Position numbers and translations under genes: made by a program | Notes under the pieces: model-generated | Databases searched by the model: none | Told to the model about the DNA's origin: nothing | What the model saw: the letters and a program-made list of their open reading frames with translations, nothing else | NCBI GenBank assembly: GCA_036502625.1 | Contig: DASXYG010000032.1 | Coordinates: 1,755-65,754 of the forward strand | DNA: 64,000 nucleotides | Origin: Streptosporangiaceae bacterium | Lineage (GTDB): Bacteria; Actinomycetota; Actinomycetes; Streptosporangiales; Streptosporangiaceae | Direction: 5' to 3' | In this document: in pieces, positions 1 to 64,000 of the stretch | How positions within the stretch are numbered: the first letter of the stretch is position 1 | How the letters are laid out: each line of letters begins with the position of its first letter

Positions 1-548
1 TCGCGGTCGGTGACGGCGGCGACGAGCCCGGCGTGCTGCCGGGCGTACTCCGCGACGTCCTCGGGCGCGTACGCCGCGGCGATGCGGTAGTTGAAGAAGT
101 AGAGCCGGTTGCCGCGGATCTGCGCGGCCAGGCGGTCGTTGCCCGCGGCGGCGACGATCAGGTCGTGGAACCGCTCGTTCTGCTCCACGTGGCCCTGCGT
201 GGACGGCTCGGGCTCGGGCTCGGTCTGCGCGTCGGCGACCGCGGTGATCGCGGCGTCGCTCCCGCGCTGGCAGGCGAGGCGCGCGGCGTAGCCCTCCAGG
301 GCGGCGCGCACCTCGTAGATCTGCCGGATCTCCTCGCGGGAGTGCTCGTAGACGTGCCACCGCCTGCGGTGGGAGACGATCAGGCCGTCGGCGGCGAGCC
401 GGTGCAGGGTCTCGCGCACGGGCGTGCGCGAGACGTTGAGCCGCTCGGCGAGCTCGGTCTCCACCAGTGATTCGTTCGGGCGCAGCACGCCGCGGATGAT
501 GTCCCGCCGAAGCCGCCGGTACACGTCGTCAGCGATCTTCTCGTTCAC
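1..548 (-). CDS. GntR-family transcriptional regulator, C-terminal end cut by the window edge
   Basis: Minus-strand translation from GTG at 548 reads VNEKIADDVYRRLRRDIIRGVLRPNESLVETELAERLNVSRTPVRETLHRLAADGLIVS..., a GntR winged-HTH signature. It is absent from the ORF track because no stop codon lies inside the window. Confidence 0.75.
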   Translation of the reverse strand, partial: MNEKIADDVYRRLRRDIIRGVLRPNESLVETELAERLNVSRTPVRETLHRLAADGLIVSHRRRWHVYEHSREEIRQIYEVRAALEGYAARLACQRGSDAAITAVADAQTEPEPEPSTQGHVEQNERFHDLIVAAAGNDRLAAQIRGNRLYFFNYRIAAAYAPEDVAEYARQHAGLVAAVTDR

Positions 549-627
549 CCGCGCCCCCCGCACAGTTCTCGCATACAGTTTCGTATACAAAGGCGTATCC
601 ACAGCGTGACCGAGCCGCACGCGCCTG

Positions 628-1845
628 TCAAGTCGTCGGCGGATTTCCGGGATCGCGCGCGGCCGCGCGCAGCGCCAGCGCGACCACCGCGGCGTCGCGG
701 GGGATCCGTACGTCCCGGCCGGTGATCTCGCGGAAGCGGTTCAGCCGGAACTGCACGGTGTTGCGGTGGACGTACATCGCCGACGCCGTGTCCGCGACCG
801 ATCCCGTACCCGCGAGGTGGACGCGCACGGTCTCGGCCAGCCGGCCGGCCTCGGAGCCGGGCAGCTCGCGCAGCGGGGCCCACACCCGCGCCACCAGCTC
901 GTCGGCGATCTCGGGCGCCTGCGACGCGAACACGTCGAGCCACAGGTCGTCCAGGGCGAGCGGGCCCGCGGTGCCGGGCGGCAGGGCGCGGGCGGCCGCG
1001 GCGGCGAGCCGGGCCGCGTACGGCACGCGGGCCAGGCCGTGCGCGGCCGGGGACAGCGCGCACGGCACGTGGTTCAGCCAGTCGGCGGCGGTCGCCCCGG
1101 GGTCGGCCGCAGCGGCCGGGACCTGGACGACGAGCAGGTCGCCGTCGGGGGTCTCCTGGCGGTGGCAGCGCACACCGGCGGCGGCCATGCGGTCGGCCGT
1201 ACGCCGCAGCCGCGGGTCGGTGCCGGGCGCCATGGCGCACACGAACCGCGCGTCGGCGTCGAAGTCCAGCACCCGGGCGACGCTGCGGACGACGTCGCGG
1301 TTGCGGCCGTCGCCGTCGGCCAGCCGGGTGAACCAGGCGCGCCGCTCGTCCTCGCGCGCCCGCCCCATCTCAAGGACGGTGCGCTGGTAGCCGGTCATCA
1401 GCCCGGTGACGTGCCCCTCGACCGCCTCCCACACGAGGTACGCGGCGGCGACGAGCTCCGGCCGCTCGGCGGGGTCGGCGCGGGCCACGAGCGCCTGCCA
1501 GACCACCCGGAAGTCCAGCCGCCCGGCGTCGAGCAGCGCGGACAGCGGCACGCCCTGCCGCGCCCGGTTCTCCCCGGTGCGCTCGGAGATCTCGGCCACC
1601 TCGGGCGGCACGGGCAGGCCGCCGATGTGCCGCAGGATCCGCTCGAAGGACGCGGCGGCCGTGGTGCGCAGGTCGCGGCGGTCCACGAGGTCCTCGTCGT
1701 ACGTGTGCACCTCGGCGACCTCGGCCATCCAGGCGGTGACGAGGTCGTCGAGGGAGTCGAGGCAGCGCAGCGCCAGCCGGGTCAGCACGGTGTCGGGGGA
1801 CGGGTCGGCGCCGCCCGCTCCGGTCGCCTGATTGGTCACCTGCAC
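628..1845 (-). CDS. PucR-family transcriptional regulator
   Basis: 405-aa ORF. The C-terminal HTH LAETVRVHLAGTGSVADTASAMYVHRNTVQFRLNRFREITG is typical of the PucR C-terminal domain. Divergent from the urease genes. Confidence 0.85.
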   Translation of the reverse strand: MQVTNQATGAGGADPSPDTVLTRLALRCLDSLDDLVTAWMAEVAEVHTYDEDLVDRRDLRTTAAASFERILRHIGGLPVPPEVAEISERTGENRARQGVPLSALLDAGRLDFRVVWQALVARADPAERPELVAAAYLVWEAVEGHVTGLMTGYQRTVLEMGRAREDERRAWFTRLADGDGRNRDVVRSVARVLDFDADARFVCAMAPGTDPRLRRTADRMAAAGVRCHRQETPDGDLLVVQVPAAAADPGATAADWLNHVPCALSPAAHGLARVPYAARLAAAAARALPPGTAGPLALDDLWLDVFASQAPEIADELVARVWAPLRELPGSEAGRLAETVRVHLAGTGSVADTASAMYVHRNTVQFRLNRFREITGRDVRIPRDAAVVALALRAAARDPGNPPTT

Positions 1846-1952
1846 AATCTACCGGCGGGATCTCGCGACATTTCGACGTTGGCACGCCGATTGACCAGGG
1901 GAGATTCTGAGGGCATCCGAAATCTCGGTGTCCTGCCAGGAGGTGCGTGAGT

Positions 1953-2552
1953 GTGCATCTGACTCCTCGCGAACAGGAGCGGCTGACGATCTTCACGGTC
2001 GCCGAGCTCGCCCGGCGCCGCCGCGCGCGCGGCCGCCGCCTGAACGCGCCCGAGGCCATCGCGCTGATCTGCGACGAGGTCATCGAGGTCGCGTGGGACG
2101 GCGCGACGCTCGACGAGGTGATCGCCGCCGGGCGCGCGGTGCTCGGCCCCGACGACGTCATGGACGGCGTGCCCGCGCTCGTCCCGCACATCCAGGTCGA
2201 GGCGCTGTTCCCGAACGGTACCGCGCTCGTGGCCATCGACACCCCGATCCCGGCACCGGACGGCGCGGACGTGCCGGGCGCCGTGCGCACGCTCGCCGCG
2301 CCCGTCGAGATCAACGCCGGCCGCGCGCACCGCGAGCTGACCGTGCGCAACACCGGCGACAAGACCGTCTACGTGTCCTCGCACTTCCCGCTCGCCGAGG
2401 TCAACGAGGCGCTGGACCTGGACCGCGCGGCCGCGCTCGGCATGCGCCTCGACATCCCGGCCGGCACCGCGCTGGCGTTCCACCCGGGCGAGGAGCGCGG
2501 CGTACGGCTCGTCTCGGCCGCACCGCTGTCGGAGCAGGAGGCCACCCGATGA
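1953..2552 (+). CDS. ureAB: Urease gamma/beta fusion subunit
   Basis: HLTPREQERLTIFTVAELARRR...APEAIALICDEV is the gamma-subunit N-terminus. It is followed by a beta-like segment (VEINAGR...TVRNTGDKTVYVSSHFPLAEVN). The longest ORF starts at 1947, but GGAGG at 1939-1943 favours GTG at 1953 (MHLTPRE). Confidence 0.9.
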   Translation: MHLTPREQERLTIFTVAELARRRRARGRRLNAPEAIALICDEVIEVAWDGATLDEVIAAGRAVLGPDDVMDGVPALVPHIQVEALFPNGTALVAIDTPIPAPDGADVPGAVRTLAAPVEINAGRAHRELTVRNTGDKTVYVSSHFPLAEVNEALDLDRAAALGMRLDIPAGTALAFHPGEERGVRLVSAAPLSEQEATR

Positions 2553-4234
2553 GCACCGTCGACCGCGCGACGTACAGCGACCTGTACGGCCCGACCACCG
2601 GCGACCGCGTACGGCTCGGCGACACCTGCCTGTGGGTGGAGATCGAGGCCGACGACACGTCGTACGGCGACGAACTGCTCGGCGGCTGCGGCAAGACGCT
2701 GCGCGACGGCCTCATGGCCAACCCGCGCGCGGCCCGCGACTCCGCGCTGGACCTGGTGGTGGCGGGCGTGCTGCTGCTCGACCCGGTGCTGGGCGTGCGC
2801 AAGACCAACATCGGGGTCAAGGACGGCCGGATCGTCGGCACGGGCCGCGGCGGCAACCCCGACCTCGTGGACGTCGACTTCGTGATCGACTCGCACACCG
2901 CGATCGTCCCGGGCGACGGCCTGATCGCCACGCCCGGCATCGTCGACTCCCACGTGCACCTGTCGTCGCCGGAGATCGCCCCGGCCGCGCTGTCCGCCGG
3001 GGTCACCACGATGGTCGGCATGGGGCTCGGCGGCGTCTGGGACATCGGCGTGAACCCGGCGCACAACCTGCACACGCTGATGAGCGGCTGGCGCGGCATC
3101 CCGATGAACGTGGCGTTCCTGGCGCGCGGCTCGTCGTCGTCGCGGCCGCTCCTGGAGGACGTGGTGTCCGCGGGGGCGGGCGGCTTCAAGATCCACGAGG
3201 ACTTCGGCGCGACCCCGCGCATCATCGACAACTGCCTGGACGTCGCGGAGGTCGCGGACCTGCCGGTGGCGCTGCACACCGACTCGATGAACGAGTCCGG
3301 CTACCTGGCCGACACGGTGTCGGCGACCCGGGGCCGTACGGTGCACGCGTACCACGTCGAGGGCGGCGGCGGCCATCCCGACCTGCTGGAGATCCTGTCC
3401 CAGCCGAACATCCTGCCGTCGTCGACCACGCCGACGATCCCGTACACGACGAACACCGTCGGCGAGCTGTTCCCGATGACGATGACCGTCCACAAGCAGA
3501 ACCACCACGTGGAGTCCGACGTCGCGATCTCGCGCGGCCGCATCCGCGAGCACGCGATCGCCGCCGAGAACGTGCTGCACGACCTGGGCGCGATCAGCAT
3601 CATCAACTCCGACTCCATGGGCATGGGCCGCGTGGCGGAGACCGTACGGCGGACCTGGCAGCTCGCCCACGTGCAGGCGCTGCGCGCCGCGGAGGGCGGC
3701 GTCGAGCACCCGGCGAACGCGCGCGTGCTGCGCTACCTGGCGAAGCTCACGCTGAACCCGTCCCTGGCGCACGGCATCTCCCACGAGGTGGGCAGCGTCG
3801 CGCCCGGACGGCTGGCCGACATCGTGCTGTGGCACCCGGCCTGGTTCGGCACCAAGCCGGAGATGGTCATCAAGGGCGGGTTCGTGGCCTGGGGCAACAC
3901 CGGCAGCGGGTCCGGTTCGACCCGGCTGGGGCAGCCCCGGTCGTACAAGCCGTACTTCGGCGGCCTCGGCGACGCGCCGTCGCAGCTCTCCCGCATCTTC
4001 GTGGCGCAGGCCGCGCTGGACTCCGCCGACGCGCGCGACGCGCTCCCGTCCGGCCTGCGCTACGCGGCCGTCCGCGACTCACGCGGCCTGACCCGCGCGG
4101 ACATGCGCCGCAACACCGCGACGCCGGACGTACGGGTCACCGGGGAACCCGAGCCCGTGTACGTGGACGGCGTCCAGGTGGGCGTCGATCCCGCGACCGA
4201 GCTGCCGCTGGCCCGCCTGCACCATCTCGCCTGA
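2549..4234 (+). CDS. ureC: Urease alpha subunit
   Basis: ATG at 2549 overlaps the ureAB stop (ATGA). Motifs present: VDSHVHL, GFKIHEDFG (carbamylated Lys position), HTDSMNE, HAYHVEGGGGHPD, NSDSMGMGR. The track ORF 1928-4234 only extends this frame upstream. Confidence 0.95.
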   Translation: MSTVDRATYSDLYGPTTGDRVRLGDTCLWVEIEADDTSYGDELLGGCGKTLRDGLMANPRAARDSALDLVVAGVLLLDPVLGVRKTNIGVKDGRIVGTGRGGNPDLVDVDFVIDSHTAIVPGDGLIATPGIVDSHVHLSSPEIAPAALSAGVTTMVGMGLGGVWDIGVNPAHNLHTLMSGWRGIPMNVAFLARGSSSSRPLLEDVVSAGAGGFKIHEDFGATPRIIDNCLDVAEVADLPVALHTDSMNESGYLADTVSATRGRTVHAYHVEGGGGHPDLLEILSQPNILPSSTTPTIPYTTNTVGELFPMTMTVHKQNHHVESDVAISRGRIREHAIAAENVLHDLGAISIINSDSMGMGRVAETVRRTWQLAHVQALRAAEGGVEHPANARVLRYLAKLTLNPSLAHGISHEVGSVAPGRLADIVLWHPAWFGTKPEMVIKGGFVAWGNTGSGSGSTRLGQPRSYKPYFGGLGDAPSQLSRIFVAQAALDSADARDALPSGLRYAAVRDSRGLTRADMRRNTATPDVRVTGEPEPVYVDGVQVGVDPATELPLARLHHLA

Positions 4235-4248
4235 GGAGCGACCCCCGC

Positions 4249-5904
4249 ATGCGCATCGACGCGATCTTCACCAACGCCCGCTTCACCACGCTGGACGCCG
4301 CGCGGCCCGCCGCGGCGCGGCTCGGCGTGCTGAACGGGCGGATCGCCGGGTTCGACGAGGAGCTCGACGGCGTCACCGCCGACCACGTGTACGACCTCGG
4401 CGGCGCCCCGGTCGTCCCGGGGTTCAACGACGCGCACCACCACATGTCCATGCGCGGACAGCGGCTCGCCGAGGTCGACCTGGGGGAGCGGGCGGTCCGT
4501 ACGCTCGACGAGCTGTACGCCGCGGTCGCCGAGCGCGCGGCCACGCTGCCGGAGGGCGCGTGGGTGCGCGGCGCCGGTTACGACCAGAACAAGCTCGGCG
4601 GCGGCCACCCGACGCGGGAGGCGCTGGACCGCGCCGCCGGGGGCCGTCCCGTCTGGCTGGCGCACACGTCCGCGCACATGGGCGTGGTGAACACCGCGGC
4701 GTTCCGCGCGATGGGCTTCGCCGACCCGGCGTCCGTGCCGGACGTCGACGGCGGCACGGTCGGCCGCGGCGCCGACGGCCTCCCGGACGGGCTGCTCGCG
4801 GAACAGGCGCAGGGCCTCGTGTTCGACGTGCTGCGCCCGGCCGCGTACGAGGACTACGTCGCGGGCATCGGCCGGGCCAGCGCGGTGGCCGCGTCCGAGG
4901 GCCTGACCAGCTTCACCGAGCCCGGCGTCGGGCTGGGCCGGGTCGCCGGCAACGGCGCCGCCGACGTGGCCGCGTTCCAGGACGCCGTGGCCCGCGGGCT
5001 GCTGCGCCAGCGCGCCACGCTCATGCCGGTCTCCGGCGCGCTGCACGCGGGCGGAAAGTACGCGCCGGGCGCGGACTGGTTCGGCCTCGACCTGGGCGTG
5101 CGTACGGGCATCGGCGACGAATGGCTGCGCCTCGGCCCGGTGAAGGTGTTCTCCGACGGCTCGCTGATCGGCCGTACGGCGGCCATGTGCTGCGACTACG
5201 TCGGCGAGGCGGGCAACACCGGCTTCTTCCAGGAGCCCGAGCCCGAACTGCGCGAGCTCATCGTCCGCGCCCACCTGCACGGCTGGCAGGTGGCCACGCA
5301 CGCGATCGGCGACCGCGCCGTCGGGTTCGTCCTCGACGCGTACGCCGAGGCGCAGCGGCGGCTTCCGCGTACGGACGTCCGGCACCGCATCGAGCACTGC
5401 GGCGTGGCAAGCGGCGAGCAGGTCGCGCGGATCGCCGGGCTGGGCGTCGTCCCGGTGCCGCAGGGCCGGTTCGTCGGGGAGATCGGCGACGGCATGCTGG
5501 CCGCGCTCGGCGCCGAGCGGGCGCGCGGGGCGTACCGGCAGCGGTCGTTCCTCGACGCCGGGATCACCGTGCCCGGAAGTTCCGACTGCCCGGTCGTGGA
5601 CGGCGCGCCGCTGCTCGGCATCCACGACATGGTCAACCAGCGCACCGACAGCGGCGCGCCCTTCAACCCGGCGGAGGCGGTGACCGCGGAGCAGGCGCTG
5701 CGCGCGTTCACGCACGGCTCCGCCTATGCGGCTCACGAGGAGGCCCGCAAGGGCACCCTGAGCCGCGGCAAGCTCGCGGACTTCGTCGTGCTCTCCGACG
5801 ACCTGCAGGCCGTACGTGCTGAGTCAATTCGCGAGATCCAGGTCGGCGCCACCGTCGTCGCCGGCTCGCTCGTGTACGACGCGGCGAACCTCGCCGCGGT
5901 GTGA
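4249..5904 (+). CDS. Amidohydrolase-3 (YtcJ-like) metal-dependent hydrolase
   Basis: MRIDAIFTNARFTTLD...VVPGFNDAHHHMSMRG, ATHAIGDRAV, HRIEHCG and GSSDCPVVDGAPLLG match the amidohydrolase_3 pattern. In frame with track ORF 2632-5904. Confidence 0.85.
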   Translation: MRIDAIFTNARFTTLDAARPAAARLGVLNGRIAGFDEELDGVTADHVYDLGGAPVVPGFNDAHHHMSMRGQRLAEVDLGERAVRTLDELYAAVAERAATLPEGAWVRGAGYDQNKLGGGHPTREALDRAAGGRPVWLAHTSAHMGVVNTAAFRAMGFADPASVPDVDGGTVGRGADGLPDGLLAEQAQGLVFDVLRPAAYEDYVAGIGRASAVAASEGLTSFTEPGVGLGRVAGNGAADVAAFQDAVARGLLRQRATLMPVSGALHAGGKYAPGADWFGLDLGVRTGIGDEWLRLGPVKVFSDGSLIGRTAAMCCDYVGEAGNTGFFQEPEPELRELIVRAHLHGWQVATHAIGDRAVGFVLDAYAEAQRRLPRTDVRHRIEHCGVASGEQVARIAGLGVVPVPQGRFVGEIGDGMLAALGAERARGAYRQRSFLDAGITVPGSSDCPVVDGAPLLGIHDMVNQRTDSGAPFNPAEAVTAEQALRAFTHGSAYAAHEEARKGTLSRGKLADFVVLSDDLQAVRAESIREIQVGATVVAGSLVYDAANLAAV

Positions 5905-7250
5905 AAGGTCCCCTGAGAATGACCGAATCGATGAACCCGCCGGTCCCCCTGAAGGAGGCGCGCCGGATCGTCGGCGCCTCCTACATCGGCACGGCGCTGG
6001 AGTGGTACGACTACTTCCTCTACGGAACGGCCGCCGCCCTCGTCTTCGACAAGCTGTTCTTCCCCAGCCTCAGCCCCACCGCGGGCACGCTGGCCTCGTT
6101 CGCCACCTTCGCGGTCGGCTTCATCGCCCGGCCCATCGGCGCGGTCATCTTCGGCCACTTCGGCGACCGCATCGGCCGCAAGAAGACGCTGATCGCCACC
6201 GTGCTCATGATGGGCCTGGCCACCGGCCTGATCGGCCTGCTGCCCAGCTTCTCCGCCATCGGCGTCGGCGCCCCGATCCTGCTGGTCGTGCTGCGGTTCC
6301 TGCAGGGCATCTCGGTGGGCGGCGAGTGGGGCGGCGCGATGCTGCTCACGCTGGAGTCCACGCCCAAGGAGAAGCGCGGCTTCTACGCGTCCATCCCGCA
6401 GCTCGGCTCCCCGACCGGGACGCTGCTGTCCAGCGGTGTGTTCGCGCTGGTCAGCCTGTTGCCGGATCCGGCGTTCATGGCGTGGGGCTGGCGGGTGCCG
6501 TTCCTGGCCGCGTTCGTGCTGCTGGCCGTGGCGCTGTACCTGCGGCTGCGGGTCGAGGAGTCGCCGGCCTTCCAGCGGCTGGCCTCCGCGCAGGACGCGA
6601 AGGAGAGGCGCGAGTCGGTGCCGGTGCTGGCCGCCCTGCGGCACACCTGGGGCCGGATGATCGTCGGCGTGTGCGCGGCGTTCCTCGGCGTCGGCGGGTT
6701 CTTCCTGCTCACCACCTTCATCATCAGCTACGGCACGAAGACCCTCGGCCTGCCGAAGAGCACCATGCTGAACGCCACGCTGGTGGCCGCGGTCGTGGAG
6801 ATCGTCGTGCTGTTCACCGCGGGCAAGGCGGCCGACCGGTTCGGCGCCTGGCGGGTCTGCGCGTTCGGCGCCGCGGCCACGGTCGTGCTGGCGTTCCCGG
6901 TGTTCCTGCTGGTCGACACCAAGCAGACCGCGCTGGTCTTCCTGGGCATCGCGCTGGGCACCGGCGCCATGTCGATCCCGTACGCGCCCATCGGCGCGCT
7001 GGTCACCCAGATGTTCCCGGTGCAGTACCGGTACAGCGCCGTGGCCCTGTCGTACAACATCGCCGGCGTGTTCAGCGGCTTCGTGCCGCTGGCCGCCGAG
7101 TCGCTGACCGGCGCGGCCGGCGGCGCCTCCTGGGGCGCGGCGCTGCTCCTGGTGATCATCGCGGCCGTCACCCTGGCCGGGTCGCTGGCCTCCCACGCCG
7201 CCCGCGTCCGGCGCGCGGTGCCGGCCGACGTCGCGCAGGCCGTGGCATGA
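5901..7250 (+). CDS. MFS transporter, metabolite:H+ symporter (MHS) family
   Basis: GTALEWYDYFLYGTAAALVFDKLFFP and GHFGDRIGRKKTL are MHS signatures, with about 12 predicted TM segments. GTG at 5901 overlaps the upstream stop. ATG at 5919 is an alternative start. Confidence 0.85.
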   Translation: MKGPLRMTESMNPPVPLKEARRIVGASYIGTALEWYDYFLYGTAAALVFDKLFFPSLSPTAGTLASFATFAVGFIARPIGAVIFGHFGDRIGRKKTLIATVLMMGLATGLIGLLPSFSAIGVGAPILLVVLRFLQGISVGGEWGGAMLLTLESTPKEKRGFYASIPQLGSPTGTLLSSGVFALVSLLPDPAFMAWGWRVPFLAAFVLLAVALYLRLRVEESPAFQRLASAQDAKERRESVPVLAALRHTWGRMIVGVCAAFLGVGGFFLLTTFIISYGTKTLGLPKSTMLNATLVAAVVEIVVLFTAGKAADRFGAWRVCAFGAAATVVLAFPVFLLVDTKQTALVFLGIALGTGAMSIPYAPIGALVTQMFPVQYRYSAVALSYNIAGVFSGFVPLAAESLTGAAGGASWGAALLLVIIAAVTLAGSLASHAARVRRAVPADVAQAVA

Positions 7251-7292
7251 GCGGGGTGGCCCGTACGGGCGGCCGGATCCTGATCGACCAGC
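7247..7292 (+). repeat. Short duplicate of the 5' end of the downstream ThDP-enzyme gene (remnant start region)
   Basis: An ATG overlapping the transporter stop (ATGA) opens MSGVARTGGRILIDQ. Positions 7258-7292 match 7451-7485 (SVRTGGRILIDQ), with about 4 mismatches in 35 nt by eye. The frame then degenerates. Confidence 0.5.
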
Positions 7293-7436
7293 ACTGTGCT
7301 CGCCCGGGGGGCCGAGCCTCCCCGGAACCCCCGGCGCGCGGTGTACCTCCCCGGGTCTGCCCGTATGTGCTCGGAGGTGCCCACTGACATCGCCCGTTAT
7401 CGTTCGGCCGCATCATTTCCACGGTGAGGGACGCCC

Positions 7437-9164
7437 ATGAGACACGCTTCGGTCCGCACAGGCGGGCGGATCCTGATCGACCAGCTCACCCGGCATGCCG
7501 TGCGCCAGGTGTTCTGCGTGCCGGGGGAGAGCTACCTCGGGGCGCTCGACGCGCTGTACGACTCGGCCATCGAGACGGTGGTGTGCCGCCAGGAGGGCGG
7601 GGCCGCGTACATGGCCGAGGCGTACGGCAAGCTGACCGGCCGTCCGGGGGTGTGCTTCACCACCCGGGCGCCCGGCGCCGCGAACGCGCTGGTCGGGTTG
7701 CAGACCGCGGCCGAGGACGCCACGCCGGTGGTGCTGTTCGTGGGGCTGGTGCCGCGCGGCCACCGGGACCGCGCGGCGTTCCAGGAGTTCGACCTGCGCG
7801 GGGTGTTCGGCACGGTCGCGAAGCTCGTCGAGACGATCGACGACGCCGCGCGCGTGCCGGAGTACGTCGCGCGTGCGTTCGCCGCCGCGTGCTCGGGACG
7901 GCCCGGTCCGGTCGTGCTGGGGCTGCCGGAGGACATGCTGGCCGACGTGGCCGTGACGGCCGACGTGGACCCGCTGCCGGTCGCCGAGGGCGCGGTGTCC
8001 GCCGAGGAGCGCGACCGGCTGGCCCGGCTGCTGTCCGCGGCGCGCCGCCCGCTCGTGGTGGCCGCGGGCTCGCGGTGGACGCCCGCGGCGCGCGACGACC
8101 TCAGGGAGTGGGCGCAGCGGTGGTCGCTGCCGGTCGCCGTCGACTTCCGCTGCCAGGACCTCGTCGACAACGACGCGCCCGTGTACGTCGGCCCCCTCGG
8201 CTACGGCCGCGACGACCGGCTCGCCGCCAGGCTCGCGGGGGCCGACCTGGTCATCGCGGTCGGCGCGGCACTCGGCGACGTCGCCACGGACGGCTACACG
8301 CTGCTCGGCGGAGGGGCCGCGGGTGACGACGCGCTGCCCGGCGATCAGGCCGCGGGTGGCGACAGGCCGCCCGGCGACGGGGCGCCGCGGGTCGTGCAGG
8401 TGCTTCCGTACGCCGATGTGGCCGGGCAGGCGTACGCGCCGCTGATGTCGGTGCTCGCCTCGCCGTCCGCGTTCGGCGCGGCAGTGCGCGACCTGGCGCC
8501 GGACGCCCCGGTGCCGTGGCACGCCGACACCGAGAAGGCGCGCGCCGAGCACCTGGCGTACGCCGAACCGGTCCTCGACGGCGACGAGCTCGACCTCGGC
8601 GCCGTGTTCACCACGCTGCGCGACCGCCTCGACCGCGACCGCGACGAGCACGACCCGATCATCACGTTCGGCGCCGGGAACCACGCGATCTGGGCGCAGC
8701 GGTTCCTGCGCTACCGCAGGTTCCCCGCGCAACTTGGGCCGCGCAACGGGTCGATGGGCTACGGCGTGCCCGCCGCGGTCGCCGCCGCGCTGACCTTCGG
8801 CAACCGCCGCGTGGTCTCGGTCGCCGGCGACGGCTGCTTCCTGATGAACGGCCAGGAGCTCGCCACCGCCATGGCGTACGGCGCGGCACCGCTGATCCTG
8901 GTGGTCAGCAACGGCCAGTACGGCACGATCCGCCAGCACCAGGAACGCGAACACCCGGGCCGCGTCTCGGGCACGGCCCTGCTCAACCCGGACTTCGCCG
9001 CGTACGCCCGCGCGTTCGGCGCGTACGGCGAGGTCGTCGCCCGTACGGAGGAGTTCCCCGGCGCCCTGGACCGCGCCCTGTCCTCCGGTACGGCAGCGGT
9101 CATCGACCTCCGAGTCTCCCCCGACCGCCTAGGCCCCGGCCTCACGGTCACGGACCTGCACTAA
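7437..9164 (+). CDS. Thiamine-diphosphate-binding enzyme (acetolactate synthase-like family)
   Basis: 575 aa. N-terminal ThDP pyrimidine-domain motifs FCVPGESYLGALDAL and RQEGGAAYMAEAYGKLTGRPGVCFTTRAPGAANA. C-terminal GSMGYGVPAAVAA...VAGDGCFLMNGQELAT is the ThDP-binding motif. Confidence 0.85.
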   Translation: MRHASVRTGGRILIDQLTRHAVRQVFCVPGESYLGALDALYDSAIETVVCRQEGGAAYMAEAYGKLTGRPGVCFTTRAPGAANALVGLQTAAEDATPVVLFVGLVPRGHRDRAAFQEFDLRGVFGTVAKLVETIDDAARVPEYVARAFAAACSGRPGPVVLGLPEDMLADVAVTADVDPLPVAEGAVSAEERDRLARLLSAARRPLVVAAGSRWTPAARDDLREWAQRWSLPVAVDFRCQDLVDNDAPVYVGPLGYGRDDRLAARLAGADLVIAVGAALGDVATDGYTLLGGGAAGDDALPGDQAAGGDRPPGDGAPRVVQVLPYADVAGQAYAPLMSVLASPSAFGAAVRDLAPDAPVPWHADTEKARAEHLAYAEPVLDGDELDLGAVFTTLRDRLDRDRDEHDPIITFGAGNHAIWAQRFLRYRRFPAQLGPRNGSMGYGVPAAVAAALTFGNRRVVSVAGDGCFLMNGQELATAMAYGAAPLILVVSNGQYGTIRQHQEREHPGRVSGTALLNPDFAAYARAFGAYGEVVARTEEFPGALDRALSSGTAAVIDLRVSPDRLGPGLTVTDLH

Positions 9165-9179
9165 CACCGCCCCGCGCCT

Positions 9180-9520
9180 CCTGCGTCACGTGTCTCCCCC
9201 GAGGGCCTCGCAGCCCCTCACTCCGTGCCTCGCGCCCGCGTCCCCTGCGTCACGTGCCTCCCCCGCGGGCCTCGCAGCCCGTCGCGTCTTGCGCCTCGCG
9301 CCCCTCGTTCCGCGCCTCGCGCCCGCGCCTCGCGCCTCCTGCGTCACGTGTCTCCCCCGAGGGCCTCGCAGCCCGTCATTTCTCGCCCTGCGCCCCGCCT
9401 CGCGCCTCGCGTCCCGCGTCCCGCGCCTCGCGCCTCGCGCCTCGCGCCCCTCGTTCCGCGCCCGGCGCCCGCGCCCCGCGCCTCCTGCGTCACGTATCTC
9501 CCCCGAGGGCCTCGCAGCCC
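9180..9520. repeat. Four direct copies of a 37-bp element, CCTGCGTCACGTGTCTCCCCCGAGGGCCTCGCAGCCC
   Basis: Copies lie at 9180-9216, 9244-9280, 9338-9374 and 9484-9520 with 1-3 substitutions. Spacing is irregular (64, 94 and 146 bp). The last two copies extend to about 80-bp duplicates (9331-9410 and 9477-9556). Confidence 0.85.
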
Positions 9521-9542
9521 GTCATTTCTCGCCCTGCGCCCC

Positions 9543-9661
9543 GCCTCGCGCCTCGCGCCTCGCGCCTCGCGCCTCGCGCCTCGCGCCTCGCGCCTCGCGC
9601 CCCGCGCCCCGCGCCCCGCGCCCCGCGCCCCGCGCCCCGCGCCCCGCGCCCCGCGCCCCGC
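9543..9661. repeat. Two abutting heptanucleotide microsatellites, (GCCTCGC)x8 then (GCCCCGC)x9
   Basis: Perfect tandem units counted directly: 9543-9598 and 9599-9661. The two units differ by a single base. Confidence 0.95.
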
Positions 9662-9706
9662 GCGAGTCTCCCGGGGCGTGCGCGTGGCGCGTGGCGTGCG
9701 TGCAGG

Positions 9707-10020
9707 GTCCGGCGTTCGGGCGTGTAAAGGCCGCGCTTCGCGCGCGCTTTTCTTGCGTCCCGACGTGAGCGTTCTCGGGGCTGGGGCGCGAGGGCTGCCG
9801 CGCCCTGGTTTGCGGATGCTCTCGATGGCGTGGCATGGCGTGGCGTCCCTGGGCGCGCGTCTTGTGCGGTGCGCGAGGCTTGCGGGCGCGCTTGTGGCGC
9901 ATGCGGCGCGGGCGGGGTGCGGCGTTCGTACGCGCAAAGGCCGCGCTGCGCGCGCGCTTTTCCCGCGTCCTGATGTGAGCGTTCTCTGGGTGGGGCCGCG
10001 GGGGCTGGCGCCCTTTGGCT
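9707..10020 (+). repeat. Two forward copies of a ~100-bp element carrying an A-tract/GC-hairpin/T-tract core
   Basis: 9707-9810 and 9917-10020 align at roughly 80% identity by eye. The cores are AAAGGCCGCGCTTCGCGCGCGCTTTTC (9726-9752) and AAAGGCCGCGCTGCGCGCGCGCTTTTC (9936-9962). Confidence 0.8.
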
Positions 10021-10127
10021 CGCGCTCTTCCTCGTGTCCTGACGCCGAGGTTCTTGGGGGTTGGGGCGTGGCGCTGACGTCCTTTGGCGCTGGTGGTTAC
10101 GGGGGGTGGGGCGGGGTGGCCACTCGG

Positions 10128-10445
10128 CGCCGTGAGGGCGGTGGTCTGAGGGCGGAGCCCCCGCGGCCCAACCCTGAGGACGCCTCGCCAAGGTCGCGGG
10201 CAAAAGCGCGCGCGAAGCGCGGCCTCTTCGTGCGAGGCCGTGTGCCCCTGCCCTGGCACGCCTGGGGGAACGCGCGGGGCGGGGGAGGGCGGCGCCGTGA
10301 GGGCGGTGCTCTGAGGGCGGAGCCTCCGCGGCCCAACCCCGAGAACGCCTCGCCAAGGTCGCGGGCAAGAGCGCGCGCGCAGCGCGGCCTTTTCTCGCGC
10401 GGCTATGTACCCCTCCGGGAGAGCGCGCGAAGCGCGGCCTTTCGT
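10128..10445 (-). repeat. Two to three copies of the same element family in inverted orientation
   Basis: 10128-10250 and 10295-10415 align with each other and with the reverse complement of the forward copies. The cores are AAAAGCGCGCGCGAAGCGCGGCCTCTT (10202-10227), AAGAGCGCGCGCGCAGCGCGGCCTTTTC (10367-10394) and a partial GAGCGCGCGAAGCGCGGCCTTTC (10421-10443). Confidence 0.8.
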
Positions 10446-10559
10446 GCGCGAGGCCGCGAGCGCGGCCCGGCGGCGCGGCCCGGCGGGGCGGGGCGCGGGC
10501 GCGGGGCGAGCGCGGCCCGGCGGCGGGGCGGCCGGGGCGGGGTGCGGGGGCGGGGCGAG

Positions 10560-11969
10560 TTACTCGGGGGCGTCGTCTGTGCGGGCGGCGGCTAGGACGC
10601 GGGCGGCGTCGTTGTCTGAGGCTGTGCGGGCGGCCAGGGTGATGGCGCCGCCTATCACCATCGGCACCACCAGGACGTACATTGCGGCGGTCAACGAGCC
10701 TGTGGCCTGGGAGCTGAGGCCGACGATCAAGGGGCCGCCCGCGGTGCCTGCCGTGAGGACCAACTGGAGGACGCCGAAACCCACGCCGCGGGAACCGGCG
10801 CCGATGACGTCGGCGACCGTGGCCGTCAGCGTGGGGATGGCGATGGCCATGATCACGACCGAGGCGAACAGCAGCACGGTGAACAGCGTGAACGTGGTCA
10901 TCATCATCGACAGGCCGAGGACCGCGGAGCCGATCAGCATGCCGCCGCCACCGGCCAGCACCCGGCCGCCGCGCCGTACGCCGTGCCAGCGGCGGCCGAG
11001 GCGCATGCCGATCATCGTGCCGAGCAGCACACCGACCAGGGAGATGCCGCCGGTGGTCAGCGCCGCCGCGCCGACGCCCACGCCGTACGTGCGGTACACC
11101 AGGCTGGGCAGCCAGTAGAAGATCCCGGCGAGGCCCAGCGTCAGGATCCCCACGCCGATCCCGACGAGCACCGCCGTGCGGATCGCCATGATCTCCTTGA
11201 GCTGCGCGCCGATCCCGGGGCCGGCCGGGCGGCCGGGTGTGCGCGCGGCCGGTGCGGCGTCCGGTACGGGCACGGTGTCGGTGCCGCCCGCGGCCGCGAC
11301 CCGGTCGACGAAACCGCGCGGCGGCTCCCGCAGGCGGAGGCAGAACCACGCGACGATCAGCCCGGGGACGGCCATCACGAAGAACGCCGTACGCCATCCG
11401 GCGGCCTGGCCGACCACGCCGCCGAGGATCGTGCCGACGGCGGTGCCCGCGTAGACGGTGAGCCGCGTCCAGCCGAACGCGCGGTCGCGGGACCGCGGCG
11501 GGTAGTAGTCGCCGAGCAGGCTGCCGACCACCGGGTTGTCGATGTTCTCGGCGGCGCCCAGCACGATCCGGGTGACGTAGAACATCGCGAACGACACGGC
11601 CGCGCCGGACGCCACGGTGATCACCGACCACACCACCACGACCAGCCCGACCAGCCCGATCATCCGGGTCCTGCGGTAGCGGTCGGCGATGTAGCCGGCC
11701 GGGACGGCGACGATCATGCCGGCGATCGCGGCGGCCGTGGGGATCGACCCGGCCCAGGCGTCGCCGATGTGCCACTGGTGCTGGATCAGCGGCAGCACGC
11801 CGGAGACGATGTTGTACTCGATCCGGTCGACCAGGCCGACGCAGAACACCACGATCAGCGGCGCCCAGCCGAACGGCGCGTGGAGCAGTGCGCTGACCCC
11901 GTCGGGCGGCGGTGCGCCCATACGCGTGAACCACGGACCCTGTACGCGCTGGATGCGAGTCATATTCAC
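10560..11969 (-). CDS. MFS transporter
   Basis: 469 aa and multi-TM. GYIADRYRRTRMI matches the MFS loop 2-3 motif. The track ORF 9490-12009 only extends a different frame through the repeats. Confidence 0.85.
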   Translation of the reverse strand: MNMTRIQRVQGPWFTRMGAPPPDGVSALLHAPFGWAPLIVVFCVGLVDRIEYNIVSGVLPLIQHQWHIGDAWAGSIPTAAAIAGMIVAVPAGYIADRYRRTRMIGLVGLVVVVWSVITVASGAAVSFAMFYVTRIVLGAAENIDNPVVGSLLGDYYPPRSRDRAFGWTRLTVYAGTAVGTILGGVVGQAAGWRTAFFVMAVPGLIVAWFCLRLREPPRGFVDRVAAAGGTDTVPVPDAAPAARTPGRPAGPGIGAQLKEIMAIRTAVLVGIGVGILTLGLAGIFYWLPSLVYRTYGVGVGAAALTTGGISLVGVLLGTMIGMRLGRRWHGVRRGGRVLAGGGGMLIGSAVLGLSMMMTTFTLFTVLLFASVVIMAIAIPTLTATVADVIGAGSRGVGFGVLQLVLTAGTAGGPLIVGLSSQATGSLTAAMYVLVVPMVIGGAITLAARTASDNDAARVLAAARTDDAPE

Positions 11970-12036
11970 CTCTTGCGCGAGCGTGCCCTAGGTCACACCC
12001 GGAAGGCAAGCAGCCGGGTGTGACCGGGCGTGCACG

Positions 12037-13326
12037 CTAGAGGCGCAGGTTCTGCCAGGTGAGGTGGTGGTCCGAGCTGGGGAGCGGGTCGCCCCAGGTC
12101 AGCCGGGCCAGCGGGCTGGTGGACGTGGGCCAGAAGATGCCGCCGCCCAGCGGGCGCAGGCCCACCGACGGGAGCACGTAGTCGACGCGGAGGTTGCCGG
12201 GGCCGGCGGGCAGGGCGTCGGCGAAGTCGGCGGTGTCGTACTTCGGGTCGCCCTTGTGGTTTGCGTTGGCCTGGCCCTGGAGGGCGTTCGCGTCCGGGCC
12301 GCCCGCCGAGGTGGGCGCGTGGCTGGTGTCGATCATCGGGTTGTCGAGGAGCTGGTCGATGGCGTGGTCGTAGCTGTCGCCGTCCAGCGGATCGGCGTTC
12401 ATGTCGGCGGCGACCACGAACGACGAGCCCGGGCGCAGCCCGCCTCGGTGGCCGCGGTCGTCGTAGATGTACGAGCCGTGGCCGGGGCGTACGTAGTCGG
12501 ACCAGAAGCGGATCTCGTCGTGGTTGCGGCGCCCGTTGCGGTCCTCGGCCCCGTCGAAGCTCGGCGGCGTCGGGTGGCTGACCAGGAAGTGCACCGTACG
12601 GCGGCCGATACGGACGGGGACGTCCCAGTGGCTCTTCGACGACAGCCGGAGCACCTTCAGGTCGCCCTTGTCGTACCAGGGCCCGCCGGTCTTCGGGTCC
12701 GTCGGCAGCGCGGCGCCCGGCATGTCCTTCCAGAGGAACTTCTGGAACGTGCGGACGTGCCGGGTGTCCAGCGGGTACTTCGAGTAGACGACCATGCCGT
12801 ACTGCCCGGGGAAGAAGCCGTAGCCCTGGGCGTCCTGGCCGTAGGCGTCCGAGCCCGGCGTGGTGACCACCGTGCCGTCGTTGTTCAGGTCGCGGCCGGA
12901 CGGGATGCCGGTGTTGCTCGGCGCGGTGTAGGCGTACGGGTAGTGCACCGGCTTCGCGCCGTTGTGCGGGCGGGCGAGGTAGTTGCGCTGGAACTCCCGC
13001 ACGCTCGCGCCGGCGGAGTCGTAGTCGAACTCGTTGACCAGCAGGACGTCCGGGTGCGCGCGCTGGATGATCTCCGCGACGTTGTCCGCCTGCGCGTTGC
13101 CGGGCTTGGCCAGGTCCTTCACGAGGTCGCCCTGCGCGGGACGGTTCAGCGACGCGTTGAAGGTGGCGAACCGTACGCTGCGGCCCCCGCCGTGCCCGTG
13201 CGCGGCGGCGTGCGCGGCGCCGGGCGCCAGCGCCACGGTGAGGCCGACGGCCGCGAGCAAAGGGATCATCGGAGTTCGGCGCACGATCGCCCCCAGGTGT
13301 CGGGCTTCCGGTGGGCGGGTCGCCAC
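12037..13326 (-). CDS. Secreted endonuclease/exonuclease/phosphatase (EEP) family protein
   Basis: Signal peptide MIPLLAAVGLTVALAPGAAHA. FATFNASLNR, DVLLVNEFDY, VSHPTPP and ADMNADPLDGDS fit the EEP catalytic motifs. Confidence 0.8.
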   Translation of the reverse strand: MATRPPEARHLGAIVRRTPMIPLLAAVGLTVALAPGAAHAAAHGHGGGRSVRFATFNASLNRPAQGDLVKDLAKPGNAQADNVAEIIQRAHPDVLLVNEFDYDSAGASVREFQRNYLARPHNGAKPVHYPYAYTAPSNTGIPSGRDLNNDGTVVTTPGSDAYGQDAQGYGFFPGQYGMVVYSKYPLDTRHVRTFQKFLWKDMPGAALPTDPKTGGPWYDKGDLKVLRLSSKSHWDVPVRIGRRTVHFLVSHPTPPSFDGAEDRNGRRNHDEIRFWSDYVRPGHGSYIYDDRGHRGGLRPGSSFVVAADMNADPLDGDSYDHAIDQLLDNPMIDTSHAPTSAGGPDANALQGQANANHKGDPKYDTADFADALPAGPGNLRVDYVLPSVGLRPLGGGIFWPTSTSPLARLTWGDPLPSSDHHLTWQNLRL

Positions 13327-13484
13327 CGGGACCGGTTCTACCTCGGTTTCGCTAACGACGCATCACGGTGGTCCATCGAAAGAATGAATGAACCTCATGA
13401 TCCGGTCGTAACGGGGATGAAACGCACATCGGGCCGGGTCGTAACACGCGGCGGCGAGGGTGGCACGCGGTTCGCCCCCGCACG

Positions 13485-14807
13485 ATGCAGTACGAGAGAG
13501 GGACCCGCATGAGCCCAAGCGCAGCCCCCGCTGCGACCGCTGTCGGCGCTCCGGTGCGCGAGCTGCGCCGGATCGCCACGGCATCGTTCATCGGCACCGC
13601 ACTGGAGTGGTACGACTTCTTCCTGTACGGCACCGCCACCGCCCTGGTGTTCAACAAGCTGTTCTTCCCGAACGTGGACCCGGCCGTCGGCCTGATCGCG
13701 TCGTTCTCCACCTTCGCCATCGGCTTCGTCGCGCGGCCCGTCGGCGCGCTGATCTTCGGCCACTTCGGCGACCGCATCGGCCGCAAGCGCACCCTCATCG
13801 CCACGGTCACGCTGATGGGCGCGGCCACCGGCCTCGTCGGCGTCATCCCGTCGTACGCCTCCATCGGCCTGGCCGCGCCGGTCATCCTGGCCGTGCTGCG
13901 GTTCCTCCAGGGCGTCTCGGTGGGCGGCGAGTGGAGCGGCGCCATGCTGCTCACGCTGGAGAACGCGCCCGCCGAACGGCACGGCAGGTACGCCGCGATC
14001 CCGCAGCTCGGCTCCCCGGCCGGCACGCTGCTGTCCAGCGGCGCGATGACCGCCGTCGCGTTCCTGCCCGACGCGCAGTTCTACTCCTGGGGCTGGCGCC
14101 TGCCGTTCCTCGCCGCGTTCGTGCTGCTCGGCGTCGGGCTGTACCTCCGGCTGCGGGTCGAGGAGTCGCCGGTGTTCCAGCGGCTCGTCAAGGAGGACCG
14201 CACCGTACGGGTGCCGCTCATCGAGGCGTTCCGGCGCACCGGCGGGCGCATGCTGGTCAGCGCGTGCGTCGCGTTCACCGGCATCGGCGCGTTCTTCCTG
14301 CTCACCACGTTCATGATCAGCTACGTCGTGGACACGCTGCACATGTCGCGGCCGGTCATCCTGAACGCCACGCTGCTCGCCGCCGTGCTCGAGGCCGTGG
14401 TCATCGTCGTGACCGGGCGCTTCGTGGAGCGGTTCGGCGCGGCGCGCGTCTGCGCCGTCGGCGGCCTCCTCGGCATCGTGCTGGCGTACCCGGTGTGGGC
14501 GCTGGTGGACACCCGGTCCCCGGTGCTGGTCACGATCGCCGTGGCCGGCACGATCGCGCTGCTGTCCATCCCGTACGCCCCGGTCGGCGCCGTGATCACC
14601 AACCTGTTCCCCGAGGAGATCAGGTACAGCGCGGTGTCCATCTCCTACAACATCGCCGGGCTCGCGGGCGGTTTCGTGCCGCTGCTCGCGCAGAGCCTGC
14701 TCGGCGGGTTCGGCGCGTCGTGGCCGCTGGCGATCCTGCTCGGCCTCATCGCGGCGATCACCGCGGCCGGCTCGTTCGCGGCGATGCGGATGCGGCTGCC
14801 CGCCTGA
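13485..14807 (+). CDS. MFS transporter, MHS family (paralog of 5901-7250)
   Basis: GTALEWYDFFLYGTATALVFNKLFFP and GHFGDRIGRKRTL. ATG at 13509, preceded by GAGAGAGGGA, is the more likely start. Confidence 0.85.
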   Translation: MQYERGTRMSPSAAPAATAVGAPVRELRRIATASFIGTALEWYDFFLYGTATALVFNKLFFPNVDPAVGLIASFSTFAIGFVARPVGALIFGHFGDRIGRKRTLIATVTLMGAATGLVGVIPSYASIGLAAPVILAVLRFLQGVSVGGEWSGAMLLTLENAPAERHGRYAAIPQLGSPAGTLLSSGAMTAVAFLPDAQFYSWGWRLPFLAAFVLLGVGLYLRLRVEESPVFQRLVKEDRTVRVPLIEAFRRTGGRMLVSACVAFTGIGAFFLLTTFMISYVVDTLHMSRPVILNATLLAAVLEAVVIVVTGRFVERFGAARVCAVGGLLGIVLAYPVWALVDTRSPVLVTIAVAGTIALLSIPYAPVGAVITNLFPEEIRYSAVSISYNIAGLAGGFVPLLAQSLLGGFGASWPLAILLGLIAAITAAGSFAAMRMRLPA

Positions 14808-14833
14808 TCCGCCCGCCCGGCGACAATCGGGGG

Positions 14834-15475
14834 ATGGACAGCACGCCGCACACCGTACGGGGGAGCGGCGCACACGAGATCGAGGTGCGCCGCTCCCGGT
14901 TCATCGGCGCGGTCGCCCCGGTGCGCGACGCGGCCGCGGCGCGCGCGTTCGTCGAGGGGCGGCGCGCCGCGCACCCGTCCGCGCGCCACCACTGCTTCGC
15001 GTACGTCCTCGGCGGCGGCGCGGACCGCGCCGAGAAGGCGAGCGACGACGGTGAGCCGTCCGGCACCGGCGGCGCGCCCATCCTCGAGGTGCTGAAGAAG
15101 CGCGAGATCACCGACGCGGTGGCGGTGGTCACCCGCTACTTCGGCGGCGTGCTGCTCGGCGCGGGCGGGCTGATCCGCGCGTACGGCCAGGCGGCGGCGC
15201 GCGCAGTGGACACCGCGGGCGTGGTGGCGCTGACCCCGGTGGCGATCGTCACGGTGACCGTCGGCTACGCCCACGCGGGACGGCTGGAGAGCGTTCTCCG
15301 CGAGTCCCGCACCATCCGCGACGTCCGCTACGGCACCGACGGCACGGTCGCCCTCGACCTCGCCGTCCCCGAGTCGCAGATCGCCGCCCTGCGGTCCCAG
15401 TTGGCCGACCAGACCTCAGGGGCTGCCACGATGGAGCTCCTCACGACGGAGTACCTCCCGCAGCGGAACGGGTGA
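14834..15475 (+). CDS. YigZ/IMPACT-family (UPF0029) protein
   Basis: EIEVRRSRFIGAV, ARHHCFAYVLG, DDGEPSGTGGAPIL and VVTRYFGGVLLGAGGLIRAY match the family. In frame with track ORF 13460-15475. Confidence 0.8.
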   Translation: MDSTPHTVRGSGAHEIEVRRSRFIGAVAPVRDAAAARAFVEGRRAAHPSARHHCFAYVLGGGADRAEKASDDGEPSGTGGAPILEVLKKREITDAVAVVTRYFGGVLLGAGGLIRAYGQAAARAVDTAGVVALTPVAIVTVTVGYAHAGRLESVLRESRTIRDVRYGTDGTVALDLAVPESQIAALRSQLADQTSGAATMELLTTEYLPQRNG

Positions 15476-15521
15476 CCGGAGTCGGTCCAACCATCGGCGG
15501 GGGTGCGGCGTCTGACGGGGT

Positions 15522-16064
15522 ATGGCGGTACCGGCCGATACGTCGCCGATCACCCTCCCCGGAAGGGACGGCGTGCGCGCATTCAGGGCAAGCGACCGGG
15601 CGGCGGCGGACGAGTTGTTCGCCGCCCACTATCCGCGGCTCGCCGGGTGGGTGCGCCGCATGGTCCGCGACGACGAGATCGCGCACGAGATCGCGTCGGA
15701 GGCGTTCACCCGGCTGATGTCCCGCTGGACCCGGCTGGACAACCCGCACGCCTACCTCTACCGCATCGCCACGAACCTCGTCCGCGACCACTGGCGCCGC
15801 ACCGAACGCGAGCGGCGCGCGATGCGCACGTACGCCAACGGCCGCCGCGCCGACACCGACCAGGCGGACCTCTCCGTCGACCTGCGGGAACTGGTCGACA
15901 CCCTGCCCGAGCGGCAGCGCCACGCGTTCCTGCTGCACTACTACGCGGGCTATCCCATACGCGAGGTCGCCGGCATGCTGCACCGCCCCGAGGGCACCGT
16001 GAAGTCGGACCTCTTCCAGGCGCGGAACACCCTGCGAGCGGCACTGGACGGAAGCCATGAGTGA
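15522..16064 (+). CDS. ECF-type RNA polymerase sigma-70 factor
   Basis: Region 2 (AHEIASEAFTRLMSRW...NPHAYLYRIATNLVRDHWRR) and region 4 (LPERQRHAFLLHYYAGYPIREVAGMLHRPEGTVKSDLFQAR). Confidence 0.85.
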   Translation: MAVPADTSPITLPGRDGVRAFRASDRAAADELFAAHYPRLAGWVRRMVRDDEIAHEIASEAFTRLMSRWTRLDNPHAYLYRIATNLVRDHWRRTERERRAMRTYANGRRADTDQADLSVDLRELVDTLPERQRHAFLLHYYAGYPIREVAGMLHRPEGTVKSDLFQARNTLRAALDGSHE

Positions 16065-16860
16065 CGGCCACGACGGACACGACGAGTTCGACGACTGGCT
16101 GCGCAGCTCGGTTGAGCCGCTGCCGCCGCCACCGGGGACGTACGACCGGGTCCGCCGCCAGGCGCGCCGCCGCAGGCTCGGCAAGGCGCTCGCCGTGGGC
16201 ACGCTGGCCGCCGTCGTCGTGGTCGGCGGCGCCACGGTGCCGCGCATGCTCCGCGGCGCCGAGCCGCAGACGCTCTACCCGAAGACCACCGGGTCGTCCG
16301 GCACGCTCGCCACGCCGCGCGCGACCGCGCACCCGACGCACTCCGCGCCGGACCGGACGAGCACGCCGAGCCATTCCAGCGCGGCGTCCGGCAGCCTCAC
16401 GCCCGAACCGCACCACTCGCAGGCGCCGCCGCCCGCCGCGGGCCCGTCCCGCTGCCACACCGGCGACCTGTCCGTGCGCGTGACCGGCGGCGACGCGGGA
16501 GCGGGCCAGCGTTACGCGGGCGTCGTCCTCACGAACACCTCGTCGCGGACCTGCACCGTGTACGGCTACATCGGCGTGGCGCTGTCCGGCCCGGCGCCCA
16601 CCGACCTCATCCGCGACCCGGGCGACCGCCACCGCGTCACGCTCCCGCCCGGCGGCGCGGCGGCCACCAGCCTCCACTGGACGGCGGTGCCGGCCGACGG
16701 CGAGGGCCCCAACTGCGGACCCCGGCCCGCGAGCATCGCGATCACCCCGCCGGACGAGACCACGCAGCACACGGTGTCGTGGCCGTACGGCGGCGTCTGC
16801 CAGCACGGCGAGATGCACACGGTGCCGCTCGTGCGCGGCAGCAGCCCGCCGCCGATCTGA
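16057..16860 (+). CDS. Membrane-anchored DUF4232-domain protein, putative cognate anti-sigma factor
   Basis: Overlaps the sigma gene by 8 nt. It has a short cytoplasmic N-terminus, one TM segment (LAVGTLAAVVVVGGA), a Ser/Thr/Pro linker and a Cys-containing C-terminal domain (CHTGDLSV...LTNTSSRTCTVYGYIGVAL...NCGPRPA...GGVCQHG). Confidence 0.65.
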   Translation: MSDGHDGHDEFDDWLRSSVEPLPPPPGTYDRVRRQARRRRLGKALAVGTLAAVVVVGGATVPRMLRGAEPQTLYPKTTGSSGTLATPRATAHPTHSAPDRTSTPSHSSAASGSLTPEPHHSQAPPPAAGPSRCHTGDLSVRVTGGDAGAGQRYAGVVLTNTSSRTCTVYGYIGVALSGPAPTDLIRDPGDRHRVTLPPGGAAATSLHWTAVPADGEGPNCGPRPASIAITPPDETTQHTVSWPYGGVCQHGEMHTVPLVRGSSPPPI

Positions 16861-16869
16861 GCCCGGCGG

Positions 16870-18327
16870 TCAGCGGATCAGCTCGTAGTCCCCGGCCCGC
16901 ACGCGGCGGGTCTGGAGGAAGAACTTCCAGGTGAAGCCGGGCCAGACGGTGGTGTTCTTGCCGTTGGCGTCGAGGTACCAGCTCGTGCAGCCGGACGCCC
17001 ACACGGTGCCGGACAGCTTGCGCTGGATGCCGGCGTTGAACGCGTCCATGACCCGGGGGCGCACGTCGATCGCCGTGGCCTTCGTACGGGACAGCAGGCG
17101 CAGGCAGTCGATGATGTAGTGCACCTGCGCCTCGATCATGAAGATCATCGAGCTGTGGCCGAGGCCGGTGTTCGGGCCGATGAGCAGGAACATGTTCGGG
17201 AAGCCGGAGACGGCCGTGCCGAGGTACGCCGACATGCCGTCGCTCCACGCCTCCGACAGCTTCCGCCCGCCGCGGCCGGTGAGCCGCAGGGCGTCGAGCG
17301 CGTCGGTGACGTGGAAGCCGGTGCCGAAGATGATCACGTCGGCCTCGTGCGCCACTCCGTCGCTGGTGACCACCGCGTTCTCGGTGATCTCCTGGATGCC
17401 GTCGGTGATGACGGCCACGTTGTCACGCGTCAGTGCCGGATAGTAGTCGTCGGACAGCAGGGTGCGCTTGCAGCCCATCGTGTGGTCCGGGGTGACCTTG
17501 GCGCGCAGCTCCGGGTCCTTGATCTGCTTGTGGATGTGCCGGATCGGGACGCGCTGCGCGAGGCGCATCAGCCTCGGGTTGTCGAACCCGGGGATGCGGC
17601 TCTCGTTGATCCAGTAGATCGCGTTCCGCCGCGCGCGCTGCGCCGCGGGGAACCTGGCGAACAGGTCGTGCTCGCGCTCGCTGATCTCCCGGTCCGGCTT
17701 CGGCATGATCCACGGCGGGGTGCGCTGGAACAGGTCGAGGCTCTCCACCTCGGGCGCGATGGCCGGGACGAACTGGATGGCGCTCGCGCCCGTGCCGACG
17801 ACGGCGACGCGCTTGCCGCGCAGGTCGACGGAGTGGTCCCACTCGGCGGAGTGGAAGGCCGGGCCGGCGAACCGCTCCACGCCGGGGATCTCCGGGATCT
17901 TCGGCACGTGCAGCGGACCCATGCCGAACATGACGGCGCGGCAGGTCAGCGGCGCGGCGTCGCGGATGTCGACCCGCCAGGTGCGCGCGGCGTCGTCGTA
18001 CTCCGCGCCGGTGACCTCGGCGCCGTACCTGATGTGGCCGGCGACGCCGTACTTCGTCGCGCAGTGCTCCAGGTACGCGCGGATCTCCGGCTGCGGCGAG
18101 AACATCCGCGACCAGCGCGGGTTCGGCTCGAAGGAGTACGAGTAGAGGTGCGACTGCACGTCGCAGGCGCAGCCGGGATAGGTGTTCTCGCGCCAGGTGC
18201 CGCCGAGGCCGCGCGCCTTCTCCAGGACCACGAAGTCGTCGTGGCCCGCCTCCTTGAGCCGGATCGCCATGCACAGGCCGGAGAATCCGGATCCGACGAT
18301 CACGATCGACGGGTCGGTGGCGTTCAC
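16870..18327 (-). CDS. Type I Baeyer-Villiger / flavin-containing monooxygenase
   Basis: IVIVGSGFSGL (FAD GxGxxG), the BVMO fingerprint FAGPAFHSAEWDH, and VAVVGTGASAIQ (NADP). GTG at 18327 follows GGGAGGA. The longer track ORF (to 18471) would overlap the divergent TetR gene. Confidence 0.85.
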   Translation of the reverse strand: MNATDPSIVIVGSGFSGLCMAIRLKEAGHDDFVVLEKARGLGGTWRENTYPGCACDVQSHLYSYSFEPNPRWSRMFSPQPEIRAYLEHCATKYGVAGHIRYGAEVTGAEYDDAARTWRVDIRDAAPLTCRAVMFGMGPLHVPKIPEIPGVERFAGPAFHSAEWDHSVDLRGKRVAVVGTGASAIQFVPAIAPEVESLDLFQRTPPWIMPKPDREISEREHDLFARFPAAQRARRNAIYWINESRIPGFDNPRLMRLAQRVPIRHIHKQIKDPELRAKVTPDHTMGCKRTLLSDDYYPALTRDNVAVITDGIQEITENAVVTSDGVAHEADVIIFGTGFHVTDALDALRLTGRGGRKLSEAWSDGMSAYLGTAVSGFPNMFLLIGPNTGLGHSSMIFMIEAQVHYIIDCLRLLSRTKATAIDVRPRVMDAFNAGIQRKLSGTVWASGCTSWYLDANGKNTTVWPGFTWKFFLQTRRVRAGDYELIR

Positions 18328-18352
18328 GCGTCCTCCCGGGGGCCGCCCTATT

Positions 18353-18387
18353 GGACCTACTGTCAGTAGGTTACTGGAAGTAGGTCC
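18353..18387. promoter_or_regulatory. Candidate TetR operator: nested inverted repeats built on the half-site AGTAGGT
   Basis: ACCTACTG-T-CAGTAGGT is a perfect 8+1+8 palindrome at 18355-18371. GGACCTACT (18353-18361) is also the reverse complement of AGTAGGTCC (18379-18387). The site lies in the 88-bp BVMO/TetR divergent intergenic region. Confidence 0.5.
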
Positions 18388-18415
18388 GTCTGGGTAGCGG
18401 CGATACGCTGACCTC

Positions 18416-19045
18416 GTGACGGACACCACGGCGCGCGGCGGTGCGGGGCCCACCCGCGGCACCCGGCGCATGCCGCGCGCCGAACGCGAACGCCAGATGC
18501 TCGCCGTCGCCGAGGAGGTCTTCGCCGAGCGCGGCTACGCCGGCGCCGCCATGGACGAGATCGCCGAGCGCGTCGGCGTCTCCAAGCCGATGCTGTACGA
18601 GTACTTCGGCTCCAAGGACGGCCTGCTCAGCGCCTGCGTCTCCCGGGTGCGCACCGAGCTGCTTGACGCCACGCGCCGTGCGGTCGCCGGCGCGCCCACG
18701 CCCGAGGAGGCGATGCGCCGCGGCCACCTGGCGTTCTTCCGGTTCGTCGACGACCACGCGGCGGCCTGGGCGGTGCTGCTGCACGAGTCGCGGGTCACGG
18801 ACGGCCCCGCCGCGGCGGCCATCGACGCCATCCGCGAGCAGCAGACGGGCTTCATCGTCGAGCTGCTGACCGCGCAGAAGCCGGACGTGCCACGCCGCGA
18901 GCTGGAGGCGTACGCCCAGCTCCTCGTGGGCGCGTCCGAGCGCCTGGCCGTCTGGCGCACCGAGCACCGCGTCAGCGCGAAACGCGCCACGGAGTACCTC
19001 ATGAACGTCATGTGGACCGGCCTGGGCCGGCTGGCGGCGATCTAG
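18416..19045 (+). CDS. TetR/AcrR-family transcriptional regulator
   Basis: RERQMLAVAEEVFAERGYAGAAMDEIAERVGVSKPMLYEYFGSKDGL is a canonical TetR HTH. Confidence 0.9.
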   Translation: MTDTTARGGAGPTRGTRRMPRAERERQMLAVAEEVFAERGYAGAAMDEIAERVGVSKPMLYEYFGSKDGLLSACVSRVRTELLDATRRAVAGAPTPEEAMRRGHLAFFRFVDDHAAAWAVLLHESRVTDGPAAAAIDAIREQQTGFIVELLTAQKPDVPRRELEAYAQLLVGASERLAVWRTEHRVSAKRATEYLMNVMWTGLGRLAAI

Positions 19046-19782
19046 GGCTCCAGCGGTTTCGTGGCGGTGAGCAGGCGGGTCCCGGTCCACGGCCCGCCGT
19101 ACCAGAACCGCCAGCCGAGGTCGCGCGTGGCGGTGTCCGTCCAGCCGAGCCCGGTGAGCACCTCGGCGTACGCCCCGGTGTGCCTGAAGTCGGCGATGGC
19201 CAGCCGCCCGCCGGGCCGCAGCACCCGCGCGGCCTCCGCGACGGCCCGCCGCCGCCCCTCGGCGCCGGGGATGTTGTGCACGGCCAGGCTGGAGACCACG
19301 ACGTCGAACGCGGCGTCGTCGTACGGCATCCCGGTCATGTCGCCGGTGGACAGCTCCACCCGGTCCGACACCCCGGCCGCGTGCGCGTTGGCGCGCGTGA
19401 CGGCCTCCGCGTTGCCCGATTGGTCGCGCGTGCGCCAGAGGTCGAGCCCGACCGCCGTGCCGGAGCCGAGCCGCCGCGCGACCTGGACGAGCACCATGCC
19501 GCGCCCGCACCCCATGTCGAGCACGCGCTCGCCCCCGCGCAGCGCCAGCCCGTCGAGGACGCCCGCCCAGACCGCGAACTTCCCGCGCCGCGTGGTGTAG
19601 AGGAACGAGGCCGCCGAGGCGAGCATGTACGCCCCCATGGCGACCGGCAGGATGCTCCACCCGGGCCCGCTCACGGCCAGCCACACCACGCCGCCGACCA
19701 GGAGCACCGCACCCGGGGCCGCCAACCCGTACAGCGCGCCCGGGGCGTCCACCCCGTACTCGCCGGGAAGATTTCGCGTCAT
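19042..19782 (-). CDS. Class I SAM-dependent methyltransferase with N-terminal TM segments
   Basis: VLDMGCGRGMV (motif I), DVVVSSLAVHN and LRPGGRLAIADF. There are two hydrophobic helices at the N-terminus. Confidence 0.8.
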   Translation of the reverse strand: MTRNLPGEYGVDAPGALYGLAAPGAVLLVGGVVWLAVSGPGWSILPVAMGAYMLASAASFLYTTRRGKFAVWAGVLDGLALRGGERVLDMGCGRGMVLVQVARRLGSGTAVGLDLWRTRDQSGNAEAVTRANAHAAGVSDRVELSTGDMTGMPYDDAAFDVVVSSLAVHNIPGAEGRRRAVAEAARVLRPGGRLAIADFRHTGAYAEVLTGLGWTDTATRDLGWRFWYGGPWTGTRLLTATKPLEP

Positions 19783-19804
19783 ATCGCGAGTCTAGCGTCC
19801 GGCC

Positions 19805-20170
19805 TCAGGTCGCGGCGGCCAGACGGACCAGGTCGTCGAGCCCGGCGCGGCTCTCGGCGCCGCGCGGCACGCCGTGTCCGGAGTCCGGTCCGTCCGCCCA
19901 GTGCCGGAGGGTGTCGAGCGGGCGCAGGCCGGACGCCTTGGCCTCGCGGAGCAGGCCGACCCAGGCCACGCCCGCGTTGTCGCCGGCGTCGCCGGCCGAC
20001 GCGGCGGGGACGAAGCCCGCGGCCTGGTCGTCCTCGGCCGCCCACAGATAGCCGAGCAGCAGGTCGCCGTGGTGTACGGCCACGTAGCGGACCGGGCCGT
20101 CGGTCGTCCACGGCCATTCGTCCGGCGCGGAGACCGTCTCGAAGCGCGGTTCGTCGTCCAGCGGGCCCAT
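19805..20170 (-). CDS. Small acidic protein, putative immunity protein for the upstream ADP-ribosyltransferase toxin
   Basis: 121 aa from ATG at 20170, with a GGAGGA RBS, 32 nt after the toxin stop. Sequence begins MGPLDDEPRFETVSAPDEWPWTTDGPVRYVAVHHGDLLLGYLWAAEDDQ.... I recognise no family for it, so the role is inferred from position only. Confidence 0.5.
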   Translation of the reverse strand: MGPLDDEPRFETVSAPDEWPWTTDGPVRYVAVHHGDLLLGYLWAAEDDQAAGFVPAASAGDAGDNAGVAWVGLLREAKASGLRPLDTLRHWADGPDSGHGVPRGAESRAGLDDLVRLAAAT

Positions 20171-20202
20171 GGTGTCCTCCGATGACGCGCGATCGAGGCG
20201 GG

Positions 20203-21744
20203 TCACTTGATCACGGTGCCGTAGACGTTCCAGATTCCGTCGACCTTCTCGACGTGGTCGACACGGTACTTCGTGCCGCGGTCCAGGGTGATCTCGAGAT
20301 CCTTCTGGCCGGGGTGGAACACGCCGCCGTCGCCGAGGTATCCCGGCGCCACGGCGTGTGTGCCCTTCGGCACGCGCAAGTACATGTTGACCGGGGTGGC
20401 CTTGCGCCTGAAGATGTTCTGCCAGACCGCGGGCCGCTCCTCCGGCTTGGGCGCGGCGCTCACCGACAGGTATCCCGGATCGGTGATCGTCCGCCCGGGG
20501 AGCCGGCTCACCGGGACCTTGAACGCGTCGTCGCCGACCACCCGGGCCGCGATCACGTCGCTGGGCAGGCTGGACCGCTTCATCGCGCCGTCGATGAGCG
20601 GTACGTCCCGCTTCGCCTCGGGGGTGGCCGGACGCTCGCCGCGGAGGTAGTCGTTGATGTCCCGGTAGTTCGGGTCCAGCCGGTAGTTGAACAGGGCCTC
20701 GCGCTGCCTCTTGCCGAGCTTCGAGGTCTGCGGCCCCATCTTCTCGTCGAGCCACTTCTGGAACGCGGCCGGATCCTTGTAGTACGTCGCGCCCTTGCGC
20801 CAGGTCTCCGGCCCCGGCCATTTGTCGGCCCCGGCGGTGTTCTTGGGCGCGTTCTTGACCTTCTCGTCCGGGACCTTGTCCGGCTTGGCCGCCTCCGCGC
20901 CGGCGGCGCCGGCGTCCTCGCCGGCCCGCGCGGCGCGTGCCACCTTCGCCGCGCGCGCCGCCCTGCCGAGGGCCTTGGCGCCCGGGATCGGGACGAACAT
21001 CGAGCCGACGTCGGTGCCGGCGCGCCCGACGGCGGTGGCGTAGTCGCCGTCCTGGGCCGACGTGTACGCCTCCTTGCTGACCGGGGGGCCGCCCACGAGC
21101 GTGGTCAGCGGGTTGGCCAGCGACATCGCGTGGCTCATGCACTCGTAGCCCCGCGGGTCGGCGCCGCAGGCCGCGTAGGTGTGCGGCCACGCCATCAGGC
21201 CGTAGTTCCACTGGTACTTGGCCCAGTTGGTGACGGTGCTGACCGGGTGCCGGGCGATGTGGGCGAGGCCGCCGCCGAAGGCGACCGCGCCGTCGGAGGC
21301 GCCCTCGGCCAGGTTCTTCCCGTAGTGGAGGGCGCATCCGAAGAAGCCGTGGCACTCGTCCGGGTGGCCGACCATGACCTTGAGCGGGCGGCGTGCCTTG
21401 TCGGTGGAGCCGGCGGGGGCGTGGCCGCCGCGGATCGGCGTGGCCCGTGCCACCGGGGCGGCCTGGGGTTTCGGCGCGGTCGTGCAGGTCCTGGCCCGAT
21501 CGCCGGACACGACCCGGCACACGGTGGTGCTCACGCCGTGGCCGATGGTCGTGCCCACCCCGGAGGTGGCCAGCGCGACGACGACGATCACCGCGAGGAT
21601 GCCGAGCGCGAGGAACTCGAAGATCGTTCGTCCGTCGTCGCGCCTGACATGGGCGTCCCTGCGGGACCGGAACACGCGGACCTCCCGGCGGCCAGAGGCG
21701 TGGATGTGGATCAAGAACCAGGAGAGGCTACCGTGATCGGACAT
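20203..21744 (-). CDS. Polymorphic toxin: N-terminal Flp/TadE-like hydrophobic segment, Cys-rich central region, C-terminal C3/Vip2-like mono-ADP-ribosyltransferase domain
   Basis: The C-terminal ~175 aa contain ALFNYRLDPNYRDINDYLRG, VIAARVVG (Arg), DPGYLSVS (S-x-S) and FHPGQKDLEITLDRGTKYRV (catalytic Glu loop). This is the R / S-T-S / [QE]-x-E arrangement of ADPrib_exo_Tox-type enzymes. The N-terminus reads RRDDGRTIFEFLALGILAVIVVVALATSGVGTTIG. Confidence 0.7.
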   Translation of the reverse strand: MSDHGSLSWFLIHIHASGRREVRVFRSRRDAHVRRDDGRTIFEFLALGILAVIVVVALATSGVGTTIGHGVSTTVCRVVSGDRARTCTTAPKPQAAPVARATPIRGGHAPAGSTDKARRPLKVMVGHPDECHGFFGCALHYGKNLAEGASDGAVAFGGGLAHIARHPVSTVTNWAKYQWNYGLMAWPHTYAACGADPRGYECMSHAMSLANPLTTLVGGPPVSKEAYTSAQDGDYATAVGRAGTDVGSMFVPIPGAKALGRAARAAKVARAARAGEDAGAAGAEAAKPDKVPDEKVKNAPKNTAGADKWPGPETWRKGATYYKDPAAFQKWLDEKMGPQTSKLGKRQREALFNYRLDPNYRDINDYLRGERPATPEAKRDVPLIDGAMKRSSLPSDVIAARVVGDDAFKVPVSRLPGRTITDPGYLSVSAAPKPEERPAVWQNIFRRKATPVNMYLRVPKGTHAVAPGYLGDGGVFHPGQKDLEITLDRGTKYRVDHVEKVDGIWNVYGTVIK

Positions 21745-21769
21745 TTCGCCGGGAGTCGCGAGGGTCCGG

Positions 21770-22999
21770 TCATTCCTTACGGCGGGTCGTTATCCGCACC
21801 GCCAGCGCCGCGACCAGCAGGAGGACGCCGACGAAGATGACCGTTCCCGGCCAGCCCGTACGGACGTAGGCCTCGCCGCCCGCCGAGCCGGCGACGCTGC
21901 TGCCCAGGTAGTACGCGAGCATGTACAGCGCGGACGCCTGCGCGCGGCCCGCGGTGGCGATGCGGCCCACCCAGCCGCTGGCGATGGTGTGGCAGCCGAA
22001 GAAGCCGGCGGTGAACAGCAGCAGCCCGGCGATGACCGCCACCAGGTTCGGGATCAGCGTCACGGCCAGCCCGGCGAGGGCCAGCGCGGCGGACGCGGTG
22101 GCGATGGGACGGCGGCCGAGGCGGTCGCTGACGCGGCCGGCCGCGGTGGAGCTGACCGTGCCGGCCAGGTAGCAGAGGAAGATCAGCCCGACGGCCGCGG
22201 CGGACAGCCCGAACGGCGGCGCGGCCAGCCGGTAGCCGAGGTAGTTGTACACCGTGACCATGCCGCCCATCAGCGCGAACCCGGTCAGGTACAGCCGCAG
22301 CAGCCGTACGGAGCGCAGGTGGCCGACGACCCCGGCGGCCAGCGCGCGCCAGCGGGCCGGCCGCGGCTGGAACGCCACCGGACGGGGGAGCAGGGCGGCG
22401 AACACGAGCGCGCACAGCACGGAGAACACGCCGACGGAGGCCATCCCCCAGCGCCAGCCGGCCACGTCGGTGACGCCGCCGACCAGCAGCCGCCCGGCCA
22501 TGCCGCCGACGGAGTTCCCCGCGATGTACAGGCCCATGGCGCGGCCGGTCGCCGAACCGTGCACCTCCTCGGTGACGTGCGCCATGGCCGCGGCGGGCAG
22601 CCCGGCGAGCGCGACGCCCTGCACGGCGCGCGCGGCCAGCATCCACCCGAGCCCGGGCGCGGCCGCGGCGGCGACGCCGAGCACGGCGGCCACCGCCACG
22701 CCGGTGACCATGACGGGCTTGCGGCCCACCACCTCCGACACCGACGCCAGCGGGATCACCGCCACCGCGAGCGCGGCCGTGGCCGCCGCGACGGTCAGGC
22801 TCGCCCCGACGGGCGTGAGGCCGAAGGCGCCGCCGATCTGCGGCAGCACCGGCTGCGGCGCGTACAGCAGCGCGAACGTGGCCAGGCCGGCGGCGAACAT
22901 GGCCAGGTTGAAGCGGCGGAAGGCGGGTGTTCCGCCGCGCAGGCGCGGGATCTCCGTAGCGATGGCCACGAGCGCGACGGTAGGCACGCGACGTCTCAT
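21770..22999 (-). CDS. MFS transporter (YnfM-like), divergent from a LysR regulator
   Basis: 409 aa, 12 TM segments. VSEVVGRKPVM is MFS motif A. Confidence 0.85.
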   Translation of the reverse strand: MRRRVPTVALVAIATEIPRLRGGTPAFRRFNLAMFAAGLATFALLYAPQPVLPQIGGAFGLTPVGASLTVAAATAALAVAVIPLASVSEVVGRKPVMVTGVAVAAVLGVAAAAAPGLGWMLAARAVQGVALAGLPAAAMAHVTEEVHGSATGRAMGLYIAGNSVGGMAGRLLVGGVTDVAGWRWGMASVGVFSVLCALVFAALLPRPVAFQPRPARWRALAAGVVGHLRSVRLLRLYLTGFALMGGMVTVYNYLGYRLAAPPFGLSAAAVGLIFLCYLAGTVSSTAAGRVSDRLGRRPIATASAALALAGLAVTLIPNLVAVIAGLLLFTAGFFGCHTIASGWVGRIATAGRAQASALYMLAYYLGSSVAGSAGGEAYVRTGWPGTVIFVGVLLLVAALAVRITTRRKE

Positions 23000-23033
23000 A
23001 CGTCCAATGCATGAACGCGCATATCCTCATACG

Positions 23034-23975
23034 ATGACGCATCATCGCGGGCTGGACGCCCTGTGCCCGCAGCTCGTCAGGTTCGCGGCCGTCGCCAGGA
23101 CCCAGCACGTCACGCGCGCCGCGGCCGAGCTCGGGCTGCCGCAGCCCACGCTGAGCCGGTCGATCGCCCGGCTGGAGCGCGAGCTCGGCGTGCCGCTGTT
23201 CGCCCGCGAGGGCCGTACGCTCCGGCTCACCCGCCACGGCCGCCGCCTGCTCGGCTCCGTGGAGGGCGCGCTCGCGGAGATCGCGTCCGGGGTGGCCGCG
23301 CTGGAGTCCGACGCCGACGAGGTGCACGGCACGGTGGCGCTCGCCTTCCTCTACACCCTCGGCCGGTCGACCGTCCCCGAACTGCTGCGCGCGTTCCGCG
23401 CGGCCCACCCCGGCATCGGCCTCACGCTCGCGCAGGACGACGCGGGCCGCATGCTGGCGCGGCTGCGCGCGGGCGCGGTCGACCTCGTGCTGACCTCGCC
23501 GCTGCCGGACGTCCCTGGCGTGGCCGTGCGCCCGCTCGGCCGTGAGCCGCTCGCGCTCGTCGTGCCGCGCGGCCACCGGATGGCCCGCCGTACGGCGATC
23601 CGGTTCGCCGACGCCGCCGCGGAGGAGTTCGTGTGCCTGGCGCCCGGCTACGGCCTGCGCGACATCTTCGAGGACCTCTGCCGTACGTCCGGCGTGGCGC
23701 CGCGGGTGGCGATGGAGGCCGGGGAGGTGGACACCGTGCGGGCGCTGGCCGCCGCCGGGTTCGGCGTCGCGCTGCTGCCCGCGTCCGCGCCGGCGTCCGC
23801 GCGCCGCCACGATCCGGGCGACGGAACCGTGGAGGTACCGGTCGCCGATGCCCACCGGACGATCGGACTGGCCTGGGCCGATGACCGCCCGCGTACGGCC
23901 GCTGTCCGGCTGTTCACCGATTTCGTCCTCGAACGGGGCCTCCTCCCAGCGACGTCCCCTAGGCTGACGCCATGA
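23034..23975 (+). CDS. LysR-family transcriptional regulator
   Basis: LVRFAAVARTQHVTRAAAELGLPQPTLSRSIARLERELGVPLFAREGR. In frame with track ORF 22245-23975. The 34-bp divergent intergenic region contains ATGC-N8-GCAT (23007-23022). Confidence 0.9.
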   Translation: MTHHRGLDALCPQLVRFAAVARTQHVTRAAAELGLPQPTLSRSIARLERELGVPLFAREGRTLRLTRHGRRLLGSVEGALAEIASGVAALESDADEVHGTVALAFLYTLGRSTVPELLRAFRAAHPGIGLTLAQDDAGRMLARLRAGAVDLVLTSPLPDVPGVAVRPLGREPLALVVPRGHRMARRTAIRFADAAAEEFVCLAPGYGLRDIFEDLCRTSGVAPRVAMEAGEVDTVRALAAAGFGVALLPASAPASARRHDPGDGTVEVPVADAHRTIGLAWADDRPRTAAVRLFTDFVLERGLLPATSPRLTP

Positions 23976-25102
23976 GTGACGGCTGGCCGCAGGGATGGTC
24001 CCGCGACGACCCGCGCGGGCCTCAGGAAGAACGGACCGCCGTGTACCCCCAGGGTTCCTACGGCGCCGACCCGTACGGCGGTGGCGCGCCGCCGCCGGGC
24101 CCGAGCGCCGGGCGGGTCTACGGCGGCGGGCGCTCGCCCCGCCCCCGCAAGCGGCGCTGGCCCAAGATCGTGCTGACGGTGATCGTCATCATCATCGTGC
24201 TGATCGCCGCGCTGGTGATCTGGCTGGACTTCTCGCTGAACCGCACCAGCGCCCTGGTCGACTACAGCGGCCGCCCGGGCGACACACCCGGCACGAACTG
24301 GCTGCTCATCGGCACCGACTCCCGCAAGGGCCTGAGCAGGTCCGAGCGCGACAAGCTCGCCACCGGCCGCGCCGCCGGGCAGCGCACCGACACGATGATG
24401 CTGCTGCACATCCCCGAGGGCAGCGACAAGCCCACGCTGGTCAGCCTCCCGCGCGACTCCTGGGTGCCCATCCCCGGCCACGACCACAACAAGCTGAACG
24501 CGGCCTTCTCCCTCGGCGGCCCGCAGCTCCTGGTCAAGACCATCGAGGGCGTCAGCGGCATCCACCTCGACCACTACATGGAGATCAACTTCGCCGGGTT
24601 CGTCGACGTGGTCGACGCCGTCGGCGGTGTCCACATGTGCGTGAAGCAGCACCTCAAGGACCCCAAGGCCGGCCTGAACCTCAAGCCGGGCTGCCACGAC
24701 CTCCAGGGCAAGGACGCCCTCGGCTACGTCCGTACGCGCCACTTCGCGAACGGCGACCTGGAGCGGGTGAAGCACCAGCGGCAGTTCGTCAGCGCGCTGA
24801 TGAGCAAGGCGACGAGCCCGGGTGTGCTGCTGAACCCGTTCAAGTCGATCCCGCTCGCGGTCAGCGGCACCAAGGCGGTCACCGTCGACGACGGCGACCA
24901 CATCTGGAACATGATCTCGCTGGCGCAGAACCTCGGCGGCATGAGCACCGGGAAGCTGGTCACCACGTCGGTGCCGCTCGGCGGGTTCGGCACCTCGCCC
25001 ACCGCCGGGTCGTACATCATCTGGCAGCGTCAGCGCGCGCTCGAGCTGTTCAACGCGCTGAAGAACGACCAGCCCGTGCCGTCCTCCGCGCTGCAGAAGT
25101 AG
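23972..25102 (+). CDS. LCP (LytR-CpsA-Psr) family cell-wall polymer transferase
   Basis: A Pro/Gly-rich N-terminus and one TM segment, then NWLLIGTDSR, RTDTMMLLHIP, LVSLPRDSWVPIPGH..NKLNAAF and GYVRTRH..GDLERVKHQRQF. Confidence 0.9.
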   Translation: MSDGWPQGWSRDDPRGPQEERTAVYPQGSYGADPYGGGAPPPGPSAGRVYGGGRSPRPRKRRWPKIVLTVIVIIIVLIAALVIWLDFSLNRTSALVDYSGRPGDTPGTNWLLIGTDSRKGLSRSERDKLATGRAAGQRTDTMMLLHIPEGSDKPTLVSLPRDSWVPIPGHDHNKLNAAFSLGGPQLLVKTIEGVSGIHLDHYMEINFAGFVDVVDAVGGVHMCVKQHLKDPKAGLNLKPGCHDLQGKDALGYVRTRHFANGDLERVKHQRQFVSALMSKATSPGVLLNPFKSIPLAVSGTKAVTVDDGDHIWNMISLAQNLGGMSTGKLVTTSVPLGGFGTSPTAGSYIIWQRQRALELFNALKNDQPVPSSALQK

Positions 25103-25160
25103 CCGTACGCACACCGCCCCCGTCAGCGCCGCGGCGCTGACGGGGGCGAGGTGCGTACGG
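25103..25160. terminator. Long GC-rich hairpin between convergent genes (bidirectional terminator candidate)
   Basis: Perfect 13-bp stem CCCCCGTCAGCGC/GCGCTGACGGGGG with a 4-nt loop (25117-25146). It is extended by CCGTACGCAC...GTGCGTACGG. There is no U-tract. Confidence 0.6.
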
Positions 25161-25163
25161 GGC

Positions 25164-26627
25164 CTACCAGGTGGTGGGCTTGGTCTTGTCCCACAGCCAG
25201 ACCTGGAAGAAGTTCCCGAGGTCCTGGTGGGTGACCCGCTCCGACAGCGCCACGAACTGCTCCGTCGTGCCGTTGCCGTACTTGTGCTGCGCGACCCAGT
25301 CACGCAGGATCGCGAAGAACTTCTTGTCGCCGACCTTGTGCCGCAGGGCCGCCAGCGTCATGCCGCCGCGGTCGTACACCGCGCCGGAGAACATGGTGTC
25401 CCGCTGCGGGTCCGCGATGGACTGGTTCCAGAACGCGTTGCCGGCCGCATAGTGGTCGTACGTCTTCTGGAAGTCCGCCCAGGTGGTCGCGCCGCCGGTG
25501 TGCTCGTCGTACAGGTTGGCGGCGAACGTCGCGAAGCCCTCGTTCAGCCAGATGTTCGCCCAGGTCTTCACCGACACGGCGTCGCCGAACCACTGGTGGG
25601 CGAGCTCGTGGGCGATCGTCCCGGTCTCGACGTTGTAGCCGTACAGCGGGCGCGTCTGCGTCTCCAGGGAGAACCCGACGTCGGGCACGGAGTCGACGAT
25701 CGCGCCGGTGGAGCTGAACGGGTACCTGCCGAACGTCTTCGACCAGTAGTCGGTCACGTCGTTCGTGGTCTTCATGATCCGGGAGCGGTCGGCGGCGGTG
25801 TACGCCGGGTCGAACGCGCTGAAGTTCCGGATGCCGGACGGCGTGCGGTCCGTCTCGAAGTTCCACTTGCCGATGTTGATGGTGGCCAGGTAGGTCGCCA
25901 TCGGCCGGTTCTCGTTCCACCGGAACGTGGCCTTGCCGCCGGACTTCGTCGCGCCCTGGTAGTCGCCGTTCGCGATCACCTTGCGGTCCTTCGGCACCGT
26001 GATCCGGTAGCTGAAGGTGGCCTTGTCGCCGGGGTGGTCGTTGGACGGGTACCAGGTGCTCGCCGCGTTCGGCTCGCAGCCGACGAACGCGCCGTCCTTG
26101 GTGTACTGCCAGCCGTAGTCGGAGCCGAACACGATCGGCGAGCCCTTGATCGTGACGGGCGTGCCGCCGTACGCGACCGCGACCCGGAAGGTGCGCCCGC
26201 GCGGCAGGCCGCGCGGCGGTGTGATCACCAGCTCCTGGCCCTGCTGGGCGAACGCCGCGCGCCGCCCGTCGACCGTCACGCCGCTCGCCTTCAGGTCCTG
26301 GAGGTCCAGGTCGAACCGGGACAGGTTCTGCGTGGCGCGCGCGGTGATGGTGGCCGTGCCCTGGAGGTGGTGGGTGTCCGGGGCGTAGGACAGGTCGAGC
26401 GCGTAGTGGCCGACGTCGTACCCGCCGTTGCCCTCGTCCGGGAAGTACGGGTCACCCATGCCGGGCGCGCCGGGGGTGTAGTGTCCGGCGCCGGCCGGCG
26501 CCGCGGCCGCGATCGCCGCCGTCGGTACGGTCGCGACAGCCAGGCCCGCGGCCATGCCGGTGACGAACAGTAAACGGGCGGTACGGACTTTCCTCATGGA
26601 CGTCCTCTCGTGTGCAGCCAAGTGCAC
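25164..26627 (-). CDS. Secreted M1-family zinc metallopeptidase (aminopeptidase N-like)
   Basis: HELAHQWFGDAV...WLNEGFATF (HEXXH-X18-E). Signal peptide MRKVRTARLLFVTGMAAGLAVATVPTAAIAAA, so the likely start is ATG at 26597. Confidence 0.9.
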   Translation of the reverse strand: MHLAAHERTSMRKVRTARLLFVTGMAAGLAVATVPTAAIAAAAPAGAGHYTPGAPGMGDPYFPDEGNGGYDVGHYALDLSYAPDTHHLQGTATITARATQNLSRFDLDLQDLKASGVTVDGRRAAFAQQGQELVITPPRGLPRGRTFRVAVAYGGTPVTIKGSPIVFGSDYGWQYTKDGAFVGCEPNAASTWYPSNDHPGDKATFSYRITVPKDRKVIANGDYQGATKSGGKATFRWNENRPMATYLATINIGKWNFETDRTPSGIRNFSAFDPAYTAADRSRIMKTTNDVTDYWSKTFGRYPFSSTGAIVDSVPDVGFSLETQTRPLYGYNVETGTIAHELAHQWFGDAVSVKTWANIWLNEGFATFAANLYDEHTGGATTWADFQKTYDHYAAGNAFWNQSIADPQRDTMFSGAVYDRGGMTLAALRHKVGDKKFFAILRDWVAQHKYGNGTTEQFVALSERVTHQDLGNFFQVWLWDKTKPTTW

Positions 26628-26657
26628 GAGAACTATTCGCGAGGTATGTCCGTGGTG

Positions 26658-26858
26658 TCAACAGATGTGCTTTGACATGCGAACGAACGCCCCCCAGGTG
26701 GGTCCACTGATGATGAGCGCACCGTGTGCGCGGTTCTTGGTGTCCCGGACTCCGACGGCACCGGCGCGTAGGACGGCGACCTCGACACAGTCGCCGGTCG
26801 AGCCGCTGTGACTCGATTTACGCCATCGGGTGTCGGATCCGCTCCCCGGATCGGTCAA
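26658..26858 (-). CDS. DUF397 (BldB-like) small protein
   Basis: WRKSSHSGSTGDCVEVAVL...VGVRDTKN is the DUF397 signature. A TTG start at 26858 overlaps the upstream stop and follows GGAGGAG. In frame with track ORF 26658-27782. Confidence 0.75.
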   Translation of the reverse strand: MTDPGSGSDTRWRKSSHSGSTGDCVEVAVLRAGAVGVRDTKNRAHGALIISGPTWGAFVRMSKHIC

Positions 26859-27670
26859 ATCTCCTCCATCGCGGCCCTGATCAGATCCGCGGAGATCTCC
26901 GGCGACAGTGCCTCCCCCAAGATGGCGTCGAACGCCGCGCTGGCCTGTCTCACCTCGTCCGGATCGTCGATGAGCCGTCCATGTGATCGCCCGTCGGCGT
27001 ACCCGACGGGCACCTGGTCGGTGAACTGCAGCAGGGTCAACGGACCGTCCAGCCCGGCGTGCGCGCCCGCCATGAACGGCAGGACCTGCACGACCACGTT
27101 GCGGCGCGGCGCGAGGAGCCGTTCGAACTGGCCGCGCGCGATGTCGCGCCCGCCGATCGGGCGGTGCAGCACCGCTTCGTCCAGCACCACGCGCAGGATC
27201 GGGCCGCCCGGGGTGCTGAGGATCTTCTGCCGGTCCATGCGGGCCTCCGCGGCCTGCTCGATCTCCGTCTCGGTCGCCACCACGCGCCCGGCGCGCATCA
27301 CGGCGCGCGCGTAATCGGGCGTCTGGAGCAGGCCGGGCACCACGCGCAGGTCGAAGACGCGGATGAGCACGGCCTCGGCCTCGAGATCGAGGTACGGGCG
27401 GAACCACTGCGGGTGGGACTCCGAGCTGACGAGCGTCCACAGGTTGGCGAGCGCGCCGCGCGCGTCGAGCACCCGGTCGGCGGCGTCGGCCAGCGCACGA
27501 GGCGGGGTGCGCTTGGCGTTCTCCACGAGGCCGACGAACGCGCCGGTGTAGTTGATCACCGCGCCGAGACCGTCCTGGGACAGCCCCGCGGCAAGCCGGT
27601 ACCTGCGCAGTTCGGCGCCGAAGAACGCGCCAATACTGGCAGTCGGGTCGAGCCGGGAGGGTTTCGGCAT
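26855..27670 (-). CDS. XRE-family HTH regulator with DUF5753-type C-terminal domain (WhiJ-like)
   Basis: FGAELRRYRLAAGLSQDGLGAVINYTGAFVGLVENAKRTP (HTH_31-like), then FRPYLDLEAEA, VVPGLLQTPDYARAV and RMDRQKIL. Confidence 0.8.
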   Translation of the reverse strand: MPKPSRLDPTASIGAFFGAELRRYRLAAGLSQDGLGAVINYTGAFVGLVENAKRTPPRALADAADRVLDARGALANLWTLVSSESHPQWFRPYLDLEAEAVLIRVFDLRVVPGLLQTPDYARAVMRAGRVVATETEIEQAAEARMDRQKILSTPGGPILRVVLDEAVLHRPIGGRDIARGQFERLLAPRRNVVVQVLPFMAGAHAGLDGPLTLLQFTDQVPVGYADGRSHGRLIDDPDEVRQASAAFDAILGEALSPEISADLIRAAMEEI

Positions 27671-27787
27671 GACGGATCAACCCCACACGTCGCGTTGGAA
27701 TCCCTAGCGGACAGTAACGTAACGGCGACGGTTTGAACACCGGTCGGCGGCCGACGATTCGCCCACTGAGCAGGGTAGGCATGGCCC

Positions 27788-28213
27788 ATGAGACTCGACG
27801 GGCCCGAGGCGCGGCGGCGCTTCGCCGGGGCCGAAGTCGCGCGGCTGGCGACGGTCGGCGCGGACGGCCTGCCGCACCTGGTGCCGGTGACGTTCGCGGC
27901 GCCCGGCCCGTACACGGTCGTCATCGGCGTCGACGACAAGCCGAAGACGACGCGGGACCTGCGGCGGCTGCGCAACATCGCGGCGAACCCGCGGGTCACG
28001 CTGCTGGCCGACCGCTACGACGCCGACTGGACGCGGTTGTGGTGGGCGCGCGCGGACGGCGCCGCCCGCGTCCTCACCGGCGGGCCCGCGCACGCGTCCG
28101 CGTGGGGGCTGCTGCGCGCCCGCTACCCGCAGTACGACGGCCGCGTCCAGGACGGCCCGGTGATCGCGGTGGACGTGGACCGCTGGACGGGATGGGCGTA
28201 CGGGCCTGGCTGA
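27788..28213 (+). CDS. PPOX-class (pyridoxamine 5'-phosphate oxidase-like) probable F420-dependent oxidoreductase
   Basis: ARLATVGADGLPHLVPVTF...DDKPK....LRRLRNIAANPRVTLLADRYDADWTRLWW fits the small split-barrel family. Confidence 0.75.
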   Translation: MRLDGPEARRRFAGAEVARLATVGADGLPHLVPVTFAAPGPYTVVIGVDDKPKTTRDLRRLRNIAANPRVTLLADRYDADWTRLWWARADGAARVLTGGPAHASAWGLLRARYPQYDGRVQDGPVIAVDVDRWTGWAYGPG

Positions 28214-28292
28214 CCGGCCCGGCGGCGCCGCCGGGTGCGATACCTGGCTACGCTGCTGGATCTGGAGCGGTGGCGGCGGATGGGGGAGCGGT

Positions 28293-28826
28293 ATGCGCAG
28301 GGCGCTCACTGCGGTGGCGGCGGTGCTCGCGGTGGTGCTCGTCGTGCTCGGCGCGGCCGGGCCCGCGTCCGCGCACAACGTGCTGGTCGGGAGCTCGCCG
28401 CACGACGGCGCGAAGCTCCGGCACGGGCCGCGCGCCGTCGTGCTCACGTTCAACCAGCCGGTGCAGCACGGCTACGACACGATCACCGTGACCGGCCCCG
28501 GCGGCGGGCGCTGGGAGGCCGGGGCCACCACGGTCGACGACCGGACGGTGCGGGTGCGCGTACGGCCGCTCGGCCCGGCGGGCGCGTACACCGTCGGCTA
28601 CCGCATCCTGTCCGCCGACGGCCACCCGGTGTCCGGCGAGCTCAAGTTCTCGCTGCGGACCGCGGGCACCGGAACCCCGTCGTCGCCGGGTCCGACCACG
28701 GCCGCGCAGGCCGCGAACGCCGACGGCGGGGGCGGCCTGGCCTGGCTGTGGATCGCGATCGTGGTGGTCATCGCGGTCGGCGCCGTCATCGCCCTCCTCC
28801 GCCGCGCACGCGACACCCCGTCATGA
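28293..28826 (+). CDS. copC: Copper resistance protein CopC (periplasmic Cu-binding domain with C-terminal TM anchor)
   Basis: Signal peptide ending ASAHNVLVGSSPHDGA, with the Cu-binding His directly after cleavage. Also YTVGYRILSADGHPVSGELKFSL. Confidence 0.85.
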   Translation: MRRALTAVAAVLAVVLVVLGAAGPASAHNVLVGSSPHDGAKLRHGPRAVVLTFNQPVQHGYDTITVTGPGGGRWEAGATTVDDRTVRVRVRPLGPAGAYTVGYRILSADGHPVSGELKFSLRTAGTGTPSSPGPTTAAQAANADGGGGLAWLWIAIVVVIAVGAVIALLRRARDTPS

Positions 28827-29905
28827 CCGACGAAGCGCCACCGCTCCCCGTCCCCGCCCCCGTCCCCGCGTCGTCGGATGGCGCGCGGGTGGCCGGGGGC
28901 GGCGAGGTTGCCGCGCGGTTCGAACCCGTGGTGGCGTACGCGGGGGCGGGGCTGGTCGCGGCGGTGGTGGCGACCGGGCTGATGGTGGGCGGGCGGGTGC
29001 CGGGCATCGCCGCGCCGGGGCCGCTCGTGGAGTACGGGCTGCCGGTGGCGCGGGTGCTGCTCGACGCCTCGGCGGTGGCCACCATCGGGCTGAGCCTGCT
29101 CGCCCGGCTGCTCGGCTACGACGCCCCGGACCGTACGGAACCGGTGATGCGCACCGCGCGGCGGCTGGCGTTCGTGTCCGCCGTCGCGTGGGTCGCGTGC
29201 GCGCTGATCGCCACCACGCTCCAGGCCGCCGAGGTGAACCCGGGTGTGCCGCTGACGCCGGGCGCGGTCGCCGCGTACGTCGGCGCCGTGGCCGGCGGCA
29301 AGGGCCTGATGCTCAGCGCCGGATGCGCGCTGGTCTGCGCGTTCTTCGGATGGCTCGCGCTGCGCCACGGCGAGAAGGTGCCCGCCGAGCTGCGGATCGG
29401 CATCGCGCTGTTCGGCCTGCTGCCGCTGCCCGTCACCGGCCACGCCAGCGACGGGGTCTACCACGACTACAGCATGATCTCCATGGAGCTGCACGTCGCG
29501 GGCGCGGCCGTGTGGACGGGCGGGCTGCTCGCCGTCGCCGTGCTCGTCGCGGCCCGGCCCGCGCTGCTGGAGCTCGCGCTGCCCCGGTTCTCCCGCCTGG
29601 CGTCCGCCGCGATCTTCGTGGTGGCCGCGACCGGCCTGTTCAACGGCCTCGTGGAGCTCGCGCTGACGCCCGGCGTGACGCTGCCGGGCGGGCTGCTGAC
29701 CACCGGCTACGGCGTGCTGGTCCTCGTGAAGGTCGCGCTGGTCGCGCTACTGGGCGGGCTCGGCGCGCACTTCCGGTTCCGGCTGCTGCCCGCCGTCGCC
29801 CGGGGCGGCCGGGCCGCCGTCTTCGGCTGGGCGTCCGGCGAGGTCGCCGTCATGGGGCTGGCGTACGGCGTGGGGTTCGTGCTCAGCCGCGCCCCGGTCG
29901 TCTGA
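28823..29905 (+). CDS. copD: Copper resistance protein CopD-family membrane protein
   Basis: ATG overlaps the copC stop (ATGA). It has about 8 TM segments and LPLPVTGHAS...MELHVAGAAVWTGGLL. In frame with track ORF 28235-29905. Confidence 0.8.
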   Translation: MTDEAPPLPVPAPVPASSDGARVAGGGEVAARFEPVVAYAGAGLVAAVVATGLMVGGRVPGIAAPGPLVEYGLPVARVLLDASAVATIGLSLLARLLGYDAPDRTEPVMRTARRLAFVSAVAWVACALIATTLQAAEVNPGVPLTPGAVAAYVGAVAGGKGLMLSAGCALVCAFFGWLALRHGEKVPAELRIGIALFGLLPLPVTGHASDGVYHDYSMISMELHVAGAAVWTGGLLAVAVLVAARPALLELALPRFSRLASAAIFVVAATGLFNGLVELALTPGVTLPGGLLTTGYGVLVLVKVALVALLGGLGAHFRFRLLPAVARGGRAAVFGWASGEVAVMGLAYGVGFVLSRAPVV

Positions 29906-29976
29906 GAACGGCGCCCACAGCCCGCCCCTGGCGTAGCGCGCGGCGGCGAGCCACGCGGCGGCGAACACGACGCAGG

Positions 29977-31005
29977 TCAGCGGCGCCGACCCGTACGCCA
30001 CCGCGGCGCGGCCGCGATCGCCGACTGGAGCGCCAGCCCGCCGTACACCGCGGCGGTCACCGCGACCGCACCGGCGACCGGCCGTACGTAGCGCGGCAAC
30101 CGGAGGAGGAACGCCAGATCGATCACGACCGCCCCGGCCAGCAGGAAGAACGGCACCGCGGACGTGGGGAACCCGGTGCCGGCGAGGATCGGCCAGATCA
30201 GGCAGCGGTAGGCGACGTACGCGGCCGCGATCGCGGTGGCCGTCCACCTGCGGCCGACGGACGCGCGGGCCAGCACCAGCACCAGCATCGCCCCGACGAC
30301 CGCGTAGAAGGGGTAGACCCACGACGGGATCGGCAGCGCGAAGTTCAGCAGCGACGCGCGGTCCACCGGGCGGCCGATCTGCTCGGCGGCGAACCGCAGC
30401 AGGCTCGGCTCGGCGAACGGATGGCCGCGGTCCCACGACGCGATCTCCAGCACGCCGTACTCCTGGTGGCCGTTCGGGAAGGAGACGTTCTCCAGGAAGA
30501 ACAGCCAGAACGCGCCGAGCACCAGCGTGGACGCGCGGCCGGGCGGCGCGCCGGCCCGCCAGCCGCGCACGACCCCCGCGATCATGATGCCGGTGCCGAG
30601 GAACAGCAGGAAGTGCGACGGGCTCCACGTCGTGATGTCCAGCCCGTTGACCTTGTGGTTGATCGCGTCGAGCGGCATCGCCACGAGGAAGACGCCCATG
30701 CCCCACTGGAGCAGCCGGATCGTCCGCCGGTCGCCGCCCATGCCGGTGTAGCCCTGGATGACGACCAGCACGACGGCGATGACCGTGCCGACGGTGTTCA
30801 GCAGGTGCGGCGGCGCGAGCTCGTCGCGCAGCCACTTGAAGTGCCACGAGATGTCCCAGCTCGCGCCGAGCACCTTGAGCGTGCACGCGGCCAGCCACCA
30901 GCGGTAGATCTCGGTGAAGACGTGCGGCGGGGTGGGCCGTCCGGGCGCGTGCCGCGACCAGTGCGCACGGAACAGGCCGACGCGGTAGCCGATGAACGAG
31001 GACAT
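29977..31005 (-). CDS. Integral membrane protein of unknown function
   Basis: 342 aa with about 9 hydrophobic segments, including WDISWHFKWLRDELAPPH. It lies 36 nt downstream of the esterase gene on the same strand. I recognise no family. Confidence 0.6.
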   Translation of the reverse strand: MSSFIGYRVGLFRAHWSRHAPGRPTPPHVFTEIYRWWLAACTLKVLGASWDISWHFKWLRDELAPPHLLNTVGTVIAVVLVVIQGYTGMGGDRRTIRLLQWGMGVFLVAMPLDAINHKVNGLDITTWSPSHFLLFLGTGIMIAGVVRGWRAGAPPGRASTLVLGAFWLFFLENVSFPNGHQEYGVLEIASWDRGHPFAEPSLLRFAAEQIGRPVDRASLLNFALPIPSWVYPFYAVVGAMLVLVLARASVGRRWTATAIAAAYVAYRCLIWPILAGTGFPTSAVPFFLLAGAVVIDLAFLLRLPRYVRPVAGAVAVTAAVYGGLALQSAIAAAPRWRTGRRR

Positions 31006-31041
31006 GAACGACGATTCTCCCGCAGATCGCCCGGTGTCCGT

Positions 31042-31938
31042 TCAGCGGGCCGCGGTCAGCTCGTGGGTGGCGGCGCTGATCCAGGCCTCCTCGTGCTCGT
31101 CCCAGAAGCCGTTGGTGTGCGCGCCGGGGTAGAAGGCGTAGACGTGCGGCACCTTCGCGGCGATCAGCTCGCGGTGCAACTGCTCGTTCTCGGGCACGAA
31201 ATGCGGATCCGCGTCGCCGACGTAGAAGGCGAAGTACGTCGGCCGGTATTTCGCGTACATCCGTTCCACGGAATCGACATAGTTGTGCAAATTCGCCTGG
31301 TGGTTGGCTTTGGCCGAGCCGAGGTCGAGGGGCGCCGAGCCGGACGGGTTCGTCGGCCGGAAGTAGCCGCTCCACGACTGGATCACCGAGTACGTAGCGG
31401 GATTGTGCAGGCCGATGCTGGTGGCGCCGTAGCCGCCGGCGGACAGCCCGATGATCGCGCGCCCGCGCCGGTCGCCGATGGTGCGGTAATGCCGGTCGAC
31501 GTACGCGACCAGCTCGTCGGCGGTGGCGGTCGCCCAGTCGCGGCCGGGCCCCCAGTCGAGCCATTCGGGGTCGGTGTCGCCGGGCCGCGCGCCCTGCGGC
31601 GACACCACGATCGCCGGGCGCCCGGACTCCTCGGCGGCCGCGCCGACGCTGTCGATCCGCTTCGTCTGGTAGCTCGTGGCGTCGCCCGGAAGGCCGTGCA
31701 GGAGGTAGATCACCGGGTAGCGCAGGGCGCCTGAGGAGTAGCCGCGCGGCAGGTAGACGCGGAAATGGTCGGTGCCCTTGAGCGCCGCCGAGGCGAACGC
31801 GCCGTCGCGCACCTGGGCGGGCGACGCCCGGCCCGTGGCCGTGGGCGGGGCGGCCGTGGCGTGTGCGCCGCAGGCCGAGGCGGCGGCGGCGAGCGCGAGC
31901 GCCGCGGCCAACGGGAGGAACTTCCACGTGCCGGTCAC
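31042..31938 (-). CDS. Lipoprotein esterase (putative-esterase / esterase D-like alpha/beta hydrolase)
   Basis: YLPRGY...YPVIYLLHGLPGD and IIGLSAGGYGA (nucleophile elbow). GTG at 31938 gives the lipoprotein signal TGTWKFLPLAAALALAAAASAC. The track ORF extends to a TTG at 31980. Confidence 0.75.
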   Translation of the reverse strand: MTGTWKFLPLAAALALAAAASACGAHATAAPPTATGRASPAQVRDGAFASAALKGTDHFRVYLPRGYSSGALRYPVIYLLHGLPGDATSYQTKRIDSVGAAAEESGRPAIVVSPQGARPGDTDPEWLDWGPGRDWATATADELVAYVDRHYRTIGDRRGRAIIGLSAGGYGATSIGLHNPATYSVIQSWSGYFRPTNPSGSAPLDLGSAKANHQANLHNYVDSVERMYAKYRPTYFAFYVGDADPHFVPENEQLHRELIAAKVPHVYAFYPGAHTNGFWDEHEEAWISAATHELTAAR

Positions 31939-31975
31939 TCCCGGACTTTCCCCGCGCGGCCCGCCCCGGCAATCG

Positions 31976-31997
31976 CGCAATTCGGCAATGAATTGCG
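31976..31997. promoter_or_regulatory. Palindrome CGCAATTC-N6-GAATTGCG in the AT-richer divergent esterase intergenic region
   Basis: Perfect 8-bp arms read directly from the sequence. The function is unknown. Confidence 0.3.
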
Positions 31998-32094
31998 GGA
32001 GGGGAGATTAACACGCCGATACGTGAATTTACCATCCGGGTCCCACACTGATTCTCGGGGACGTGTGGACGCCGAACGGTGACTGGGGGCGACC

Positions 32095-33327
32095 TTGATC
32101 GATCGCGGTAATGCGGGCGTGAATACGGCCGGCGGCTGGCGCGATATCCGGCTGCCCGGCCACCTGCTGCGCGAGCTCCACCGCGGATACGCGCCGCTGG
32201 AGTCACCGGCCGTCGGCTACGCGCTCGCCGCGGTGACGCTGGCGTTCGGCTGCACGTGGGCGGCGTTCTTCCTGTGGCGGCGGCGCGTACGGCCGCTGCG
32301 CCGCGCCTGGCCCGTGCACCTGGGCGGCAGCGTCGGCAGCGTCGTGCTGGTGCTGGCGACCGTGCTGGCGTTCGTCAACATCTACGCCGGCTACGCGCCC
32401 ACGCTCGCGTCGGTGCCGTCGATGCTGGGCGGCACGTCCGCGTCGGCGATCGCGGCGCGGTCCGGCGGCCGGCTGCGGACGCTGGTGATCGGCGCGCCCC
32501 GGCTGCGCATCGCGCCCCGCACCGCGTACGTCTACCTGCCGCGCGGCTACGACGCGCCGCGCAACCGCCACCGCAGGTACCCGGTCGTCTACCTGATCCA
32601 CGGCTACCCCGGCGGCGCGTACGACTGGCTGCGCGCCGGCCACCTGGCGACGATCATGGACAACCTGACGAGCGCGCGGCTGATCCCGCCGATGATCGCC
32701 GTCACGCCGGACGCCAACGGGTCGTGGTTCCACGACTCCGAATGCCTCAACCAGGTGCACGGGCCGCAGGTCGCCACGTACCTCACGCACACCGTGGTGG
32801 ACACCGTCCAGCACCGGTACCGCGCGCTGACCGCGCGCCGCGACCGGCTGTTCGGCGGCGCGTCGAGCGGCGGGTTCTGCGCGCTGAACATCGGGCTGCG
32901 CTACCAGGCGGAGTTCGGCGCGCTGCTGGCGTTCGAGCCGTACGGCACGCCGGGCGCGCCGCTGCAGCGGACGCTGCTCGGCGGCAGCGCGGCGCTGTAC
33001 CGGGCGAACTCGCCGAGCTCCTACATCCCGCACCTGCGCCTGCGCCACCGGGTCATCGCCTACCTCGACGCGGGCGGCGCGGCGCGACAGGACGTCGCCC
33101 GCGTGCGGCGGCTCGCGCGGATGCTCGCGGCGCGCGCCGACCCGGGCCGCACCGGCCGCTCCCGCCGCACCGTGGTCGCGTTCCGCGTGGTGCCGCACCA
33201 GACGCACACCTGGCGCGAGGCGGCCAACGGCCTGCCGTACGGGCTGGCGTTCGTCGCGCGCGAACTGCACCTGCGCACCACCGTGCCGCTGATCGAGGCC
33301 CAGCGGCGCGTGCGAACACGTCCGTAA
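32095..33327 (+). CDS. Membrane-anchored esterase-family alpha/beta hydrolase
   Basis: Two N-terminal TM segments, then YLPRGYDAPRNRHRRYPVVYLIHGYPGG and FGGASSGGFCAL. The start codon is uncertain; the longest ORF uses a TTG. Confidence 0.7.
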   Translation: MIDRGNAGVNTAGGWRDIRLPGHLLRELHRGYAPLESPAVGYALAAVTLAFGCTWAAFFLWRRRVRPLRRAWPVHLGGSVGSVVLVLATVLAFVNIYAGYAPTLASVPSMLGGTSASAIAARSGGRLRTLVIGAPRLRIAPRTAYVYLPRGYDAPRNRHRRYPVVYLIHGYPGGAYDWLRAGHLATIMDNLTSARLIPPMIAVTPDANGSWFHDSECLNQVHGPQVATYLTHTVVDTVQHRYRALTARRDRLFGGASSGGFCALNIGLRYQAEFGALLAFEPYGTPGAPLQRTLLGGSAALYRANSPSSYIPHLRLRHRVIAYLDAGGAARQDVARVRRLARMLAARADPGRTGRSRRTVVAFRVVPHQTHTWREAANGLPYGLAFVARELHLRTTVPLIEAQRRVRTRP

Positions 33328-33535
33328 AGTGTCGAATTTCGTGGTCCGCCGGTTTTGTTTGGATGGGCGTACGAGACTTCTTTGAAACCGTCCGGGCCGC
33401 TGGATTGTTGATCAAAGGGCTCGGGTAGTGATGTCTGCGGCAAGCGGCGAACTCGTCGGGGTCGAATAATTCTCATAATTGCCCGCCCGCGAACTGGGCC
33501 GGTAATTCGTATGCCCAAATTCCCTTCCTTACGGC

Positions 33536-34996
33536 GTGCTCGACCGGCAGAGATCACGGAACAGATTGGTGGTAAGCGCGGTGACCGAGTCAGTTCAGGC
33601 CAACACCGGTACGGGCGGCGACGACACGCGGCTCAGCCTCGGCACGTCGGCGGCGCGGAACCTGGCCACGACGACCAAGTCCGTCCCCCAGATGCAGGGC
33701 ATCACCTCGCGCTGGCTGCTGCGCGTGCTGCCCTGGGTGCAGGCGTCCGGCGGCGCGTACCGCGTGAACCGGCGGCTCAGCTACACCGTCGGCGACGGCC
33801 GGGTCACGTTCGTCAACACCGGCTCCGACATCCACGTCATCCCCCGCGAGCTGGGCGAACTGTCGCTGCTCCGCGGCTACGAGGACGAGGAGGTGCTCGG
33901 CGCCCTGGCCGACCGGTTCACCCAGCGGGAGTTCGCGCCCGGCGACCTGATCGTCCAGTCGGGCCAGGCCGCCGACTCCGTCTACCTGATCGCGCACGGC
34001 AAGGTCGACCAGGTCGGCACCGGCGAGTACGGCGACGACACCGTCCAGGAGACGCTCACCGACGGCCAGTTCTTCGGCACGAGCGCGCTCGTCGACGACA
34101 ACGGCACGTGGGACTACACCGTGCGCTCGGTGACGCCGACGACCGTCCTGACGCTCAGCCGCCAGGACTTCCGTACGATCGCCGACCAGGCCGAGTCGCT
34201 GCGCGAGCACCTGGTGCTCGCCGAGGCGAGCGAGGCCGTGGAGAGCAACGACCACGGCGAGGCGTCCATCGAGGTGGCGTCCGGCCACGACGGCGAGCCG
34301 GACCTCCCGGGCACGTTCGTCGACTACGAGGCGGCGCCGCGCGAGTACGAGCTGTCCGTCGCCCAGACCGTGCTGCGCGTCCACTCCCGCGTCGCGGACC
34401 TCTACAACGAGCCGATGGACCAGGTCGAGCAGCAGCTCCGGCTGACGATCGAGGCGCTGCGCGAGCGGCAGGAGCACGAGATCGTCAACAACGGCGACTT
34501 CGGCCTGCTGAACAACGCCGACCTGAAGCAGCGCATCACCACCCGCACCGGCCCGCCCACCCCGGACGACCTCGACGAACTGCTCTCGATCGTGTGGAAG
34601 GACCCGTCCGTCTTCCTGGCCCACCCGCGGACGATCGCCGCGTTCGGCCGCGAGTGCAACAAGCTGGGCGTCTACCCGGCCGCCACGGACATGGGCGGCC
34701 AGATGGTGCCGTCGTGGCGCGGCGTGCCGATCCTGCCGTGCAACAAGATCCCGGTCTCCGACACCCGCACCAGCTCGATCCTGCTGATGCGCACCGGCGA
34801 GGAGCGGCAGGGCGTCATCGGCCTGCACCAGACCGGCATCCCGGACGAGTACCAGCCGGGCCTGTCCGTACGGTTCATGGGCATCAACGAGAAGGCGCTG
34901 ATCTCCTACCTGGTCAGCGCGTACTACTCCTGCGCGATCCTGGTGCCCGACGCGCTCGGCGTGCTGGAGAACGTCGAGATCGGCCGCGAGGGCTGA
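33536..34996 (+). CDS. Family 2B encapsulin shell protein (EshA-like, with cNMP-binding-like domain), copy 1
   Basis: [49 protein letters not shown], a cNMP-like insert ([25 protein letters not shown]...), [66 protein letters not shown] and [15 protein letters not shown]. By analogy with copy 2, the probable start is GTG at 33581. Confidence 0.85.
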
Positions 34997-35000
34997 GCGG

Positions 35001-36398
35001 GTGACCACCACCGAACCCGACCGCGGCACGGCCGAGGACCGGCGCCTCAGCCTCGGCACGTCCGCGGCGCGGAAGCTGGCCACGACCACCAAGTCCGTCC
35101 CCCAGATGCAGGGCATCACGCCGCGCTGGCTGCTGCGCCGCCTGCCGTGGGTGGACGTGCCCGGCGGCGCGTACCGGGTGAACCGGCGGCTGACGTACAC
35201 GGTCGGCGACGGCCGGATCACGTTCCTCAACGACGGCGCGCGGGTCCGCGTCGTACCGCAGGAGCTGCGGGAGCTTGCGCTGCTGCGGGACTTCGCCGAC
35301 GAGGAGGTGCTGACCGCGCTCGCCGGGCGGTTCACGCAGCGGGAGTACCCGCCGGGCGAGGTGATCGTCGAGGCGGGGCGGCCGGCCGAGGAGGTCGTGC
35401 TGATGGCGCACGGCAAGGCCGACCGGCTCACCGCAGGCGCGTACGGCGACCCGGCGGTGCTGGGCAGCGTCACCGACGGCGGCCACGTCGGCGGGCAGGT
35501 GCTGTCCGGCGAGGTCACGCCGTGGGGGTTCACGCTCCGCGCGGCCACGCCGTGCACGGTGCTGGTGCTGCCGCTCGCCGAGTTCCAGCGGATGCCGGGC
35601 GCGGACGGGCTGCGCGCGCACATCCGCGCCGAGCTGGCGAAGCCGCGCGCCTCGCAGACGCGGCACGGCGAGGCGTCCATCGAGCTGGCGTCCGGCCACG
35701 ACGGCGAACCCGACCTGCCGGGCACGTTCGCCGACTACGAGTCCGCGCCGCGCGAGTACGAGCTGTCCGTGGCGCAGACCGTCCTGCGGGTGCACTCCCG
35801 CGTGGCGGACCTGTACAGCGAGCCGATGGACCAGGTCGAGCACCAGCTCCGCTTGACGATCGAGGCGCTGCGCGAACGCGAGGAGTACGAGCTCGTCAAC
35901 AACACCGACTTCGGCCTGCTGCACAACGCCGACCTCGGGCAGCGCATCCCGACCCGTACCGGCCCGCCCACACCCGACGACCTCGACGAACTGCTCTGCC
36001 GCCGCCGCGGCTCCCGGCTGTTCCTGGCGCACCCGAAGGCCATCGCCGCGTTCGGCCGCGCCTGCAGCGGCCGGGGCGTCTACCCGGCGACGACGACGGT
36101 CGACGGCGCCGCGGTGCCGGCCTGGCGCGGCGTGCCGATCTTCCCGTGCGACAAGATCCCGATCACCGATCGCGGCACGACGTCCATCCTGGTCATGCGC
36201 ACCGGCGAGGACGACCAGGGTGTGATCGGCCTGACCAGGACCGGCATCCCGGACGAGCAGCGCCCCGGCCTGTCGGCCCGGTTCAGCGGCGTCACCGACC
36301 AGGCGCTCCTGGAGTACCTGGTGACCGCGTACTACTCGGCGGCGATCCTGGTCCCCGACGCGCTCGGCGTCCTGGAGAACGTCGAGATCACCGCTTGA
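35001..36398 (+). CDS. Family 2B encapsulin shell protein (EshA-like), copy 2
   Basis: The GTG start lies 4 nt after the copy 1 stop. The same motif set is present: [102 protein letters not shown] and [14 protein letters not shown]. Confidence 0.85.
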
Positions 36399-37587
36399 CG
36401 GTCGTCCACAGCGCGCGGAAGCCGCGCACGGTGGGCGAACGGGTCCGGGTCGTGCGGGCGGGGTCGATCGCGTAGTCGGTGACGCGGGACGCCAGCTCGG
36501 TCAGCGCGATCCGGGCCTCCATGCGGGCCAGCGGCGCGCCCAGGCAGAAGTGCCGGCCGTTGCCGAACGGCACGAAGCCGGACCGGTCCCGGTCGAGGTC
36601 GAAGCGGTCCGGGTCGGGGAAGACATCGCCGTCGCGGTTGGCGGCGCCGACGAGGAGGAGGATCCGCGCCCCGGCGGGGAGACGGACGCCGTGCAGGTCC
36701 GTCCCCCCGGTGAGGGTGCGGGCCATGCTCTGCGCGGGCGAGTCGTAGCGGAGGGTCTCCTCGACCCAGTCGCCGACCCGCCCGCCGAGCACCTCGGCGC
36801 GTACGGCGGGGTCGCGTCCGGCGGCGTGCCACGCGTTGCCGATCAGGTGGGTGGTGGTCTCGTTGCCGGCGCCGATCAGCAGCGACAGCACGGCGGTGAT
36901 CTCCTCGTCGCCGAGCCGGTCGTCGGCGTCCGCGGCCTCGATCAGCGCGGACGTCAGGTCGTCCGGGCGGGTGCGGGACGAGCGCCGGGCGACGACGTGC
37001 TCGTGCAGGTACGTCAGCAGCCGGATGCCCGCCTGCGCCCCGTCCGGCGTGATGTCGTGCACGGCGTCCGACCGCGTGGTCACCCGGTTGATCAGCCCGC
37101 TGAGCTCGGCGCGGTCGCCCTCGGGCACCCCCGCCAGCTCGCTGATCACGTCCGCGGGCACCCGCGCCGCGAAGTCCGCCACCAGGTCGAACGTGCCCGC
37201 CTGGAGCGCGGCGTCGGCGTGCCGCGCGGCGATGCGCCGGATGCGCGGCGCCAGCTCGTTGACCCGCCGCTGCGTGAACGCCCGCGCCACCAGCCCGCGC
37301 GTACGCGTGTGCTCCGGCGGATCCATCGCGACGAACGACATATGCCGAGCCGCCTTGGGCCCCCACGACATCGGATCAAGAAACGGCCCGTTCCCACTGG
37401 AGAACAGCTCACTGTCCCGAAACGCGCCGAGCACGTCCGAGTGCCGCGAGAACGCCCAGAAGTCCTGCTCCTCGTTCCGATAAACCGGCACCTCGTCCCG
37501 CATCCGCGCGTAAGTCGGATACGGGTCTTCGTGCACCGCATGGTCATACAGGCTGAACCCAACACCCACCATGCCCCCGAGCATCAC
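36388..37587 (-). CDS. Cytochrome P450, co-directional with and 36 nt downstream of desD
   Basis: [14 protein letters not shown] (heme Cys loop), AGNETT (I-helix) and ETLRY (ExxR). Its 3' end overlaps encapsulin copy 2 by 11 nt in convergent orientation. Confidence 0.9.
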
Positions 37588-37623
37588 CCGCCGAACGGCC
37601 CGTGGGAACCCCCGGAGGGCCTC

Positions 37624-39423
37624 TCAGCCCGCGGCGAGCGGGTTCGGGAGGGTGCCGGCGAGGTTGAGGGCGCTTGACGGGTCGTCCAGGTTCACCATTT
37701 CCTGGTTGTTTCTCAATTGGAGGCGGTTGAGGCAGGAGAGGGGGAAGCTCGGGGTGAAGAGGTTGTGTCTCTCGAAGCGGGTGGAGAAATTGGGGTGGGA
37801 CTCTTGGTAGGCGTGGACGCAGGTCGCTACTGTGCGCCAGAAATCGGGTTCGGGGATTGTTTCTGAGGTGTCGAGAATGGCGCTGAGGAAGCGGAAGACG
37901 CAGTCGAAGACGTCCGTGAGGATGGACAGGGGCTTCAGGTGGTCGGGGACGTGGGCGCGGATGCGTTCCACCTCGGGGGGCAGCGGGGTGTCGGGGCCGA
38001 GGACGGCTATCTCCTCGCCGATGTCCTTGAAGACGGCGCGTACGGGGGCGCCGGACTCGTCCAAAACGAGGATGACGTTCTCGCCGTGCGGCATGAAGAC
38101 CAGGTCGTACGCGTAGAAGCAGTGCAATAGCGGGGTGAGGTACGCGTCCAGGTAGCGGCGCAGCCACACATCCGGCGGCAGGCCGGAGCCGGCGATCAGC
38201 TCGGCGGCCAGCGAGCGGCCGTCCGCGTCGACGTGCAGGAGCGCGGCCATCGTCGTCAGCCGCTCGCCGTCGCGCAGCCGCGGCACCGGGCTCTCCCGCC
38301 ACAGCGCGGCCAGCATCTTCCGGTACGGCGAGCCCTTCGCGGTCGCCGCCTCGTACTGCTCGGCGTGGTAGCCGACGGCCGCGCGCTCCCGCAGCACCGC
38401 CAGTCCCGTACGGGCCAGCACCGGGTCGGCGGCGACCAGTCCGGCCAGCCAGTCGTTGATGGCGGGTGTGGCGCGCATGTACTCCGCCGACAGGCCGCGC
38501 ATGAACCCCATGTTCAGCACCGACAGCGCCGTCTTGACGTAGTGCCGGTGCGGGGCGGCGGTGTTGAAGAACGTGCGGATCGACTGCTGCGCCTGGTACG
38601 TGTCGTCGCCCGGCCCCAGGTGGACGAGGTTGCGCCGGGCGATCTCCCCGGCGAACGTCACCGCCAGCTTGTTCCGCCACTGCCACGGGTGCACCGGGAT
38701 GAGGTGGACGTCGTCCAGCCCCAGGCCCACGTCGCCGAGTACGGCGGCGAACCGGCGCAGCGTGGCCGGGTCGAGCTCGCCCTCGACCAGCGCCGCGTAG
38801 TCGAGGTCGGCCGACGACGTGAACGTGGACCGGTCGCGCCGCGTGGCCAGCCAGACCAGCCGTACGGGCGCACCGGCCTCCGGCGCGTACGCGCGGTACT
38901 CCTCGGCGTCGAACCCGAGCCGCCCGCTGTTCGCCACGAAGCACGGGTGGCCCTCGGTCATGGCCGCCTCGATCGTCTGGAACGGGGCGCGCGCCAGCTC
39001 GGCGGCCGACCGGCCCGTACGGGACAGCTTGTACGCGGACGACGCGAGCGTGCTGGCGATCTCCTCCAGGTAGACGGGCAGCACGTCGCCGGACAGGCCG
39101 AGCGCGCCGCGCAGGTCGAGGATCAGGTCGAGCGCGTCCAGGCCGGGGGAGGCCGCCCCGTCCACCACGCGCACGACGGACCCGGCGTCGACCGCCCAGT
39201 GCTCCAGCGCCATCAGCCGCGCGGCGAAGCGGTACTCCACGGACGGGTCGTCGCAGGTGACGGCGTACGTACCGGGGTCGAGCGGACGCGGTACGACCAG
39301 CCGCTCGTGCGCGAACTCCGCGAGCGCCTTGCGCACGAGCAGCCGGTTGGCCCGCGCCCACAGCTCCGGCGTCAGGTGGCCGACCGCGTCGGCAACGGGC
39401 GTCACGACATCCGCCGCGGTCAT
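37624..39423 (-). CDS. desD: IucA/IucC-family NIS siderophore synthetase (desferrioxamine synthetase)
   Basis: GHPCFVANSGRLGF, IPVHPWQW, QQSIRTFFN, KTALSVLNMGFMRGL and HGENVILVL. ATG at 39423 is in frame with track ORF 37624-39897. Confidence 0.9.
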   Translation of the reverse strand: MTAADVVTPVADAVGHLTPELWARANRLLVRKALAEFAHERLVVPRPLDPGTYAVTCDDPSVEYRFAARLMALEHWAVDAGSVVRVVDGAASPGLDALDLILDLRGALGLSGDVLPVYLEEIASTLASSAYKLSRTGRSAAELARAPFQTIEAAMTEGHPCFVANSGRLGFDAEEYRAYAPEAGAPVRLVWLATRRDRSTFTSSADLDYAALVEGELDPATLRRFAAVLGDVGLGLDDVHLIPVHPWQWRNKLAVTFAGEIARRNLVHLGPGDDTYQAQQSIRTFFNTAAPHRHYVKTALSVLNMGFMRGLSAEYMRATPAINDWLAGLVAADPVLARTGLAVLRERAAVGYHAEQYEAATAKGSPYRKMLAALWRESPVPRLRDGERLTTMAALLHVDADGRSLAAELIAGSGLPPDVWLRRYLDAYLTPLLHCFYAYDLVFMPHGENVILVLDESGAPVRAVFKDIGEEIAVLGPDTPLPPEVERIRAHVPDHLKPLSILTDVFDCVFRFLSAILDTSETIPEPDFWRTVATCVHAYQESHPNFSTRFERHNLFTPSFPLSCLNRLQLRNNQEMVNLDDPSSALNLAGTLPNPLAAG

Positions 39424-39986
39424 CGGACGGCCTCCTTCGCACGGGCCGCCGCGTACGCCGCGCGGGTGCAGACGCTCAGGTACGCGGACTTGCCCGGCAG
39501 CTCGACGGTGTCCTCGATCGTGAAGCCCATCTCGGCGTTGCGCCGGTGGACGGCCGTGTTGCGCACGTCCGGCTCCGCCACGACCCGCCGCACGCCCGGG
39601 TCGGCGAAGATCATGTCGAGCACGGTGGCCAGCACCGCGGACGTGAACCCGTGCACCGGCCGGGCCGACGGCGCGACCAGGAAGTGCATGCCCGCGTCGC
39701 CCGGCTCGGCGGCGTAGACGTGGCCCAGCTCGGCCGCGGGGTCGTACCGCTCGGCCAGGAACGCCGGGCGGCCGTCGTGCAGGCCCAGGTACGCGGCGTG
39801 CCCCGGCGACGCCGCGACCCTCGCGAACTCGGCCTCGACCTCGGCGCGGCCCGCCCCGCCCATCATCCAGAACACCGACTTCGGGTGGGTGAGCCACGCG
39901 TGCAGCAGCGGCGCGTCGCCGGCCGGGTCGACCGTGCGCAGCGCGAACGTGCCGAGCGCGGACGTACGGGTGAAGACCGTCGCCAT
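39420..39986 (-). CDS. desC: IucB-type N-hydroxycadaverine acyltransferase (GNAT-like)
   Basis: FALRTVDPAGDAPLLHAWLTHPKSVFWMM, GMHFLVAP and RRVVAEPDVRNTAVHRRNAEMGF. The start overlaps the desB stop. Confidence 0.85.
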   Translation of the reverse strand: MATVFTRTSALGTFALRTVDPAGDAPLLHAWLTHPKSVFWMMGGAGRAEVEAEFARVAASPGHAAYLGLHDGRPAFLAERYDPAAELGHVYAAEPGDAGMHFLVAPSARPVHGFTSAVLATVLDMIFADPGVRRVVAEPDVRNTAVHRRNAEMGFTIEDTVELPGKSAYLSVCTRAAYAAARAKEAVR

Positions 39987-41287
39987 CACGCCACCTCGTC
40001 CCGTACGCGCGCGTCCGCTTCCGGTACGCCGAACTCCTGGAACGCGATCGACCGTTCGACCGGGTAGTACTCCCGGCCGAGCAGCCCGCGGATGACGCAC
40101 GCGTTGCGGTACGCCGCCATGCCGAGGTCCGGCGCGGCGAAGCCGTGCGTGTGCAGCTCCGCGTTCTGCACGTAGATCCCGCGGCCGGTCACGTCCACGC
40201 TGTAGTCGCGGCGTACGGCGAACCGGCCCGCGTCGTCCCAGACGATCCGGTCGCGGACCGGCGCGAGGAAGTCCGGCACGCGGTAGCGGTAGCCGGTGGC
40301 CAGCACCAGGCCGTCGGTGGCGAACCGGTGCTCGCGGTCCTGCTCGTACTGGCGCAGCCGCAGGTCGTACCCGGTGCCGTCCTGCCGCGCGGCGACGACC
40401 TCGGTGTTGGTCATCAGCCGCACCTGCGGCGCCTCGGTGCGGCCGCGCTCGTACAGCAGGTCGAAGATCGCGTTGATCAGGTCGCCGTTGATGCCCTTGT
40501 ACAGGCCCTTCTGCGCGGCGCCGAGCCGGTCGCGGGTGGCCGGCGGCAGCCCGTGGAAGTAGTCGATGTACTCCGGCGACGTCATCTCCAGCGTGAGCTT
40601 GGTGTACTCCAGCGGGAAGTACCGCGGCGAGCGGGTGATCCAGGCCAGCTCGTAGCCGCCGTCCGGCTGGCCCGAGAGCAGGTCGTACACGATCTCCGCG
40701 GCGCTCTGGCCGCTGCCCACCACCGTGATCCGCCGCCGTTTCCGCAGCTCGTCGCGGTGGTCGAGGTAGCGGGACGCGTGCACGGCGCCGTCGAGGCCGC
40801 GGCAGGCCTCCGGCACGTACGGCGGCGTCCCGGTGCCGAGCACCAGCTTCCGCGCCCGGTACGCCACCTCGCGCCCGTCGTGGCCGGCGCGCACGACGTA
40901 GACGCCGGCGGACGCGTCGTACTCGACGGCCGTGACGTCGTGGCGGAACCGTACGGACGGCAGCCGCCCGACGGCCCACCGGCAGTAGTCGTCGAACTCG
41001 GCGCGCAGCGGGTAGAAGCTCTCGCGGATGTAGAACGGGTACAGTCGGCCGCGTTCCTTCAGGTAGTTCAGGAACGAGAACGGCGACGTCGGGTCGGCGA
41101 GCGTGACCAGGTCGGACAGGAACGGCGTCTGCAAAGTGCTGCCGTCGAGCAGCATGCCGGGGTGCCAGGAGAAGTCCGGGCCGCGTTCCAGGAACAGGCC
41201 GTCGAGCCCCTCGATCGGGTCGGTGAGGCAGGCGAGGCCGAGGTTGAACGGCCCGAGGCCGATGGCGATGAAGTCGTACGTGGGCAT
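39986..41287 (-). CDS. desB: Cadaverine/lysine N-hydroxylase (IucD family flavin monooxygenase)
   Basis: [41 protein letters not shown] and [16 protein letters not shown] at 41287 follows GAGAGGAGG. Confidence 0.9.
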
Positions 41288-41298
41288 GGCGCCTCCTC

Positions 41299-42759
41299 TC
41301 AGCTCGCGCGCGCCTCGGCGTACGCGCTGGTGTACGCGGACGCGTGGGCGTCGAGCAGGTCCAGGACCTCGGCGATGTCGCGCACCGTGGTCTCCGGGTT
41401 GAGCAGCGTGAACTTCAGGTAGTGGCGGCCGTCGACGACCGTGCCGGCGACCATGGCCGCGCCGGAGGCGAACAGCGCCTCGCGGGCGTGCAGGTTCGCG
41501 CCGTCGATCAGCTCGGGGTCGCCGGGGTCGGCGTCCGGCGGCGTGCACCGGAACACGAGCGTGCTCAGCGCCGGCCGGACGACCAGCTCGAACCGCTTGT
41601 CGTCGGCGAGCAGCCCGGCGGCGTCCTCGGCCAGGTCGACGACCGCGTCGAACAGCTCGCCGACGCCGGAGCCGCCCATGATCCGCAGCGTCATCCACAG
41701 TTTCAGCGCGTCGAAGCGGCGCGTGGTCTGCAACGACTTGTCGACCTGGTTCGGCACGCGCGCCGAGGCGTGCTCCGGGTTGAGGTAGTCGGCGTGGTAC
41801 GTGACGTGCCGCAGCGCCGCGCGGTCCCGTACGAGCACGGCGCTTGAGCTGACCGGCTGGAAGAACGACTTGTGGAAGTCGACCGTCACGGAGTCGGCGC
41901 GGTCGATGCCGTCGAGCAGGTGGCGGCGGCGCGAGACCAGCAGCCCGCATCCGTACGCGGCGTCCGCGTGCAGCCAGGTGCCGGTGCGCGCGCAGATGTC
42001 GGCGATCTCCGGCAGCGGGTCGATGCTGCCGAAGTCGGTGGTCCCCGCGGTGGCGACCACCGCCATGGGGACGTCGCCCTCGGCGGCGCAGCGCTCGAGC
42101 GCGTGGGCCAGCGCGACGGCGCGCATCCGGCGGTCGGCGTCGTCGGGCACGCGGACCACGGCGTCCGCGGACAGGCCGAGCAGCCGCGCCGCCTTGACCA
42201 CGCTGAAGTGCGCGCACGGCGAGGCGAAGACGCGCAGGTCGGCGAGTGCGGCGCCGGCGGCGGTCGCCTCGTCGCGGGCGATCAGCAGCGCCTGGAGGTT
42301 GGACTGGGTGCCGCCGCTGGTGAACACGCCGTCGGCGGCCGGGCCGAGGCCGAGGCGCCCGGCCGTCCAGTCGATGAGCCGCCGTTCGATCAGCGTGCCG
42401 CCGACGCTCTGGTCCCAGGTGTCGACGGAGGAGTTGACCGCCGACAGCACGGCCTCGCCGACGACGGCCGGGATGACGACCGGGCAGTTGAGGTGGGCCA
42501 GGTAGCGCGGGTGGTGGAAGTAGACGGCGTCGTCGAGGTAGACGCGGTCGAGCTCGTCGAGCACGGCCGCGGTGTCGCCGAGCGGCCGGTCGAGGTCGAC
42601 GCGGTCGACGACCGAGGCGAGCCGGTCGGCGCTGACGCCGGTGGCGGGCCGGTCGGTGCGCGCGAACCGGTCGGCCACGCGGTCGACCCCGGCGGCGACG
42701 AGCCGCCGGTACTGGTCCACGGTCCGGTCGTTGAGCAGGTGCGACCTGCTGTCGGGCAC
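41299..42759 (-). CDS. desA: PLP-dependent lysine decarboxylase (group II decarboxylase)
   Basis: [29 protein letters not shown] and DFHKSFFQP (PLP Lys). Confidence 0.9.
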
Positions 42760-42811
42760 GTGTCTGTCCTCCTGAGCGGGTGGGATGCGGGTGCGGGTAC
42801 GGCGGGACGGG

Positions 42812-43837
42812 TCAGCGGACCTTGCGCGCGGAGCGCAGCGCCTTGGCCAGCGATTCGATGAACGGCGCGCAGCCGGCGTAGGAGTACCGCGGCTCGCTCA
42901 GCCACGGGGTGATCTGGCCGGCCTTGACGGCGGGCAGCCCCTGCCAGGTGGGCTTGCCGGTGAGCTGCTTCGGCTGGAGCGCCTGCGTACGGCTGTCCAG
43001 CAGGATCAGGTCGGCACCGTACTTGTCGGCGTTCTCCCAGCTCAGGGCCTCGAAGAAGCCCTGGGAGTCGGCCTTGGGCACGACGAAGCGCACGCCGAGC
43101 CGCCGGTAGTAGGTGAGGTCGGGGTAGACCTTCGGGTCCGAGACGTACAGCGCGTCCGGGCTGGCCGAGGCCGCCATGACGGTGATGTCGGGGTTGGCCT
43201 TCGCGGCGGCGCGCAGCTCCTTGGTCGCCTTCTGGAAGCGGGTCTTGGCCGCGGCGACCGGCCCGGACTTCACGTCCGCGCCGAGCGAGGCGGCCAGCGC
43301 CTCGTACCGCTCGATCGGGTGGAGCAGCGGCACCCCCGCGACGGTCACGCCCACACTGGGCGCCACCTTCGCGATCTCGGCCGCCGACTTGTCCGGCACG
43401 TACCACAGCACGTTCTTCTGGAACATGTGCGTGACCAGCAGGTCCGGCCGCAGCTCGGCGTACTTCTCGACGTTGAACTCGCCGAACGTGCTGCCCAGCG
43501 ACGCCACCTTCCGGATATCGACGTCGCCGGCGAGCGGGTCGCGCCGGCCGTCGCCGCCCTTCGTCGGGCCGAACACGCCGACGATTTTGCCGCCGACGCC
43601 GAAGTCGGTGAGCGCGGCGGCGGTGCCGATGTAGGCGACCAGCCGTTTCGGCGCGGCGCCCCGGGCCACCCGCTTGCCGCGGTCGTCGGTGAACGCCCAG
43701 CTCCCGCCCCCGGAGGGTCGGCCGCTCGTACCGCCACCGCCCCCGCAGGCGGCGGCGAGCGCGCCGACCCCCGCGAGCCCGGCCGCGCCGAGCAGCCCCC
43801 GTCGCGAGATCCCTTCCACACCGGCCATTCCAGCCAC
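42812..43837 (-). CDS. desE: Ferric-siderophore ABC substrate-binding lipoprotein
   Basis: Tat-like RRGLLGAAGLAGVGALAAAC lipobox, with a periplasmic binding protein type 8 layout. ATG at 43828 is the more likely start, because the GAAGG spacing fits it better. Confidence 0.8.
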   Translation of the reverse strand: MAGMAGVEGISRRGLLGAAGLAGVGALAAACGGGGGTSGRPSGGGSWAFTDDRGKRVARGAAPKRLVAYIGTAAALTDFGVGGKIVGVFGPTKGGDGRRDPLAGDVDIRKVASLGSTFGEFNVEKYAELRPDLLVTHMFQKNVLWYVPDKSAAEIAKVAPSVGVTVAGVPLLHPIERYEALAASLGADVKSGPVAAAKTRFQKATKELRAAAKANPDITVMAASASPDALYVSDPKVYPDLTYYRRLGVRFVVPKADSQGFFEALSWENADKYGADLILLDSRTQALQPKQLTGKPTWQGLPAVKAGQITPWLSEPRYSYAGCAPFIESLAKALRSARKVR

Positions 43838-43867
43838 CCTTCGTGCCGATCAATCACGGACGGCGAC

Positions 43868-43886
43868 TTAGGTTAGCCTAACCATA
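43868..43886. promoter_or_regulatory. DtxR/IdeR/DmdR-type iron box
   Basis: TTAGGTTAGCCTAACCATA matches 17 of 19 positions of the consensus palindrome TTAGGTTAGCCTAACCTAA. It lies about 30-40 nt upstream of desE. Confidence 0.8.
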
Positions 43887-44018
43887 TCTACGGTTCGCAA
43901 GGGGGTGCGGGGGGCGAGCTATGTCACCGTCCCCGGCGGTTTTCTTAGAAGGCGTCCAAGAATTCGCGCCTAGCGTCCACGGTGCGGAACGTCACCGGAC
44001 GGGCGAGGAGGGGAGCGG

Positions 44019-45050
44019 ATGGCCGTGCGCATGGGCATCCACGCGGGCCTCGACCGCGTCGAGGACCCGGCCGAGCGGCTGGACGAGCTCGCGAACGTAC
44101 GGGAGTTCGAGCGGGTCGCGCGGTCGGTGCTGGATCCGGTCCGCTACGAGCGCGTCGCCGGGGGTGCGCGCGACGAGCGGACCGTACGGGAGAACGAGCG
44201 CGGGTTCGCGCGCATCGGCCTGGTGCCGCGGGTGCTGCGCGGCGTGCGCGAGCCCGCGCTCGGCGTCGACCTGCTCGGCACGCGCGGGTCGTGGCCGGTC
44301 GTGATCGCGCCGACGGCGTGCCATGGTCTCGCCCACCCCGACGCGGAGCGCGCCACCGCGCGCGCCGCCGCCGCGACCGGCACGATCATGATCGCCGCGG
44401 CGGCGTCCACGGTCGCCATCGAGGACATCGCAGCCGAGGCGCGCACCGTGGCGCCCGACCCGGCGCTGTGGTTCCAGCTCTGCCCGCAGCCCGACCACGG
44501 CCCCGCGGAGGCGGCCGTACGGCGGGCCGAGGACGCCGGGGTGCGCGCGTTCGTGCTGACCGTCGACGCCGACGCGGCGCCGGGCCTGTCCTGGCGGCAC
44601 GTCGACCGGCTGCGCGGCGCCACCGGCCTGCCGATCGTGCTCAAGGGGATCCTGCACCCCGACGACGCGCGGCTCGGCGTCGAGCACGGCGCGGACGGGC
44701 TCATCGTGTCCAACCACGGCGGCCGGGGCCTCGACGCCGCGCCGCCCACGATCGACCGGCTCCCGCCGCTCGCGGACGCGGTCGCCGGACGGATTCCGCT
44801 GCTGCTCGGCGGGGGCGTGCGGCGGGGCACCGACGTGGTCAAGGCGCTCGCGCTCGGGGCGAGCGCGGTGGCCGTCGGCCGTCCGGTGGTGTGGGGGCTG
44901 GCAACCGCGGGCGACGCCGGGGTGCGCCGGGTGCTGGACCTGCTGCGCACGGAGGTCGCGCACACGATGATCCTCTGCGGCTGCCCGGACGTCCGCGCCG
45001 TACCGCACGACCTGGCCGTGCCCGGGGCGATCGGAACCGCGCCATCCTGA
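44019..45050 (+). CDS. FMN-dependent alpha-hydroxy-acid oxidase/dehydrogenase family protein (atypically short variant)
   Basis: LPIVLKGI, LIVSNHGGRGLD, GGGVRRGTDVVKALALGA and VGRPVVWGL. A strong RBS, GAGGAGGGGAG, precedes the start. Confidence 0.8.
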   Translation: MAVRMGIHAGLDRVEDPAERLDELANVREFERVARSVLDPVRYERVAGGARDERTVRENERGFARIGLVPRVLRGVREPALGVDLLGTRGSWPVVIAPTACHGLAHPDAERATARAAAATGTIMIAAAASTVAIEDIAAEARTVAPDPALWFQLCPQPDHGPAEAAVRRAEDAGVRAFVLTVDADAAPGLSWRHVDRLRGATGLPIVLKGILHPDDARLGVEHGADGLIVSNHGGRGLDAAPPTIDRLPPLADAVAGRIPLLLGGGVRRGTDVVKALALGASAVAVGRPVVWGLATAGDAGVRRVLDLLRTEVAHTMILCGCPDVRAVPHDLAVPGAIGTAPS

Positions 45051-45077
45051 CGCCCGCGCTCTGGGATCCTGACGCCC

Positions 45078-45767
45078 GTGATGACTTCCGCCGCGGGCGG
45101 CCGGACGGCCGGGCCGCGCGTGCTGATCGTCGAGGACGACACCGAGGTGACCCGGATGCTGGCCAAGCTGCTCGCCTCTGAGGGCTACCGCGTCGACACC
45201 GCCGAGGACGGCCAGCGCGGCCTGCACCAGGCGCTGACCAGGCCGTACGACGCGATGATCATTGACCGCATGCTGCCGGCGCTGGACGGCCTGGACCTCC
45301 TGCGCCGGGTGCGGGGCAGCGGCGTGGCCACGCCGGCGCTGGTGCTGACGGCGCTCGGCACCGTCGCCGACCGGGTCGCCGGGCTCGACTCCGGCGCCGA
45401 GGACTACCTGGTCAAGCCGTTCGACGTGGACGAACTGCTCGCCAGGGTGCGCGCGCTGCTGCGCCGCCACCGCGACGGCACGCGCACGCTGCCGCTCGGG
45501 TCGGGTGAGCTCGACCTCGCGCTGCGCCGGGTCCGGCTTCCGGACGGCGACGAGGTGGAGCTGTCGCCGAGTGAGTTCGCGCTGCTGCGCGCGCTCGCCG
45601 AGCGCCCGCGCGACGTCTGCACGCGCGATGGGCTGCGGCTCAGCGTGTTCCCCGAGGCGGGGTCGCCGGCCGTCGTCGACACGTACGTCCACTACCTGCG
45701 GCGCAAGCTGGGCCGCGGCGTGGTCCGTACGGTCCGCGGCGTCGGCTACCGGGCGGGGGAGCTGTGA
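45078..45767 (+). CDS. OmpR-family response regulator
   Basis: VLIVEDD, MIIDRMLPALDG (phospho-acceptor Asp), EDYLVKPF and a winged-helix C-terminus (VDTYVHYLRRKLG...VRGVGYR). Confidence 0.9.
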   Translation: MMTSAAGGRTAGPRVLIVEDDTEVTRMLAKLLASEGYRVDTAEDGQRGLHQALTRPYDAMIIDRMLPALDGLDLLRRVRGSGVATPALVLTALGTVADRVAGLDSGAEDYLVKPFDVDELLARVRALLRRHRDGTRTLPLGSGELDLALRRVRLPDGDEVELSPSEFALLRALAERPRDVCTRDGLRLSVFPEAGSPAVVDTYVHYLRRKLGRGVVRTVRGVGYRAGEL

Positions 45768-47068
45768 GCCGCGCCGCGGCCGGGCCGCACCCGGACGCCC
45801 GGGTGCTGGCCCGCGCGCGCCGCACGCTCACCGTGCAGCTCGCGGCCGCCGTCACGCTGGTCGTGGCGATCGTGGGCGCGCTGGTGTTCGTCACGATGCT
45901 GACCGGCCAGCGCGCCGACACCGAACGCGACCTGCGCTACGTCATCGCCCGCGGCAGCGTCGCGAGCCCGCCGCCGTGCGTGTGGATGTTCGCCGTGGAC
46001 GGCCGTACGACCCGGCGCACCCCGAACGCGCCCGCCGCGCTGCCGCTGCGCGCGGACCTCGGCCGGGTCGCCCGCGACGGCCGGGTCCGCGTCACCGACG
46101 CGCGCGCCGGCGGCGTGGCGTACACCGTGCGCACCGAGCGGCGCGGCGGCACGGTCATGCAGGCCGCCGTGGACCTCCGCTACCAGGTGCAGGAGCGGCG
46201 GCGGCTGCTCATCGCGCTCGCGGTCGCCGAGCTGGGCGGGCTGATCGCCGCGGTCGTCACCGGCCAGGCGCTGTCCCGCCGCGCGATCGCGCCGCTGGAG
46301 GAGGCGCTGGACCGGCAGACCCGTTTCGTCGCCGACGTCAGCCACGAGCTGCGCACCCCGCTGACCCGCCTGCACACCCGCGCCCAGATGCTCGTACGCC
46401 AGACCGCCGCGGACCCCGGCATCCCCGGCGACCCGGACGACCCGGACGACATCGGCGGTGAGCTGCGGCGCATCGTCGCCGACACCCGGCAGTTCGGCGA
46501 GGTCATCGACGACCTGCTGTTGTCCGCGCGGCTGCGGCGTACGGACGGGCCGGGGGAGCCGGTCGACCTGGCCGGGGTCCTCGCCGCGGTGGCCGCGGCC
46601 GAGGCGGCGCGCGCGGACGGCCGCATGGTCACCATCGAGGTCGGCGACCATCCGATGGGCGCGTACGTGGTCAACGGCGTGTGCGCGGCGCTGCGCCGGG
46701 TGGTCGGCGCGCTGGTCGACAACGCGCTCGACCACGTCCACCCGGGCGGCCGCATCGAGCTGCGGCTCGCGCCCGCCGACGGCGGCCGCACCGTCGAGCT
46801 GACCGTCGCCGACGACGGCGTCGGCTTCGACCCGTCCACCGCCGGCGACCTCTTCGAGCGGTACGCACGCGGCGCCGCGCGTACGGGCGCGCACTCCGGC
46901 CTCGGCCTGGCGCTGGCGCGCGAGGTGGTGGAGCGGCACGACGGGCGGATCAGCGCGGCGGCCGCGCCGGGCCAGGGCGCGACGTTCACCGTGCGCCTGC
47001 CGCTCGTCCGCGCCCCCGTGCCGCGTGCGCCCCGTGCGCCCGTCGCTCAGCGGCTGACCAGGCGGTAG
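45764..47068 (+). CDS. Sensor histidine kinase
   Basis: GTGA overlap with the response regulator gene. FVADVSHELRTPLT (H-box), DNALDH (N-box) and GLGLALAREVV (G-box), with two TM segments. Confidence 0.85.
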   Translation: MSRAAAGPHPDARVLARARRTLTVQLAAAVTLVVAIVGALVFVTMLTGQRADTERDLRYVIARGSVASPPPCVWMFAVDGRTTRRTPNAPAALPLRADLGRVARDGRVRVTDARAGGVAYTVRTERRGGTVMQAAVDLRYQVQERRRLLIALAVAELGGLIAAVVTGQALSRRAIAPLEEALDRQTRFVADVSHELRTPLTRLHTRAQMLVRQTAADPGIPGDPDDPDDIGGELRRIVADTRQFGEVIDDLLLSARLRRTDGPGEPVDLAGVLAAVAAAEAARADGRMVTIEVGDHPMGAYVVNGVCAALRRVVGALVDNALDHVHPGGRIELRLAPADGGRTVELTVADDGVGFDPSTAGDLFERYARGAARTGAHSGLGLALAREVVERHDGRISAAAAPGQGATFTVRLPLVRAPVPRAPRAPVAQRLTRR

Positions 47069-48534
47069 TCCGACGGCGTGACGCGGCGGGTGCGCCGGCG
47101 GTAGCCGAGCATGAACCCCGGCCAGTTGTTCGTGTTGCGCCGGGCGCCGTCGGCGTCCCTGCGGAGGTACCAGCTATCGCAGCCGCCGGCGTTCCACACG
47201 GACGTGCCGAGGCGGCGGCGCACGCGGGCGTCGAAGGCGTCCACGACCTCGCGCTTCACGTCCAGGTAGCGCACGCCGCGCCGGATCAGCCGCGCGGCCT
47301 GCACGATGTGCGCGATCTGGCTCTCCAGCATGTGCAGGATCGAGCCGGACCCCAGGTTGGTGTTCGGCCCGTACATCAGGAAGAAGTTCGGGAACCCCGG
47401 CACGCTGAGCCCGAGGTACGCGCTCGGCCCGTCGCGCCACGCCTCGGCGAGCTCGCGCCCGCCGAGCCCGGTGATGCGCATCGGGGCGACGAAGTCGTGC
47501 GAGCGGAACCCGGTCGCCAGGATGACGGTGTCCGCCGGGTGCGCGGTGCCGTCGGCGGTGACCACGGCGTCCGCGGTGACCTCCGTGATCGCGTCGGTGA
47601 CCACCTCGACGTTCGGCCGGTTCAGCGCGCGGTAGTAGTCGTTGGACAGCAGGATGCGCTTGCAGCCCAGTTCGTACGACGGGAGCAGCCGCTCGCGCAG
47701 CCGCGGGTCGCGCACGGACCGCAGGTTGAGGTGGCAGAGCGCGCGGACGTGCGCCGACAGCGCGCGGCGTGCCAGCGGCGCGACCAGCATCGGGTTCAGC
47801 AGCCACTCGAACGACGCGAAGATGCCGAACCGGGACGCCTTCTGCAGCGTCGGCAGCCGCCGGTTCAGCGCGCGCCGCCAGGCCGGGTACACGCGGTCGG
47901 GCTTGGTGCCCACCCAGTTGGGCGTGCGCTGGAAGATCCGCAGCCGCCCGGCGTCGCGCGCGATCACCGGTACGAACTGCACCGCGCTCGCGCCGTTGCC
48001 GATCACCGCGACGTTCCGGCCGGTCAGGTCGTGGTCGTGGTCCCAGCGCGCGGAGTGGAAGACCGTGCCGGCGAACGTGTCGAGCCCCGGGATGTCCGGG
48101 TACGCGGGGCGGCTGAGCTGGCCGCACGCGGCCACCAGCAGGTCCGCGGTGTGCGTGGCGCCGTCGGACGTACGGAGCGTCCACGCGCCCGCGGCCTCGT
48201 CGAACGCCGCCTCGGTGACCTCCGTGCCGAACCTGACGCGCTCGGTGATGCCGTACGCGTCGGCGCAGCGCCGCAGGTAGGTGAGGATCTCCGGCTGCTC
48301 GGCGAACCGCCGCGACCAGTCCGGATTGGGGGCGAAGGAGTACGAGTAGAGGTACACCGGAGCGTCGCAGGCGGCGCCGGGATAGGTGTTGTCCCGCCAG
48401 ACGCCGCCGATGGAGCCGGCCTTCTCGAAGATCGTGATGTCGGTGAACCCGGCCCGGCGCAGCCCGATGGCCAGCCCGATGCCACTGAAGCCGCCGCCCA
48501 CGACGGCGACCGAGCAGCGCCCGCCGGATGCCAT
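47047..48534 (-). CDS. Type I Baeyer-Villiger / flavin-containing monooxygenase (paralog of 16870-18327)
   Basis: VAVVGGGFSGIG, FAGTVFHSARWDH and VAVIGNGASAVQ. Its 3' end overlaps the kinase gene by 22 nt in convergent orientation. Confidence 0.85.
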   Translation of the reverse strand: MASGGRCSVAVVGGGFSGIGLAIGLRRAGFTDITIFEKAGSIGGVWRDNTYPGAACDAPVYLYSYSFAPNPDWSRRFAEQPEILTYLRRCADAYGITERVRFGTEVTEAAFDEAAGAWTLRTSDGATHTADLLVAACGQLSRPAYPDIPGLDTFAGTVFHSARWDHDHDLTGRNVAVIGNGASAVQFVPVIARDAGRLRIFQRTPNWVGTKPDRVYPAWRRALNRRLPTLQKASRFGIFASFEWLLNPMLVAPLARRALSAHVRALCHLNLRSVRDPRLRERLLPSYELGCKRILLSNDYYRALNRPNVEVVTDAITEVTADAVVTADGTAHPADTVILATGFRSHDFVAPMRITGLGGRELAEAWRDGPSAYLGLSVPGFPNFFLMYGPNTNLGSGSILHMLESQIAHIVQAARLIRRGVRYLDVKREVVDAFDARVRRRLGTSVWNAGGCDSWYLRRDADGARRNTNNWPGFMLGYRRRTRRVTPSDYRLVSR

Positions 48535-48639
48535 GCCGTCCTCCGCTCGTACGTCCCCCGGGCCGATGCCCGCACGCTACGCACGCCCCGCCGAGTAAGT
48601 CAATGCTTATATGCCGGGAAGCGTGTGTATGGTGCATGT

Positions 48640-50124
48640 GTGTTGGATCCTGAGGCTCCGTCCCGTACGGGGATCATCGTCGCCGTGCTGGCCGGGGCCG
48701 GGATCGTGGTCTCGCTGATGCAGACGCTGATCGTCCCGTTGATCCCGCGGCTGCCCGAGATGTTGCACACCACGCCGTCCGACGCGACCTGGGCGGTGAC
48801 CGCCACCCTGCTCACCGGCGCGGTGGCCACGCCGGTCGTCGGGCGGCTCGGCGACCTCTACGGCAAGCGCCGGATGCTGCTGATCAGCGCGGTCATCCTG
48901 GCCGTCGGGTCGGTGGTGTGCGCGATGACCGACGCGCTGATCCCGATGGTGGTCGGCCGGGCGCTGCAGGGCATGGGCGTCGGCGTGATACCGCTCGGTA
49001 TCAGCATCATGCGCGACGTCCTGCCGCCGCAGCGGCTCGGGTCCGCGATCGCCCTGATGAGCTCGTCGCTCGGCGTCGGCGGCGCGCTGGGGCTGCCCGC
49101 GTCGGCGGCCGTCGCGCAGAACGCCGACTGGCACGTGCTGTTCTGGGCCTCCGCCGGGTGCGGGGTGCTGATCGCCGTGCTGGCCGCGCTGATCGTGCCC
49201 GAGTCGCCGTTGCGCACGGGCGGGCGGTTCGACGTCATCGGCGCGGTCGGGCTGCTCGCCGGGCTGACGGCGCTGCTGCTGCCGGTGTCCAAGGGCGGCG
49301 ACTGGGGGTGGGGCAGCGGGCGCACGCTCGGGCTGTTCGCCGCCTCGGTGGTCATCCTGGTGCTGTGGGGCTGGTGGGAGCTGTCGATCCGCGGCCCGCT
49401 CGTCGACCTCCGCACGACCGCGCGCCGCCAGGTCCTGCTCACGAACCTGGCGTCGATCGTGATCGGCTTCGCGATGCTGGCGATGTCGCTGATCGCCCCG
49501 CAACTGCTGCAACTGCCCACCGCGACGGGCTACGGCCTGGGCCAGTCGCTGCTCGGCGCCGGGCTGTGGATGGCGCCCGCCGGGCTGGTCATGATGGCCG
49601 TGTCGCCGATCGCCGCGCGCGTGTCGGCGGCGTACGGGCCGAAGGTGTCGCTGCTGAGCGGGTCGCTGGTGATCGCGGCGGGCTACGGCATCGCGCTGCC
49701 GCTGATGTCGTCCGCGTTCGGTGTGCTGGTCTTCGGCGCGGTGATCAGCGCGGGCGTCGGGCTGGCCTACTCCGCGATGCCGGCGCTGATCATGGGCGCG
49801 GTGCCCATCTCCGAGACCGCCGCGGCGAACGGCTTCAACTCGCTGATGCGCTCCCTCGGCACGTCCACGTCCAGCACGGTGATCGGCGTCGTGCTGTCGG
49901 AGATGACGCTGACGATCGGCGGCCACGAGGTGCCGTCGCCGGCCGGGTTCCGTACGGGGTTCCTGATCGGCGCGGGCGTCGCCGTGGTGGCCGCGCTCGT
50001 CGTGCTGACGATCCCGGGACGCTCACGGCGCGGCCGCGTCGAGGAGGGTCGAGGCCACGGCGGTGCGGGCGTAGAGGACCTGGCGGCCGGCCCGCTGCGC
50101 GCTGACGAGCCCGGCCGCGCGTAG
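48640..50124 (+). CDS. MFS transporter, DHA2 (EmrB/QacA-like, 14-TM) family
   Basis: GRLGDLYGKRRMLL (motif A) and LQGMGVGVIPLGISIMRDVLPP. The start is GTG at 48640 (48625 is an alternative). This is the C-terminal third of the artefactual track ORF 46681-50124. Confidence 0.85.
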   Translation: MLDPEAPSRTGIIVAVLAGAGIVVSLMQTLIVPLIPRLPEMLHTTPSDATWAVTATLLTGAVATPVVGRLGDLYGKRRMLLISAVILAVGSVVCAMTDALIPMVVGRALQGMGVGVIPLGISIMRDVLPPQRLGSAIALMSSSLGVGGALGLPASAAVAQNADWHVLFWASAGCGVLIAVLAALIVPESPLRTGGRFDVIGAVGLLAGLTALLLPVSKGGDWGWGSGRTLGLFAASVVILVLWGWWELSIRGPLVDLRTTARRQVLLTNLASIVIGFAMLAMSLIAPQLLQLPTATGYGLGQSLLGAGLWMAPAGLVMMAVSPIAARVSAAYGPKVSLLSGSLVIAAGYGIALPLMSSAFGVLVFGAVISAGVGLAYSAMPALIMGAVPISETAAANGFNSLMRSLGTSTSSTVIGVVLSEMTLTIGGHEVPSPAGFRTGFLIGAGVAVVAALVVLTIPGRSRRGRVEEGRGHGGAGVEDLAAGPLRADEPGRA

Positions 50125-51003
50125 CGACGTGAGCTGCTGTGAGATCGCGCCGGGCGACAGGCCGGTGCGCTCGGCCAGCTCGGTGGTGGAGGCGGGTGCG
50201 GAGAGCCGGGCGAGCAGCAGCGCGCGGGTCGCGCCCAGCACCCCGGCGAGCGCGCCCGGCGCCCCCGTGTCGTCGGCGGACCACAGCAGGCCCACGCCGC
50301 GCGGCGCGTAGCGGACCGTGACCGGCCACGCCGCGCCGGTCTTGACGAACACCCGCGGCCACACGAACACCGACGGCACCAGCACGGCGCCGCGCCCGTC
50401 GAGCCGGTAGGCGGCCGAGGCGTAGCGCAGCCGGATCGACAGCGTCGTGTCCGCCCACCGGATGGCCGGGTCGAGCCCGTTGAACAGGAGGTCAGGGCCG
50501 CCGTCGGTGAGCGCACGCGCGCGGTGCACGATGTCGGCCTCCAGCAGCGCGCGGACGCGGGGCCACTCGGCGGCCAGCGCGGCGTCCCAGAACGCCCGCA
50601 CCTCGGCGGCCAGCCGCGCCAGGCCGCCGCGCGGGTCCGCGCGCAGGTCGCGTACGGCCGGCCCGGCGGCGCCGAGGCGGTCGATCTCGGCGCGCACCTC
50701 CGCGGGGTCGACGGCGCGCAGCGCGGCGAGCTCGTCGTCGAGGTCCGGCGCCGGGGTGGCGGGCGTGGGCGCCAGGAACGACGGCAGCGTACGGGTCGGC
50801 ACCGGCACGAGCGCGTCCAGCAGCCCGATCGCGGCGTCTTCGCGCAGCGCGGCGAGCCGGGGCGCGTTCGCGGTGAGCCAGCGCAGGTGCAGCGCGTGCG
50901 CGGCGGGGTCCTTCAGCGCGCGCAGCCCGGCCACGCACTCCCACAGCGGGGAGTACGCGAACCGGGTGTGCGCGAGGTCTCCGGTGGAGAACGTGAGGTC
51001 CAT
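50023..51003 (-). CDS. ArsR-family winged-HTH regulator with a long N-terminal domain
   Basis: The C-terminus TRALLLARLSAPASTTELAERTGLSPGAISQQLTSLRAAGLVSAQRAGRQVLY is an ArsR HTH. Divergent from an MFS gene. Confidence 0.8.
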   Translation of the reverse strand: MDLTFSTGDLAHTRFAYSPLWECVAGLRALKDPAAHALHLRWLTANAPRLAALREDAAIGLLDALVPVPTRTLPSFLAPTPATPAPDLDDELAALRAVDPAEVRAEIDRLGAAGPAVRDLRADPRGGLARLAAEVRAFWDAALAAEWPRVRALLEADIVHRARALTDGGPDLLFNGLDPAIRWADTTLSIRLRYASAAYRLDGRGAVLVPSVFVWPRVFVKTGAAWPVTVRYAPRGVGLLWSADDTGAPGALAGVLGATRALLLARLSAPASTTELAERTGLSPGAISQQLTSLRAAGLVSAQRAGRQVLYARTAVASTLLDAAAP

Positions 51004-51078
51004 CGCGGTGGCCTTCCGTCGATTCGGCTCAGTCTAAATCTCTGGGTTTCCGCGCGTACGGGGGCGATTCTCGGCCGC

Positions 51079-52374
51079 ATGCCGAACACATCCGCACAGC
51101 TTGAGCCCGTCCGCCTCGACCCCCCTCCCGCACGCCGGAGCATCTTCCGCGAGTCCGCCTTCCAGCGCGTCTTCGCGGCCGCCGCGATCAGCGAGCTCGG
51201 CACCCAGACCAGCTACGTCGCGATCCCGCTGGTCGCGGTGGTCGCGTTGCGCGCATCCGCGGCGGACGTCGGGGTGCTCGCCGCGCTGAGCACGCTCGCG
51301 TTCCTGGTCATCGGGCTGCCCGTCGGCGCGTGGGTGGACCGGATGCGGCGGCGCGGCGTCATGGTGGCCGCCGACCTGGTCCGCGCGGCGCTGCTCGCCT
51401 CGGTGCCGCCGGCCGCCTGGCTCGGCGCGCTCAGCATGGCGCAGATGTACGCCGTGGTGCTGCTCACCGGCGCGGCGACCGTGTTCTTCGACGTCGCGAA
51501 GCTCAGCTACCTCCCGCACATCGTCGGCCGCGACCGGCTGGAGGACGCCAACGCCCGGCTCGTGATGCTGGACGCGACCGGCGACGTCGGTGGCCGCGGC
51601 GCGGGCGGCTACCTCGCGCAGGTGCTGACCGCCCCGGTCGCGGTGGGCGTGGACGCGCTGACGTACCTCTGGTCGGCGGTGTGCCTGATCGGCATCCGCG
51701 GCCGCGAACCGCGCACCCGGCCGGAGACCAGGCCGCGGCTGGTCCGCGACGTCCGGGAAGGCGTCCGGTACGTGCTCGGCCACCGGATCCTCCGGCCGAT
51801 CGTGCTGGAAGGCGCCTGCACGAACCTGTCCGTACGGCTCAGCGTGACCATGCTGCCCGTCGTGCTCGTCCGCGGGCTCGGGATGTCCGGCACCGTGCTG
51901 GGCCTGTTCCTGGCGTCCGGCGGGGTGGGGCTGATGGCCGGATCGCTGGCGGCGCGGCCGGTGGTGCGGTGGCTGGGGCGGGGGCGCGCGCTGTGGATCA
52001 GCAGCCTCGCCCTGGCGCCGGCCGCGTTCGCCGTGCCGCTGGTGGGCCACGGGGTGTGGCTCTGGATCGCGGGCGCGGGCTGGCTGCTGTCGTCCGCGAA
52101 GATCGGCATGGACAACGTGGTCAAGGTGACGTTCCGGCAGCGGGTCACCCCGGACGCGATGCTCGGCCGGATGAACGCGACGTTCCGGTTCCTGCTGATG
52201 GGCGCGCTCACGGTCGCGGGCCTGCTCGCCGGGGTGCTCGGGGCGTCGGCGGGCGCCCGCGCGGTGCTGTGGCTCGGCGCGGCCGTGCCCGCGGTCTCCT
52301 GGCTGCTGTTGTTCTGCTCGCCGCTGCGCCGCCTGCGCGAGCTCCCCGCCGCGCCCGCCGCACCTGCCGACTAG
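51079..52374 (+). CDS. MFS transporter (EntS/MFS_3-like)
   Basis: FRESAFQRVFAAAAISELGTQTSYVAIPLVAV and WVDRMRRRGVMV, with 12 TM segments. In frame with track ORF 50524-52374. Confidence 0.8.
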   Translation: MPNTSAQLEPVRLDPPPARRSIFRESAFQRVFAAAAISELGTQTSYVAIPLVAVVALRASAADVGVLAALSTLAFLVIGLPVGAWVDRMRRRGVMVAADLVRAALLASVPPAAWLGALSMAQMYAVVLLTGAATVFFDVAKLSYLPHIVGRDRLEDANARLVMLDATGDVGGRGAGGYLAQVLTAPVAVGVDALTYLWSAVCLIGIRGREPRTRPETRPRLVRDVREGVRYVLGHRILRPIVLEGACTNLSVRLSVTMLPVVLVRGLGMSGTVLGLFLASGGVGLMAGSLAARPVVRWLGRGRALWISSLALAPAAFAVPLVGHGVWLWIAGAGWLLSSAKIGMDNVVKVTFRQRVTPDAMLGRMNATFRFLLMGALTVAGLLAGVLGASAGARAVLWLGAAVPAVSWLLLFCSPLRRLRELPAAPAAPAD

Positions 52375-53243
52375 CCCGCGTACTTCTCGTTCAGCGCGTC
52401 AAAGGCGTCCTTGCGCACCAGGCTCTGCCGGTCGGCCCAGCTCGCGATGCGGTCGCCGAGGGCGAGGCTGTCGCCGGCGGCCAGCAGGTCGCCGGCGACG
52501 GCGCGCATTCCGGCGATGGCCGCGCGCATGGCCGTGTTGGCGTACAGCACCATCGCGAAGCCGTACGAACCGAGCTCCGCGAGCGGCGTGATCGGGGTGA
52601 GCGCGCCCTCCACCATGTTCGCCACGTGGCGGCCGGGGACGCGCCGCGGGATCTCCGCCAGCTCGGCGGCCGACCGGGGCGCCTCGACGAACACGGCGTC
52701 GGCGCCCGCGTCGAGGTAGCGCGCGGCGCGGTCGCAGGCCTCGTCGAGGCCGGACACCGCGCGCGCGTCGGTGCGGGCGATGAGCAGGAGGTCGTCGTCG
52801 TGGCGGGCGTCGGTGGCGGCGTGGATCTTGCCGACCATCTCCGGCGCCTCGATGACGGCCTTCCCCGCGAAGTGGCCGCACCGCTTGGGCGCCACCTGGT
52901 CCTCGATCTGCACCGCGTTCGCCCCGGCGCGCTCCAGCGTACGGACGGTGCGGCCGACGTTGATCGCGTTGCCGAACCCGGTGTCGGCGTCGACGACCAG
53001 CGGCACCGAGACGGCGTCGCGCACGGCGGCCACGTGGCCGGCCAGCTCGGTGGCGGTCAGCAGCCCGAGGTCGGGGGCGCCGAGGAAGGTGTTCGTGATG
53101 CCCGCGCCGGAGAGGTACACGGCCTCGAAGCCGGTATCCTCCAGAATGCGCGCGGTGAGCGCGTTCGGCGCGCCGGGCAGCAGCAGCGGGCTTCCGGTGC
53201 GGGCGATCCGGCTACGCAGCGTGGCATTCAGGGTCTCGCTCAC
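52371..53243 (-). CDS. Isocitrate lyase / PEP mutase superfamily enzyme (methylisocitrate lyase or carboxyvinyl-carboxyphosphonate phosphorylmutase-like)
   Basis: LLLPGAPNALTARILE, YLSGAG, VVDADTGFGN, VQIEDQVAPKRCGH and IARTDA. Confidence 0.85.
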   Translation of the reverse strand: MSETLNATLRSRIARTGSPLLLPGAPNALTARILEDTGFEAVYLSGAGITNTFLGAPDLGLLTATELAGHVAAVRDAVSVPLVVDADTGFGNAINVGRTVRTLERAGANAVQIEDQVAPKRCGHFAGKAVIEAPEMVGKIHAATDARHDDDLLLIARTDARAVSGLDEACDRAARYLDAGADAVFVEAPRSAAELAEIPRRVPGRHVANMVEGALTPITPLAELGSYGFAMVLYANTAMRAAIAGMRAVAGDLLAAGDSLALGDRIASWADRQSLVRKDAFDALNEKYAG

Positions 53244-53391
53244 CGGCGGCCTTCCGTGATCGTCGGGACCTGGCGCGTCCGGCCAGGAAAACCACGGTAG
53301 GCGACGCCCGGTGGTGATCGGATTCCCGCTCGCGTTGGGTTAGTGTTCACGCATTACTGGTCGGATTTTTGTTGACGATTCCCTGCGGCGG

Positions 53392-54849
53392 GTGGGCCGC
53401 CCGGCGTTCCGCGCCTACCTGCCGTTCCTGGCGGTGTTCGCGCTCGCCACGGCCGTACGCGTCGTGGCCATGCTCGCCTACCAGGGCATCCTGTGGTTCC
53501 CCGACTCCAACTCCTACCTCGCGGTGGCCGTCGCCCCGCAGGCCTACCCGGTGCGTCCGCAGGGCTACGCGTTCTTCCTCAGGCTGCTCGAACCCGCGCA
53601 CAGCTTCACGCTGGTGGCCGGGGTGCAGCACGCCATGGGGCTGGCCGTCGGCGCGATCATCTACGTCACGCTGTGGCTGCGCTTCAACGTGCGCAACTGG
53701 ATCAGCCTGCTGGCCGTCGTCCCGGTGTACTTCGACGCGTACCAGATCCAGCTCGAACACCTGCTGCTCTCGGACGTCCTGTTCGAGCTGCTCATCGTGG
53801 CCGCGGTGGCGCTCGTCCTGTGGCGCCCGGACGGCAACGGGCACGCCGCGGCCGCCGGGCTGTGCCTCGGGCTGGCCACGCTGACCAGGTCGGTCGCGTT
53901 GCCGCTGCTCGTCGTGTTCGCGGTCTACCTGCTCGTACGCCGCCGCTGGTGGCAGGTCGCGATCACCGCGGTCGCCTGCGCGCTGCCGATCCTGCCGTAC
54001 ATGCTGTGGTTCCAGGCGTCGGGCGGCGGCCTGGCGATGAGCAACAGCGAGGGGCTGTTCCTGTACGGCCGCACGGCGTCGTTCGCCGACTGTTCGGTGA
54101 TCCGGCCGACCCCGGCGCAGCGCCCGCTGTGCCCGCCCGGCCCGCCGGGCGAGCGCTCCGCCGGGCCCAATTACGTCTGGCACTTCGGCTACTTCGCCCG
54201 GCTGCCGAACGACAAGAAGTTCACCCCCGCGCACAACGACCAGGCGGAGGCGTTCGCGCTCGCCGCCATCCGCGCGCAGCCGGGCGACTACCTCAGCACC
54301 GGCCTGCGCGACCTGCGGCGCACGTTCACCTGGAACCGCGAGCCGTACCCGACCGAGTACTCCACCCGGCTGTACGACTTCCACTACCGGCCCGACCCGC
54401 TGGACCTGAAGTCCGAGCCGGTGCCCGACCTCACGCTCGGCCAGGCGGTGCGCACGTACCTCGCGTCGCCGACCGCCGACGGCAGCCCGTACGTCCGCCC
54501 CGAGCTCGCCGCGTTCATGGTCGACTACCAGCGCTACGCCGTGCTGCGCGGCACGATGCTGCTGCCGATCCTCGTCGGCGGCGCGATCATGCTCGTGGTC
54601 CGCAGGCAGCGCGCCGCGGGCGCGTTCCTGCCGTGGCTGTGCGCGCTCGCGCTGCTGGTCACGCCGCCGTTCACCGCGGCGTTCGGCTACCGCTACGTCG
54701 TCCCCGCGGTGCCGCTGGCATGCCTGGCGCTGGCGCTGACGTTCATGCGGAGGAGGGCCGTGACGGAGCGCACGGACGAGCCGGAACCGCCGCCCGTCTC
54801 CGAGGGCGTTGTCCCCGGTGGTGTAAAAGGGGCTCGAGGCTCGATCTGA
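53392..54849 (+). CDS. Polytopic membrane protein, possible GT-C-type (ArnT/PMT-like) glycosyltransferase
   Basis: About 9 N-terminal TM segments with LWFPDSNSYL and PQGYAFFLRLL, then an extracytoplasmic domain and further TM segments. The family assignment is from overall layout only. Confidence 0.55.
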   Translation: MGRPAFRAYLPFLAVFALATAVRVVAMLAYQGILWFPDSNSYLAVAVAPQAYPVRPQGYAFFLRLLEPAHSFTLVAGVQHAMGLAVGAIIYVTLWLRFNVRNWISLLAVVPVYFDAYQIQLEHLLLSDVLFELLIVAAVALVLWRPDGNGHAAAAGLCLGLATLTRSVALPLLVVFAVYLLVRRRWWQVAITAVACALPILPYMLWFQASGGGLAMSNSEGLFLYGRTASFADCSVIRPTPAQRPLCPPGPPGERSAGPNYVWHFGYFARLPNDKKFTPAHNDQAEAFALAAIRAQPGDYLSTGLRDLRRTFTWNREPYPTEYSTRLYDFHYRPDPLDLKSEPVPDLTLGQAVRTYLASPTADGSPYVRPELAAFMVDYQRYAVLRGTMLLPILVGGAIMLVVRRQRAAGAFLPWLCALALLVTPPFTAAFGYRYVVPAVPLACLALALTFMRRRAVTERTDEPEPPPVSEGVVPGGVKGARGSI

Positions 54850-54873
54850 CTAACGCGGAAGAAGGGCACGCGC

Positions 54874-56232
54874 ATGTACAAGGTCACCAACCCGGCGACA
54901 GGCGAGGTCGTCGAGGAGTTCCCGACCGCGACCGACGACCAGATCCGCGATGCGATCGACCGGGCCGACCGTGGCTTCAAGGCGTGGCGCGACCGCCCGG
55001 TCGAGGAGCGCGCCGCGGTCGTACGCCGGGCCGCCCAGCTCTTCGAGGAGCGGACCGACGAACTTGCCGCGATCATCACCCTCGAAATGGGCAAGCGCAT
55101 CAACGAGGCCCGCGGTGAGCTCGGCATCGTCGTCAGCATCTTCAACTACTACGCCGACAAGGGCCCCGAGCTGATCGCCGACGAGCCGCTGCCGATCAAG
55201 GGCGGCGAGGCGGTCGTGAAGAAGAGCCCGATCGGCGCGCTGATCGGCATCATGCCGTGGAACTTCCCCTACTACCAGGTGGCCCGTTTCGCCGCGCCGA
55301 ACCTGGTGCTGGGCAACACGATCCTGTTGAAGCACGCGCCGAGCTGCCCGCGTTCGGCCGCCGCGATCGAGGGCCTGCTGCGCGAGGCGGGCCTGCCGGA
55401 CGACGCGTACATCAACATCTACGCCTCCAACGAGCAGATCGCCTGGATGCTGGCCGACCCGCGCATCGCGGGCGTCTCGCTGACCGGCAGCGACCGCGCC
55501 GGCGCGCAGGTCGCCGCGGAGGCCGGCAAGAACCTCAAGAAGGTCGTGCTGGAGCTCGGCGGCTCCGACCCGATGGTCATCCTGGACAGCGCCGACGTCG
55601 ACACGACCGCCAAGGTCGCGGCGGCGTCCCGCATGGGCAACACCGGCCAGGCGTGCAACGCGCCGAAGCGGATGATCGTCATGTCCGACCTCTACGACGA
55701 GTTCGTCGAGAAGCTCAGCGAGCGCATGAAGACGTACGAGCCCGGCGACCCGTCGGACCCGAAGACGAAGCTGGCGCCGCTGTCGTCCGTCCCCGCGGCC
55801 GACAAGGTCGCGTCGCAGGTCGCGGACGCCATCAAGCAGGGCGCGACCCTGCACGCGGGCGGCAAGCGCATCGACGGGCCCGGCGCGTACATGGAGCCGA
55901 CCGTGCTGACCGGCGTCACGCCGGACATGGCCGCCTACTCCGAGGAGATCTTCGGCCCGGTGGCGCTCGTCTTCCGCGTCGACAGCGAGGACGAGGCGGT
56001 CAAGCTCGCCAACGACACCCCGTACGGCCTGGGCTCCGGCGTGTTCAGCGCGGACCCCGAGCGGGCGCGCCGCGTCGGCGAGCAGATCGACGCCGGCATG
56101 GTCTACATCAACGCCGCGGGCGGCTCCCAGGCCGACGTGCCGTTCGGCGGCATCAAGCGGTCCGGCATCGGCCGCGAGCTGGGCCCGCTGGGCATCGAGG
56201 AGTTCATGAACAAGAAGGTCATCCGCGCCTGA
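54874..56232 (+). CDS. NAD(P)-dependent succinate-semialdehyde (aldehyde) dehydrogenase
   Basis: IMPWNFPYYQV, VLELGGSDP (catalytic Glu), GQACNAPKR (catalytic Cys) and EEIFGPV. Confidence 0.9.
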   Translation: MYKVTNPATGEVVEEFPTATDDQIRDAIDRADRGFKAWRDRPVEERAAVVRRAAQLFEERTDELAAIITLEMGKRINEARGELGIVVSIFNYYADKGPELIADEPLPIKGGEAVVKKSPIGALIGIMPWNFPYYQVARFAAPNLVLGNTILLKHAPSCPRSAAAIEGLLREAGLPDDAYINIYASNEQIAWMLADPRIAGVSLTGSDRAGAQVAAEAGKNLKKVVLELGGSDPMVILDSADVDTTAKVAAASRMGNTGQACNAPKRMIVMSDLYDEFVEKLSERMKTYEPGDPSDPKTKLAPLSSVPAADKVASQVADAIKQGATLHAGGKRIDGPGAYMEPTVLTGVTPDMAAYSEEIFGPVALVFRVDSEDEAVKLANDTPYGLGSGVFSADPERARRVGEQIDAGMVYINAAGGSQADVPFGGIKRSGIGRELGPLGIEEFMNKKVIRA

Positions 56233-56249
56233 CGCGGACGACGGCGTAC

Positions 56250-56284
56250 GAAGGGGGCGGGTCCGTGCCGGATCCGCCCCCTTC
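56250..56284 (+). terminator. GC-rich hairpin 18 nt after the aldehyde dehydrogenase stop
   Basis: GAAGGGGGCGG...CCGCCCCCTTC has perfect 11-bp arms, extended by 4 further pairs, with loop GTGC. There is no clear U-tract. Confidence 0.55.
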
Positions 56285-56343
56285 CGCGTGCGGCGGCCGG
56301 GGGCGACGATGGCCCGGACCGACGTGATCGACTTGGAGGCGCC

Positions 56344-57138
56344 GTGGACTTCGGGCTGAACGGGCGGGTGGCAGTGGTGACCGGCGGAAGCCGCGGGCTC
56401 GGCTACGCGATCGCGCGGCGGCTGCTCGACGAGGGCGCGCGCGTCGTGATCTGCGGGCGCGACGGCGACGCCTGCCGCCGCGCCGTCGAGTCGCTCGGCC
56501 CGGACGCGCACGCGGAGACCGCCGACGTCTCGGTGGAGTCCGACGTCGCCGCGCTGGTCGCGGCCGTACTCGACCGGCACGGAGGGCTCGACGTCCTGGT
56601 CAACAACGCGGGCCGGTTCGGCGGCGGCCCCTTGGACGCCACCCCCGACGAGGCCTGGCGCGCCGGATTCGACGTCAAGGCGCTGGGCGCCGTGCACACG
56701 AGCACGTACGCGCGCGCCGCGCTGATCGCCTCCGGGCAGGGCCGCATCGTGAACATCTCCGGCGTGACGTCCGAGCTCGTCGTGCCCGGAGTCGCGGTTA
56801 CCGCGCTGGCGAACTCGGCGATGACCACGCTCACCGCCTACCTCGCCCAGGACCTGCGCGCGTACGGCGTCACGGCGAACTGCGTGGTGCCCGGCTACAC
56901 GCTCAGCGAGGTCTGGCAGGAGCGGGTCGACGCGTACGCCGCCGACCACGGCATCGACGCCGCCGCCGCGCGGTCGGCCATCCTCGCCGAGCGCGGCATG
57001 GGCGCGGACGCACGCTGGGGCACCCCCGACGAGCTGGCCGCCGTCGTCGCGTTCCTCGCCTCGGCGCCCGCGTCGTACGTCAGCGGCGCCACGCTCCGCG
57101 TCGACGGCGCACAGCTCCCCGTGGTGTCCCACCCCTGA
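56344..57138 (+). CDS. SDR-family oxidoreductase
   Basis: VAVVTGGSRGLGYAIA (TGxxxGxG) and NNAG. Length 264 aa. Confidence 0.9.
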   Translation: MDFGLNGRVAVVTGGSRGLGYAIARRLLDEGARVVICGRDGDACRRAVESLGPDAHAETADVSVESDVAALVAAVLDRHGGLDVLVNNAGRFGGGPLDATPDEAWRAGFDVKALGAVHTSTYARAALIASGQGRIVNISGVTSELVVPGVAVTALANSAMTTLTAYLAQDLRAYGVTANCVVPGYTLSEVWQERVDAYAADHGIDAAAARSAILAERGMGADARWGTPDELAAVVAFLASAPASYVSGATLRVDGAQLPVVSHP

Positions 57139-57147
57139 CCGGGCGCG

Positions 57148-57804
57148 TCAGCGGCGGCGTGCGGCGACCACGTTGTCGGTCCGCGTGTGCGGCTCGCCGT
57201 CCGGGCCGGCCTGGTGGCGCTCGACGTCCTCGGCCCGCAGCACGTCCCACTCCGCGTCGTCGAGGCCGAGGTCCGCGACGATCTCGGCCGGGGTGCTGAA
57301 CTCCATCTCCGGGTGCGGGTTCTCCTCCCACGGCGGGAACCCGCCATGGGAGCCGACCACCAGCAGGCCGCCGGGCGCGACCGCGGCCGCCGCGCGGCGC
57401 AGCAGCTCCTCGCGCGGCATCTCGATGGGGGAGTGCAGGTACTGCGCGGACACCAGGTCGAACCGCCCGCCGGGGAAGTCGTCGGCGAGGTCGTGGCGGC
57501 GCCACTCGACGCGCTCGGCGACGCCCGCCTCGGCCGCGTGCCGCGCCGCCCGGTCCAGCGCCACCTGCGACACGTCGACCGCGGTGACCCGCCAGCCGCG
57601 CGCGGCCAGCCAGACGGCGTCGGCGCCCTCGCCGCAGCCGAGGTCGAGCGCGGTGCCGGGCGCCAGGCCGGCGGCCTCGCGCACGAGGATGCCGTTGGGG
57701 TCGCCGCTCCACATCCGCTCGGACGCGGAGTACCTGCCGTCCCAGTACGCCGCGGGCTCGTCGGCCTGCTCGGGTTCGTGGTCGTGCTCAGCTCGTACGT
57801 TCAT
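57148..57804 (-). CDS. Class I SAM-dependent methyltransferase
   Basis: ALDLGCGEGADAVWLAARGWRVTAVDVS (motif I). In frame with track ORF 57148-58500. Confidence 0.8.
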   Translation of the reverse strand: MNVRAEHDHEPEQADEPAAYWDGRYSASERMWSGDPNGILVREAAGLAPGTALDLGCGEGADAVWLAARGWRVTAVDVSQVALDRAARHAAEAGVAERVEWRRHDLADDFPGGRFDLVSAQYLHSPIEMPREELLRRAAAAVAPGGLLVVGSHGGFPPWEENPHPEMEFSTPAEIVADLGLDDAEWDVLRAEDVERHQAGPDGEPHTRTDNVVAARRR

Positions 57805-57870
57805 GACTCGGATCCTGCGCCGGGACCAGGTGATTTGACAAACTCTGTTGCCGGAGTGGCAAATGGAGGC

Positions 57871-58461
57871 ATGGCGGACGACGATCTGGACGGCGTGCTC
57901 GCGACGGTCGGGCCGCGGCTGCGGGCAATGCGCCGGGAGCGCGGCGGCACCCTGGCGCAACTCGCCGAGCGCACCGGCATCTCGGTGAGCACGCTCTCGC
58001 GGCTGGAGGCCGGGCGCCGCAAGCCCACGCTGGAGCTGCTGCTCCCGCTGGCCAAGGCGTACGACGTGCCGCTCGACGAACTGGTCGACGCGCCGCCGAC
58101 CGGCGACCCGCGCATCCACCTCCGCCCGTACACCCACGAGGGCCGCACGTTCGTGCCGCTGACCCGCAACCTCGGCGGGCTGCGCGCGTACAAGCAGGTC
58201 CTGCCTCCCGCCCGGGACCCCGACGCGCACCTCGACCAGCGCTCCCACGAGGGCTACGAGTGGCTGTACGTCCTGTCCGGACGGCTGCGGCTGCGGCTCG
58301 GGCCGAACGACATCATCCTGACGCCGGGCGAGGCCGCCGAGTTCGACACGCACGTGCCGCACGGCTTCGGCAACCCCGGCCCGGAACCCGTCGAGTTCCT
58401 CAGCCTCTTCGGCCCGCAGGGCGAGCGGCTCCACGTCCGCGCGCGCCCGACCAGGAAATAG
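57871..58461 (+). CDS. XRE-family HTH regulator with C-terminal cupin domain
   Basis: LRAMRRERGGTLAQLAERTGISVSTLSRLEAGRRKPTLELL, then HEGYEWLYVLSGRLRL...GEAAEFDTHVPHGF. ATG at 57871 follows AATGGAGG. Confidence 0.85.
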   Translation: MADDDLDGVLATVGPRLRAMRRERGGTLAQLAERTGISVSTLSRLEAGRRKPTLELLLPLAKAYDVPLDELVDAPPTGDPRIHLRPYTHEGRTFVPLTRNLGGLRAYKQVLPPARDPDAHLDQRSHEGYEWLYVLSGRLRLRLGPNDIILTPGEAAEFDTHVPHGFGNPGPEPVEFLSLFGPQGERLHVRARPTRK

Positions 58462-58537
58462 CCGCCGTACGGCACCCTGGCGATCACCGCGCGGCGGCAC
58501 GCTTCTAGGCTGGGCGACCTACCTGGAGGTGCCGCCG

Positions 58538-59548
58538 ATGCCCGTTCGCCTGGGTCTGCGTATCCCGCCCGCCGCGCCCGCGCCCGTCGTGGCCGACGCG
58601 ATCGTGCGCGCCGAGGAACTCGGCTGGGACTCCGTCTGGATACCCGACTCACAGCTCCTGTGGCGCGACCCGTTCGCGGTGCTGGCCATCGCGGCCACGC
58701 GGACGTCCCGCATCCGGCTCGGCATCGCGGTCACCAACTTCGCGACCCGCCACGTGAGCGCGCTCGCCGGGGCGATCCGTACGGTCGGCGAGCTGGCGCC
58801 CGGCCGGTTCGTCGTGGCCGTCGGCGCGGGGAACTCCTCCGTGCGCCCGGTGGGCCTGCGCCCGACCGGCACCCGCGGGCTCGGCGCGGAGATCACCCGG
58901 CTGCGGGCCCTGCTCGACGGCGGCGAGGTCGACTTCGGTGCGCGCCCGATCGTGCGGCTGCGCGACGCCGCGCCGGTGCCGGTGTACGTCGCGGCCACCG
59001 GGCCGCGCAACCTGGAGATGGCCGGTGCCGCGGCCGACGGCGCGATCCTCCAGGTCGGCACCACCGTCGACGGCGTCAACCGCGGCGTCACGAACGTCGC
59101 CGACGGCGCGCGGTCCGCCGACCGCGACCCGGGTTCCGTGCCGGTCGTCGTGACGGCCACGTGCCTGCTGACCGACGACCTCGACCGCGACGCCGTCCGC
59201 TTCAAGCCGCACGCCGTCACCATCGCCGGCGACGGCGGGGGAGTGGCGCTGGCCAAGGCCGGGATCACGGTCCGGCCGCTGCCCGCCGAGGGCGCGCCCG
59301 TCGTCTACCCCGACCTGCTGCACGCCGAGGACCACGACGCCGCCGTACGCGCCTGCGACCCGTACGTCACCGACGCCGACGCCGTGCGCTTCGCCACCCG
59401 GTTCGCCTTCGGCGGCGAGGCGGACGCCGTCCGGGCGCGCATCGCGGAGATGCACGCGCTGGGCGCGGCCGAGGTGCTGCTCCAGCACATCGGCAGCTAC
59501 GACATGCCGACCGCGATCATGGAGCAGGTGGACAAGCTGCGCCCCTGA
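58538..59548 (+). CDS. Luciferase-like (LLM class) probable F420-dependent oxidoreductase
   Basis: AEELGWDSVWIPDSQLLWRDPF, RIRLGIAVTN and VYVAATGPRNLEMAGAAADG. ATG at 58538 lies 8 nt after GGAGG. The longest ORF starts at GTG 58529. Confidence 0.85.
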   Translation: MPVRLGLRIPPAAPAPVVADAIVRAEELGWDSVWIPDSQLLWRDPFAVLAIAATRTSRIRLGIAVTNFATRHVSALAGAIRTVGELAPGRFVVAVGAGNSSVRPVGLRPTGTRGLGAEITRLRALLDGGEVDFGARPIVRLRDAAPVPVYVAATGPRNLEMAGAAADGAILQVGTTVDGVNRGVTNVADGARSADRDPGSVPVVVTATCLLTDDLDRDAVRFKPHAVTIAGDGGGVALAKAGITVRPLPAEGAPVVYPDLLHAEDHDAAVRACDPYVTDADAVRFATRFAFGGEADAVRARIAEMHALGAAEVLLQHIGSYDMPTAIMEQVDKLRP

Positions 59549-59564
59549 CGTACCGACCGGGGCG

Positions 59565-60191
59565 TCAGGACGGCTGCGGGGTGAGCAGCGCGACGGCCGC
59601 GTCGACCGCCTCGGCGGACAGGTCGCCGGGCCGCCCGCCGTCCTCGACGGTCGTCGCCACGAGCTCGCGCAGGCCGCCGAGCAGCATGATCGCCCGCTGC
59701 CGCGGCACCGGGCCGACCCCGGCCGCGCGCATCTCCGCGGTGTCGCACAGCGTCTGGATCAGCGTGATGAACGCCTCCATGTTGTCCCGCTGGAGGCGGC
59801 GCGCCTGGCCGCCGAGCGCGGGCATCTCGCGGATCCAGCTCAGCATGACCGGCGGCGAGGACTCCATGCGGCGGATCCAGGCGTCGACGGCCTGCCGGAT
59901 CTGCGTCTGCCACGGCGCCTGCGGGTCGACGGCCGCCGCGATGCGCCGGATCGTCTCCTCGTTGCGCTCGTTGAGCAGCGCGACGAAGCAGGACTCCTTG
60001 TCGGAGAAGTGCTCGTAGAACGTGCGCCGTGAGGTGCGGGCGCGGCGCACGATCTCGCCGACCGTGGTGTTCTTGTAGCCGTTCTCCTCGATGGCGTCGG
60101 CGAGGGCGTCGAGCAGCCGCCGGTGGAACGTGCCCGCGTCGCCGGAACCCGTCGGCCGTTCGTCGCGAGGTCGGCGCTGTGCGGTCGTCAT
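59565..60191 (-). CDS. TetR-family transcriptional regulator
   Basis: LLDALADAIEENGYKNTTVGEIVRRARTSRRTFYEHFSDKESCF. ATG at 60191 is in frame with track ORF 59565-60284. Confidence 0.85.
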   Translation of the reverse strand: MTTAQRRPRDERPTGSGDAGTFHRRLLDALADAIEENGYKNTTVGEIVRRARTSRRTFYEHFSDKESCFVALLNERNEETIRRIAAAVDPQAPWQTQIRQAVDAWIRRMESSPPVMLSWIREMPALGGQARRLQRDNMEAFITLIQTLCDTAEMRAAGVGPVPRQRAIMLLGGLRELVATTVEDGGRPGDLSAEAVDAAVALLTPQPS

Positions 60192-60242
60192 CGCGGTCAC
60201 GCTATACCTCTCGGAACGATGGAAAGCCTCTTGCCGTTGGAT

Positions 60243-60282
60243 GGTACATCGGCGTACCGTGCGTTCGGTACGGACGCGTACC
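60243..60282. promoter_or_regulatory. Candidate TetR operator: two GGTAC-N6-GTACC palindromes 24 bp apart
   Basis: GGTACatcggcGTACC (60243-60258) and GGTACggacgcGTACC (60267-60282). The junction CGTACCG-N6-CGGTACG is itself palindromic. The site lies between the TetR gene and the ferredoxin-P450 genes. Confidence 0.45.
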
Positions 60283-60301
60283 ACCCAGATGGGAGAACCC
60301 G

Positions 60302-60502
60302 GTGAAGGTGCGGATTGATCCTGAGCGGTGCCAAGGGCATGGCCGCTGCTCGGATCTCGCCCCCGCCTTGTTCGGCGAGGACGACGAGGGATACGGCACG
60401 GTGCTCGGCGACGGCGTGGTGGGCCCCGGTGCCGAGCGCGACGCGCGGCTCGCCGTGGCGAACTGTCCGGAGCACGCGATCGAGCTTGACGGGGAGGCGT
60501 GA
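60302..60502 (+). CDS. Small 3Fe-4S/4Fe-4S-type ferredoxin
   Basis: VKVRIDPERCQGHGRCSDLAPALF...ANCPEHAIEL has the CxxHxxC...CP pattern. GTG at 60302 follows GGGAGAA. The stop abuts the P450 start. Confidence 0.8.
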   Translation: MKVRIDPERCQGHGRCSDLAPALFGEDDEGYGTVLGDGVVGPGAERDARLAVANCPEHAIELDGEA

Positions 60503-61777
60503 ATGGCCGTCGATGATCGGTTCAGTCCGGAGTCCGAGCGGGAGCGCGAGGAGCGCATGGGCGAGGCCATCCGGAACGAGGTCGTCACCGGCCCGGTGCG
60601 GGACTGGGCGACCGACTTCTCCCACCTGGAACCGGAGTGGGCCGCCGACCCGTACCCGATCCAGGACGACCTGCGTGAGCGCTGCCCGATCGCGCACACC
60701 GACAGGTTCGGCGGCGGCTGGCTGCCCACGCGGTACGAGGACGTCGCCGCCATCGCCTACGACACGGACAAGTTCTCCTCGCGGGCGATCGTGATGGCGA
60801 ACGTACGGCCGCCGCGGGAGATGGCCCCGGTGGGCGGCGTCCCGCCGATCTCGTCGGACCCGCCGTTCCACCACAGCGCGCGCAAGCTGCTGCTCCCCGC
60901 GTTCACCAAGACCGCGGTGGCCCGCCAGGAGGCGGCGACGCGGGCGTTCTGCGAGGAGCTGATCGACGGCTTCGCCGGCCGCGAGTTGGTCGACGCCGCC
61001 CACGACTACGCGCAGTACATCCCGACCCGGGTGATCGCCGACATGCTCGGCTTCCCGGTCGCCGACCAGCCCAAGTTCCGTACGTTCGTGGAGAACGCGC
61101 TCGAGGGCGTCAACCGTTCGGAAGAGGAGCGCATCGCCGGGGGCGACGCCCTGTTCGCGTACCTCAACGAGCAGATCCACGACCATCTGGAGAACCCGCG
61201 CGACGACCTCACGACGTACCTGATCAACGCCGAGCTCGGCGGGGAGAAGCTGACGTCCGGCCACGTCGCGGGCACCATGGCGCTGCTGCTCATCGCCGGC
61301 ATCGACACCACGTGGAGCGCGATCGGCGCGTCCCTGTGGCACCTCGCGAAGACGCCCGAGGACCGCGCGCGGCTGGTCGCCGAGCCGTCCCTCGTGCCGA
61401 CCGCGATGGAGGAGTTCCTCCGCGTCTACGCCCCCGTCACCATGGCGCGGCTCGTCCGCGACGACATGCACTGGCAGGGCGTCGACATGAAGGCCGACGA
61501 CTGGGTGCTGCTGTCCTTCCCCGCCGCCAACCGCGACCCCGCGCAGTTCGACCGCGCCGACGAGATCGACATCGGCCGCGAGGTCAACCGGCACGCCGCG
61601 TTCGGCCTCGGCATCCACCGGTGCGTCGGCTCCCATCTCGCCCGGATGGAGCTGCGCGTCGCCCTGGAGACGTGGCTGGCCCGCATCCCCGAGTTCACGC
61701 TCGCCGACCCCGACGCGGTGACCTGGGCCGCGGGCCAGGTACGCGGCCCCCGCACCCTGCCGCTGCGCATCGGCTGA
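60503..61777 (+). CDS. Cytochrome P450
   Basis: FGLGIHRCVGSHLA (heme loop), AGIDTT (I-helix) and EEFLRV (ExxR). Confidence 0.9.
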   Translation: MAVDDRFSPESEREREERMGEAIRNEVVTGPVRDWATDFSHLEPEWAADPYPIQDDLRERCPIAHTDRFGGGWLPTRYEDVAAIAYDTDKFSSRAIVMANVRPPREMAPVGGVPPISSDPPFHHSARKLLLPAFTKTAVARQEAATRAFCEELIDGFAGRELVDAAHDYAQYIPTRVIADMLGFPVADQPKFRTFVENALEGVNRSEEERIAGGDALFAYLNEQIHDHLENPRDDLTTYLINAELGGEKLTSGHVAGTMALLLIAGIDTTWSAIGASLWHLAKTPEDRARLVAEPSLVPTAMEEFLRVYAPVTMARLVRDDMHWQGVDMKADDWVLLSFPAANRDPAQFDRADEIDIGREVNRHAAFGLGIHRCVGSHLARMELRVALETWLARIPEFTLADPDAVTWAAGQVRGPRTLPLRIG

Positions 61778-61788
61778 CACCCCGGGCC

Positions 61789-61832
61789 GCGCCCGGCACC
61801 ACGTCTCCCAGATTCCGTGTGGTGCCGGGCGC
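61789..61832. terminator. Hairpin between convergent P450 and ABC permease genes
   Basis: GCGCCCGGCACCAC ... GTGGTGCCGGGCGC has perfect 14-bp arms and a 16-nt loop. Confidence 0.55.
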
Positions 61833-61840
61833 GCGCGTGC

Positions 61841-63010
61841 TCAGGCGGACGCGCGCAGGGCGTCGAGCAGCCGCACCCGGGCGCCCGTACGCAGGATGGC
61901 CCGTTCGTACACCCGGGCGCCGAGGAACAGCACGGCGCCCGCCGCCGCGAGCATCCCCGCGACCGCCACCCCGAACTGCCACATCGGGACGTCCGTGGCG
62001 GCCGCGCGGACCGGCATGACCATGGACGAGAACGGCGGCACCATCGACAGCACCTGGTTGGCCGTCGAGTGCGGGTCGGCGAGCGCCCAGAAGCCCACGC
62101 CGTACACCGCCATCATCAGCAGCGTCATCGGGCTGAGCGCGGACGACAGCTCCTCCTGCCGGGACACCAGCGCGCCGAGCGCGGCGCTGGCGGCGGCGAA
62201 GAACAGGTAGCCGAGCAGGTATCCGACGGCGGCGCCGAGGATGATGCCGGCCGTGCCGGGCGGGAGGTCGGGTGTGGCGCCGGTGGCGGCCGCCGCGCCG
62301 AGCCCGGCCGCCGCGATCACCGCGAGCTGCGCCAGGCCGAGCACCCCGAACGCGGCGATCTTCCCCGCGAGCAACTGCCACGGCCGCACCGCGATCAGCA
62401 GGATCTCCACGATGCGGCTGCTCTTCTCCTCGACGACCCCCATCGCCACGCCCATGGCCGAGCTCATGAGCAGCATGAACAGCGCGATCACCACGATCAC
62501 GGCGATGCCCTTGCGCGCCCCGTCGTAGCGGGTGTCGCCGGTCACCGACACCGTGGCCAGCGGCGCGACCCGCAGCGCGCGGTCGACCTTCGTGGCGTCG
62601 ATGCCCGCCGCGGCCAGCCGCGCGCGGCTCTGCACCGTACGGTTCGCGCCCTGGACGACGGCCGCGAGCCGCGGGTCGAGGTCGCCGTCGGTCAGCACGC
62701 GCGGGCCGTCGACGATCGCCGCGTCGGCGTCGCCCCCGGCCACGGCGGTGCGCGCGGCCGCCTCGTCCGCGTACGGCACGGTCTTCACCGTCACCCCGGT
62801 CGCGGACGCCTGCGGCGCCAGCGCCGGCTTCAGCGCCTGGCCGGCCTGCCCGGTGACGCCCACCTTGTACGTGTCGGGCGAGCCGAGGAGCCGCGGCCCC
62901 GCGATCGCGCCCATCACGACCAGGGCGGTCACCACCAGGCCGATCAGGAACCCCTTGGACGTGGCCTGGACGCGCAGCTCGCGCCCGGCCACCAGCCGTA
63001 CGCCGGTCAC
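61841..63010 (-). CDS. ABC-2 type transporter permease
   Basis: GTG at 63010 overlaps the ATPase stop (GTGA). One N-terminal TM segment, a large extracytoplasmic loop and 5 C-terminal TM segments (EEKSSRIVEILL). Confidence 0.75.
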   Translation of the reverse strand: MTGVRLVAGRELRVQATSKGFLIGLVVTALVVMGAIAGPRLLGSPDTYKVGVTGQAGQALKPALAPQASATGVTVKTVPYADEAAARTAVAGGDADAAIVDGPRVLTDGDLDPRLAAVVQGANRTVQSRARLAAAGIDATKVDRALRVAPLATVSVTGDTRYDGARKGIAVIVVIALFMLLMSSAMGVAMGVVEEKSSRIVEILLIAVRPWQLLAGKIAAFGVLGLAQLAVIAAAGLGAAAATGATPDLPPGTAGIILGAAVGYLLGYLFFAAASAALGALVSRQEELSSALSPMTLLMMAVYGVGFWALADPHSTANQVLSMVPPFSSMVMPVRAAATDVPMWQFGVAVAGMLAAAGAVLFLGARVYERAILRTGARVRLLDALRASA

Positions 63011-63888
63011 GCCACGACCTCCCGGAAGATCTCGCTCAGCGCGGGCCGCTCCCACCCGAAGTGCTCGAGGCGCCCCTCGGCCTGCGCGGCGCGCAGCAGC
63101 GCCTGGTCGTCGTCGGCGGCCACCAGCAGGTCGCCGCCGCCGTCGAGGGTGCGGACCACCCGGCCGGGCAGGCGGCCCGCCCACCCCGGCGCGGCGTCGC
63201 GTACGCGCACCCGCAGCAGCGAGCCGGCCGCACGCGCGCGCACATCGTCCACGGGCCCGGACGCGACGATCCGCCCGGCCGCGATGATGCCCACGGAGTC
63301 GCTGAGCCGCTCCACGAGGTCGAGCTGGTGGCTGGAGAAGATGATCGGCACGCCCGCGTCGCGCTTCTCCGCCAGCACCCCGGCCAGCGCGTCCACGCCG
63401 ATCGGGTCGAGCCCGGAGAACGGTTCGTCCAGCACCAGCACCTCGGGGTCGTGCGCCAGCGCCACCGCGAGCTGCACCCGCTGCTGGTTGCCGAGCGACA
63501 GCGCCTGCACGTGGTCGGTGCGGTGCGCGGTCAGTTCGAGCCGCTCGATCCAGACGTCCGCGGCGCGCCGGGCCGCGCGCGGGGCGAGGCCGTAGTGCCG
63601 GCCGAAGTACGTGATCTGGTCGGCGACCCGCATCTTCTGGTACAGGCCGCGCTCCTCCGGCATGTAGCCGAAACGGCGCCGCACCGCCGCGGTGACCGGG
63701 GTGTCCCGCCAGGTCACGGTGCCCGCGTCGGCGGCCAGCACGCCCATGACGATGCGCATGGTGGTCGTCTTGCCCGCGCCGTTCGCGCCGACGAACCCGA
63801 ACATCTCACCGGGCCGTACGGCGAAGCCCACGTCGCCGAGCGCGGTCGTGGCGCCGAACCTCTTGGTCAGGCCGTCGATCCGAAGCAT
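63007..63888 (-). CDS. ABC transporter ATP-binding protein
   Basis: GANGAGKTT (Walker A), LSLGNQQRV (signature) and LVLDEPFSGLD (Walker B). ATG at 63888 (MLRIDGL) follows GGGGAGGA. The longest ORF runs to 63939. Confidence 0.9.
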   Translation of the reverse strand: MLRIDGLTKRFGATTALGDVGFAVRPGEMFGFVGANGAGKTTTMRIVMGVLAADAGTVTWRDTPVTAAVRRRFGYMPEERGLYQKMRVADQITYFGRHYGLAPRAARRAADVWIERLELTAHRTDHVQALSLGNQQRVQLAVALAHDPEVLVLDEPFSGLDPIGVDALAGVLAEKRDAGVPIIFSSHQLDLVERLSDSVGIIAAGRIVASGPVDDVRARAAGSLLRVRVRDAAPGWAGRLPGRVVRTLDGGGDLLVAADDDQALLRAAQAEGRLEHFGWERPALSEIFREVVA

Positions 63889-64000
63889 GCGGCCGATCCT
63901 CCCCGTGCGGTCGTGCGGGCCGCCAGTCGCGGCGGTCACCGGATCGAGATGACAAATGTCAGGAACGCCGTACGGGGGCGGCTCAGAGCCAGCCCATCCG

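Follow-up and report, generated by a model that had tools for sequence, protein, structure and literature searches.

Extragenic repeats of the REP/BIME type have been proposed to act in transcription termination, in the protection of mRNA 3' ends and in gyrase binding. Among actinomycete repeats, mycobacterial interspersed repetitive units (MIRUs) are oriented with the adjacent gene and abut its stop codon, and their copy number shifts via slippage or unequal recombination. They were reportedly described by Supply et al. in 1997 as tandem units of 46-101 bp at a few dozen intergenic loci. Regarding gene ends, a Rho utilisation site is a C-rich, G-poor and weakly structured RNA of at least about 80 nt upstream of the release point, and an intrinsic terminator is a GC-rich stem-loop with a U-tract directly after it. 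REP/BIME repeats have been discussed together with Y1 transposases (Ton-Hoang 2012, PMC3333891). Repeats of this type are well studied in proteobacteria but hardly described in high-GC actinomycetes, and two REP surveys list no Streptomyces-like family (PMC3733652, PMC12306157). Here we analyzed a window of 64,000 nucleotides from the genome of an uncultured actinomycete of the Streptosporangiaceae (contig DASXYG010000032.1) in which a zone of 1.4 kb at positions 9165-10559 is non-coding, repeat-filled and roughly mirror-symmetric. Very probably, two lineage-specific, non-coding dispersed repeat families that behave like REP/BIME, A and B, form about 100 nests in this genome, among them this zone. 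It is a new REP/BIME-like example and not a purpose-built control module.

The zone separates a gene for a thiamine-pyrophosphate (TPP) enzyme on the plus strand from a gene for an MFS transporter on the minus strand (Table 1). In both genes a C and then a C-rich tract come after the rare stop codon TAA (9162-9164 in the context cacTAACacc for the TPP gene; 10560-10562 in the context gagTAACtc on the minus strand for the MFS gene), and alignments with homologues of the TPP enzyme reach residue 574 of its 575 residues. A preliminary description of this DNA saw no credible ORF between the two stops at 9164 (+) and 10560 (-), which our analysis supports. The GC content at the three codon positions is flat in all zone ORFs (GC1/2/3 0.81/0.76/0.80 versus 0.78/0.52/0.95 for flanking genes) and a Pfam search with these ORFs gave no match, which rules out a protein-coding reading. 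Rfam 15 gave no match at E<=1 on both strands of 8500-11200, so a known RNA family is ruled out as well; a conserved protein or RNA gene in the region, which would speak against the preliminary description, was thus looked for in both databases without a match. As to synteny in relatives, the best TPP orthologues are just 62-66% identical and have other neighbours, with the next gene about 10-50 nt downstream; these short spacers count in favour of the repeat-nest explanation.

Table 1. Repeat elements of the zone and its two flanking genes (positions in the window).
Feature	Position	Strand	Evidence
Left flanking gene, thiamine-pyrophosphate enzyme, 575 aa	7437..9164	+	Pfam TPP_enzyme_N/M/C; GC1/2/3 0.78/0.52/0.95
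Element A, four copies	9170-9229, 9236-9291, 9328-9387, 9474-9533	+	nhmmer E 3e-12 to 6e-11, whole genome
Shorter heptanucleotide array	~9396-9447	+	
Heptanucleotide slippage arrays (GCCTCGC)n then (GCCCCGC)n	~9543..9664	+	sequence; TRF period 7 over 9227-9663; repeat families D1, D6
Element B copy 1, forward	9724..9802	+	nhmmer E 9e-11, model positions 3-80
Element B copy 2, forward	9934..10015	+	nhmmer E 2e-14; direct repeat D4; self-BLAST
Third forward B copy, weak, 5'-truncated, without head hairpin, tentative	10029..10084	+	nhmmer --max E 0.13, model positions 29-83; by-eye likeness to copy 2
Element B copy 3, inverted	10147..10229	-	nhmmer E 2e-13; 125-nt direct repeat D5 at 90%
Element B copy 4, inverted	10312..10394	-	nhmmer E 1e-14
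Element B fragment, head hairpin alone	10422..10443	-	nhmmer --max E 2e-4, model positions 4-25; inverted repeat I12, 96% complementary to 9726-9748
Right-arm C-rich tract, 49-nt tandem unit, 2.1 copies	10456..10559	-	TRF; C 64%, G 32% on minus strand
Right flanking gene, MFS transporter, 469 aa	10560..11969	-	Pfam MFS_1 1e-41; GC1/2/3 0.68/0.54/0.94

The repeat-saturated, mirror-symmetric organization stated in the preliminary description is confirmed by self-alignment, in which the longest inverted match pairs 9563-9801 with 10557-10317 (70% over 248 nt, E 3e-14). The left arm (GC skew -0.28 to -0.35 over 9100-9700) starts with an array of element A in sense orientation 6 nt past the TPP stop codon. 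Four copies had been counted correctly, but the 37 bp assigned to them are a mere core of a C-rich unit of about 62 nt (core CTGCGYCACGTRYCTCCCCCGNGGGCCTCGCAG) that contains small nested palindromes only. TRF detects periods of 64, 94 and 146 nt in this array, and the third and fourth copies are part of the 146-nt tandem period (2.4 copies, 92% matches). The heptanucleotide arrays reported for this arm are present as well. Element B is a unit of about 85 nt with a conserved head hairpin, a simple hairpin of 21-26 nt, and a second internal, interrupted inverted repeat. Where two forward and two to three inverted hairpin elements had been proposed, nhmmer finds two forward copies plus the weak third one and two inverted copies plus the hairpin fragment. 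The two forward copies are 84% identical over an 85-nt core (79-80% with flanks), and the two inverted copies are 92% identical over the core. The head hairpin of copy 1 is AAAGGCCGCGCTTCGCGCGCGCTTTT, and terminator-like sites lie at 9732-9746 in this copy and at 10372-10386 on the plus strand in copy 4. The C-rich tract of the right arm directly adjoins the MFS stop codon. It is partially complementary to the spacers between the A copies (inverted repeat I9, 27 nt, 89%, versus 9459-9485), and nhmmer recognizes no A unit in this arm. The expectation that read-through RNA from either gene is C-rich holds for the left arm, whereas RNA from the right gene would be strongly C-rich for just the first 100 nt or so; the region of the forward B copies is G-rich on the plus strand. 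Extrusion of the zone as a cruciform, as had also been suggested, is unlikely given that the best arms span 28-50 nt with 76-89% complementarity and lie 150-600 nt apart.

Both units proved to be dispersed through the genome. With single units as queries, BLAST found 64 and 63 matches spread over many contigs, and iterated nhmmer over the whole genome detected 353 copies of B and 68 of A, numbers that, like the absences reported below, are approximate because the genome is a metagenome-assembled genome (MAG; 140 contigs, 87.75% complete, 2.9% contamination) in which even rpoB is missing. The 421 copies form 102 nests on 51 contigs, with B present in 91 nests, and only 11 copies fall inside genes as called by the crude GC3-based procedure that also defines gene context in the following. 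Convergent, tandem and divergent spacers contain 122, 142 and 20 B copies compared to 1106, 3003 and 1104 such spacers in the background; both families are overrepresented at the 3' ends of genes and underrepresented in divergent spacers. Of the nest edges, 83 face gene 3' ends and 26 face 5' ends. Most nests are without any A copy, and in nests with both families the A arrays are located outside and the B arrays inside. Among the 13 A arrays within 50 nt of a gene, 11 abut the stop codon in sense orientation, and this stop is TAA in 8 of the 11 cases versus 5.6% genome-wide. The motif NTAAC directly precedes 21 of the 68 A copies on their 5' side. Being dispersed, almost exclusively intergenic and grown in place, the repeats support the alternative offered by the preliminary description, in which small non-autonomous repeats multiplied at a safe site between convergent genes.

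The arrays grow locally, with single units or tail-to-tail doublets being duplicated in tandem, while slippage gives rise to simple heptamer arrays next to them. The nearest relative of a copy resides in its own nest in 200 of 317 cases versus 3.7 expected, and neighbouring copies of the same orientation are 86-89% identical (87% for same-orientation copies of one nest) versus 72% between different nests. Opposite arms of one nest are also only 72% identical, as between nests; adjacent copies of opposite orientation reach 67-69%, and copies i and i+2 of alternating nests 88-92%. Alternating BbBb and block BBBbbb nests both occur, and 58 of the 91 B nests have a single orientation. In nests of mixed orientation the first copy is '+' in 33/33 and the last is '-' in 30/33, and this head-out polarity (-> ... 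<-) is found in ++, +-, -+ and -- gene contexts alike. Since all mixed nests (33/33) are head-out regardless of how the neighbouring genes are oriented, the mirror symmetry of the zone is a property of the family. Inverted duplication was rejected as its source, as the similarity between opposite arms does not exceed that between copies of separate nests. A division into fixed left and right subfamilies was rejected too, as the consensus of '+' and '-' arms is the same and clustering yields one main family and a 10-copy variant.

Like the enterobacterial REP/BIME (Y/Z REPs, BIME-2), B is a high-copy, extragenic and lineage-specific unit that bears palindromes, is enriched past gene ends and between convergent genes and is clustered in alternating orientation. 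In both systems the two orientations of the alternating clusters (BbBbBb) are distinct variants and growth proceeds by tandem duplication of doublets. However, the REP/BIME unit is an imperfect palindrome of 20-40 nt, whereas B has about 85 nt and two separate inverted repeats, long arrays of the same orientation (BBBB) are common here, heptamer arrays and a second, C-rich and non-palindromic family (A) accompany B, and the cognate RAYT gene, which REP/BIME and REPIN repeats typically flank, was not found in the assembled MAG. The tag GTAG or CGTC at the end of REPs (Di Nocera 2013, PMC3733652) is absent from B, whose 5' boundary is (C/G)AAAGGCCGCGC with no tag; A bears NTAAC instead. The inverted doublet that seemingly acts as a seed, the hundreds of copies and the vertical-looking inheritance in a single lineage recall the REPINs that occur with RAYT in Pseudomonas (Bertels and Rainey 2011, PMC3116915). 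Doublets are oriented -> <- only; <- -> was never seen. While REPIN arms are highly complementary, the arms of a B doublet are too dissimilar at 67-69% identity to fold into the long hairpin by which REPINs are defined; here arrays of singlets predominate, and RAYT was not detected in the assembled genome. Element A resembles the MIRUs as an actinomycete, tandem intergenic array that is oriented with the gene and starts at its stop codon. However, MIRUs reside inside operons and carry short ORFs overlapping the neighbouring stop and start codons, whereas A lies behind terminal genes, has no sign of coding and is coupled to the hairpin element B.

PATEs, non-autonomous elements derived from IS200/IS605, share with these repeats the lack of a target-site duplication and of long terminal inverted repeats as well as subterminal hairpins, and their tetranucleotide target and cleavage sites can be likened to the NTAAC tag immediately 5' of A. 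An alternative explanation of this tag is an avoidance of G that reaches into the stop codon. Regarding a mobilizing enzyme, a six-frame search of the 87.75% complete MAG for Y1_Tnp (PF01797) gave no candidate, with controls positive in 6 of 14 genomes. Two elements of the assembled genome encode TnpB only and were rejected as partners (C121:35.1-36.3 kb and C29), as their ends are unrelated to those of A or B. The repeats also differ from MITEs of DDE-transposase origin, which have terminal inverted repeats, a target-site duplication and a related full-length IS: AAAGGCCGC matches the complement of the 3' end at just 7 of 9 positions, no target-site duplication was seen in singleton copies and minimal doublets, and DDE_Tnp_1, DDE_Tnp_4 and DDE_3 were not found in the assembled genome. 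None of the genes bracketed by inverted copies is nuclease- or transposase-like; they are ordinary genes (glyoxalase-like, MarR, cupin, TetR).

Judged by sequence comparison, the A and B families appear to be lineage-restricted. Neither 30 relatives nor 200 genomes of the same taxonomic family contain them, and they are absent as a family from public collections of genome, metagenome, plasmid and phage contigs. The 19-mer AAGGCCGCGCTGCGCGCGA gave single chance matches only in 98+ genomes, none of them a full B by nhmmer, and a gapped pattern of 25 bases, with 114 matching copies in its own genome, gave one chance coding match in metagenomes; there were no matches in plasmid and phage collections. 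The RecA protein of this genome is 88% identical to that of an uncultured Actinomycetota MAG and 85-86% to those of Streptomyces, Kitasatospora and Actinomadura.

The locus may have originated from one tail-to-tail B doublet and from two C-rich tracts, each attached to the TAA-C stop of one of the convergent genes, and each arm would then have duplicated separately. Independent duplication of the arms would explain a mirror image without inverted duplication. A putative transposition to new loci would need an enzyme acting in trans, and the lack of a target-site duplication together with the NTAAC tag on A speaks for a single-strand mechanism of the HUH type (IS200/IS605 or RAYT-like) more than for a DDE transposase. 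The nest is presumably tolerated because of its location at the ends of two transcripts. It probably contributes to their termination, with Rho loading on C-rich, G-depleted RNA and, after this, B hairpins that make the polymerase pause or protect the 3' end, but termination would be a by-product and not the reason for the existence of the structure.

A putative terminator role through Rho loading on C-rich RNA and then hairpins is plausible. We consider it rather doubtful that the zone is a selected double-sided terminator or insulator, with C-rich tracts serving as rut sites, B head hairpins as bidirectional terminators or exonuclease blocks, and the repeats kept, perhaps spread, for ending transcription at convergent and tandem gene ends. 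As in rut regions, C>G-skewed and G-depleted RNA would follow straight after the stop codons (C 54% and G 28% over 535 nt in the left arm; 104 nt in the right arm, on the sense strand of its gene). Genome-wide, 80 strongly C-rich 100-nt sense-strand tracts follow genes compared to 15 G-rich ones, and such C-rich tracts are found after 12% of genes with the G-free stop TAA versus about 1% of genes with TGA or TAG. Rho is encoded in the genome, and the literature connects Rut sites with a C>G bias and C-rich stretches behind Streptomyces genes with Rho (PMC13650167; PMC2422843). In addition, the local B copies form A-tract/GC stem/T-tract hairpins that read similarly on both strands, as bidirectional terminators do, and the zone contains 3 terminator-like sites versus 0.6 +/- 0.8 in shuffles. 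The depletion of repeats in divergent spacers also fits, although avoidance of promoters is equally predicted by purifying selection on selfish insertions. However, B orientation tracks the polarity of the nest and not the direction of the gene, with mixed nests in ++ and -- contexts and 'wrong-way' pure nests as frequent as right-way ones. In the B family the T-tract is not conserved, with TTTT after the stem in just 86/309 copies (about 28%), and hairpin stability is ordinary for DNA of 75% GC: stems in the zone consist of 5 perfect GC pairs, or of as many as 11 pairs when a bulge is included, with dG values of -11 to -16 kcal/mol, like shuffles, and folding energies of hairpins and whole elements equal those of shuffled controls (z -1.25 to +1.2). 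A structured RNA was rejected on the same non-significant z-scores, on nearly invariant stems with almost no compensatory change at paired positions and on wobble evidence that conflicts between the strands. Moreover, 1.4 kb with 4 A and 4-6 B copies go far beyond the needs of termination, and the units are dispersed repeats that did not evolve at this locus. The elaborate double-sided termination module envisaged in the preliminary description is thus not supported as a design of the locus, in view of some 100 recurrences in any gene orientation, the infrequent T-tract and the ordinary hairpins. Still, most C-rich tracts after TAA stops are unique sequence and not A copies, so the architecture may partly reflect selection on 3' regions. 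A further, unlikely possibility is that a C-rich tract starting at a TAA-C stop together with a B hairpin constitutes a portable and expandable Rho-dependent terminator cassette. Such a system would spread ready-made gene ends under the head-out rule, and its enzyme would be neither a known RAYT nor a known DDE transposase.

A composite foldback element (A> B> <b <a) that moved as one long inverted-repeat unit, with the zone as a single insertion, would account for the long imperfect inverted alignment and for the A-outside, B-inside, head-out order that recurs elsewhere (AAAABBbb, bbaaaa, bbbaa, Bbba, BBba). We regard this as very unlikely, since opposite arms of a nest are no closer to each other than copies of different nests, most B nests have a single orientation, A is absent from most nests, terminal duplications were not seen and the right arm of the zone has no recognizable A unit. 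We likewise regard as very unlikely an artefact of assembly or binning, for example a collapse or chimerism of repeats, or repeats that stem from another organism in the bin. The fragmented state of the MAG, 13 contig ends inside nests and the 54% of bases that lie on contigs free of copies would be in line with it, but the copies are diverged (median 72% pairwise), have sharp boundaries and lie between intact genes at about 100 loci. Contigs with and without copies also agree in GC content (73.1% and 72.8%) and are very similar in tetranucleotide composition, and the same 9.7 kb occur base-for-base on an 80.7-kb JGI metagenome contig, which is probably not an independent assembly.

With nests of the REP/BIME-like kind, this genome offers a clean case of strict head-out polarity, of local duplication from tail-to-tail seeds and of a link between TAA stops, C-rich 3' tracts and repeats. 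If the nests do end transcription, they would be an example of selfish repeats that supply Rho-dependent gene ends in GC-rich bacteria. Nests of this kind also yield false proteins and break assemblies, as seen from the contig ends inside them and from a public metagenome record that annotates the zone as a "gene" of 456 residues.

The spacer between the convergent genes for a thiamine-pyrophosphate (TPP) enzyme and an MFS transporter (window 9165-10559, here the zone) is filled with copies of two dispersed repeat elements, A and B. The pieces listed in the preliminary description, namely repeats and heptamer arrays in a C-rich left arm (C 54%, G 28%), hairpin-bearing elements in both orientations and a right arm that is C-rich on the other strand, are all present, and A copies 3 and 4 are part of a 146-nt tandem period. 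A detail it missed is the stop codon of the two flanking genes, in each case the rare TAA with a C behind it (plus strand cacTAACacc, minus strand gagTAACtc); the C-rich tract begins right at each of these stops (9162-9165 and 10559-10563).

Repeat elements of the zone and its flanking genes (window coordinates)
Feature	Position	Strand	Location
Thiamine-pyrophosphate enzyme gene	7437-9164	+	left flank
Element A (~62 nt), four copies	9170-9229, 9236-9291, 9328-9387, 9474-9533		left arm
(GCCTCGC)n then (GCCCCGC)n arrays	~9543-9664		left arm, after A copies
Element B (~85 nt), copies B1, B2	9724-9802, 9934-10015	+	centre
Third forward B, weak and truncated		+	centre
Element B, inverted copies B3, B4	10147-10229, 10312-10394	-	centre
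B fragment, hairpin only	10422-10443	-	centre
49-nt tandem repeat, C 64% on minus strand	10456-10559		right arm
MFS transporter gene	10560-11969	-	right flank

Nothing between the two genes looks coding. GC at the three codon positions is about 0.8/0.76/0.8 in ORFs of the zone versus 0.78/0.52/0.95 in the flanking genes, no Pfam matches were found among these ORFs, and an Rfam search of the zone gave no match at E<=1. The public JGI annotation places a 456-residue gene on the plus strand over the zone (5789-7159 of metagenome contig L179, window 9225-10595); we regard it as a spurious call, since its R/A/G/P-rich translation has neither a codon-position GC signal nor a Pfam domain. Two paralogous MFS/MHS-type transporter genes flank the region, one on each side (5901-7250 and 13485-14807), and no sign was found that the zone marks a duplication boundary.

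The window corresponds to bases 1755-65754 of contig C32 in a 7.68-Mb genome of 140 contigs that is 87.75% complete. JGI metagenome 3300036773 has an identical 9.7-kb stretch on a contig of 80.7 kb, which indicates that this genome is metagenome-assembled (a MAG); rpoB (PF00562) was undetected in it, though RecA and Rho are present. RecA shares 88% identity with an uncultured Actinomycetota MAG and 85-86% with Streptomyces, Kitasatospora and Actinomadura, and the genome is the sole member of its GTDB genus.

The preliminary description had proposed a genome-wide BLAST of the units, and this search showed that they are dispersed: single units gave 63-64 matches on many contigs of the host genome. 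Iterated nhmmer profiles raised the count to 353 B and 68 A copies, clustered in 102 nests on 51 contigs. The zone is the sixth largest nest, with the pattern AAAABBbb (capitals for plus-strand, lower case for minus-strand copies) and 1225 bp from first to last match; the maxima are 1658 bp and 11 copies. By crude gene calls built from codon-position GC, just 11 of the 421 copies lie inside genes. B copies occupy convergent (122), tandem (142) and divergent (20) spacers against a genomic background of 1106, 3003 and 1104, respectively, and nest edges lie towards the 3' end of a gene in 83 cases and towards a 5' end in 26. Contigs without any copy (89 contigs, 4.1 Mb) make up 54% of bases, and C91 carries 43 B copies within 45 kb with almost all spacers occupied. 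The uneven spread also concerns C84, C52, C72, C18, C107 and others. Since GC is the same and tetranucleotide usage similar in contigs with and without copies, we read this uneven spread as a regional clustering of nests, not as the sign of a mixed bin. The repeats contribute to assembly breaks, as 13 of 280 contig ends fall within nests.

Elsewhere, searches with the B consensus found no copy in 30 relatives, in 200 genomes from 90 genera of the same family, or in plasmids or phages. Among species-representative genomes its 19-mer core gave single chance matches and no full element, and in JGI metagenome records the B pattern, which finds 114 copies in the host, returned one chance coding match. 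Where the nearest homologues of the TPP enzyme (62-66% identity) are encoded, about 10-50 nt separate their gene from the next one.

Sequence comparison of the B copies points to how nests grow. The closest relative of 200 of 317 copies lies in their own nest (3.7 expected by chance). Same-orientation B copies of one nest are 87% identical, whereas opposite arms of one nest share 72%, the same as different nests; neighbouring copies are 86-89% identical in the same and 67-69% in opposite orientation, and in alternating nests copies i and i+2 reach 88-92%. Arrays therefore grow through tandem duplication, either of one unit at a time or of whole doublets. In the zone, B3 and B4 are 92% and B1 and B2 84% identical (core), with about 80% between opposite arms across 76-81 nt. 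An inverted duplication as the origin of the mirror image is rejected, as opposite arms are no more alike than copies of different nests; the two arms of a nest are thus old and independent. Mixed-orientation nests start with a '+' copy in 33 of 33 cases and end with a '-' copy in 30 of 33, in ++, +-, -+ and -- gene contexts alike. Because tandem duplication of an internal segment preserves the end units, all mixed nests could derive from a tail-to-tail doublet (-> <-), and the opposite arrangement could give rise to none. In nests that contain A, B is on the inside and A on the outside (AAAABBbb, bbaaaa, bbbaa, Bbba). Given this order and the polarity rule, the mirror symmetry of the zone is a property of the family.

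The zone had been interpreted as an elaborate termination module or, alternatively, as a repeat nest or a potential cruciform. The head of B, its hairpin end, has five perfect GC pairs (as many as 11 pairs if a bulge is allowed) and is flanked by AAA, plus TTTT in the window copies; the zone contains three terminator-like sites versus 0.6 +/- 0.8 in shuffles. Rho is encoded in the host, and published work connects C>G-biased Rut sites and C-rich stretches downstream of Streptomyces genes with Rho (PMC13650167; PMC2422843). On the other side, neither the hairpins (-11 to -16 kcal/mol) nor the whole elements fold more stably than dinucleotide shuffles, stems are near-invariant with hardly any compensatory change among 328 distinct full-length copies, wobble evidence is mixed between strands, and TTTT follows the stem in just 86 of 309 copies, while the A-tract is kept in 266. 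A purpose-built module is thus unsupported as the design of this locus, and a contribution to termination is plausible as a side-effect. Cruciform extrusion is unlikely, given arms that are short and imperfect and stand 150-600 nt from each other. The reading as a repeat nest was the right one.

Among known systems, REP/BIME clusters, REPINs, mycobacterial MIRUs and IS200/IS605-derived elements come closest. A and B differ from REPs in unit size and in lacking the GTAG/CGTC tag. Neither a candidate for the REP-defining RAYT nor Y1_Tnp, DDE_Tnp_1, DDE_Tnp_4 or DDE_3 was found in the assembled genome, absences that are weak evidence in an 88%-complete MAG without rpoB. On these grounds we file both families among the dispersed intergenic repeats, not as REPs. 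The ends of singleton copies are sharp, (C/G)AAAGGCCGCGC ... GCCGCCCT, with no target-site duplication, and no nuclease-like genes bracketed by inverted copies were found in the assembled genome. The host carries two TnpB-only genes (OrfB_IS605; C121:35130-36300 and C29:~18370-18675), the former in a compact element of lower GC between two ABC-permease genes, without adjoining TnpA; we rejected these elements as partners because their ends show no relation to either repeat.

Element A is linked to stop codons. Thirteen A arrays have a gene within 50 nt; 11 of them adjoin its stop codon in sense orientation, and eight of these 11 stops are TAA, which ends 5.6% of genes genome-wide. NTAAC directly precedes 21 of 68 A copies, with about 0.5 expected by our estimate from genomic TAAC density. 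Strongly C-rich tracts (C minus G > 0.25 across 120 nt, sense strand) stand behind 36 of 297 TAA genes (12%; 29 of them TAA-C) versus 27 of 3796 TGA and 13 of 1207 TAG genes (~1%). After TAA these are mostly unique sequence beginning TAACCCC, often with C-rich microsatellites, and several have sense-oriented B behind them. On the sense strand, 100-nt tracts are C-rich in 80 and G-rich in 15 cases downstream of genes, versus 14 and 38 upstream. TAAC may be an insertion or cleavage tag of A, for which stop codons would be the main harmless site in a 73% GC genome. Alternatively, G-avoidance for Rho loading may reach into the stop codon, TAA being the sole stop without G. C-rich microsatellites located after gene ends at several loci (C80:139312+, C117:94640+, C91:4814-, C20:23705-, C106:91100), among them (CCCAGC)n, (CACCAG)n, (CCCCGTCCCTGG)n and (CCGCCCC)n, resemble the heptamer arrays of the zone.

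Follow-up and report, generated by a model that had tools for sequence, protein, structure and literature searches.

ADP-ribosylating polymorphic toxins and the immunity genes that go with them are already well known. The immunity protein Tri1 is an ADP-ribosylhydrolase (ARH/DraG-like). In both the Serratia Tre1–Tri1 pair (PDB 6DRE/6DRH) and the Listeria monocytogenes Lmo0066 ART–ARH pair (PDB 8ZA7), an antibacterial ADP-ribosyltransferase (ART) effector lies beside its immunity gene; the partner of Lmo0066 is again an ADP-ribosylhydrolase (ARH), according to the title of entry 8ZA7, and delivery is by T7SS or T6SS PAAR. The C3, Vip2 and iota toxins are R-S-E ARTs (PF03496). A further relative, the T7SS (WXG100_2) ART toxin of Streptosporangium sp. 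NBC_01639 (1034 aa; CP109272, 6894-9998 of locus L004), is followed by a gene for a 124-aa protein.

Described systems with a similar front end are found among the Flp/Tad type IVb pilins, which have a short basic leader, a G/xxxxE[YF] motif and a hydrophobic helix, and whose modular minor pilins carry a functional module grafted C-terminal to that helix. The Tad pilus of the Myxococcus Kil system has interchangeable killing 'Tips' and is implicated in contact-dependent killing, and no toxin domain has been identified in the Kil pilins (PMC8460266, PMC12075869). The sole published mention that we found of polymorphic toxin tips on Flp-pilin modules concerns the CD38-like ARC toxins, for which 'Flp pilins' are listed as N-terminal modules (J Biol Chem 2025, PMC12605009). 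That paper names the module in a figure or sentence only, as an 'extracellular or cell-wall anchoring element', with no analysis; the examples selected for the figure include one protein from Nonomuraea and one from Streptomyces, with the carriers of the Flp module unspecified.

The gene pair described here lies in a window of 64 kb, the whole stretch of DNA that was analysed, which comes from a soil actinomycete of the Streptosporangiaceae; the pair is likely to be a toxin–immunity module of an actinobacterial polymorphic-toxin family. Its features are as follows.

20203-21744, minus strand: toxin open reading frame as first read, 513 aa (ORF list and sequence)
20203-21675, minus strand: probable real coding sequence of the toxin, 490 aa, GTG start
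21681-21686, minus strand: toxin ribosome-binding site GGGAGG, 5 nt upstream of the GTG at 21673-21675 (sequence)
21484-21675, minus strand: Flp-pilin-like N-terminal module, residues 24-87 (family alignment, motif)
21631-21633 and 21616-21618, minus strand: leader residues G38 and E43 (+5), the latter followed by F44
20959-21369, minus strand: conserved, putatively extracytoplasmic stalk domain, residues ~126-262 (alignments A2 and A5)
20830-20958, minus strand: Ala-, Lys- and Glu-rich linker of low complexity, residues ~263-305 (sequence)
20206-20829, minus strand: toxin cassette, residues 306-513: R-S-E mono-ADP-ribosyltransferase domain preceded by a helical extension
20542-20544, minus strand: catalytic R401, in AARVVG
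20464-20466, minus strand: catalytic S427, in LSVS
20293-20301, minus strand: D482-L-E484, with E484 in DLEITL
20175-20180, minus strand: small-ORF ribosome-binding site GGAGGA, 4 nt before the small-ORF ATG (sequence)
19805-20170, minus strand: small ORF, 121 aa, putative immunity gene (homolog contexts, model and family searches)

The two reading frames of 513 and 121 aa, from which an earlier note on this DNA had started, are both present, and the 32-nt gap between them and the GGAGGA site belonging to the small ORF can be read directly in the sequence; the arrangement is tight, with the small ORF retaining its own ribosome-binding site. Translation of the toxin probably starts at the GTG at 21675, codon 24 of the 513-aa frame, because GGGAGG precedes it and because P0023, a fragment 86% identical to the window toxin, is called from exactly this codon. 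Alignments with the full-length relatives begin at residues 27-34 of the toxin query, opposite residues 5-11 of the relatives. The low GC that the earlier note had seen by eye at the 3' part of the toxin gene is real (0.677 in the region 20203-20800, the 4.6th percentile of 600-nt windows; the small ORF stands at 0.77). The foreign or recent acquisition read into it did not hold up: the GC3 of the ART part is 0.95 against 0.93-0.98 in neighbouring genes, so the dip reflects amino-acid composition and not foreign codon usage. A mobile cassette was considered and rejected, as flanking repeats and promoters or terminators of note were absent from the window locus, where mobile-element genes were not found either. 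A role in anti-phage defence was likewise set aside, PADLOC giving no match.

The C-terminal part of the toxin has an ART fold and the R-S-E catalytic triad. All of the peptide elements on which this assignment had first been based are present, and R401, S427 and E484 are invariant in alignment A6 (28 relatives). A profile search of the kind proposed earlier places Pfam ADPrib_exo_Tox (PF03496) on residues 330-501 at E=1.4e-14 (54.4 bits, gathering cutoff 23.4), and PDB sequence matches of the tip include Vip2 (2e-6), Lmo0066 and Tre1. The AlphaFold model of this part is confident (pLDDT 93.3, pTM 0.88), and in a Foldseek search its best structural match is the Listeria effector Lmo0066 (8za7_B, E=1.2e-13, TM 0.70/0.83), after which come CDTa, Plx2A, Vip2, iota Ia and C3; the E values of these matches run from 1e-13 to 1e-11. 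At E<=1e-3 the PDB yielded 139 matches, of which the best 50 are all ART toxins. Profile, model and structure search thus agree on the fold. With the C3, Vip2 and iota enzymes the window domain shares the predicted fold (TM ~0.65-0.70), the Y-x-x-I-N-x-x-L-R helix, the catalytic Arg, the S-x-S element and the Glu of the ARTT loop. In contrast to these, it lacks a B component and any Rho- or actin-binding context, is joined to a module of membrane or pilin-like type, and has the gene for a cytoplasmic partner behind it.

A further difference is the first residue of the ARTT motif, which is Asp and not Glu or Gln. The motif had been read as D-L-E, correctly: HMMER pairs D482 with the first Glu of the Vip2 E-x-E, so that D482-L-E484 departs from [QE]-x-E as a conservative acidic variant. 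Asp occupies position 482 in five of the six closest sequences (the window toxin and five relatives) and Glu in the sixth. The wider family has Glu there, and the WXG100-linked subclade Thr, Ser, Asn or Asp; the NBC_01639 toxin, for example, differs from the window toxin in reading T-H-E. We know of no characterised example of Asp as the first residue of [QE]-x-E. The acidic residue at -2, with D-x-E standing in for E-x-E, suggests an arginine-type target specificity, and the domain would be expected to be an active transferase.

The small ORF had been described as acidic and of no recognised family, and both points stand. With a pI of 4.45 the protein complements the charge of the toxin domain (pI 9.62); it has neither a signal peptide nor a transmembrane segment, and no family match in Pfam, NCBIfam or PADLOC. 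Its AlphaFold model, a small alpha/beta protein, is of moderate confidence only (pLDDT 73) and found no PDB match by Foldseek (best E=1.3). By sequence or fold it resembles neither the ARH/DraG-like Tri1 type nor any of the Pfam Imm, SUKH and CdiI families, which sets the window pair apart from Lmo0066 and Tre1, as does its different delivery module; the 121-aa protein has no ARH signature or fold match. The family comprises nine cluster matches including the window protein itself, with eight homologs at 45-69% identity. In all five loci with a placed context, the window among them, the small gene directly follows an ART gene of this clade (L003, L004/5/6, L007 and L008 being the others), which is the immunity position that had been claimed for it. 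Further, the small proteins P0008 and P0007 probably adjoin P0013 and P0015, given that the contigs are of identical size. The pairing of ART toxin and small ORF is therefore conserved, yet not obligatory, since no small-ORF homolog was found downstream of P0161 (L012) or P0012 (L013). Between the window and L003 the small proteins are 69% identical and the toxins 39%. Collectively, the small ORF is probably the antidote of the ART toxin, and would act by neutralising it.

Toxin tips and N-terminal modules are swapped among the relatives in both directions, as the polymorphic-toxin reading had foreseen. An exhaustive search found five full-length relatives and at least 12 proteins sharing only the N-terminal module, the latter with Ntox17, EndoU, Peptidase_C2 (calpain-like) or PT-HINT tips; at L010 an RNase_A_bac toxin paired with CdiI_2 and a PT-HINT toxin bear the same leader. 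In Streptosporangiaceae and Streptomyces the module is thus joined to six or more unrelated kinds of toxin (ART, Ntox17, EndoU, Peptidase_C2, PT-HINT and RNase_A_bac). Conversely, many relatives have the ART tip behind a WXG100_2 or T7SS_signal module, and the WXG100-type proteins align with the toxin query only from residue 306-308 onward. The NBC_01639 toxin is one such case: its homologous tip (from ~306) and a downstream protein 56% identical to the window small protein are combined with a WXG100_2 and NUDIX N-terminus, whereas the window toxin has an Flp-like helix and a CHG stalk.

What the earlier note overlooked is the N-terminus, which is an Flp-pilin-like class III leader. A basic stretch of 14 residues is followed by G38-x4-E43-F44, by a hydrophobic helix some 20 residues in length and by a C76...C87 pair; apart from the cysteines this is the layout of a class III signal, in which a short basic stretch and Gly precede Glu at +5, Tyr or Phe at +6 and a hydrophobic helix. 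The leader Gly is invariant, and Glu at +5 occurs in 11 of 13 aligned family members; in most members the leader is 6-20 residues long, the Gly falling at residue 7-21 in 15 of 19. Beyond the helix, the stalk begins with DECHGFFGC (C131 and C137) and ends at GDYATAVGRAGTDVGSMFVPIPGAKALG, the junction beyond which family members diverge; the linker that follows is variable and unconserved (alignment A2). The toxin has six Cys residues (76, 87, 131, 137, 193 and 202), all outside the membrane helix. In A5, which aligns the N-terminal module of 14 sequences without P0066, no variation is seen at C76, C87, C131 or C137; in A2, which takes in P0066, C131 and C137 are only nearly invariant. The resemblance of the central region to a PT-TG pre-toxin module that had been suggested is unsupported, for the stalk region matches no Pfam family even at E<=10; a conserved junction motif does exist (A2 and A5), though not as part of a recognised pre-toxin domain.

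Taken together, these features can be assembled into a proposed mechanism. The toxin precursor, probably translated from the GTG at 21675, would insert into the membrane through its Flp-pilin-like helix, with the basic leader inside the cell and the remainder outside. Given this topology the stalk, likely stabilised by disulfides and starting at CHGxxGC, would be placed outside the cell and be followed by the flexible linker and the C3/Vip2-type R-S-E mono-ADP-ribosyltransferase, which would modify some target in an adjacent bacterial cell, with NAD+ as substrate. The 121-aa acidic protein, presumably co-transcribed and cytoplasmic, may bind the basic ART domain and so block it in the producer and its kin. 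An exotoxin acting on eukaryotes such as insects, amoebae or fungi, in the manner of Vip2, C2, iota and C3, beside a small ORF that encodes a chaperone or has nothing to do with the toxin, would be in keeping with the actin- or Rho-modifying toxins that come closest in structure after the Listeria effector and with the two relatives that lack the small ORF. It is nevertheless improbable, considering that the best structural match of all is a bacterial effector–immunity pair, that a small cytoplasmic ORF is kept directly downstream across two delivery architectures, and that classical antibacterial tips for which immunity genes are known, such as EndoU, Ntox17 and RNase_A_bac with CdiI_2, are found on sister proteins that share this N-terminus. 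Even less credible is an endogenous regulatory or housekeeping ADP-ribosyltransferase with a partner regulator and no weapon function. The neighbours of the pair are indeed ordinary chromosomal genes (MFS, LysR, methyltransferase, TetR), its GC3 is native and, as noted, no flanking repeats or mobile-element genes were found. However, the mosaic architecture of the relatives, with one N-terminal module bearing many unrelated tips, the predicted placement of the enzyme domain outside the cell behind a membrane helix, and a rare and patchy family with no relative confirmed in GTDB representative genomes all fit a housekeeping gene poorly.

How the toxin leaves the membrane is where two readings of the leader diverge. 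The window toxin could belong to a family of pilin-toxins, as a genuine Flp prepilin that the Tad prepilin peptidase cleaves after G38. Pulled out of the membrane by the Tad machinery, it would ride on a Tad pilus, probably at the tip or sparsely along its length, and a 4-TM protein that is encoded upstream of many members, or fused to them, would serve as a dedicated accessory. This is possible but doubtful. A rather better chance, though still short of even, goes to the same toxin–immunity pair with an N-terminal helix that is only inserted by Sec/YidC, the toxin being displayed on the surface or shed by proteolysis, the prepilin peptidase and Tad machinery uninvolved and the Flp resemblance a matter of ancestry or composition. 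Against such a plain signal anchor stand the invariant Gly and the G-x4-E-[YF] motif that is kept in register in most members. Further, the leaders of seven relatives match, among Pfam families, solely the Flp-type DUF4244 (PF14029) and Flp_Fap (PF04964), in the case of DUF4244 at E values of 7e-4 to 0.06. The genomic context of P0086 from Streptomyces sp. NPDC050509 also speaks for Tad: its gene sits between TadC/Flp/TadG-like genes and a Peptidase_A24 gene, with T2SSF, an Flp-like gene, Tad PF13400 and Peptidase_A24 within 10 kb, and the helix of P0086 agrees with the local Flp at 72% of positions (23/32, E=2e-10), a single case hinting that leaders may co-vary with the Flp of their host. 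On the other hand, these leader matches are all below threshold (13-19 bits for DUF4244, cutoff 27), the window leader itself matches neither PF04964 nor PF14029, and a PDB profile search of the leader found Flp pilins only at a non-significant E=3-7. Ser or Gln replaces the Glu at +5 in four members, and a 4-TM domain precedes the 'leader' in at least four. Unlike the Flp/Tad pilins, the window toxin has no tad genes nearby: none were found within 10 kb of the toxin here (L001) or at L010, L012, L015 and L016, none on the whole contigs of L017 and L019, and the 64-kb window contains no T2SSE-type ATPase motif. With a single Streptomyces tad context against seven contexts (the window included) without tad genes, Tad-dependent delivery can be put forward only as a hypothesis. 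A metagenome scan added just three further loci, none with tad genes. A weak PspM/Rv2743c match (E=0.005-0.012, far below cutoff) spans the transmembrane region only and was dropped.

As an ART toxin with an immunity gene, the window pair is one more member of a known group, with an uncharacterised immunity family and a D-x-E ARTT motif as its unusual points. The added value lies in the N-terminal module, an Flp-pilin-like leader and Cys-containing stalk that serves so many toxin types and hints that Tad pili may display or deliver them. To our knowledge, the secretion routes of polymorphic toxins that were catalogued in 2012 do not include trafficking on Tad pili. Should the leader prove functional, Tad pili would become a toxin-delivery platform alongside T5SS, T6SS, T7SS and umbrella particles, and their connection with contact-dependent killing could be put to the test; if the toxin is indeed carried as a pilin, the Tad pilus would be a contact-dependent toxin-delivery device in monoderm actinomycetes. 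Compared with the Kil pilins, the window protein carries as its passenger an enzyme toxin that can be recognised as such and is accompanied by a putative immunity gene, and compared with the CD38-like ARC toxins its toxin fold is a different one.

The family is rare, patchy and known mostly from metagenomes. Among GTDB species-representative genomes there were pattern matches, but no relative was confirmed by tblastn. A word-indexed protein search with A5 returned no relatives, low-complexity Ala/Lys words having filled the candidates, and the first such search, with two matches only, shared this limitation. The window's own metagenome sample, apparently a single genome, contains at least nine paralogs of the N-terminal module.

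The window, part of a metagenome contig that NCBI places in a Streptosporangiaceae MAG, has a GC of 73%; in it the toxin belongs to a same-strand run of genes composed of an MFS transporter, the toxin, the small open reading frame (ORF) and a methyltransferase. The two ORFs, the 32-nt gap and the GGAGGA ribosome binding site of the small ORF are all present as the earlier note had described:

20203-21744, minus strand, toxin ORF of 513 aa (ORF reading)
19805-20170, minus strand, small ORF of 121 aa, 32 nt past the toxin ORF, GGAGGA site in front

Translation of the toxin probably begins at the GTG at 21675 (codon 24), because GGGAGG lies 5 nt upstream, P0023 (a library protein fragment of 86% identity) begins at the same codon, and residues 5-11 of full-length relatives align with query residues 27-34. 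The 23 codons 5' of this GTG (21676-21744) have a GC of 0.62 and a GC3 of 0.86, both below the rest of the gene, a composition that suits non-coding or leader DNA better than a coding stretch.

Profile, predicted model and fold search agree that the toxin has a genuine enzyme domain of the C3/Vip2 ADP-ribosyltransferase (ART) type. An HMM search confirmed the ART assignment made from sequence alone: residues 330-501 hit Pfam ADPrib_exo_Tox with 54 bits (E=1.4e-14), where the cutoff is 23. A PDB sequence search returned Vip2 (2e-6), Plx2A, C2-I, CPILE-a, C3larvin, Listeria Lmo0066 and Serratia Tre1. AlphaFold, given 28 relatives, models residues 297-513 with confidence (pLDDT 93.3, pTM 0.88). 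The best Foldseek match of this model is 8za7_B (E=1.2e-13, TM 0.70/0.83), the Listeria effector of an ART-ARH effector-immunity pair, followed by CDTa, Plx2A, Vip2, iota Ia and C3. Across the 28-sequence alignment the Y-x-x-I-N-x-x-L-R helix residues, R401, S427, E484 and a small number of further positions do not vary. The D-L-E reading of the ARTT motif also proved correct: an Asp stands two residues ahead of the catalytic Glu and pairs with the first Glu of the Vip2 E-x-E in the HMMER alignment. Of the six closest sequences, the window and four of the five relatives have D here and the remaining relative has E; the broader family has E as well (ERELLLGRG), and the WXG100-linked subclade varies among T, S, N and D. 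E-x-E and Q-x-E enzymes differ in target-residue specificity, and by this analogy the acidic residue suggests an arginine-type specificity.

The small ORF has no family match in Pfam, NCBIfam or PADLOC, in line with its description as a gene of no recognised family placed directly 3' of the toxin. Its product lacks a hydrophobic segment, has a pI of 4.45 versus 9.62 for the ART domain, and is modelled with moderate confidence (pLDDT 73) as a small alpha/beta protein whose fold has no counterpart in the PDB (best E=1.3). A word-indexed search found nine clusters, one of them that of the window's product itself, and all those with readable context lie directly 3' of an ART gene of the same clade (L003, L007, L008 and L004/L005/L006). 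At L003, where the two genes overlap by 4 nt, the small protein is 69% identical to that of the window, whereas the toxins share only 39%. Two further homologues sit on contigs of exactly the same length as those of the toxin relatives P0013 and P0015, which they are inferred to adjoin. No homologue was found downstream of the ART relatives P0161 (L012 10001-11341, from the window's sample) and P0012 (L013 3515-4861), which may be orphan toxins or protected in trans; an opposite-strand SodA gene follows one and an AraC-type regulator the other.

The tip occurs on other front ends. In Streptosporangium sp. NBC_01639, a 1034-aa protein with a WXG100_2 (T7SS) and NUDIX N-terminus bears a homologue of the ART tip, and a small ORF of 56% identity follows; many other ART-tip relatives bear WXG100_2, WXG100 or T7SS_signal modules. 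Homology to the WXG100-type proteins begins at about residue 306; the cassette therefore comprises 20206-20829 plus the small ORF. Conversely, in an exhaustive HMMER search some proteins match only query residues ~34-300, and their C-termini hold Ntox17, EndoU, calpain-like Peptidase_C2, or PT-HINT followed by other domains; at L010 RNase_A_bac is borne by a protein that shares the leader, and a CdiI_2 immunity gene follows it. Because the same tip sits on different front ends and the same front end carries different tips, these comparisons support the earlier interpretation of the toxin as a member of a polymorphic toxin family. Several front-end relatives share the window's metagenome sample and NCBI MAG accession series, so one organism seems to have nine or more paralogs of the leader-bearing family. 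Those noted from sample 3300036773 are:

L010 8455-12227
L015 10001-14143
L012 10001-11341
L016 6814-8736, minus strand
L016 10001-11722

They include a tandem RNase_A_bac and CdiI_2 pair, a PT-HINT toxin, two tandem calpain-like toxins with a small ORF after each, and a 640-aa leader-bearing protein without a recognisable tip. At NBC_01639 (L004 765-2440, 6894-9998 and 13436-15160) the NUDIX domain is internal; ~4.5 kb upstream there is an IS605-type OrfB/TnpB gene together with a Y1 transposase, and ~3 kb downstream a Gln_amidase gene followed by small ORFs is possibly another toxin-immunity set.

FVPIPGAKALG, once likened to a PT-TG module, falls in a conserved junction motif, GdYa.A.GR...N.G..f.P.k.PGLgkLGK, past which the family diverges. 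The likeness did not hold: with a threshold as loose as E<=10, no match to PT-TG or to another Pfam family appears for the motif or for the remainder of the central part. The lower GC noted by eye at 20203-20800 is genuine (0.677, 4.6th percentile among 600-nt windows), but the cassette-like recent acquisition read from it is rejected. GC3 stays at 0.95 over the ART part (residues 321-513), which matches the genes around it, GC reaches 0.77 in the small ORF, and flanking repeats are absent; the dip comes from a protein rich in Lys, Asn, Tyr and Asp.

The toxin N-terminus consists of a basic leader, G38-RTIF-E43-F44 and ~20 hydrophobic residues, which is the G/xxxxE[YF] class III signal known for Flp/TadE-type prepilins in the Tad literature. 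In an alignment of 13 family members all have the Gly and 11 have the Glu; for 15 members out of 19 the Gly falls between residues 7 and 21. Leaders of seven relatives match only Flp-type Pfam families, all under the curated cutoffs (DUF4244, E 7e-4 to 0.06; Flp_Fap weaker), and the window's own leader has no Pfam match. The strongest support for the Flp-type reading is the Streptomyces sp. NPDC050509 locus (L014), where P0086 has a T2SSF (TadC-type) gene, a 76-aa Flp-like gene, a Tad/TadG-like gene (PF13400, E=1.2e-8) and a Peptidase_A24 prepilin peptidase gene within 10 kb. Its helix is 72% identical to that of the local Flp-like protein (23/32, E=2e-10), and a second leader-bearing protein of 517 aa lies near the Peptidase_A24 gene. 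The surroundings read as follows:

L014 1-5171 and 16700-21794, tad-type neighbourhood around a family member; besides the genes named, a two-component system, an OmpA-domain protein, a 4-TM gene beside the 517-aa protein, DUF3592 and DUF192
L014 ~16720-16820, tiny Flp-like ORF remnant

The leader may instead be a plain signal anchor. The invariant Gly and the setting of P0086 argue against this. However, seven contexts lack nearby tad genes (none within 10 kb each side of the toxin at L001, the window's locus, L010, L012, L015 and L016; none on the whole contig at L017 and L019), the window holds neither a T2SSE ATPase motif nor another ORF with G-x4-E-[YF], and at least four members have a 4-TM membrane domain fused ahead of the leader. 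With evidence on both sides, export by the Tad route is only a hypothesis and a rather doubtful one, and a plain anchor is at least as likely.

The findings support a C3/Vip2-type ART polymorphic toxin with a cognate, hitherto unclassified putative immunity gene, a new member of a kind already known. The new element is the Flp-pilin-like delivery module, common to a family with many toxin tips, which merits experimental follow-up. The available text of a 2012 catalogue of polymorphic-toxin trafficking modes does not mention pilins, and literature searches pairing polymorphic toxins with TadE or prepilin yielded nothing relevant apart from the Myxococcus Kil papers, which tie a Tad pilus with variable minor-pilin tips to contact killing, with no toxin identified (PMC8460266, PMC12075869). 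A 2025 paper on CD38-like toxins names 'Flp pilins' among N-terminal modules without further analysis, its selected examples including a Nonomuraea and a Streptomyces protein (PMC12605009).

The membrane domain fused ahead of some leaders is homologous to a conserved membrane protein of ~135 aa with four TM segments and no Pfam family, which in other members is a separate, translationally coupled gene immediately upstream of the Flp-leader toxin, often with a 4-nt overlap:

L013 3102-3518, separate 4-TM gene
L017 2750-3163, separate 4-TM gene
L014 17100-17558, separate 4-TM gene
L003 595-1000, 4-TM domain fused to toxin N-terminus
L014 10001-10400, 4-TM domain fused to toxin N-terminus
L019 4397-4830, 4-TM domain fused to toxin N-terminus

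No such gene adjoins the window toxin. The 4-TM protein may be an accessory factor.

What the first reader, a model, noticed from the sequence alone, without database searches (positions are those of the whole stretch)
33536..36398. Tandem family 2B (EshA-like) encapsulin shell genes with no recognisable cargo gene nearby
Seen in sequence:
- Two co-directional ORFs lie 4 nt apart. They share LSLGTSAAR[NK][24 protein letters not shown], an inserted cyclic-nucleotide-binding-like domain of roughly 120 aa, [53 protein letters not shown] and [14 protein letters not shown].
- No terpene cyclase, polyprenyl transferase or other recognised cargo type lies within more than 10 kb on either side. Upstream is a membrane-anchored esterase. 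Downstream is a convergent P450 overlapping copy 2 by 11 nt, then the desferrioxamine operon.
- In the best-conserved block (34253-34491 vs 35664-35902) I counted roughly 24 mismatches in about 239 nt by eye. Almost all are third-codon-position changes. This suggests both copies are under purifying selection rather than one being a decaying duplicate.
- The phosphate-binding-cassette regions differ between copies ([22 protein letters not shown] vs [22 protein letters not shown]). Neither keeps the full canonical G-E-x-A-L...R-[ST]-A pattern, so ligand binding may be lost or asymmetric.

Established knowledge: this architecture is that of Streptomyces EshA and the family 2B encapsulins, which are HK97-fold nanocompartment shells with a cNMP-binding-type insert. 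They are usually encoded beside cargo such as 2-methylisoborneol/geosmin-type terpene cyclases or polyprenyl transferases that carry disordered targeting extensions. Operons with two shell genes are known.

Inference: this is an orphan two-component nanocompartment whose cargo and trigger are unknown.
Basis: partly seen in the sequence, partly recalled or inferred. Interest (0 to 1): 0.8.

Follow-up and report, generated by a model that had tools for sequence, protein, structure and literature searches.

The report
Two-gene encapsulin shell without neighbouring cargo
These are two intact genes for a known kind of bacterial protein nanocompartment shell (a family 2B Enc1/Enc2 pair) that have lost the terpenoid enzyme gene normally found next to them, so their cargo is probably encoded elsewhere in the genome; this is a tidy but ordinary case.

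Summary
Two co-directional ORFs, 4 nt apart (Enc1 33581-34996; Enc2 35001-36398), are full-length family 2B encapsulin shell proteins: NCBIfam NF041163 scores 782 and 733 bits against a cutoff of 400, and both are 65-70% identical to the solved S. lydicus and S. griseus shells. They form a true Enc1/Enc2 pair. Copy 1 carries the published Enc1 motif (IVWK) and copy 2 the Enc2 motif (RRRG), an order that held in 78 of 78 related two-shell loci.

No terpene cyclase, polyprenyl transferase, xylulose kinase, cysteine desulfurase or cargo-loading-peptide protein was found in the 64-kb window. Of 82 related two-shell loci with adequate flanks, 81 have such a neighbour; this locus is the only exception. 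A related metagenome contig keeps the same cargo-less gene order, and both genes there are intact (ortholog dN/dS 0.23 and 0.20).

The best reading is a derivative of the actinobacterial Enc1-(GeoA)-Enc2-PT terpenoid type that lacks the PT gene. It would form a mixed T=1 shell loaded with cargo encoded elsewhere. Cargo-less two-component operons ("Other") and possible loading from distant loci are already in the literature. The divergent cNMP pocket is a family-wide trait. Interest is low to moderate.

The parts
33581..34996 (+). Enc1: family 2B encapsulin shell protein, 471 aa. The ORF is open from GTG 33536, but the likely start is GTG 33581.
   Evidence: NF041163 782 bits (cutoff 400) and PF19307 plus PF00027. 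About 70% identical to 9BIX, 9BJE and 9BHU. Mean identity is 0.71 to Enc1-class proteins against 0.64 to Enc2-class proteins. Start inferred from L085.
35001..36398 (+). Enc2: second family 2B shell protein, 465 aa. It is the more divergent of the two.
   Evidence: NF041163 733 bits. Best PDB match is S. lydicus Enc2, 9BIX. Best non-self identity is 69%. The orthologue in L085 is 92.7% identical, with dN/dS 0.20.
34589..34600 (+). Diagnostic motif 1 of Enc1 (IVWK), at the A-domain protomer interface.
   Evidence: Sl-Enc1 has TVWK and Sl-Enc2 has RRRK (PMC12407261). xVWK was found in the first gene of 78 of 78 two-shell loci. Coordinates.
36000..36011 (+). Diagnostic motif 1 of Enc2 (RRRG).
   Evidence: An RRR-type motif was found in the second gene of 78 of 78 two-shell loci.
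33926..34189 (+). cNMP-binding-fold insert (CBD) of Enc1. It includes W177 (codon within 34103-34117), which replaces the cAMP-contacting Arg.
   Evidence: PF00027 65 bits, residues 131-218 of the 486-aa ORF. W177 aligns with SgEnc W176.
35340..35594 (+). CBD insert of Enc2. It includes W175 (within 35517-35531).
   Evidence: PF00027 44 bits. W175 is invariant in 61 aligned family 2B shells. The AF2 model has pLDDT 80-90 across this domain, and Foldseek matches CAP/PKA cNMP-binding domains.
33632..33658 (+). N-arm motif LSLGTSAAR of Enc1. Its core is identical to the cargo-loading peptide consensus GPTGLGTSAAR.
   Evidence: PMC8346489.
35046..35072 (+). N-arm motif LSLGTSAAR of Enc2.
33328..33580 (+). 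253-nt intergenic leader between the esterase gene and Enc1, relatively AT-rich. This is the presumed promoter region of the enc1-enc2 operon.
   Evidence: Sequence. The simple sigma-70 scan found nothing here, and no Rfam family matched on this strand. The promoter role is inferred only.
36388..36398 (.). 11-nt overlap of the convergent Enc2 and P450 stop regions, at the position where related loci carry the polyprenyl transferase gene.
   Evidence: The PT gene lies directly after Enc2 in related loci. L085 keeps a relic of the Enc2 3' end next to its P450 stop, so the overlap is ancestral in this lineage.

Best explanation

Shown:
- Both are intact HK97-fold shell proteins with an externally displayed cNMP-fold domain.
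- They carry the published Enc1 and Enc2 diagnostic motifs in the canonical gene order.
- Both keep the four hydrophobic residues that line the luminal three-fold cargo-docking pocket.
- Both are under purifying selection.

Inferred from the S. lydicus and M. xanthus systems:
- They are co-translated from one operon and co-assemble stochastically into a mixed T=1 shell of 60 subunits, about 27-28 nm across.
- Only one of the two can probably assemble alone.
- The cNMP-fold domains sit over the large two-fold pores and respond to an unknown ligand that is not cAMP.

Inferred from comparative genomics: the locus derives from the actinobacterial terpenoid-type operon, Enc1-(GeoA-like cyclase)-Enc2-polyprenyl transferase. 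This Streptosporangiaceae lineage lacks the transferase gene, and a convergent P450 and the desferrioxamine operon abut Enc2 instead.

Most likely consequence: the shell is loaded in trans by an enzyme encoded elsewhere in the genome that carries GPxGLGT(SAAR)-type loading peptides. The most probable candidate is a geosmin- or 2-methylisoborneol-type terpene cyclase.
For: Identity:
- NF041163 782 and 733 bits, plus PF19307 and PF00027.
- 65-70% identity over the full length to 9BIX, 9BJE and 9BHU.
- Foldseek top hits are 9bhu, 9bje, 9bix and 6x8m.

Enc1/Enc2 pairing:
- IVWK in copy 1 and RRRG in copy 2, matching TVWK and RRRK in S. lydicus.
- The same order holds in 78 of 78 two-shell loci.

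Cargo pocket: SgEnc L264, L285, F430 and Y441 are conserved as Enc1 L265, L286, F432 and Y443, and as Enc2 L262, L283, F428 and Y439.

Selection and conservation:
- L085 has the same esterase-Enc1-Enc2...P450-desD order and both ORFs are intact.
- dN/dS is 0.23 for Enc1 and 0.20 for Enc2.

Terpenoid ancestry:
- The closest homologues (about 74% identity) sit in Enc1-Enc2-PT operons.
- Of 82 two-shell loci with at least 3 kb of flank, 35 have PT, 27 PT+TC, 15 TC, 4 another CLP-bearing ORF and 1 has none. That one is this window.

Trans-loading:
- Compact Enc1-Enc2-PT loci have no CLP-bearing gene within 10 kb, apart from one distal CLP-like ORF in L066 (the 'PT+CLPonly' locus), and their roughly 346-aa PT has no extension.
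- The literature reports that nearly all unlinked GeoAs retain CLPs, and that 88.3% of the genomes encoding them have a family 2B encapsulin elsewhere.

No local candidate:
- The CLP scan hit only the shells themselves.
- There are no GAP-rich terminal domains in the window's proteins.
- A P450 homologue lies near the shells in only 1 of 162 related loci.
- The only iron box lies upstream of the desE-like gene.
Against: - No cargo was identified. The rest of the genome could not be searched, because the source is a MAG and only one 64-80 kb contig was accessible.
- Loss of the PT gene is inferred by parsimony from more distant relatives (74% identity or less). No close Streptosporangiaceae genome with a PT at this position was found.
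- PT itself has never been shown to be cargo.
- Trans-loading of family 2B shells is proposed in the literature but has not been demonstrated.
- Enc2 is unusually divergent, equally distant from the Enc1 and Enc2 classes outside the motif.
- Assembly, mixing of the two subunits and ligand binding were not tested here.
Confidence: 0.6

Rival explanations
1. The shell works without cargo, or independently of it. After losing the terpenoid genes, the pair is kept for a function of the shell or its cNMP-fold domains themselves, for example the physiological roles once ascribed to EshA, or ligand or metal sequestration.
For: - No cargo-class or CLP-bearing gene lies in 64 kb.
- Both genes are nevertheless under purifying selection.
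- The shell N-arms themselves carry the CLP-like core SLGTSAAR.
- Other cargo-less two-component operons exist: the 'Other' class in PMC12407261 and the candidate L156.
Against: - The luminal cargo-docking residues are fully conserved in both copies.
- Every characterised family 2 shell has a cargo.
- GeoA homologues not linked to encapsulin genes, which retain CLPs, are common in actinobacteria.
- The EshA 'regulator' interpretation has been revised to a cargo-loaded shell (PMC11550324).
Confidence: 0.2
2. A neighbouring gene product is a non-canonical cargo or functional partner. Candidates are the convergent P450, the esterases or the desferrioxamine enzymes, which would link the compartment to siderophore or iron metabolism.
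For: - The shells are physically adjacent to these genes, with an 11-nt overlap with the P450.
- The same neighbourhood is found in L085 and L167.
- The P450 lies only 36-87 nt downstream of desD on the same strand, so des transcription could read antisense into enc2.
Against: - None of these proteins has a loading peptide or a disordered Gly/Ala/Pro-rich extension.
- The junctions are plastic. A 3-gene cassette separates Enc2 from the P450 in L085, and separates desD from the P450 in L086.
- A P450 homologue occurs near family 2B shells in only 1 of 162 related loci.
- The single iron box serves the des operon, not the shell genes.
- The shell genes and the P450/des genes are on opposite strands.
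- L167 is the same sequence as the window, and L085 is so close that shared synteny carries little weight.
Confidence: 0.07
3. The genes are a decaying remnant of a disrupted terpenoid cluster, with one or both copies non-functional.
For: The PT gene that follows Enc2 in nearly all related actinobacterial loci is missing. Enc2 is more divergent than Enc1.
Against: - Both ORFs are full length in the window and in L085.
- Orthologue dN/dS is 0.23 and 0.20.
- All residues invariant across the family are retained.
- Curated HMM scores are far above the cutoff.
Confidence: 0.03

Closest known systems
Streptomyces lydicus two-component family 2B encapsulin, Sl-Enc1/Sl-Enc2 (PDB 9BJE/9BIX; PMC12407261)
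   Same: - Adjacent Enc1-Enc2 genes.
- About 65-70% identity over the full length.
- The same diagnostic motif 1 (xVWK in Enc1, RRRx in Enc2).
- A differing luminal loop (motif 2).
- A cNMP-fold domain inserted in the E-loop.
   Different: - The S. lydicus operon is the xylulose-kinase type, and its cargo is also undetermined. The window has no xylulose kinase gene.
- The window's closest relatives belong to the PT and TC/PT types.
- Assembly behaviour was not tested here.
Actinobacterial Enc1-Enc2-PT and Enc1-GeoA-Enc2-PT operons, for example Phytohabitans houttuyneae (L001/L002), Streptomonospora nanhaiensis (L003) and Actinomadura and Spirillospora loci
   Same: - The closest shell sequences (about 70-74% identity).
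- The same gene order and motif pattern.
- Both shell genes tightly linked.
   Different: - The roughly 346-aa polyprenyl transferase gene that starts at or within about 100 nt of the Enc2 stop is absent here.
- So is the CLP-bearing GeoA-like cyclase found between Enc1 and Enc2 in split loci.
- A convergent P450 overlaps the Enc2 stop instead.
Streptomyces griseus EshA / Sg Enc with 2-methylisoborneol synthase cargo (PDB 9BHU; PMC11550324)
   Same: - Family 2B fold.
- Trp in place of the cAMP-binding Arg.
- Conserved three-fold docking residues (L264, L285, F430, Y441).
- N-arm SLGT(A/S)AAR motif.
   Different: - The S. griseus system has one shell gene.
- Its cargo, 2-MIBS with an N-terminal loading domain, is encoded next to the shell gene.
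Myxococcus xanthus MxEnc1/MxEnc2-GeoA system (bioRxiv 10.64898/2026.07.21.739788)
   Same: - A two-component family 2B shell.
- The preprint explicitly proposes that unlinked GeoAs with CLPs may be loaded into shells encoded at distant loci.
   Different: - The cargo gene is adjacent in M. xanthus.
- It belongs to a different phylum.
- The shells are about 66% identical to those in the window.

Membership tests
Family 2B encapsulin shell protein | HK97-type (SrpI-like) shell domain | tested here: met
   PF19307 scores 463 and 440 bits. NF041163 matches end to end at 782 and 733 bits against a cutoff of 400. Both proteins are 65-70% identical to the solved shells 9BIX, 9BJE and 9BHU. The Foldseek top hits are family 2B and 2A shells, but the AF2 model is poor outside the cNMP-fold domain (pLDDT 57), so the fold evidence rests on sequence homology.
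Family 2B encapsulin shell protein | cNMP-binding-fold domain inserted in the E-loop, which distinguishes 2B from 2A | tested here: met
   PF00027 scores 65 and 44 bits and lies between the N-arm and the SrpI-like domain. The AF2 model has pLDDT 80-90 for residues 80-210 and Foldseek matches CAP and PKA domains.
Family 2B encapsulin shell protein | Trp replacing the cyclic-phosphate-binding Arg in the cNMP-fold pocket (widespread family hallmark; no cAMP binding) | tested here: met
   Enc1 W177 and Enc2 W175 align with SgEnc W176. This Trp is invariant in 61 aligned sequences. Ligand binding itself cannot be tested with these tools.
Family 2B encapsulin shell protein | Self-assembly into an icosahedral T=1 shell | not testable with these tools
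   This needs expression and electron microscopy.
Family 2B encapsulin system (shell plus cargo) | A dedicated cargo enzyme with a loading domain or peptide encoded in the same operon or neighbourhood | tested here: not met
   No TC, PT, XK or CD gene was found among 52 Pfam-scanned predicted genes across the window. No GPxGLGT or LGTSAAR motif occurs outside the shells. No protein has a Gly/Ala/Pro-rich terminal domain. tblastn with PT and TC queries gave E >= 0.17.
Family 2B encapsulin system (shell plus cargo) | Conserved luminal three-fold docking pocket for the loading peptide | tested here: met
   The equivalents of SgEnc L264, L285, F430 and Y441 are conserved in both copies.
Two-component (Enc1/Enc2) family 2B system | Two family 2B shell genes within 10 kb, adjacent and in conserved order | tested here: met
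   The gap is 4 nt and both genes are on the same strand.
Two-component (Enc1/Enc2) family 2B system | Diagnostic motif 1: xVWK in the upstream protein, RRR[KG] in the downstream protein | tested here: met
   Copy 1 has IVWK and copy 2 has RRRG. The rule holds in 78 of 78 two-shell loci. The motif is defined in PMC12407261.
Two-component (Enc1/Enc2) family 2B system | Diagnostic motif 2: a distinct luminal A-domain loop in each protein | tested here: inconclusive
   The loops differ ([12 protein letters not shown] against [12 protein letters not shown]). Neither matches the S. lydicus sequences closely, and no class consensus was derived.
Two-component (Enc1/Enc2) family 2B system | Co-assembly into mixed shells | not testable with these tools
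   Inferred only, from S. lydicus and M. xanthus.
PT or TC/PT terpenoid-type family 2B operon | A polyprenyl transferase gene directly downstream of Enc2, and/or a CLP-bearing terpene cyclase beside or between the shell genes | tested here: not met
   Both are absent from the window and from L085. One or both are present in 81 of 82 comparable loci. The shell sequences are nevertheless closest to this type.
Desferrioxamine (des) gene cluster | Shared strand or operon and iron-box (IdeR/DmdR) control | tested here: not met
   The shell genes are on the opposite strand. The only iron box, at 43868-43886, lies upstream of the desE-like gene. The junctions with the des genes vary between relatives.

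The most novel reading that the evidence does not exclude
The pair has been repurposed in this Streptosporangiaceae lineage into a nanocompartment that no longer depends on terpenoid enzymes. It would either enclose a non-canonical cargo that lacks the known GPxGLGT loading peptide, or act without cargo, with its own N-arm SLGTSAAR motif (a near copy of the cargo-loading peptide) occupying or gating the docking site.
Probability: 0.12. Interest if true: 0.55.

Novelty: new member of a known kind. Interest (0 to 1): 0.25.

Why it matters
If the trans-loading reading is right, this locus is a clean natural case for testing a published but unproven idea: that family 2B shells can be loaded by cargo encoded at a distant locus. 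It has shell genes under selection, an intact docking pocket and no local cargo. It also shows that the polyprenyl transferase usually found after Enc2 can be dispensed with.

Beyond that, it is an ordinary, correctly recognisable member of a well-described family. NCBI's own HMM would name both genes.

Tried and rejected
- Exact-sequence look-ups of Enc2 (V- and M-start forms) and of the 382-aa P450 found nothing on record. The shell proteins have no relative closer than 74-75% in the 5.8-billion-protein set.
- The genome-contig scan did not contain the source genome; the best match was 74%. The metagenome-contig scan gave no close relatives either, with a best match of 66%. It served only to widen the context survey.
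- The AF2 model of Enc2, built from a 61-sequence alignment, was poor (pLDDT 57, pTM 0.41). The Foldseek hits are therefore only supportive.
- I tried to walk beyond the window through an edge gene. This reached only a 6-kb Logan contig and added a GntR-family gene.
- The simple sigma-70 and terminator scan gave nothing usable around the shell genes.
- Cargo candidates considered and rejected: the transmembrane esterase (a membrane protein with no loading motif), the P450 (normal length, no extension, not associated with shells elsewhere) and the Des enzymes (normal lengths, opposite strand).
- L119 and L146 first looked like orphan loci. On Pfam scanning they turned out to have a terpene synthase and a PT respectively.
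- I ran no further search on looking for a GeoA from the same MAG. The top-120 output could not be tied to this genome.
Full report
**Observation.** The window carries two co-directional ORFs on the + strand, 33536-34996 and 35001-36398, separated by 4 nt.
- Both proteins hit Pfam SrpI-like (463 and 440 bits) with an embedded cNMP_binding domain (65 and 44 bits).
- Both match NCBIfam NF041163, 'family 2B encapsulin nanocompartment shell protein', end to end at 782 and 733 bits against a curated cutoff of 400.
- The copies are 65-67% identical overall, 77% in the HK97 part and 45% in the cNMP-type domain.
- The likely Enc1 start is GTG 33581 (MTESVQ..., 471 aa). In the relative L085 the frame opens only four codons upstream of that point. 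That start leaves a 17-residue N-extension, matching the roughly 18 residues reported for the family (PMC8346489).

**Fold and family.** Both proteins align over their full length, at about 65-70% identity, with three solved family 2B shells: S. lydicus Enc2 (9BIX), S. lydicus Enc1 (9BJE) and S. griseus EshA/SgEnc (9BHU). Family 2A shells follow in the hit list.
- An AF2 model of Enc2 was poor (pLDDT 57), apart from the cNMP-fold domain at 80-90.
- Its best Foldseek hits were still 9bhu, 9bje, 9bix and 6x8m, followed by CAP and PKA cNMP domains.
- I rest the fold assignment on sequence homology to solved structures.

**A true Enc1/Enc2 pair.** PMC12407261 defines two diagnostic differences between the first and second shell proteins of two-component operons. 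Motif 1 is TVWK in Sl-Enc1 and RRRK in Sl-Enc2.
- The window has IVWK in copy 1 (34589-34600) and RRRG in copy 2 (36000-36011).
- In 78 of 78 two-shell loci that I collected, the upstream gene had xVWK and the downstream gene had RRR.
- Enc1 is clearly closer to other Enc1s than to Enc2s (mean identity 0.71 against 0.64). Enc2 is more divergent, at 0.64 to both classes.
- The duplication is therefore ancient, as the literature says, and not a recent tandem copy.

**Selection.** That is a majority, not 'almost all'.
- Paralogue dN/dS is 0.72, and dS is unreliable at 98% GC3.
- A better test became possible with the metagenome contig L085, which is 94% identical in nucleotides across esterase-Enc1-Enc2 and holds intact orthologues of both genes.
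- Enc1 is 96.2% identical at the amino-acid level with dN/dS 0.23. Enc2 is 92.7% identical with dN/dS 0.20.
- Both copies are under purifying selection.

**Neighbourhood.** I predicted genes from GC3 periodicity and scanned 52 of them against Pfam. Two edge genes cut by the window ends were not scanned, and 9170-10560 is a non-coding repeat tract.
- Upstream lie an esterase (31042-31812, -) and a transmembrane esterase (32095-33327, +).
- Downstream, a convergent P450 (36388-37587, -) overlaps Enc2 by 11 nt.
- Then come desD, desC, desB and desA plus a binding-protein gene (37624-43669, -).
- No terpene cyclase, polyprenyl transferase, xylulose kinase or cysteine desulfurase is present in the window.
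- tblastn with a PT and a GeoA-like TC from related loci found nothing better than E = 0.17.
- A scan for the cargo-loading peptide (GPxGLGT / LGTSAAR) hit, in real reading frames, only the N-termini of the two shell proteins.
- No predicted protein has a Gly/Ala/Pro-rich terminal domain.

**Source.**
- The P450 is 100% identical to NCBI HEY3683165.1, 'MAG TPA: Streptosporangiaceae bacterium'.
- The window is 100% identical to JGI metagenome 3300036773, contig Ga0376651_0000097, 80.7 kb.

**Comparative context.** The closest shell homologues (about 74% identity) come from Phytohabitans, Streptomonospora, Actinomadura, Saccharothrix and similar genera. Their loci are Enc1-Enc2-PT, or Enc1-[gene of about 750 aa]-Enc2-PT.
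- The gene between the shell genes is a GeoA-like cyclase. It carries GPTGLGTSAAR at mid-protein and at the C-terminus, as published.
- Of 82 two-shell loci with at least 3 kb of flank on both sides, 35 had PT, 27 PT+TC, 15 TC, 4 another CLP-bearing ORF and 1 had none. That one is this window.
- L085 shares the window's arrangement without PT. L156 is a further orphan candidate, flanked by a permease gene and moaA.
- By parsimony, this lineage lost the PT gene. No remnant is left.
- L085 keeps a relic of the Enc2 3' end beside its P450 stop. The overlapping Enc2/P450 junction is therefore ancestral in this small clade, and the 1.7-kb three-gene cassette in L085 is a later insertion.

**Are the neighbours involved?** The evidence says probably not.
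- A P450 homologue lies within 10 kb of the shells in only 1 of 162 related loci.
- The junctions are plastic. The cassette sits between Enc2 and the P450 in L085, but between desD and the P450 in L086.
- The only IdeR/DmdR-type iron box in the window (43868-43886; 0 expected by chance) lies upstream of the desE-like gene.
- The P450, esterases and Des enzymes are of normal length and have no loading motifs.
- One caveat: the P450 follows desD closely on the same strand and no terminator was detected. Transcription of the des genes could therefore run antisense into enc2. This is speculation.

**cNMP-fold domain.**
- Both copies carry Trp (Enc1 W177, Enc2 W175) at the position of SgEnc W176, which replaces the cAMP-contacting Arg.
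- This Trp is invariant in 61 aligned family 2B shells.
- SgEnc, and by report the M. xanthus shell, do not bind cAMP.
- This is a property of the family, not of this locus.

**Mechanism.**
- Shown: two intact, selected Enc1 and Enc2 genes, with the four hydrophobic residues of the luminal three-fold docking pocket (SgEnc L264, L285, F430, Y441) conserved in both.
- Inferred from S. lydicus and M. xanthus: the two are co-expressed from one operon and co-assemble stochastically into a mixed T=1 shell of about 27-28 nm. Only one component can assemble alone. The cNMP-fold domains sit over large two-fold pores, and the N-arms can close those pores.
- Inferred: the cargo is encoded elsewhere. In support, compact Enc1-Enc2-PT loci have no CLP-bearing gene within 10 kb apart from one distal CLP-like ORF in L066, and their roughly 346-aa PT has no extension.
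- The 2026 preprint also reports that nearly all geoA genes unlinked to encapsulins retain CLPs. It finds that 88.3% of the genomes carrying such geoA genes encode a family 2B encapsulin elsewhere, and it explicitly raises loading from distant loci.

**Rivals.**
- Cargo-free function, about 0.2.
- A neighbouring gene product as non-canonical cargo, about 0.07.
- A decaying remnant, about 0.03, contradicted by the intact ORFs and by dN/dS.

**Novelty.** Two-component family 2B operons make up 21% of family 2B systems, and the same paper records a class with no obvious cargo ('Other'). The genes would be named correctly by NCBI's HMM.
- What is specific here is a derivative without PT that is conserved in at least two related populations. 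It was the sole cargo-less locus among 82 comparable relatives.
- I rate it a new member of a known kind, with interest 0.25.

**Seen in passing.**
- Rfam RF02735 (Sernc350, 'Saccharopolyspora antisense sRNA') matches the minus strand opposite the 5' 500 nt of both shell genes, at 267 and 118 bits. The model is in effect the reverse complement of a family 2B coding sequence.
- The shell N-arm motif SLGTSAAR nearly equals the CLP core GLGTSAAR. None of the encapsulin papers I read mentions this.
- A 1.4-kb non-coding tract dense in repeats lies at 9170-10560.

Noticed in passing
window 33621-34125 (-) and 35040-35539 (-): Rfam RF02735 Sernc350 ('Saccharopolyspora sRNA 350', type antisense) matches full length at 267 and 118 bits, opposite the 5' 500 nt (N-arm plus cNMP-fold domain) of both shell genes. 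The alignment has many non-canonical pairs. The Rfam model appears to be the reverse complement of a conserved family 2B encapsulin coding sequence. An antisense transcript may exist, but the score reflects conservation of the coding sequence.
   Followed up: partly
window 33632-33658 and 35046-35072; also 162 shells from loci L001-L085: The disordered N-arm of the shell proteins carries LSLGTSAAR, whose core is almost identical to the cargo-loading peptide consensus GPTGLGTSAAR of GeoA-type cargo. The S, L, A, A and R positions are invariant in 61 aligned shells. The R probably corresponds to the Arg24 that closes the two-fold pore in M. xanthus. The encapsulin papers I read do not comment on the resemblance. 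It could mean mimicry or competition between the N-arm and the CLP.
   Followed up: partly
L085 2567-4259; L086 1232-3042 (absent from the window): A three-gene cassette (DUF6082, DUF6879 and an 89-aa protein) sits between Enc2 and the P450 in one related contig, and between desD and the P450 in another. The two cassette copies are only 71% identical, whereas the flanking genes are 88-93% identical. In L085 the insertion is flanked by a relic duplication of the Enc2 3' end. The cassette looks like a small mobile or independently acquired module.
   Followed up: partly
window 9170-10560: A tract of about 1.4 kb with no codon periodicity, packed with repeats. These are GCCTCGC x62, a 146-nt tandem repeat x2.4, a 141-nt pair and a 125-nt pair that are inverted relative to each other, and G-rich 13- and 49-nt repeats. 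The tract lies between a TPP-enzyme gene and an MFS transporter gene.
   Followed up: no
window 43868-43886: A near-perfect IdeR/DmdR-type iron box (TTAGGTTAGCCTAACCATA; 0 expected by chance) lies about 40 nt upstream of the desE-like binding-protein gene, at the head of the desEABCD operon. The P450 at 36388-37587 follows desD by only 36-87 nt on the same strand and may be the operon's last gene.
   Followed up: partly
window 20203-21744 (-) and 19805-20206 (-): A 513-aa protein has an N-terminal transmembrane segment and a C-terminal ADP-ribosyltransferase exoenzyme domain (PF03496). It is followed by an overlapping 133-aa ORF with no Pfam hit. This may be a toxin and immunity pair.
   Followed up: no
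L156 3371-6166: Another Enc1-Enc2 pair in a metagenome contig has no PT, TC or CLP gene in its short flanks of 2.5-3.3 kb. It is flanked by a cytosine/purine permease gene and by a convergent moaA that overlaps the Enc2 stop. It is a possible second example of the cargo-less class.
   Followed up: partly
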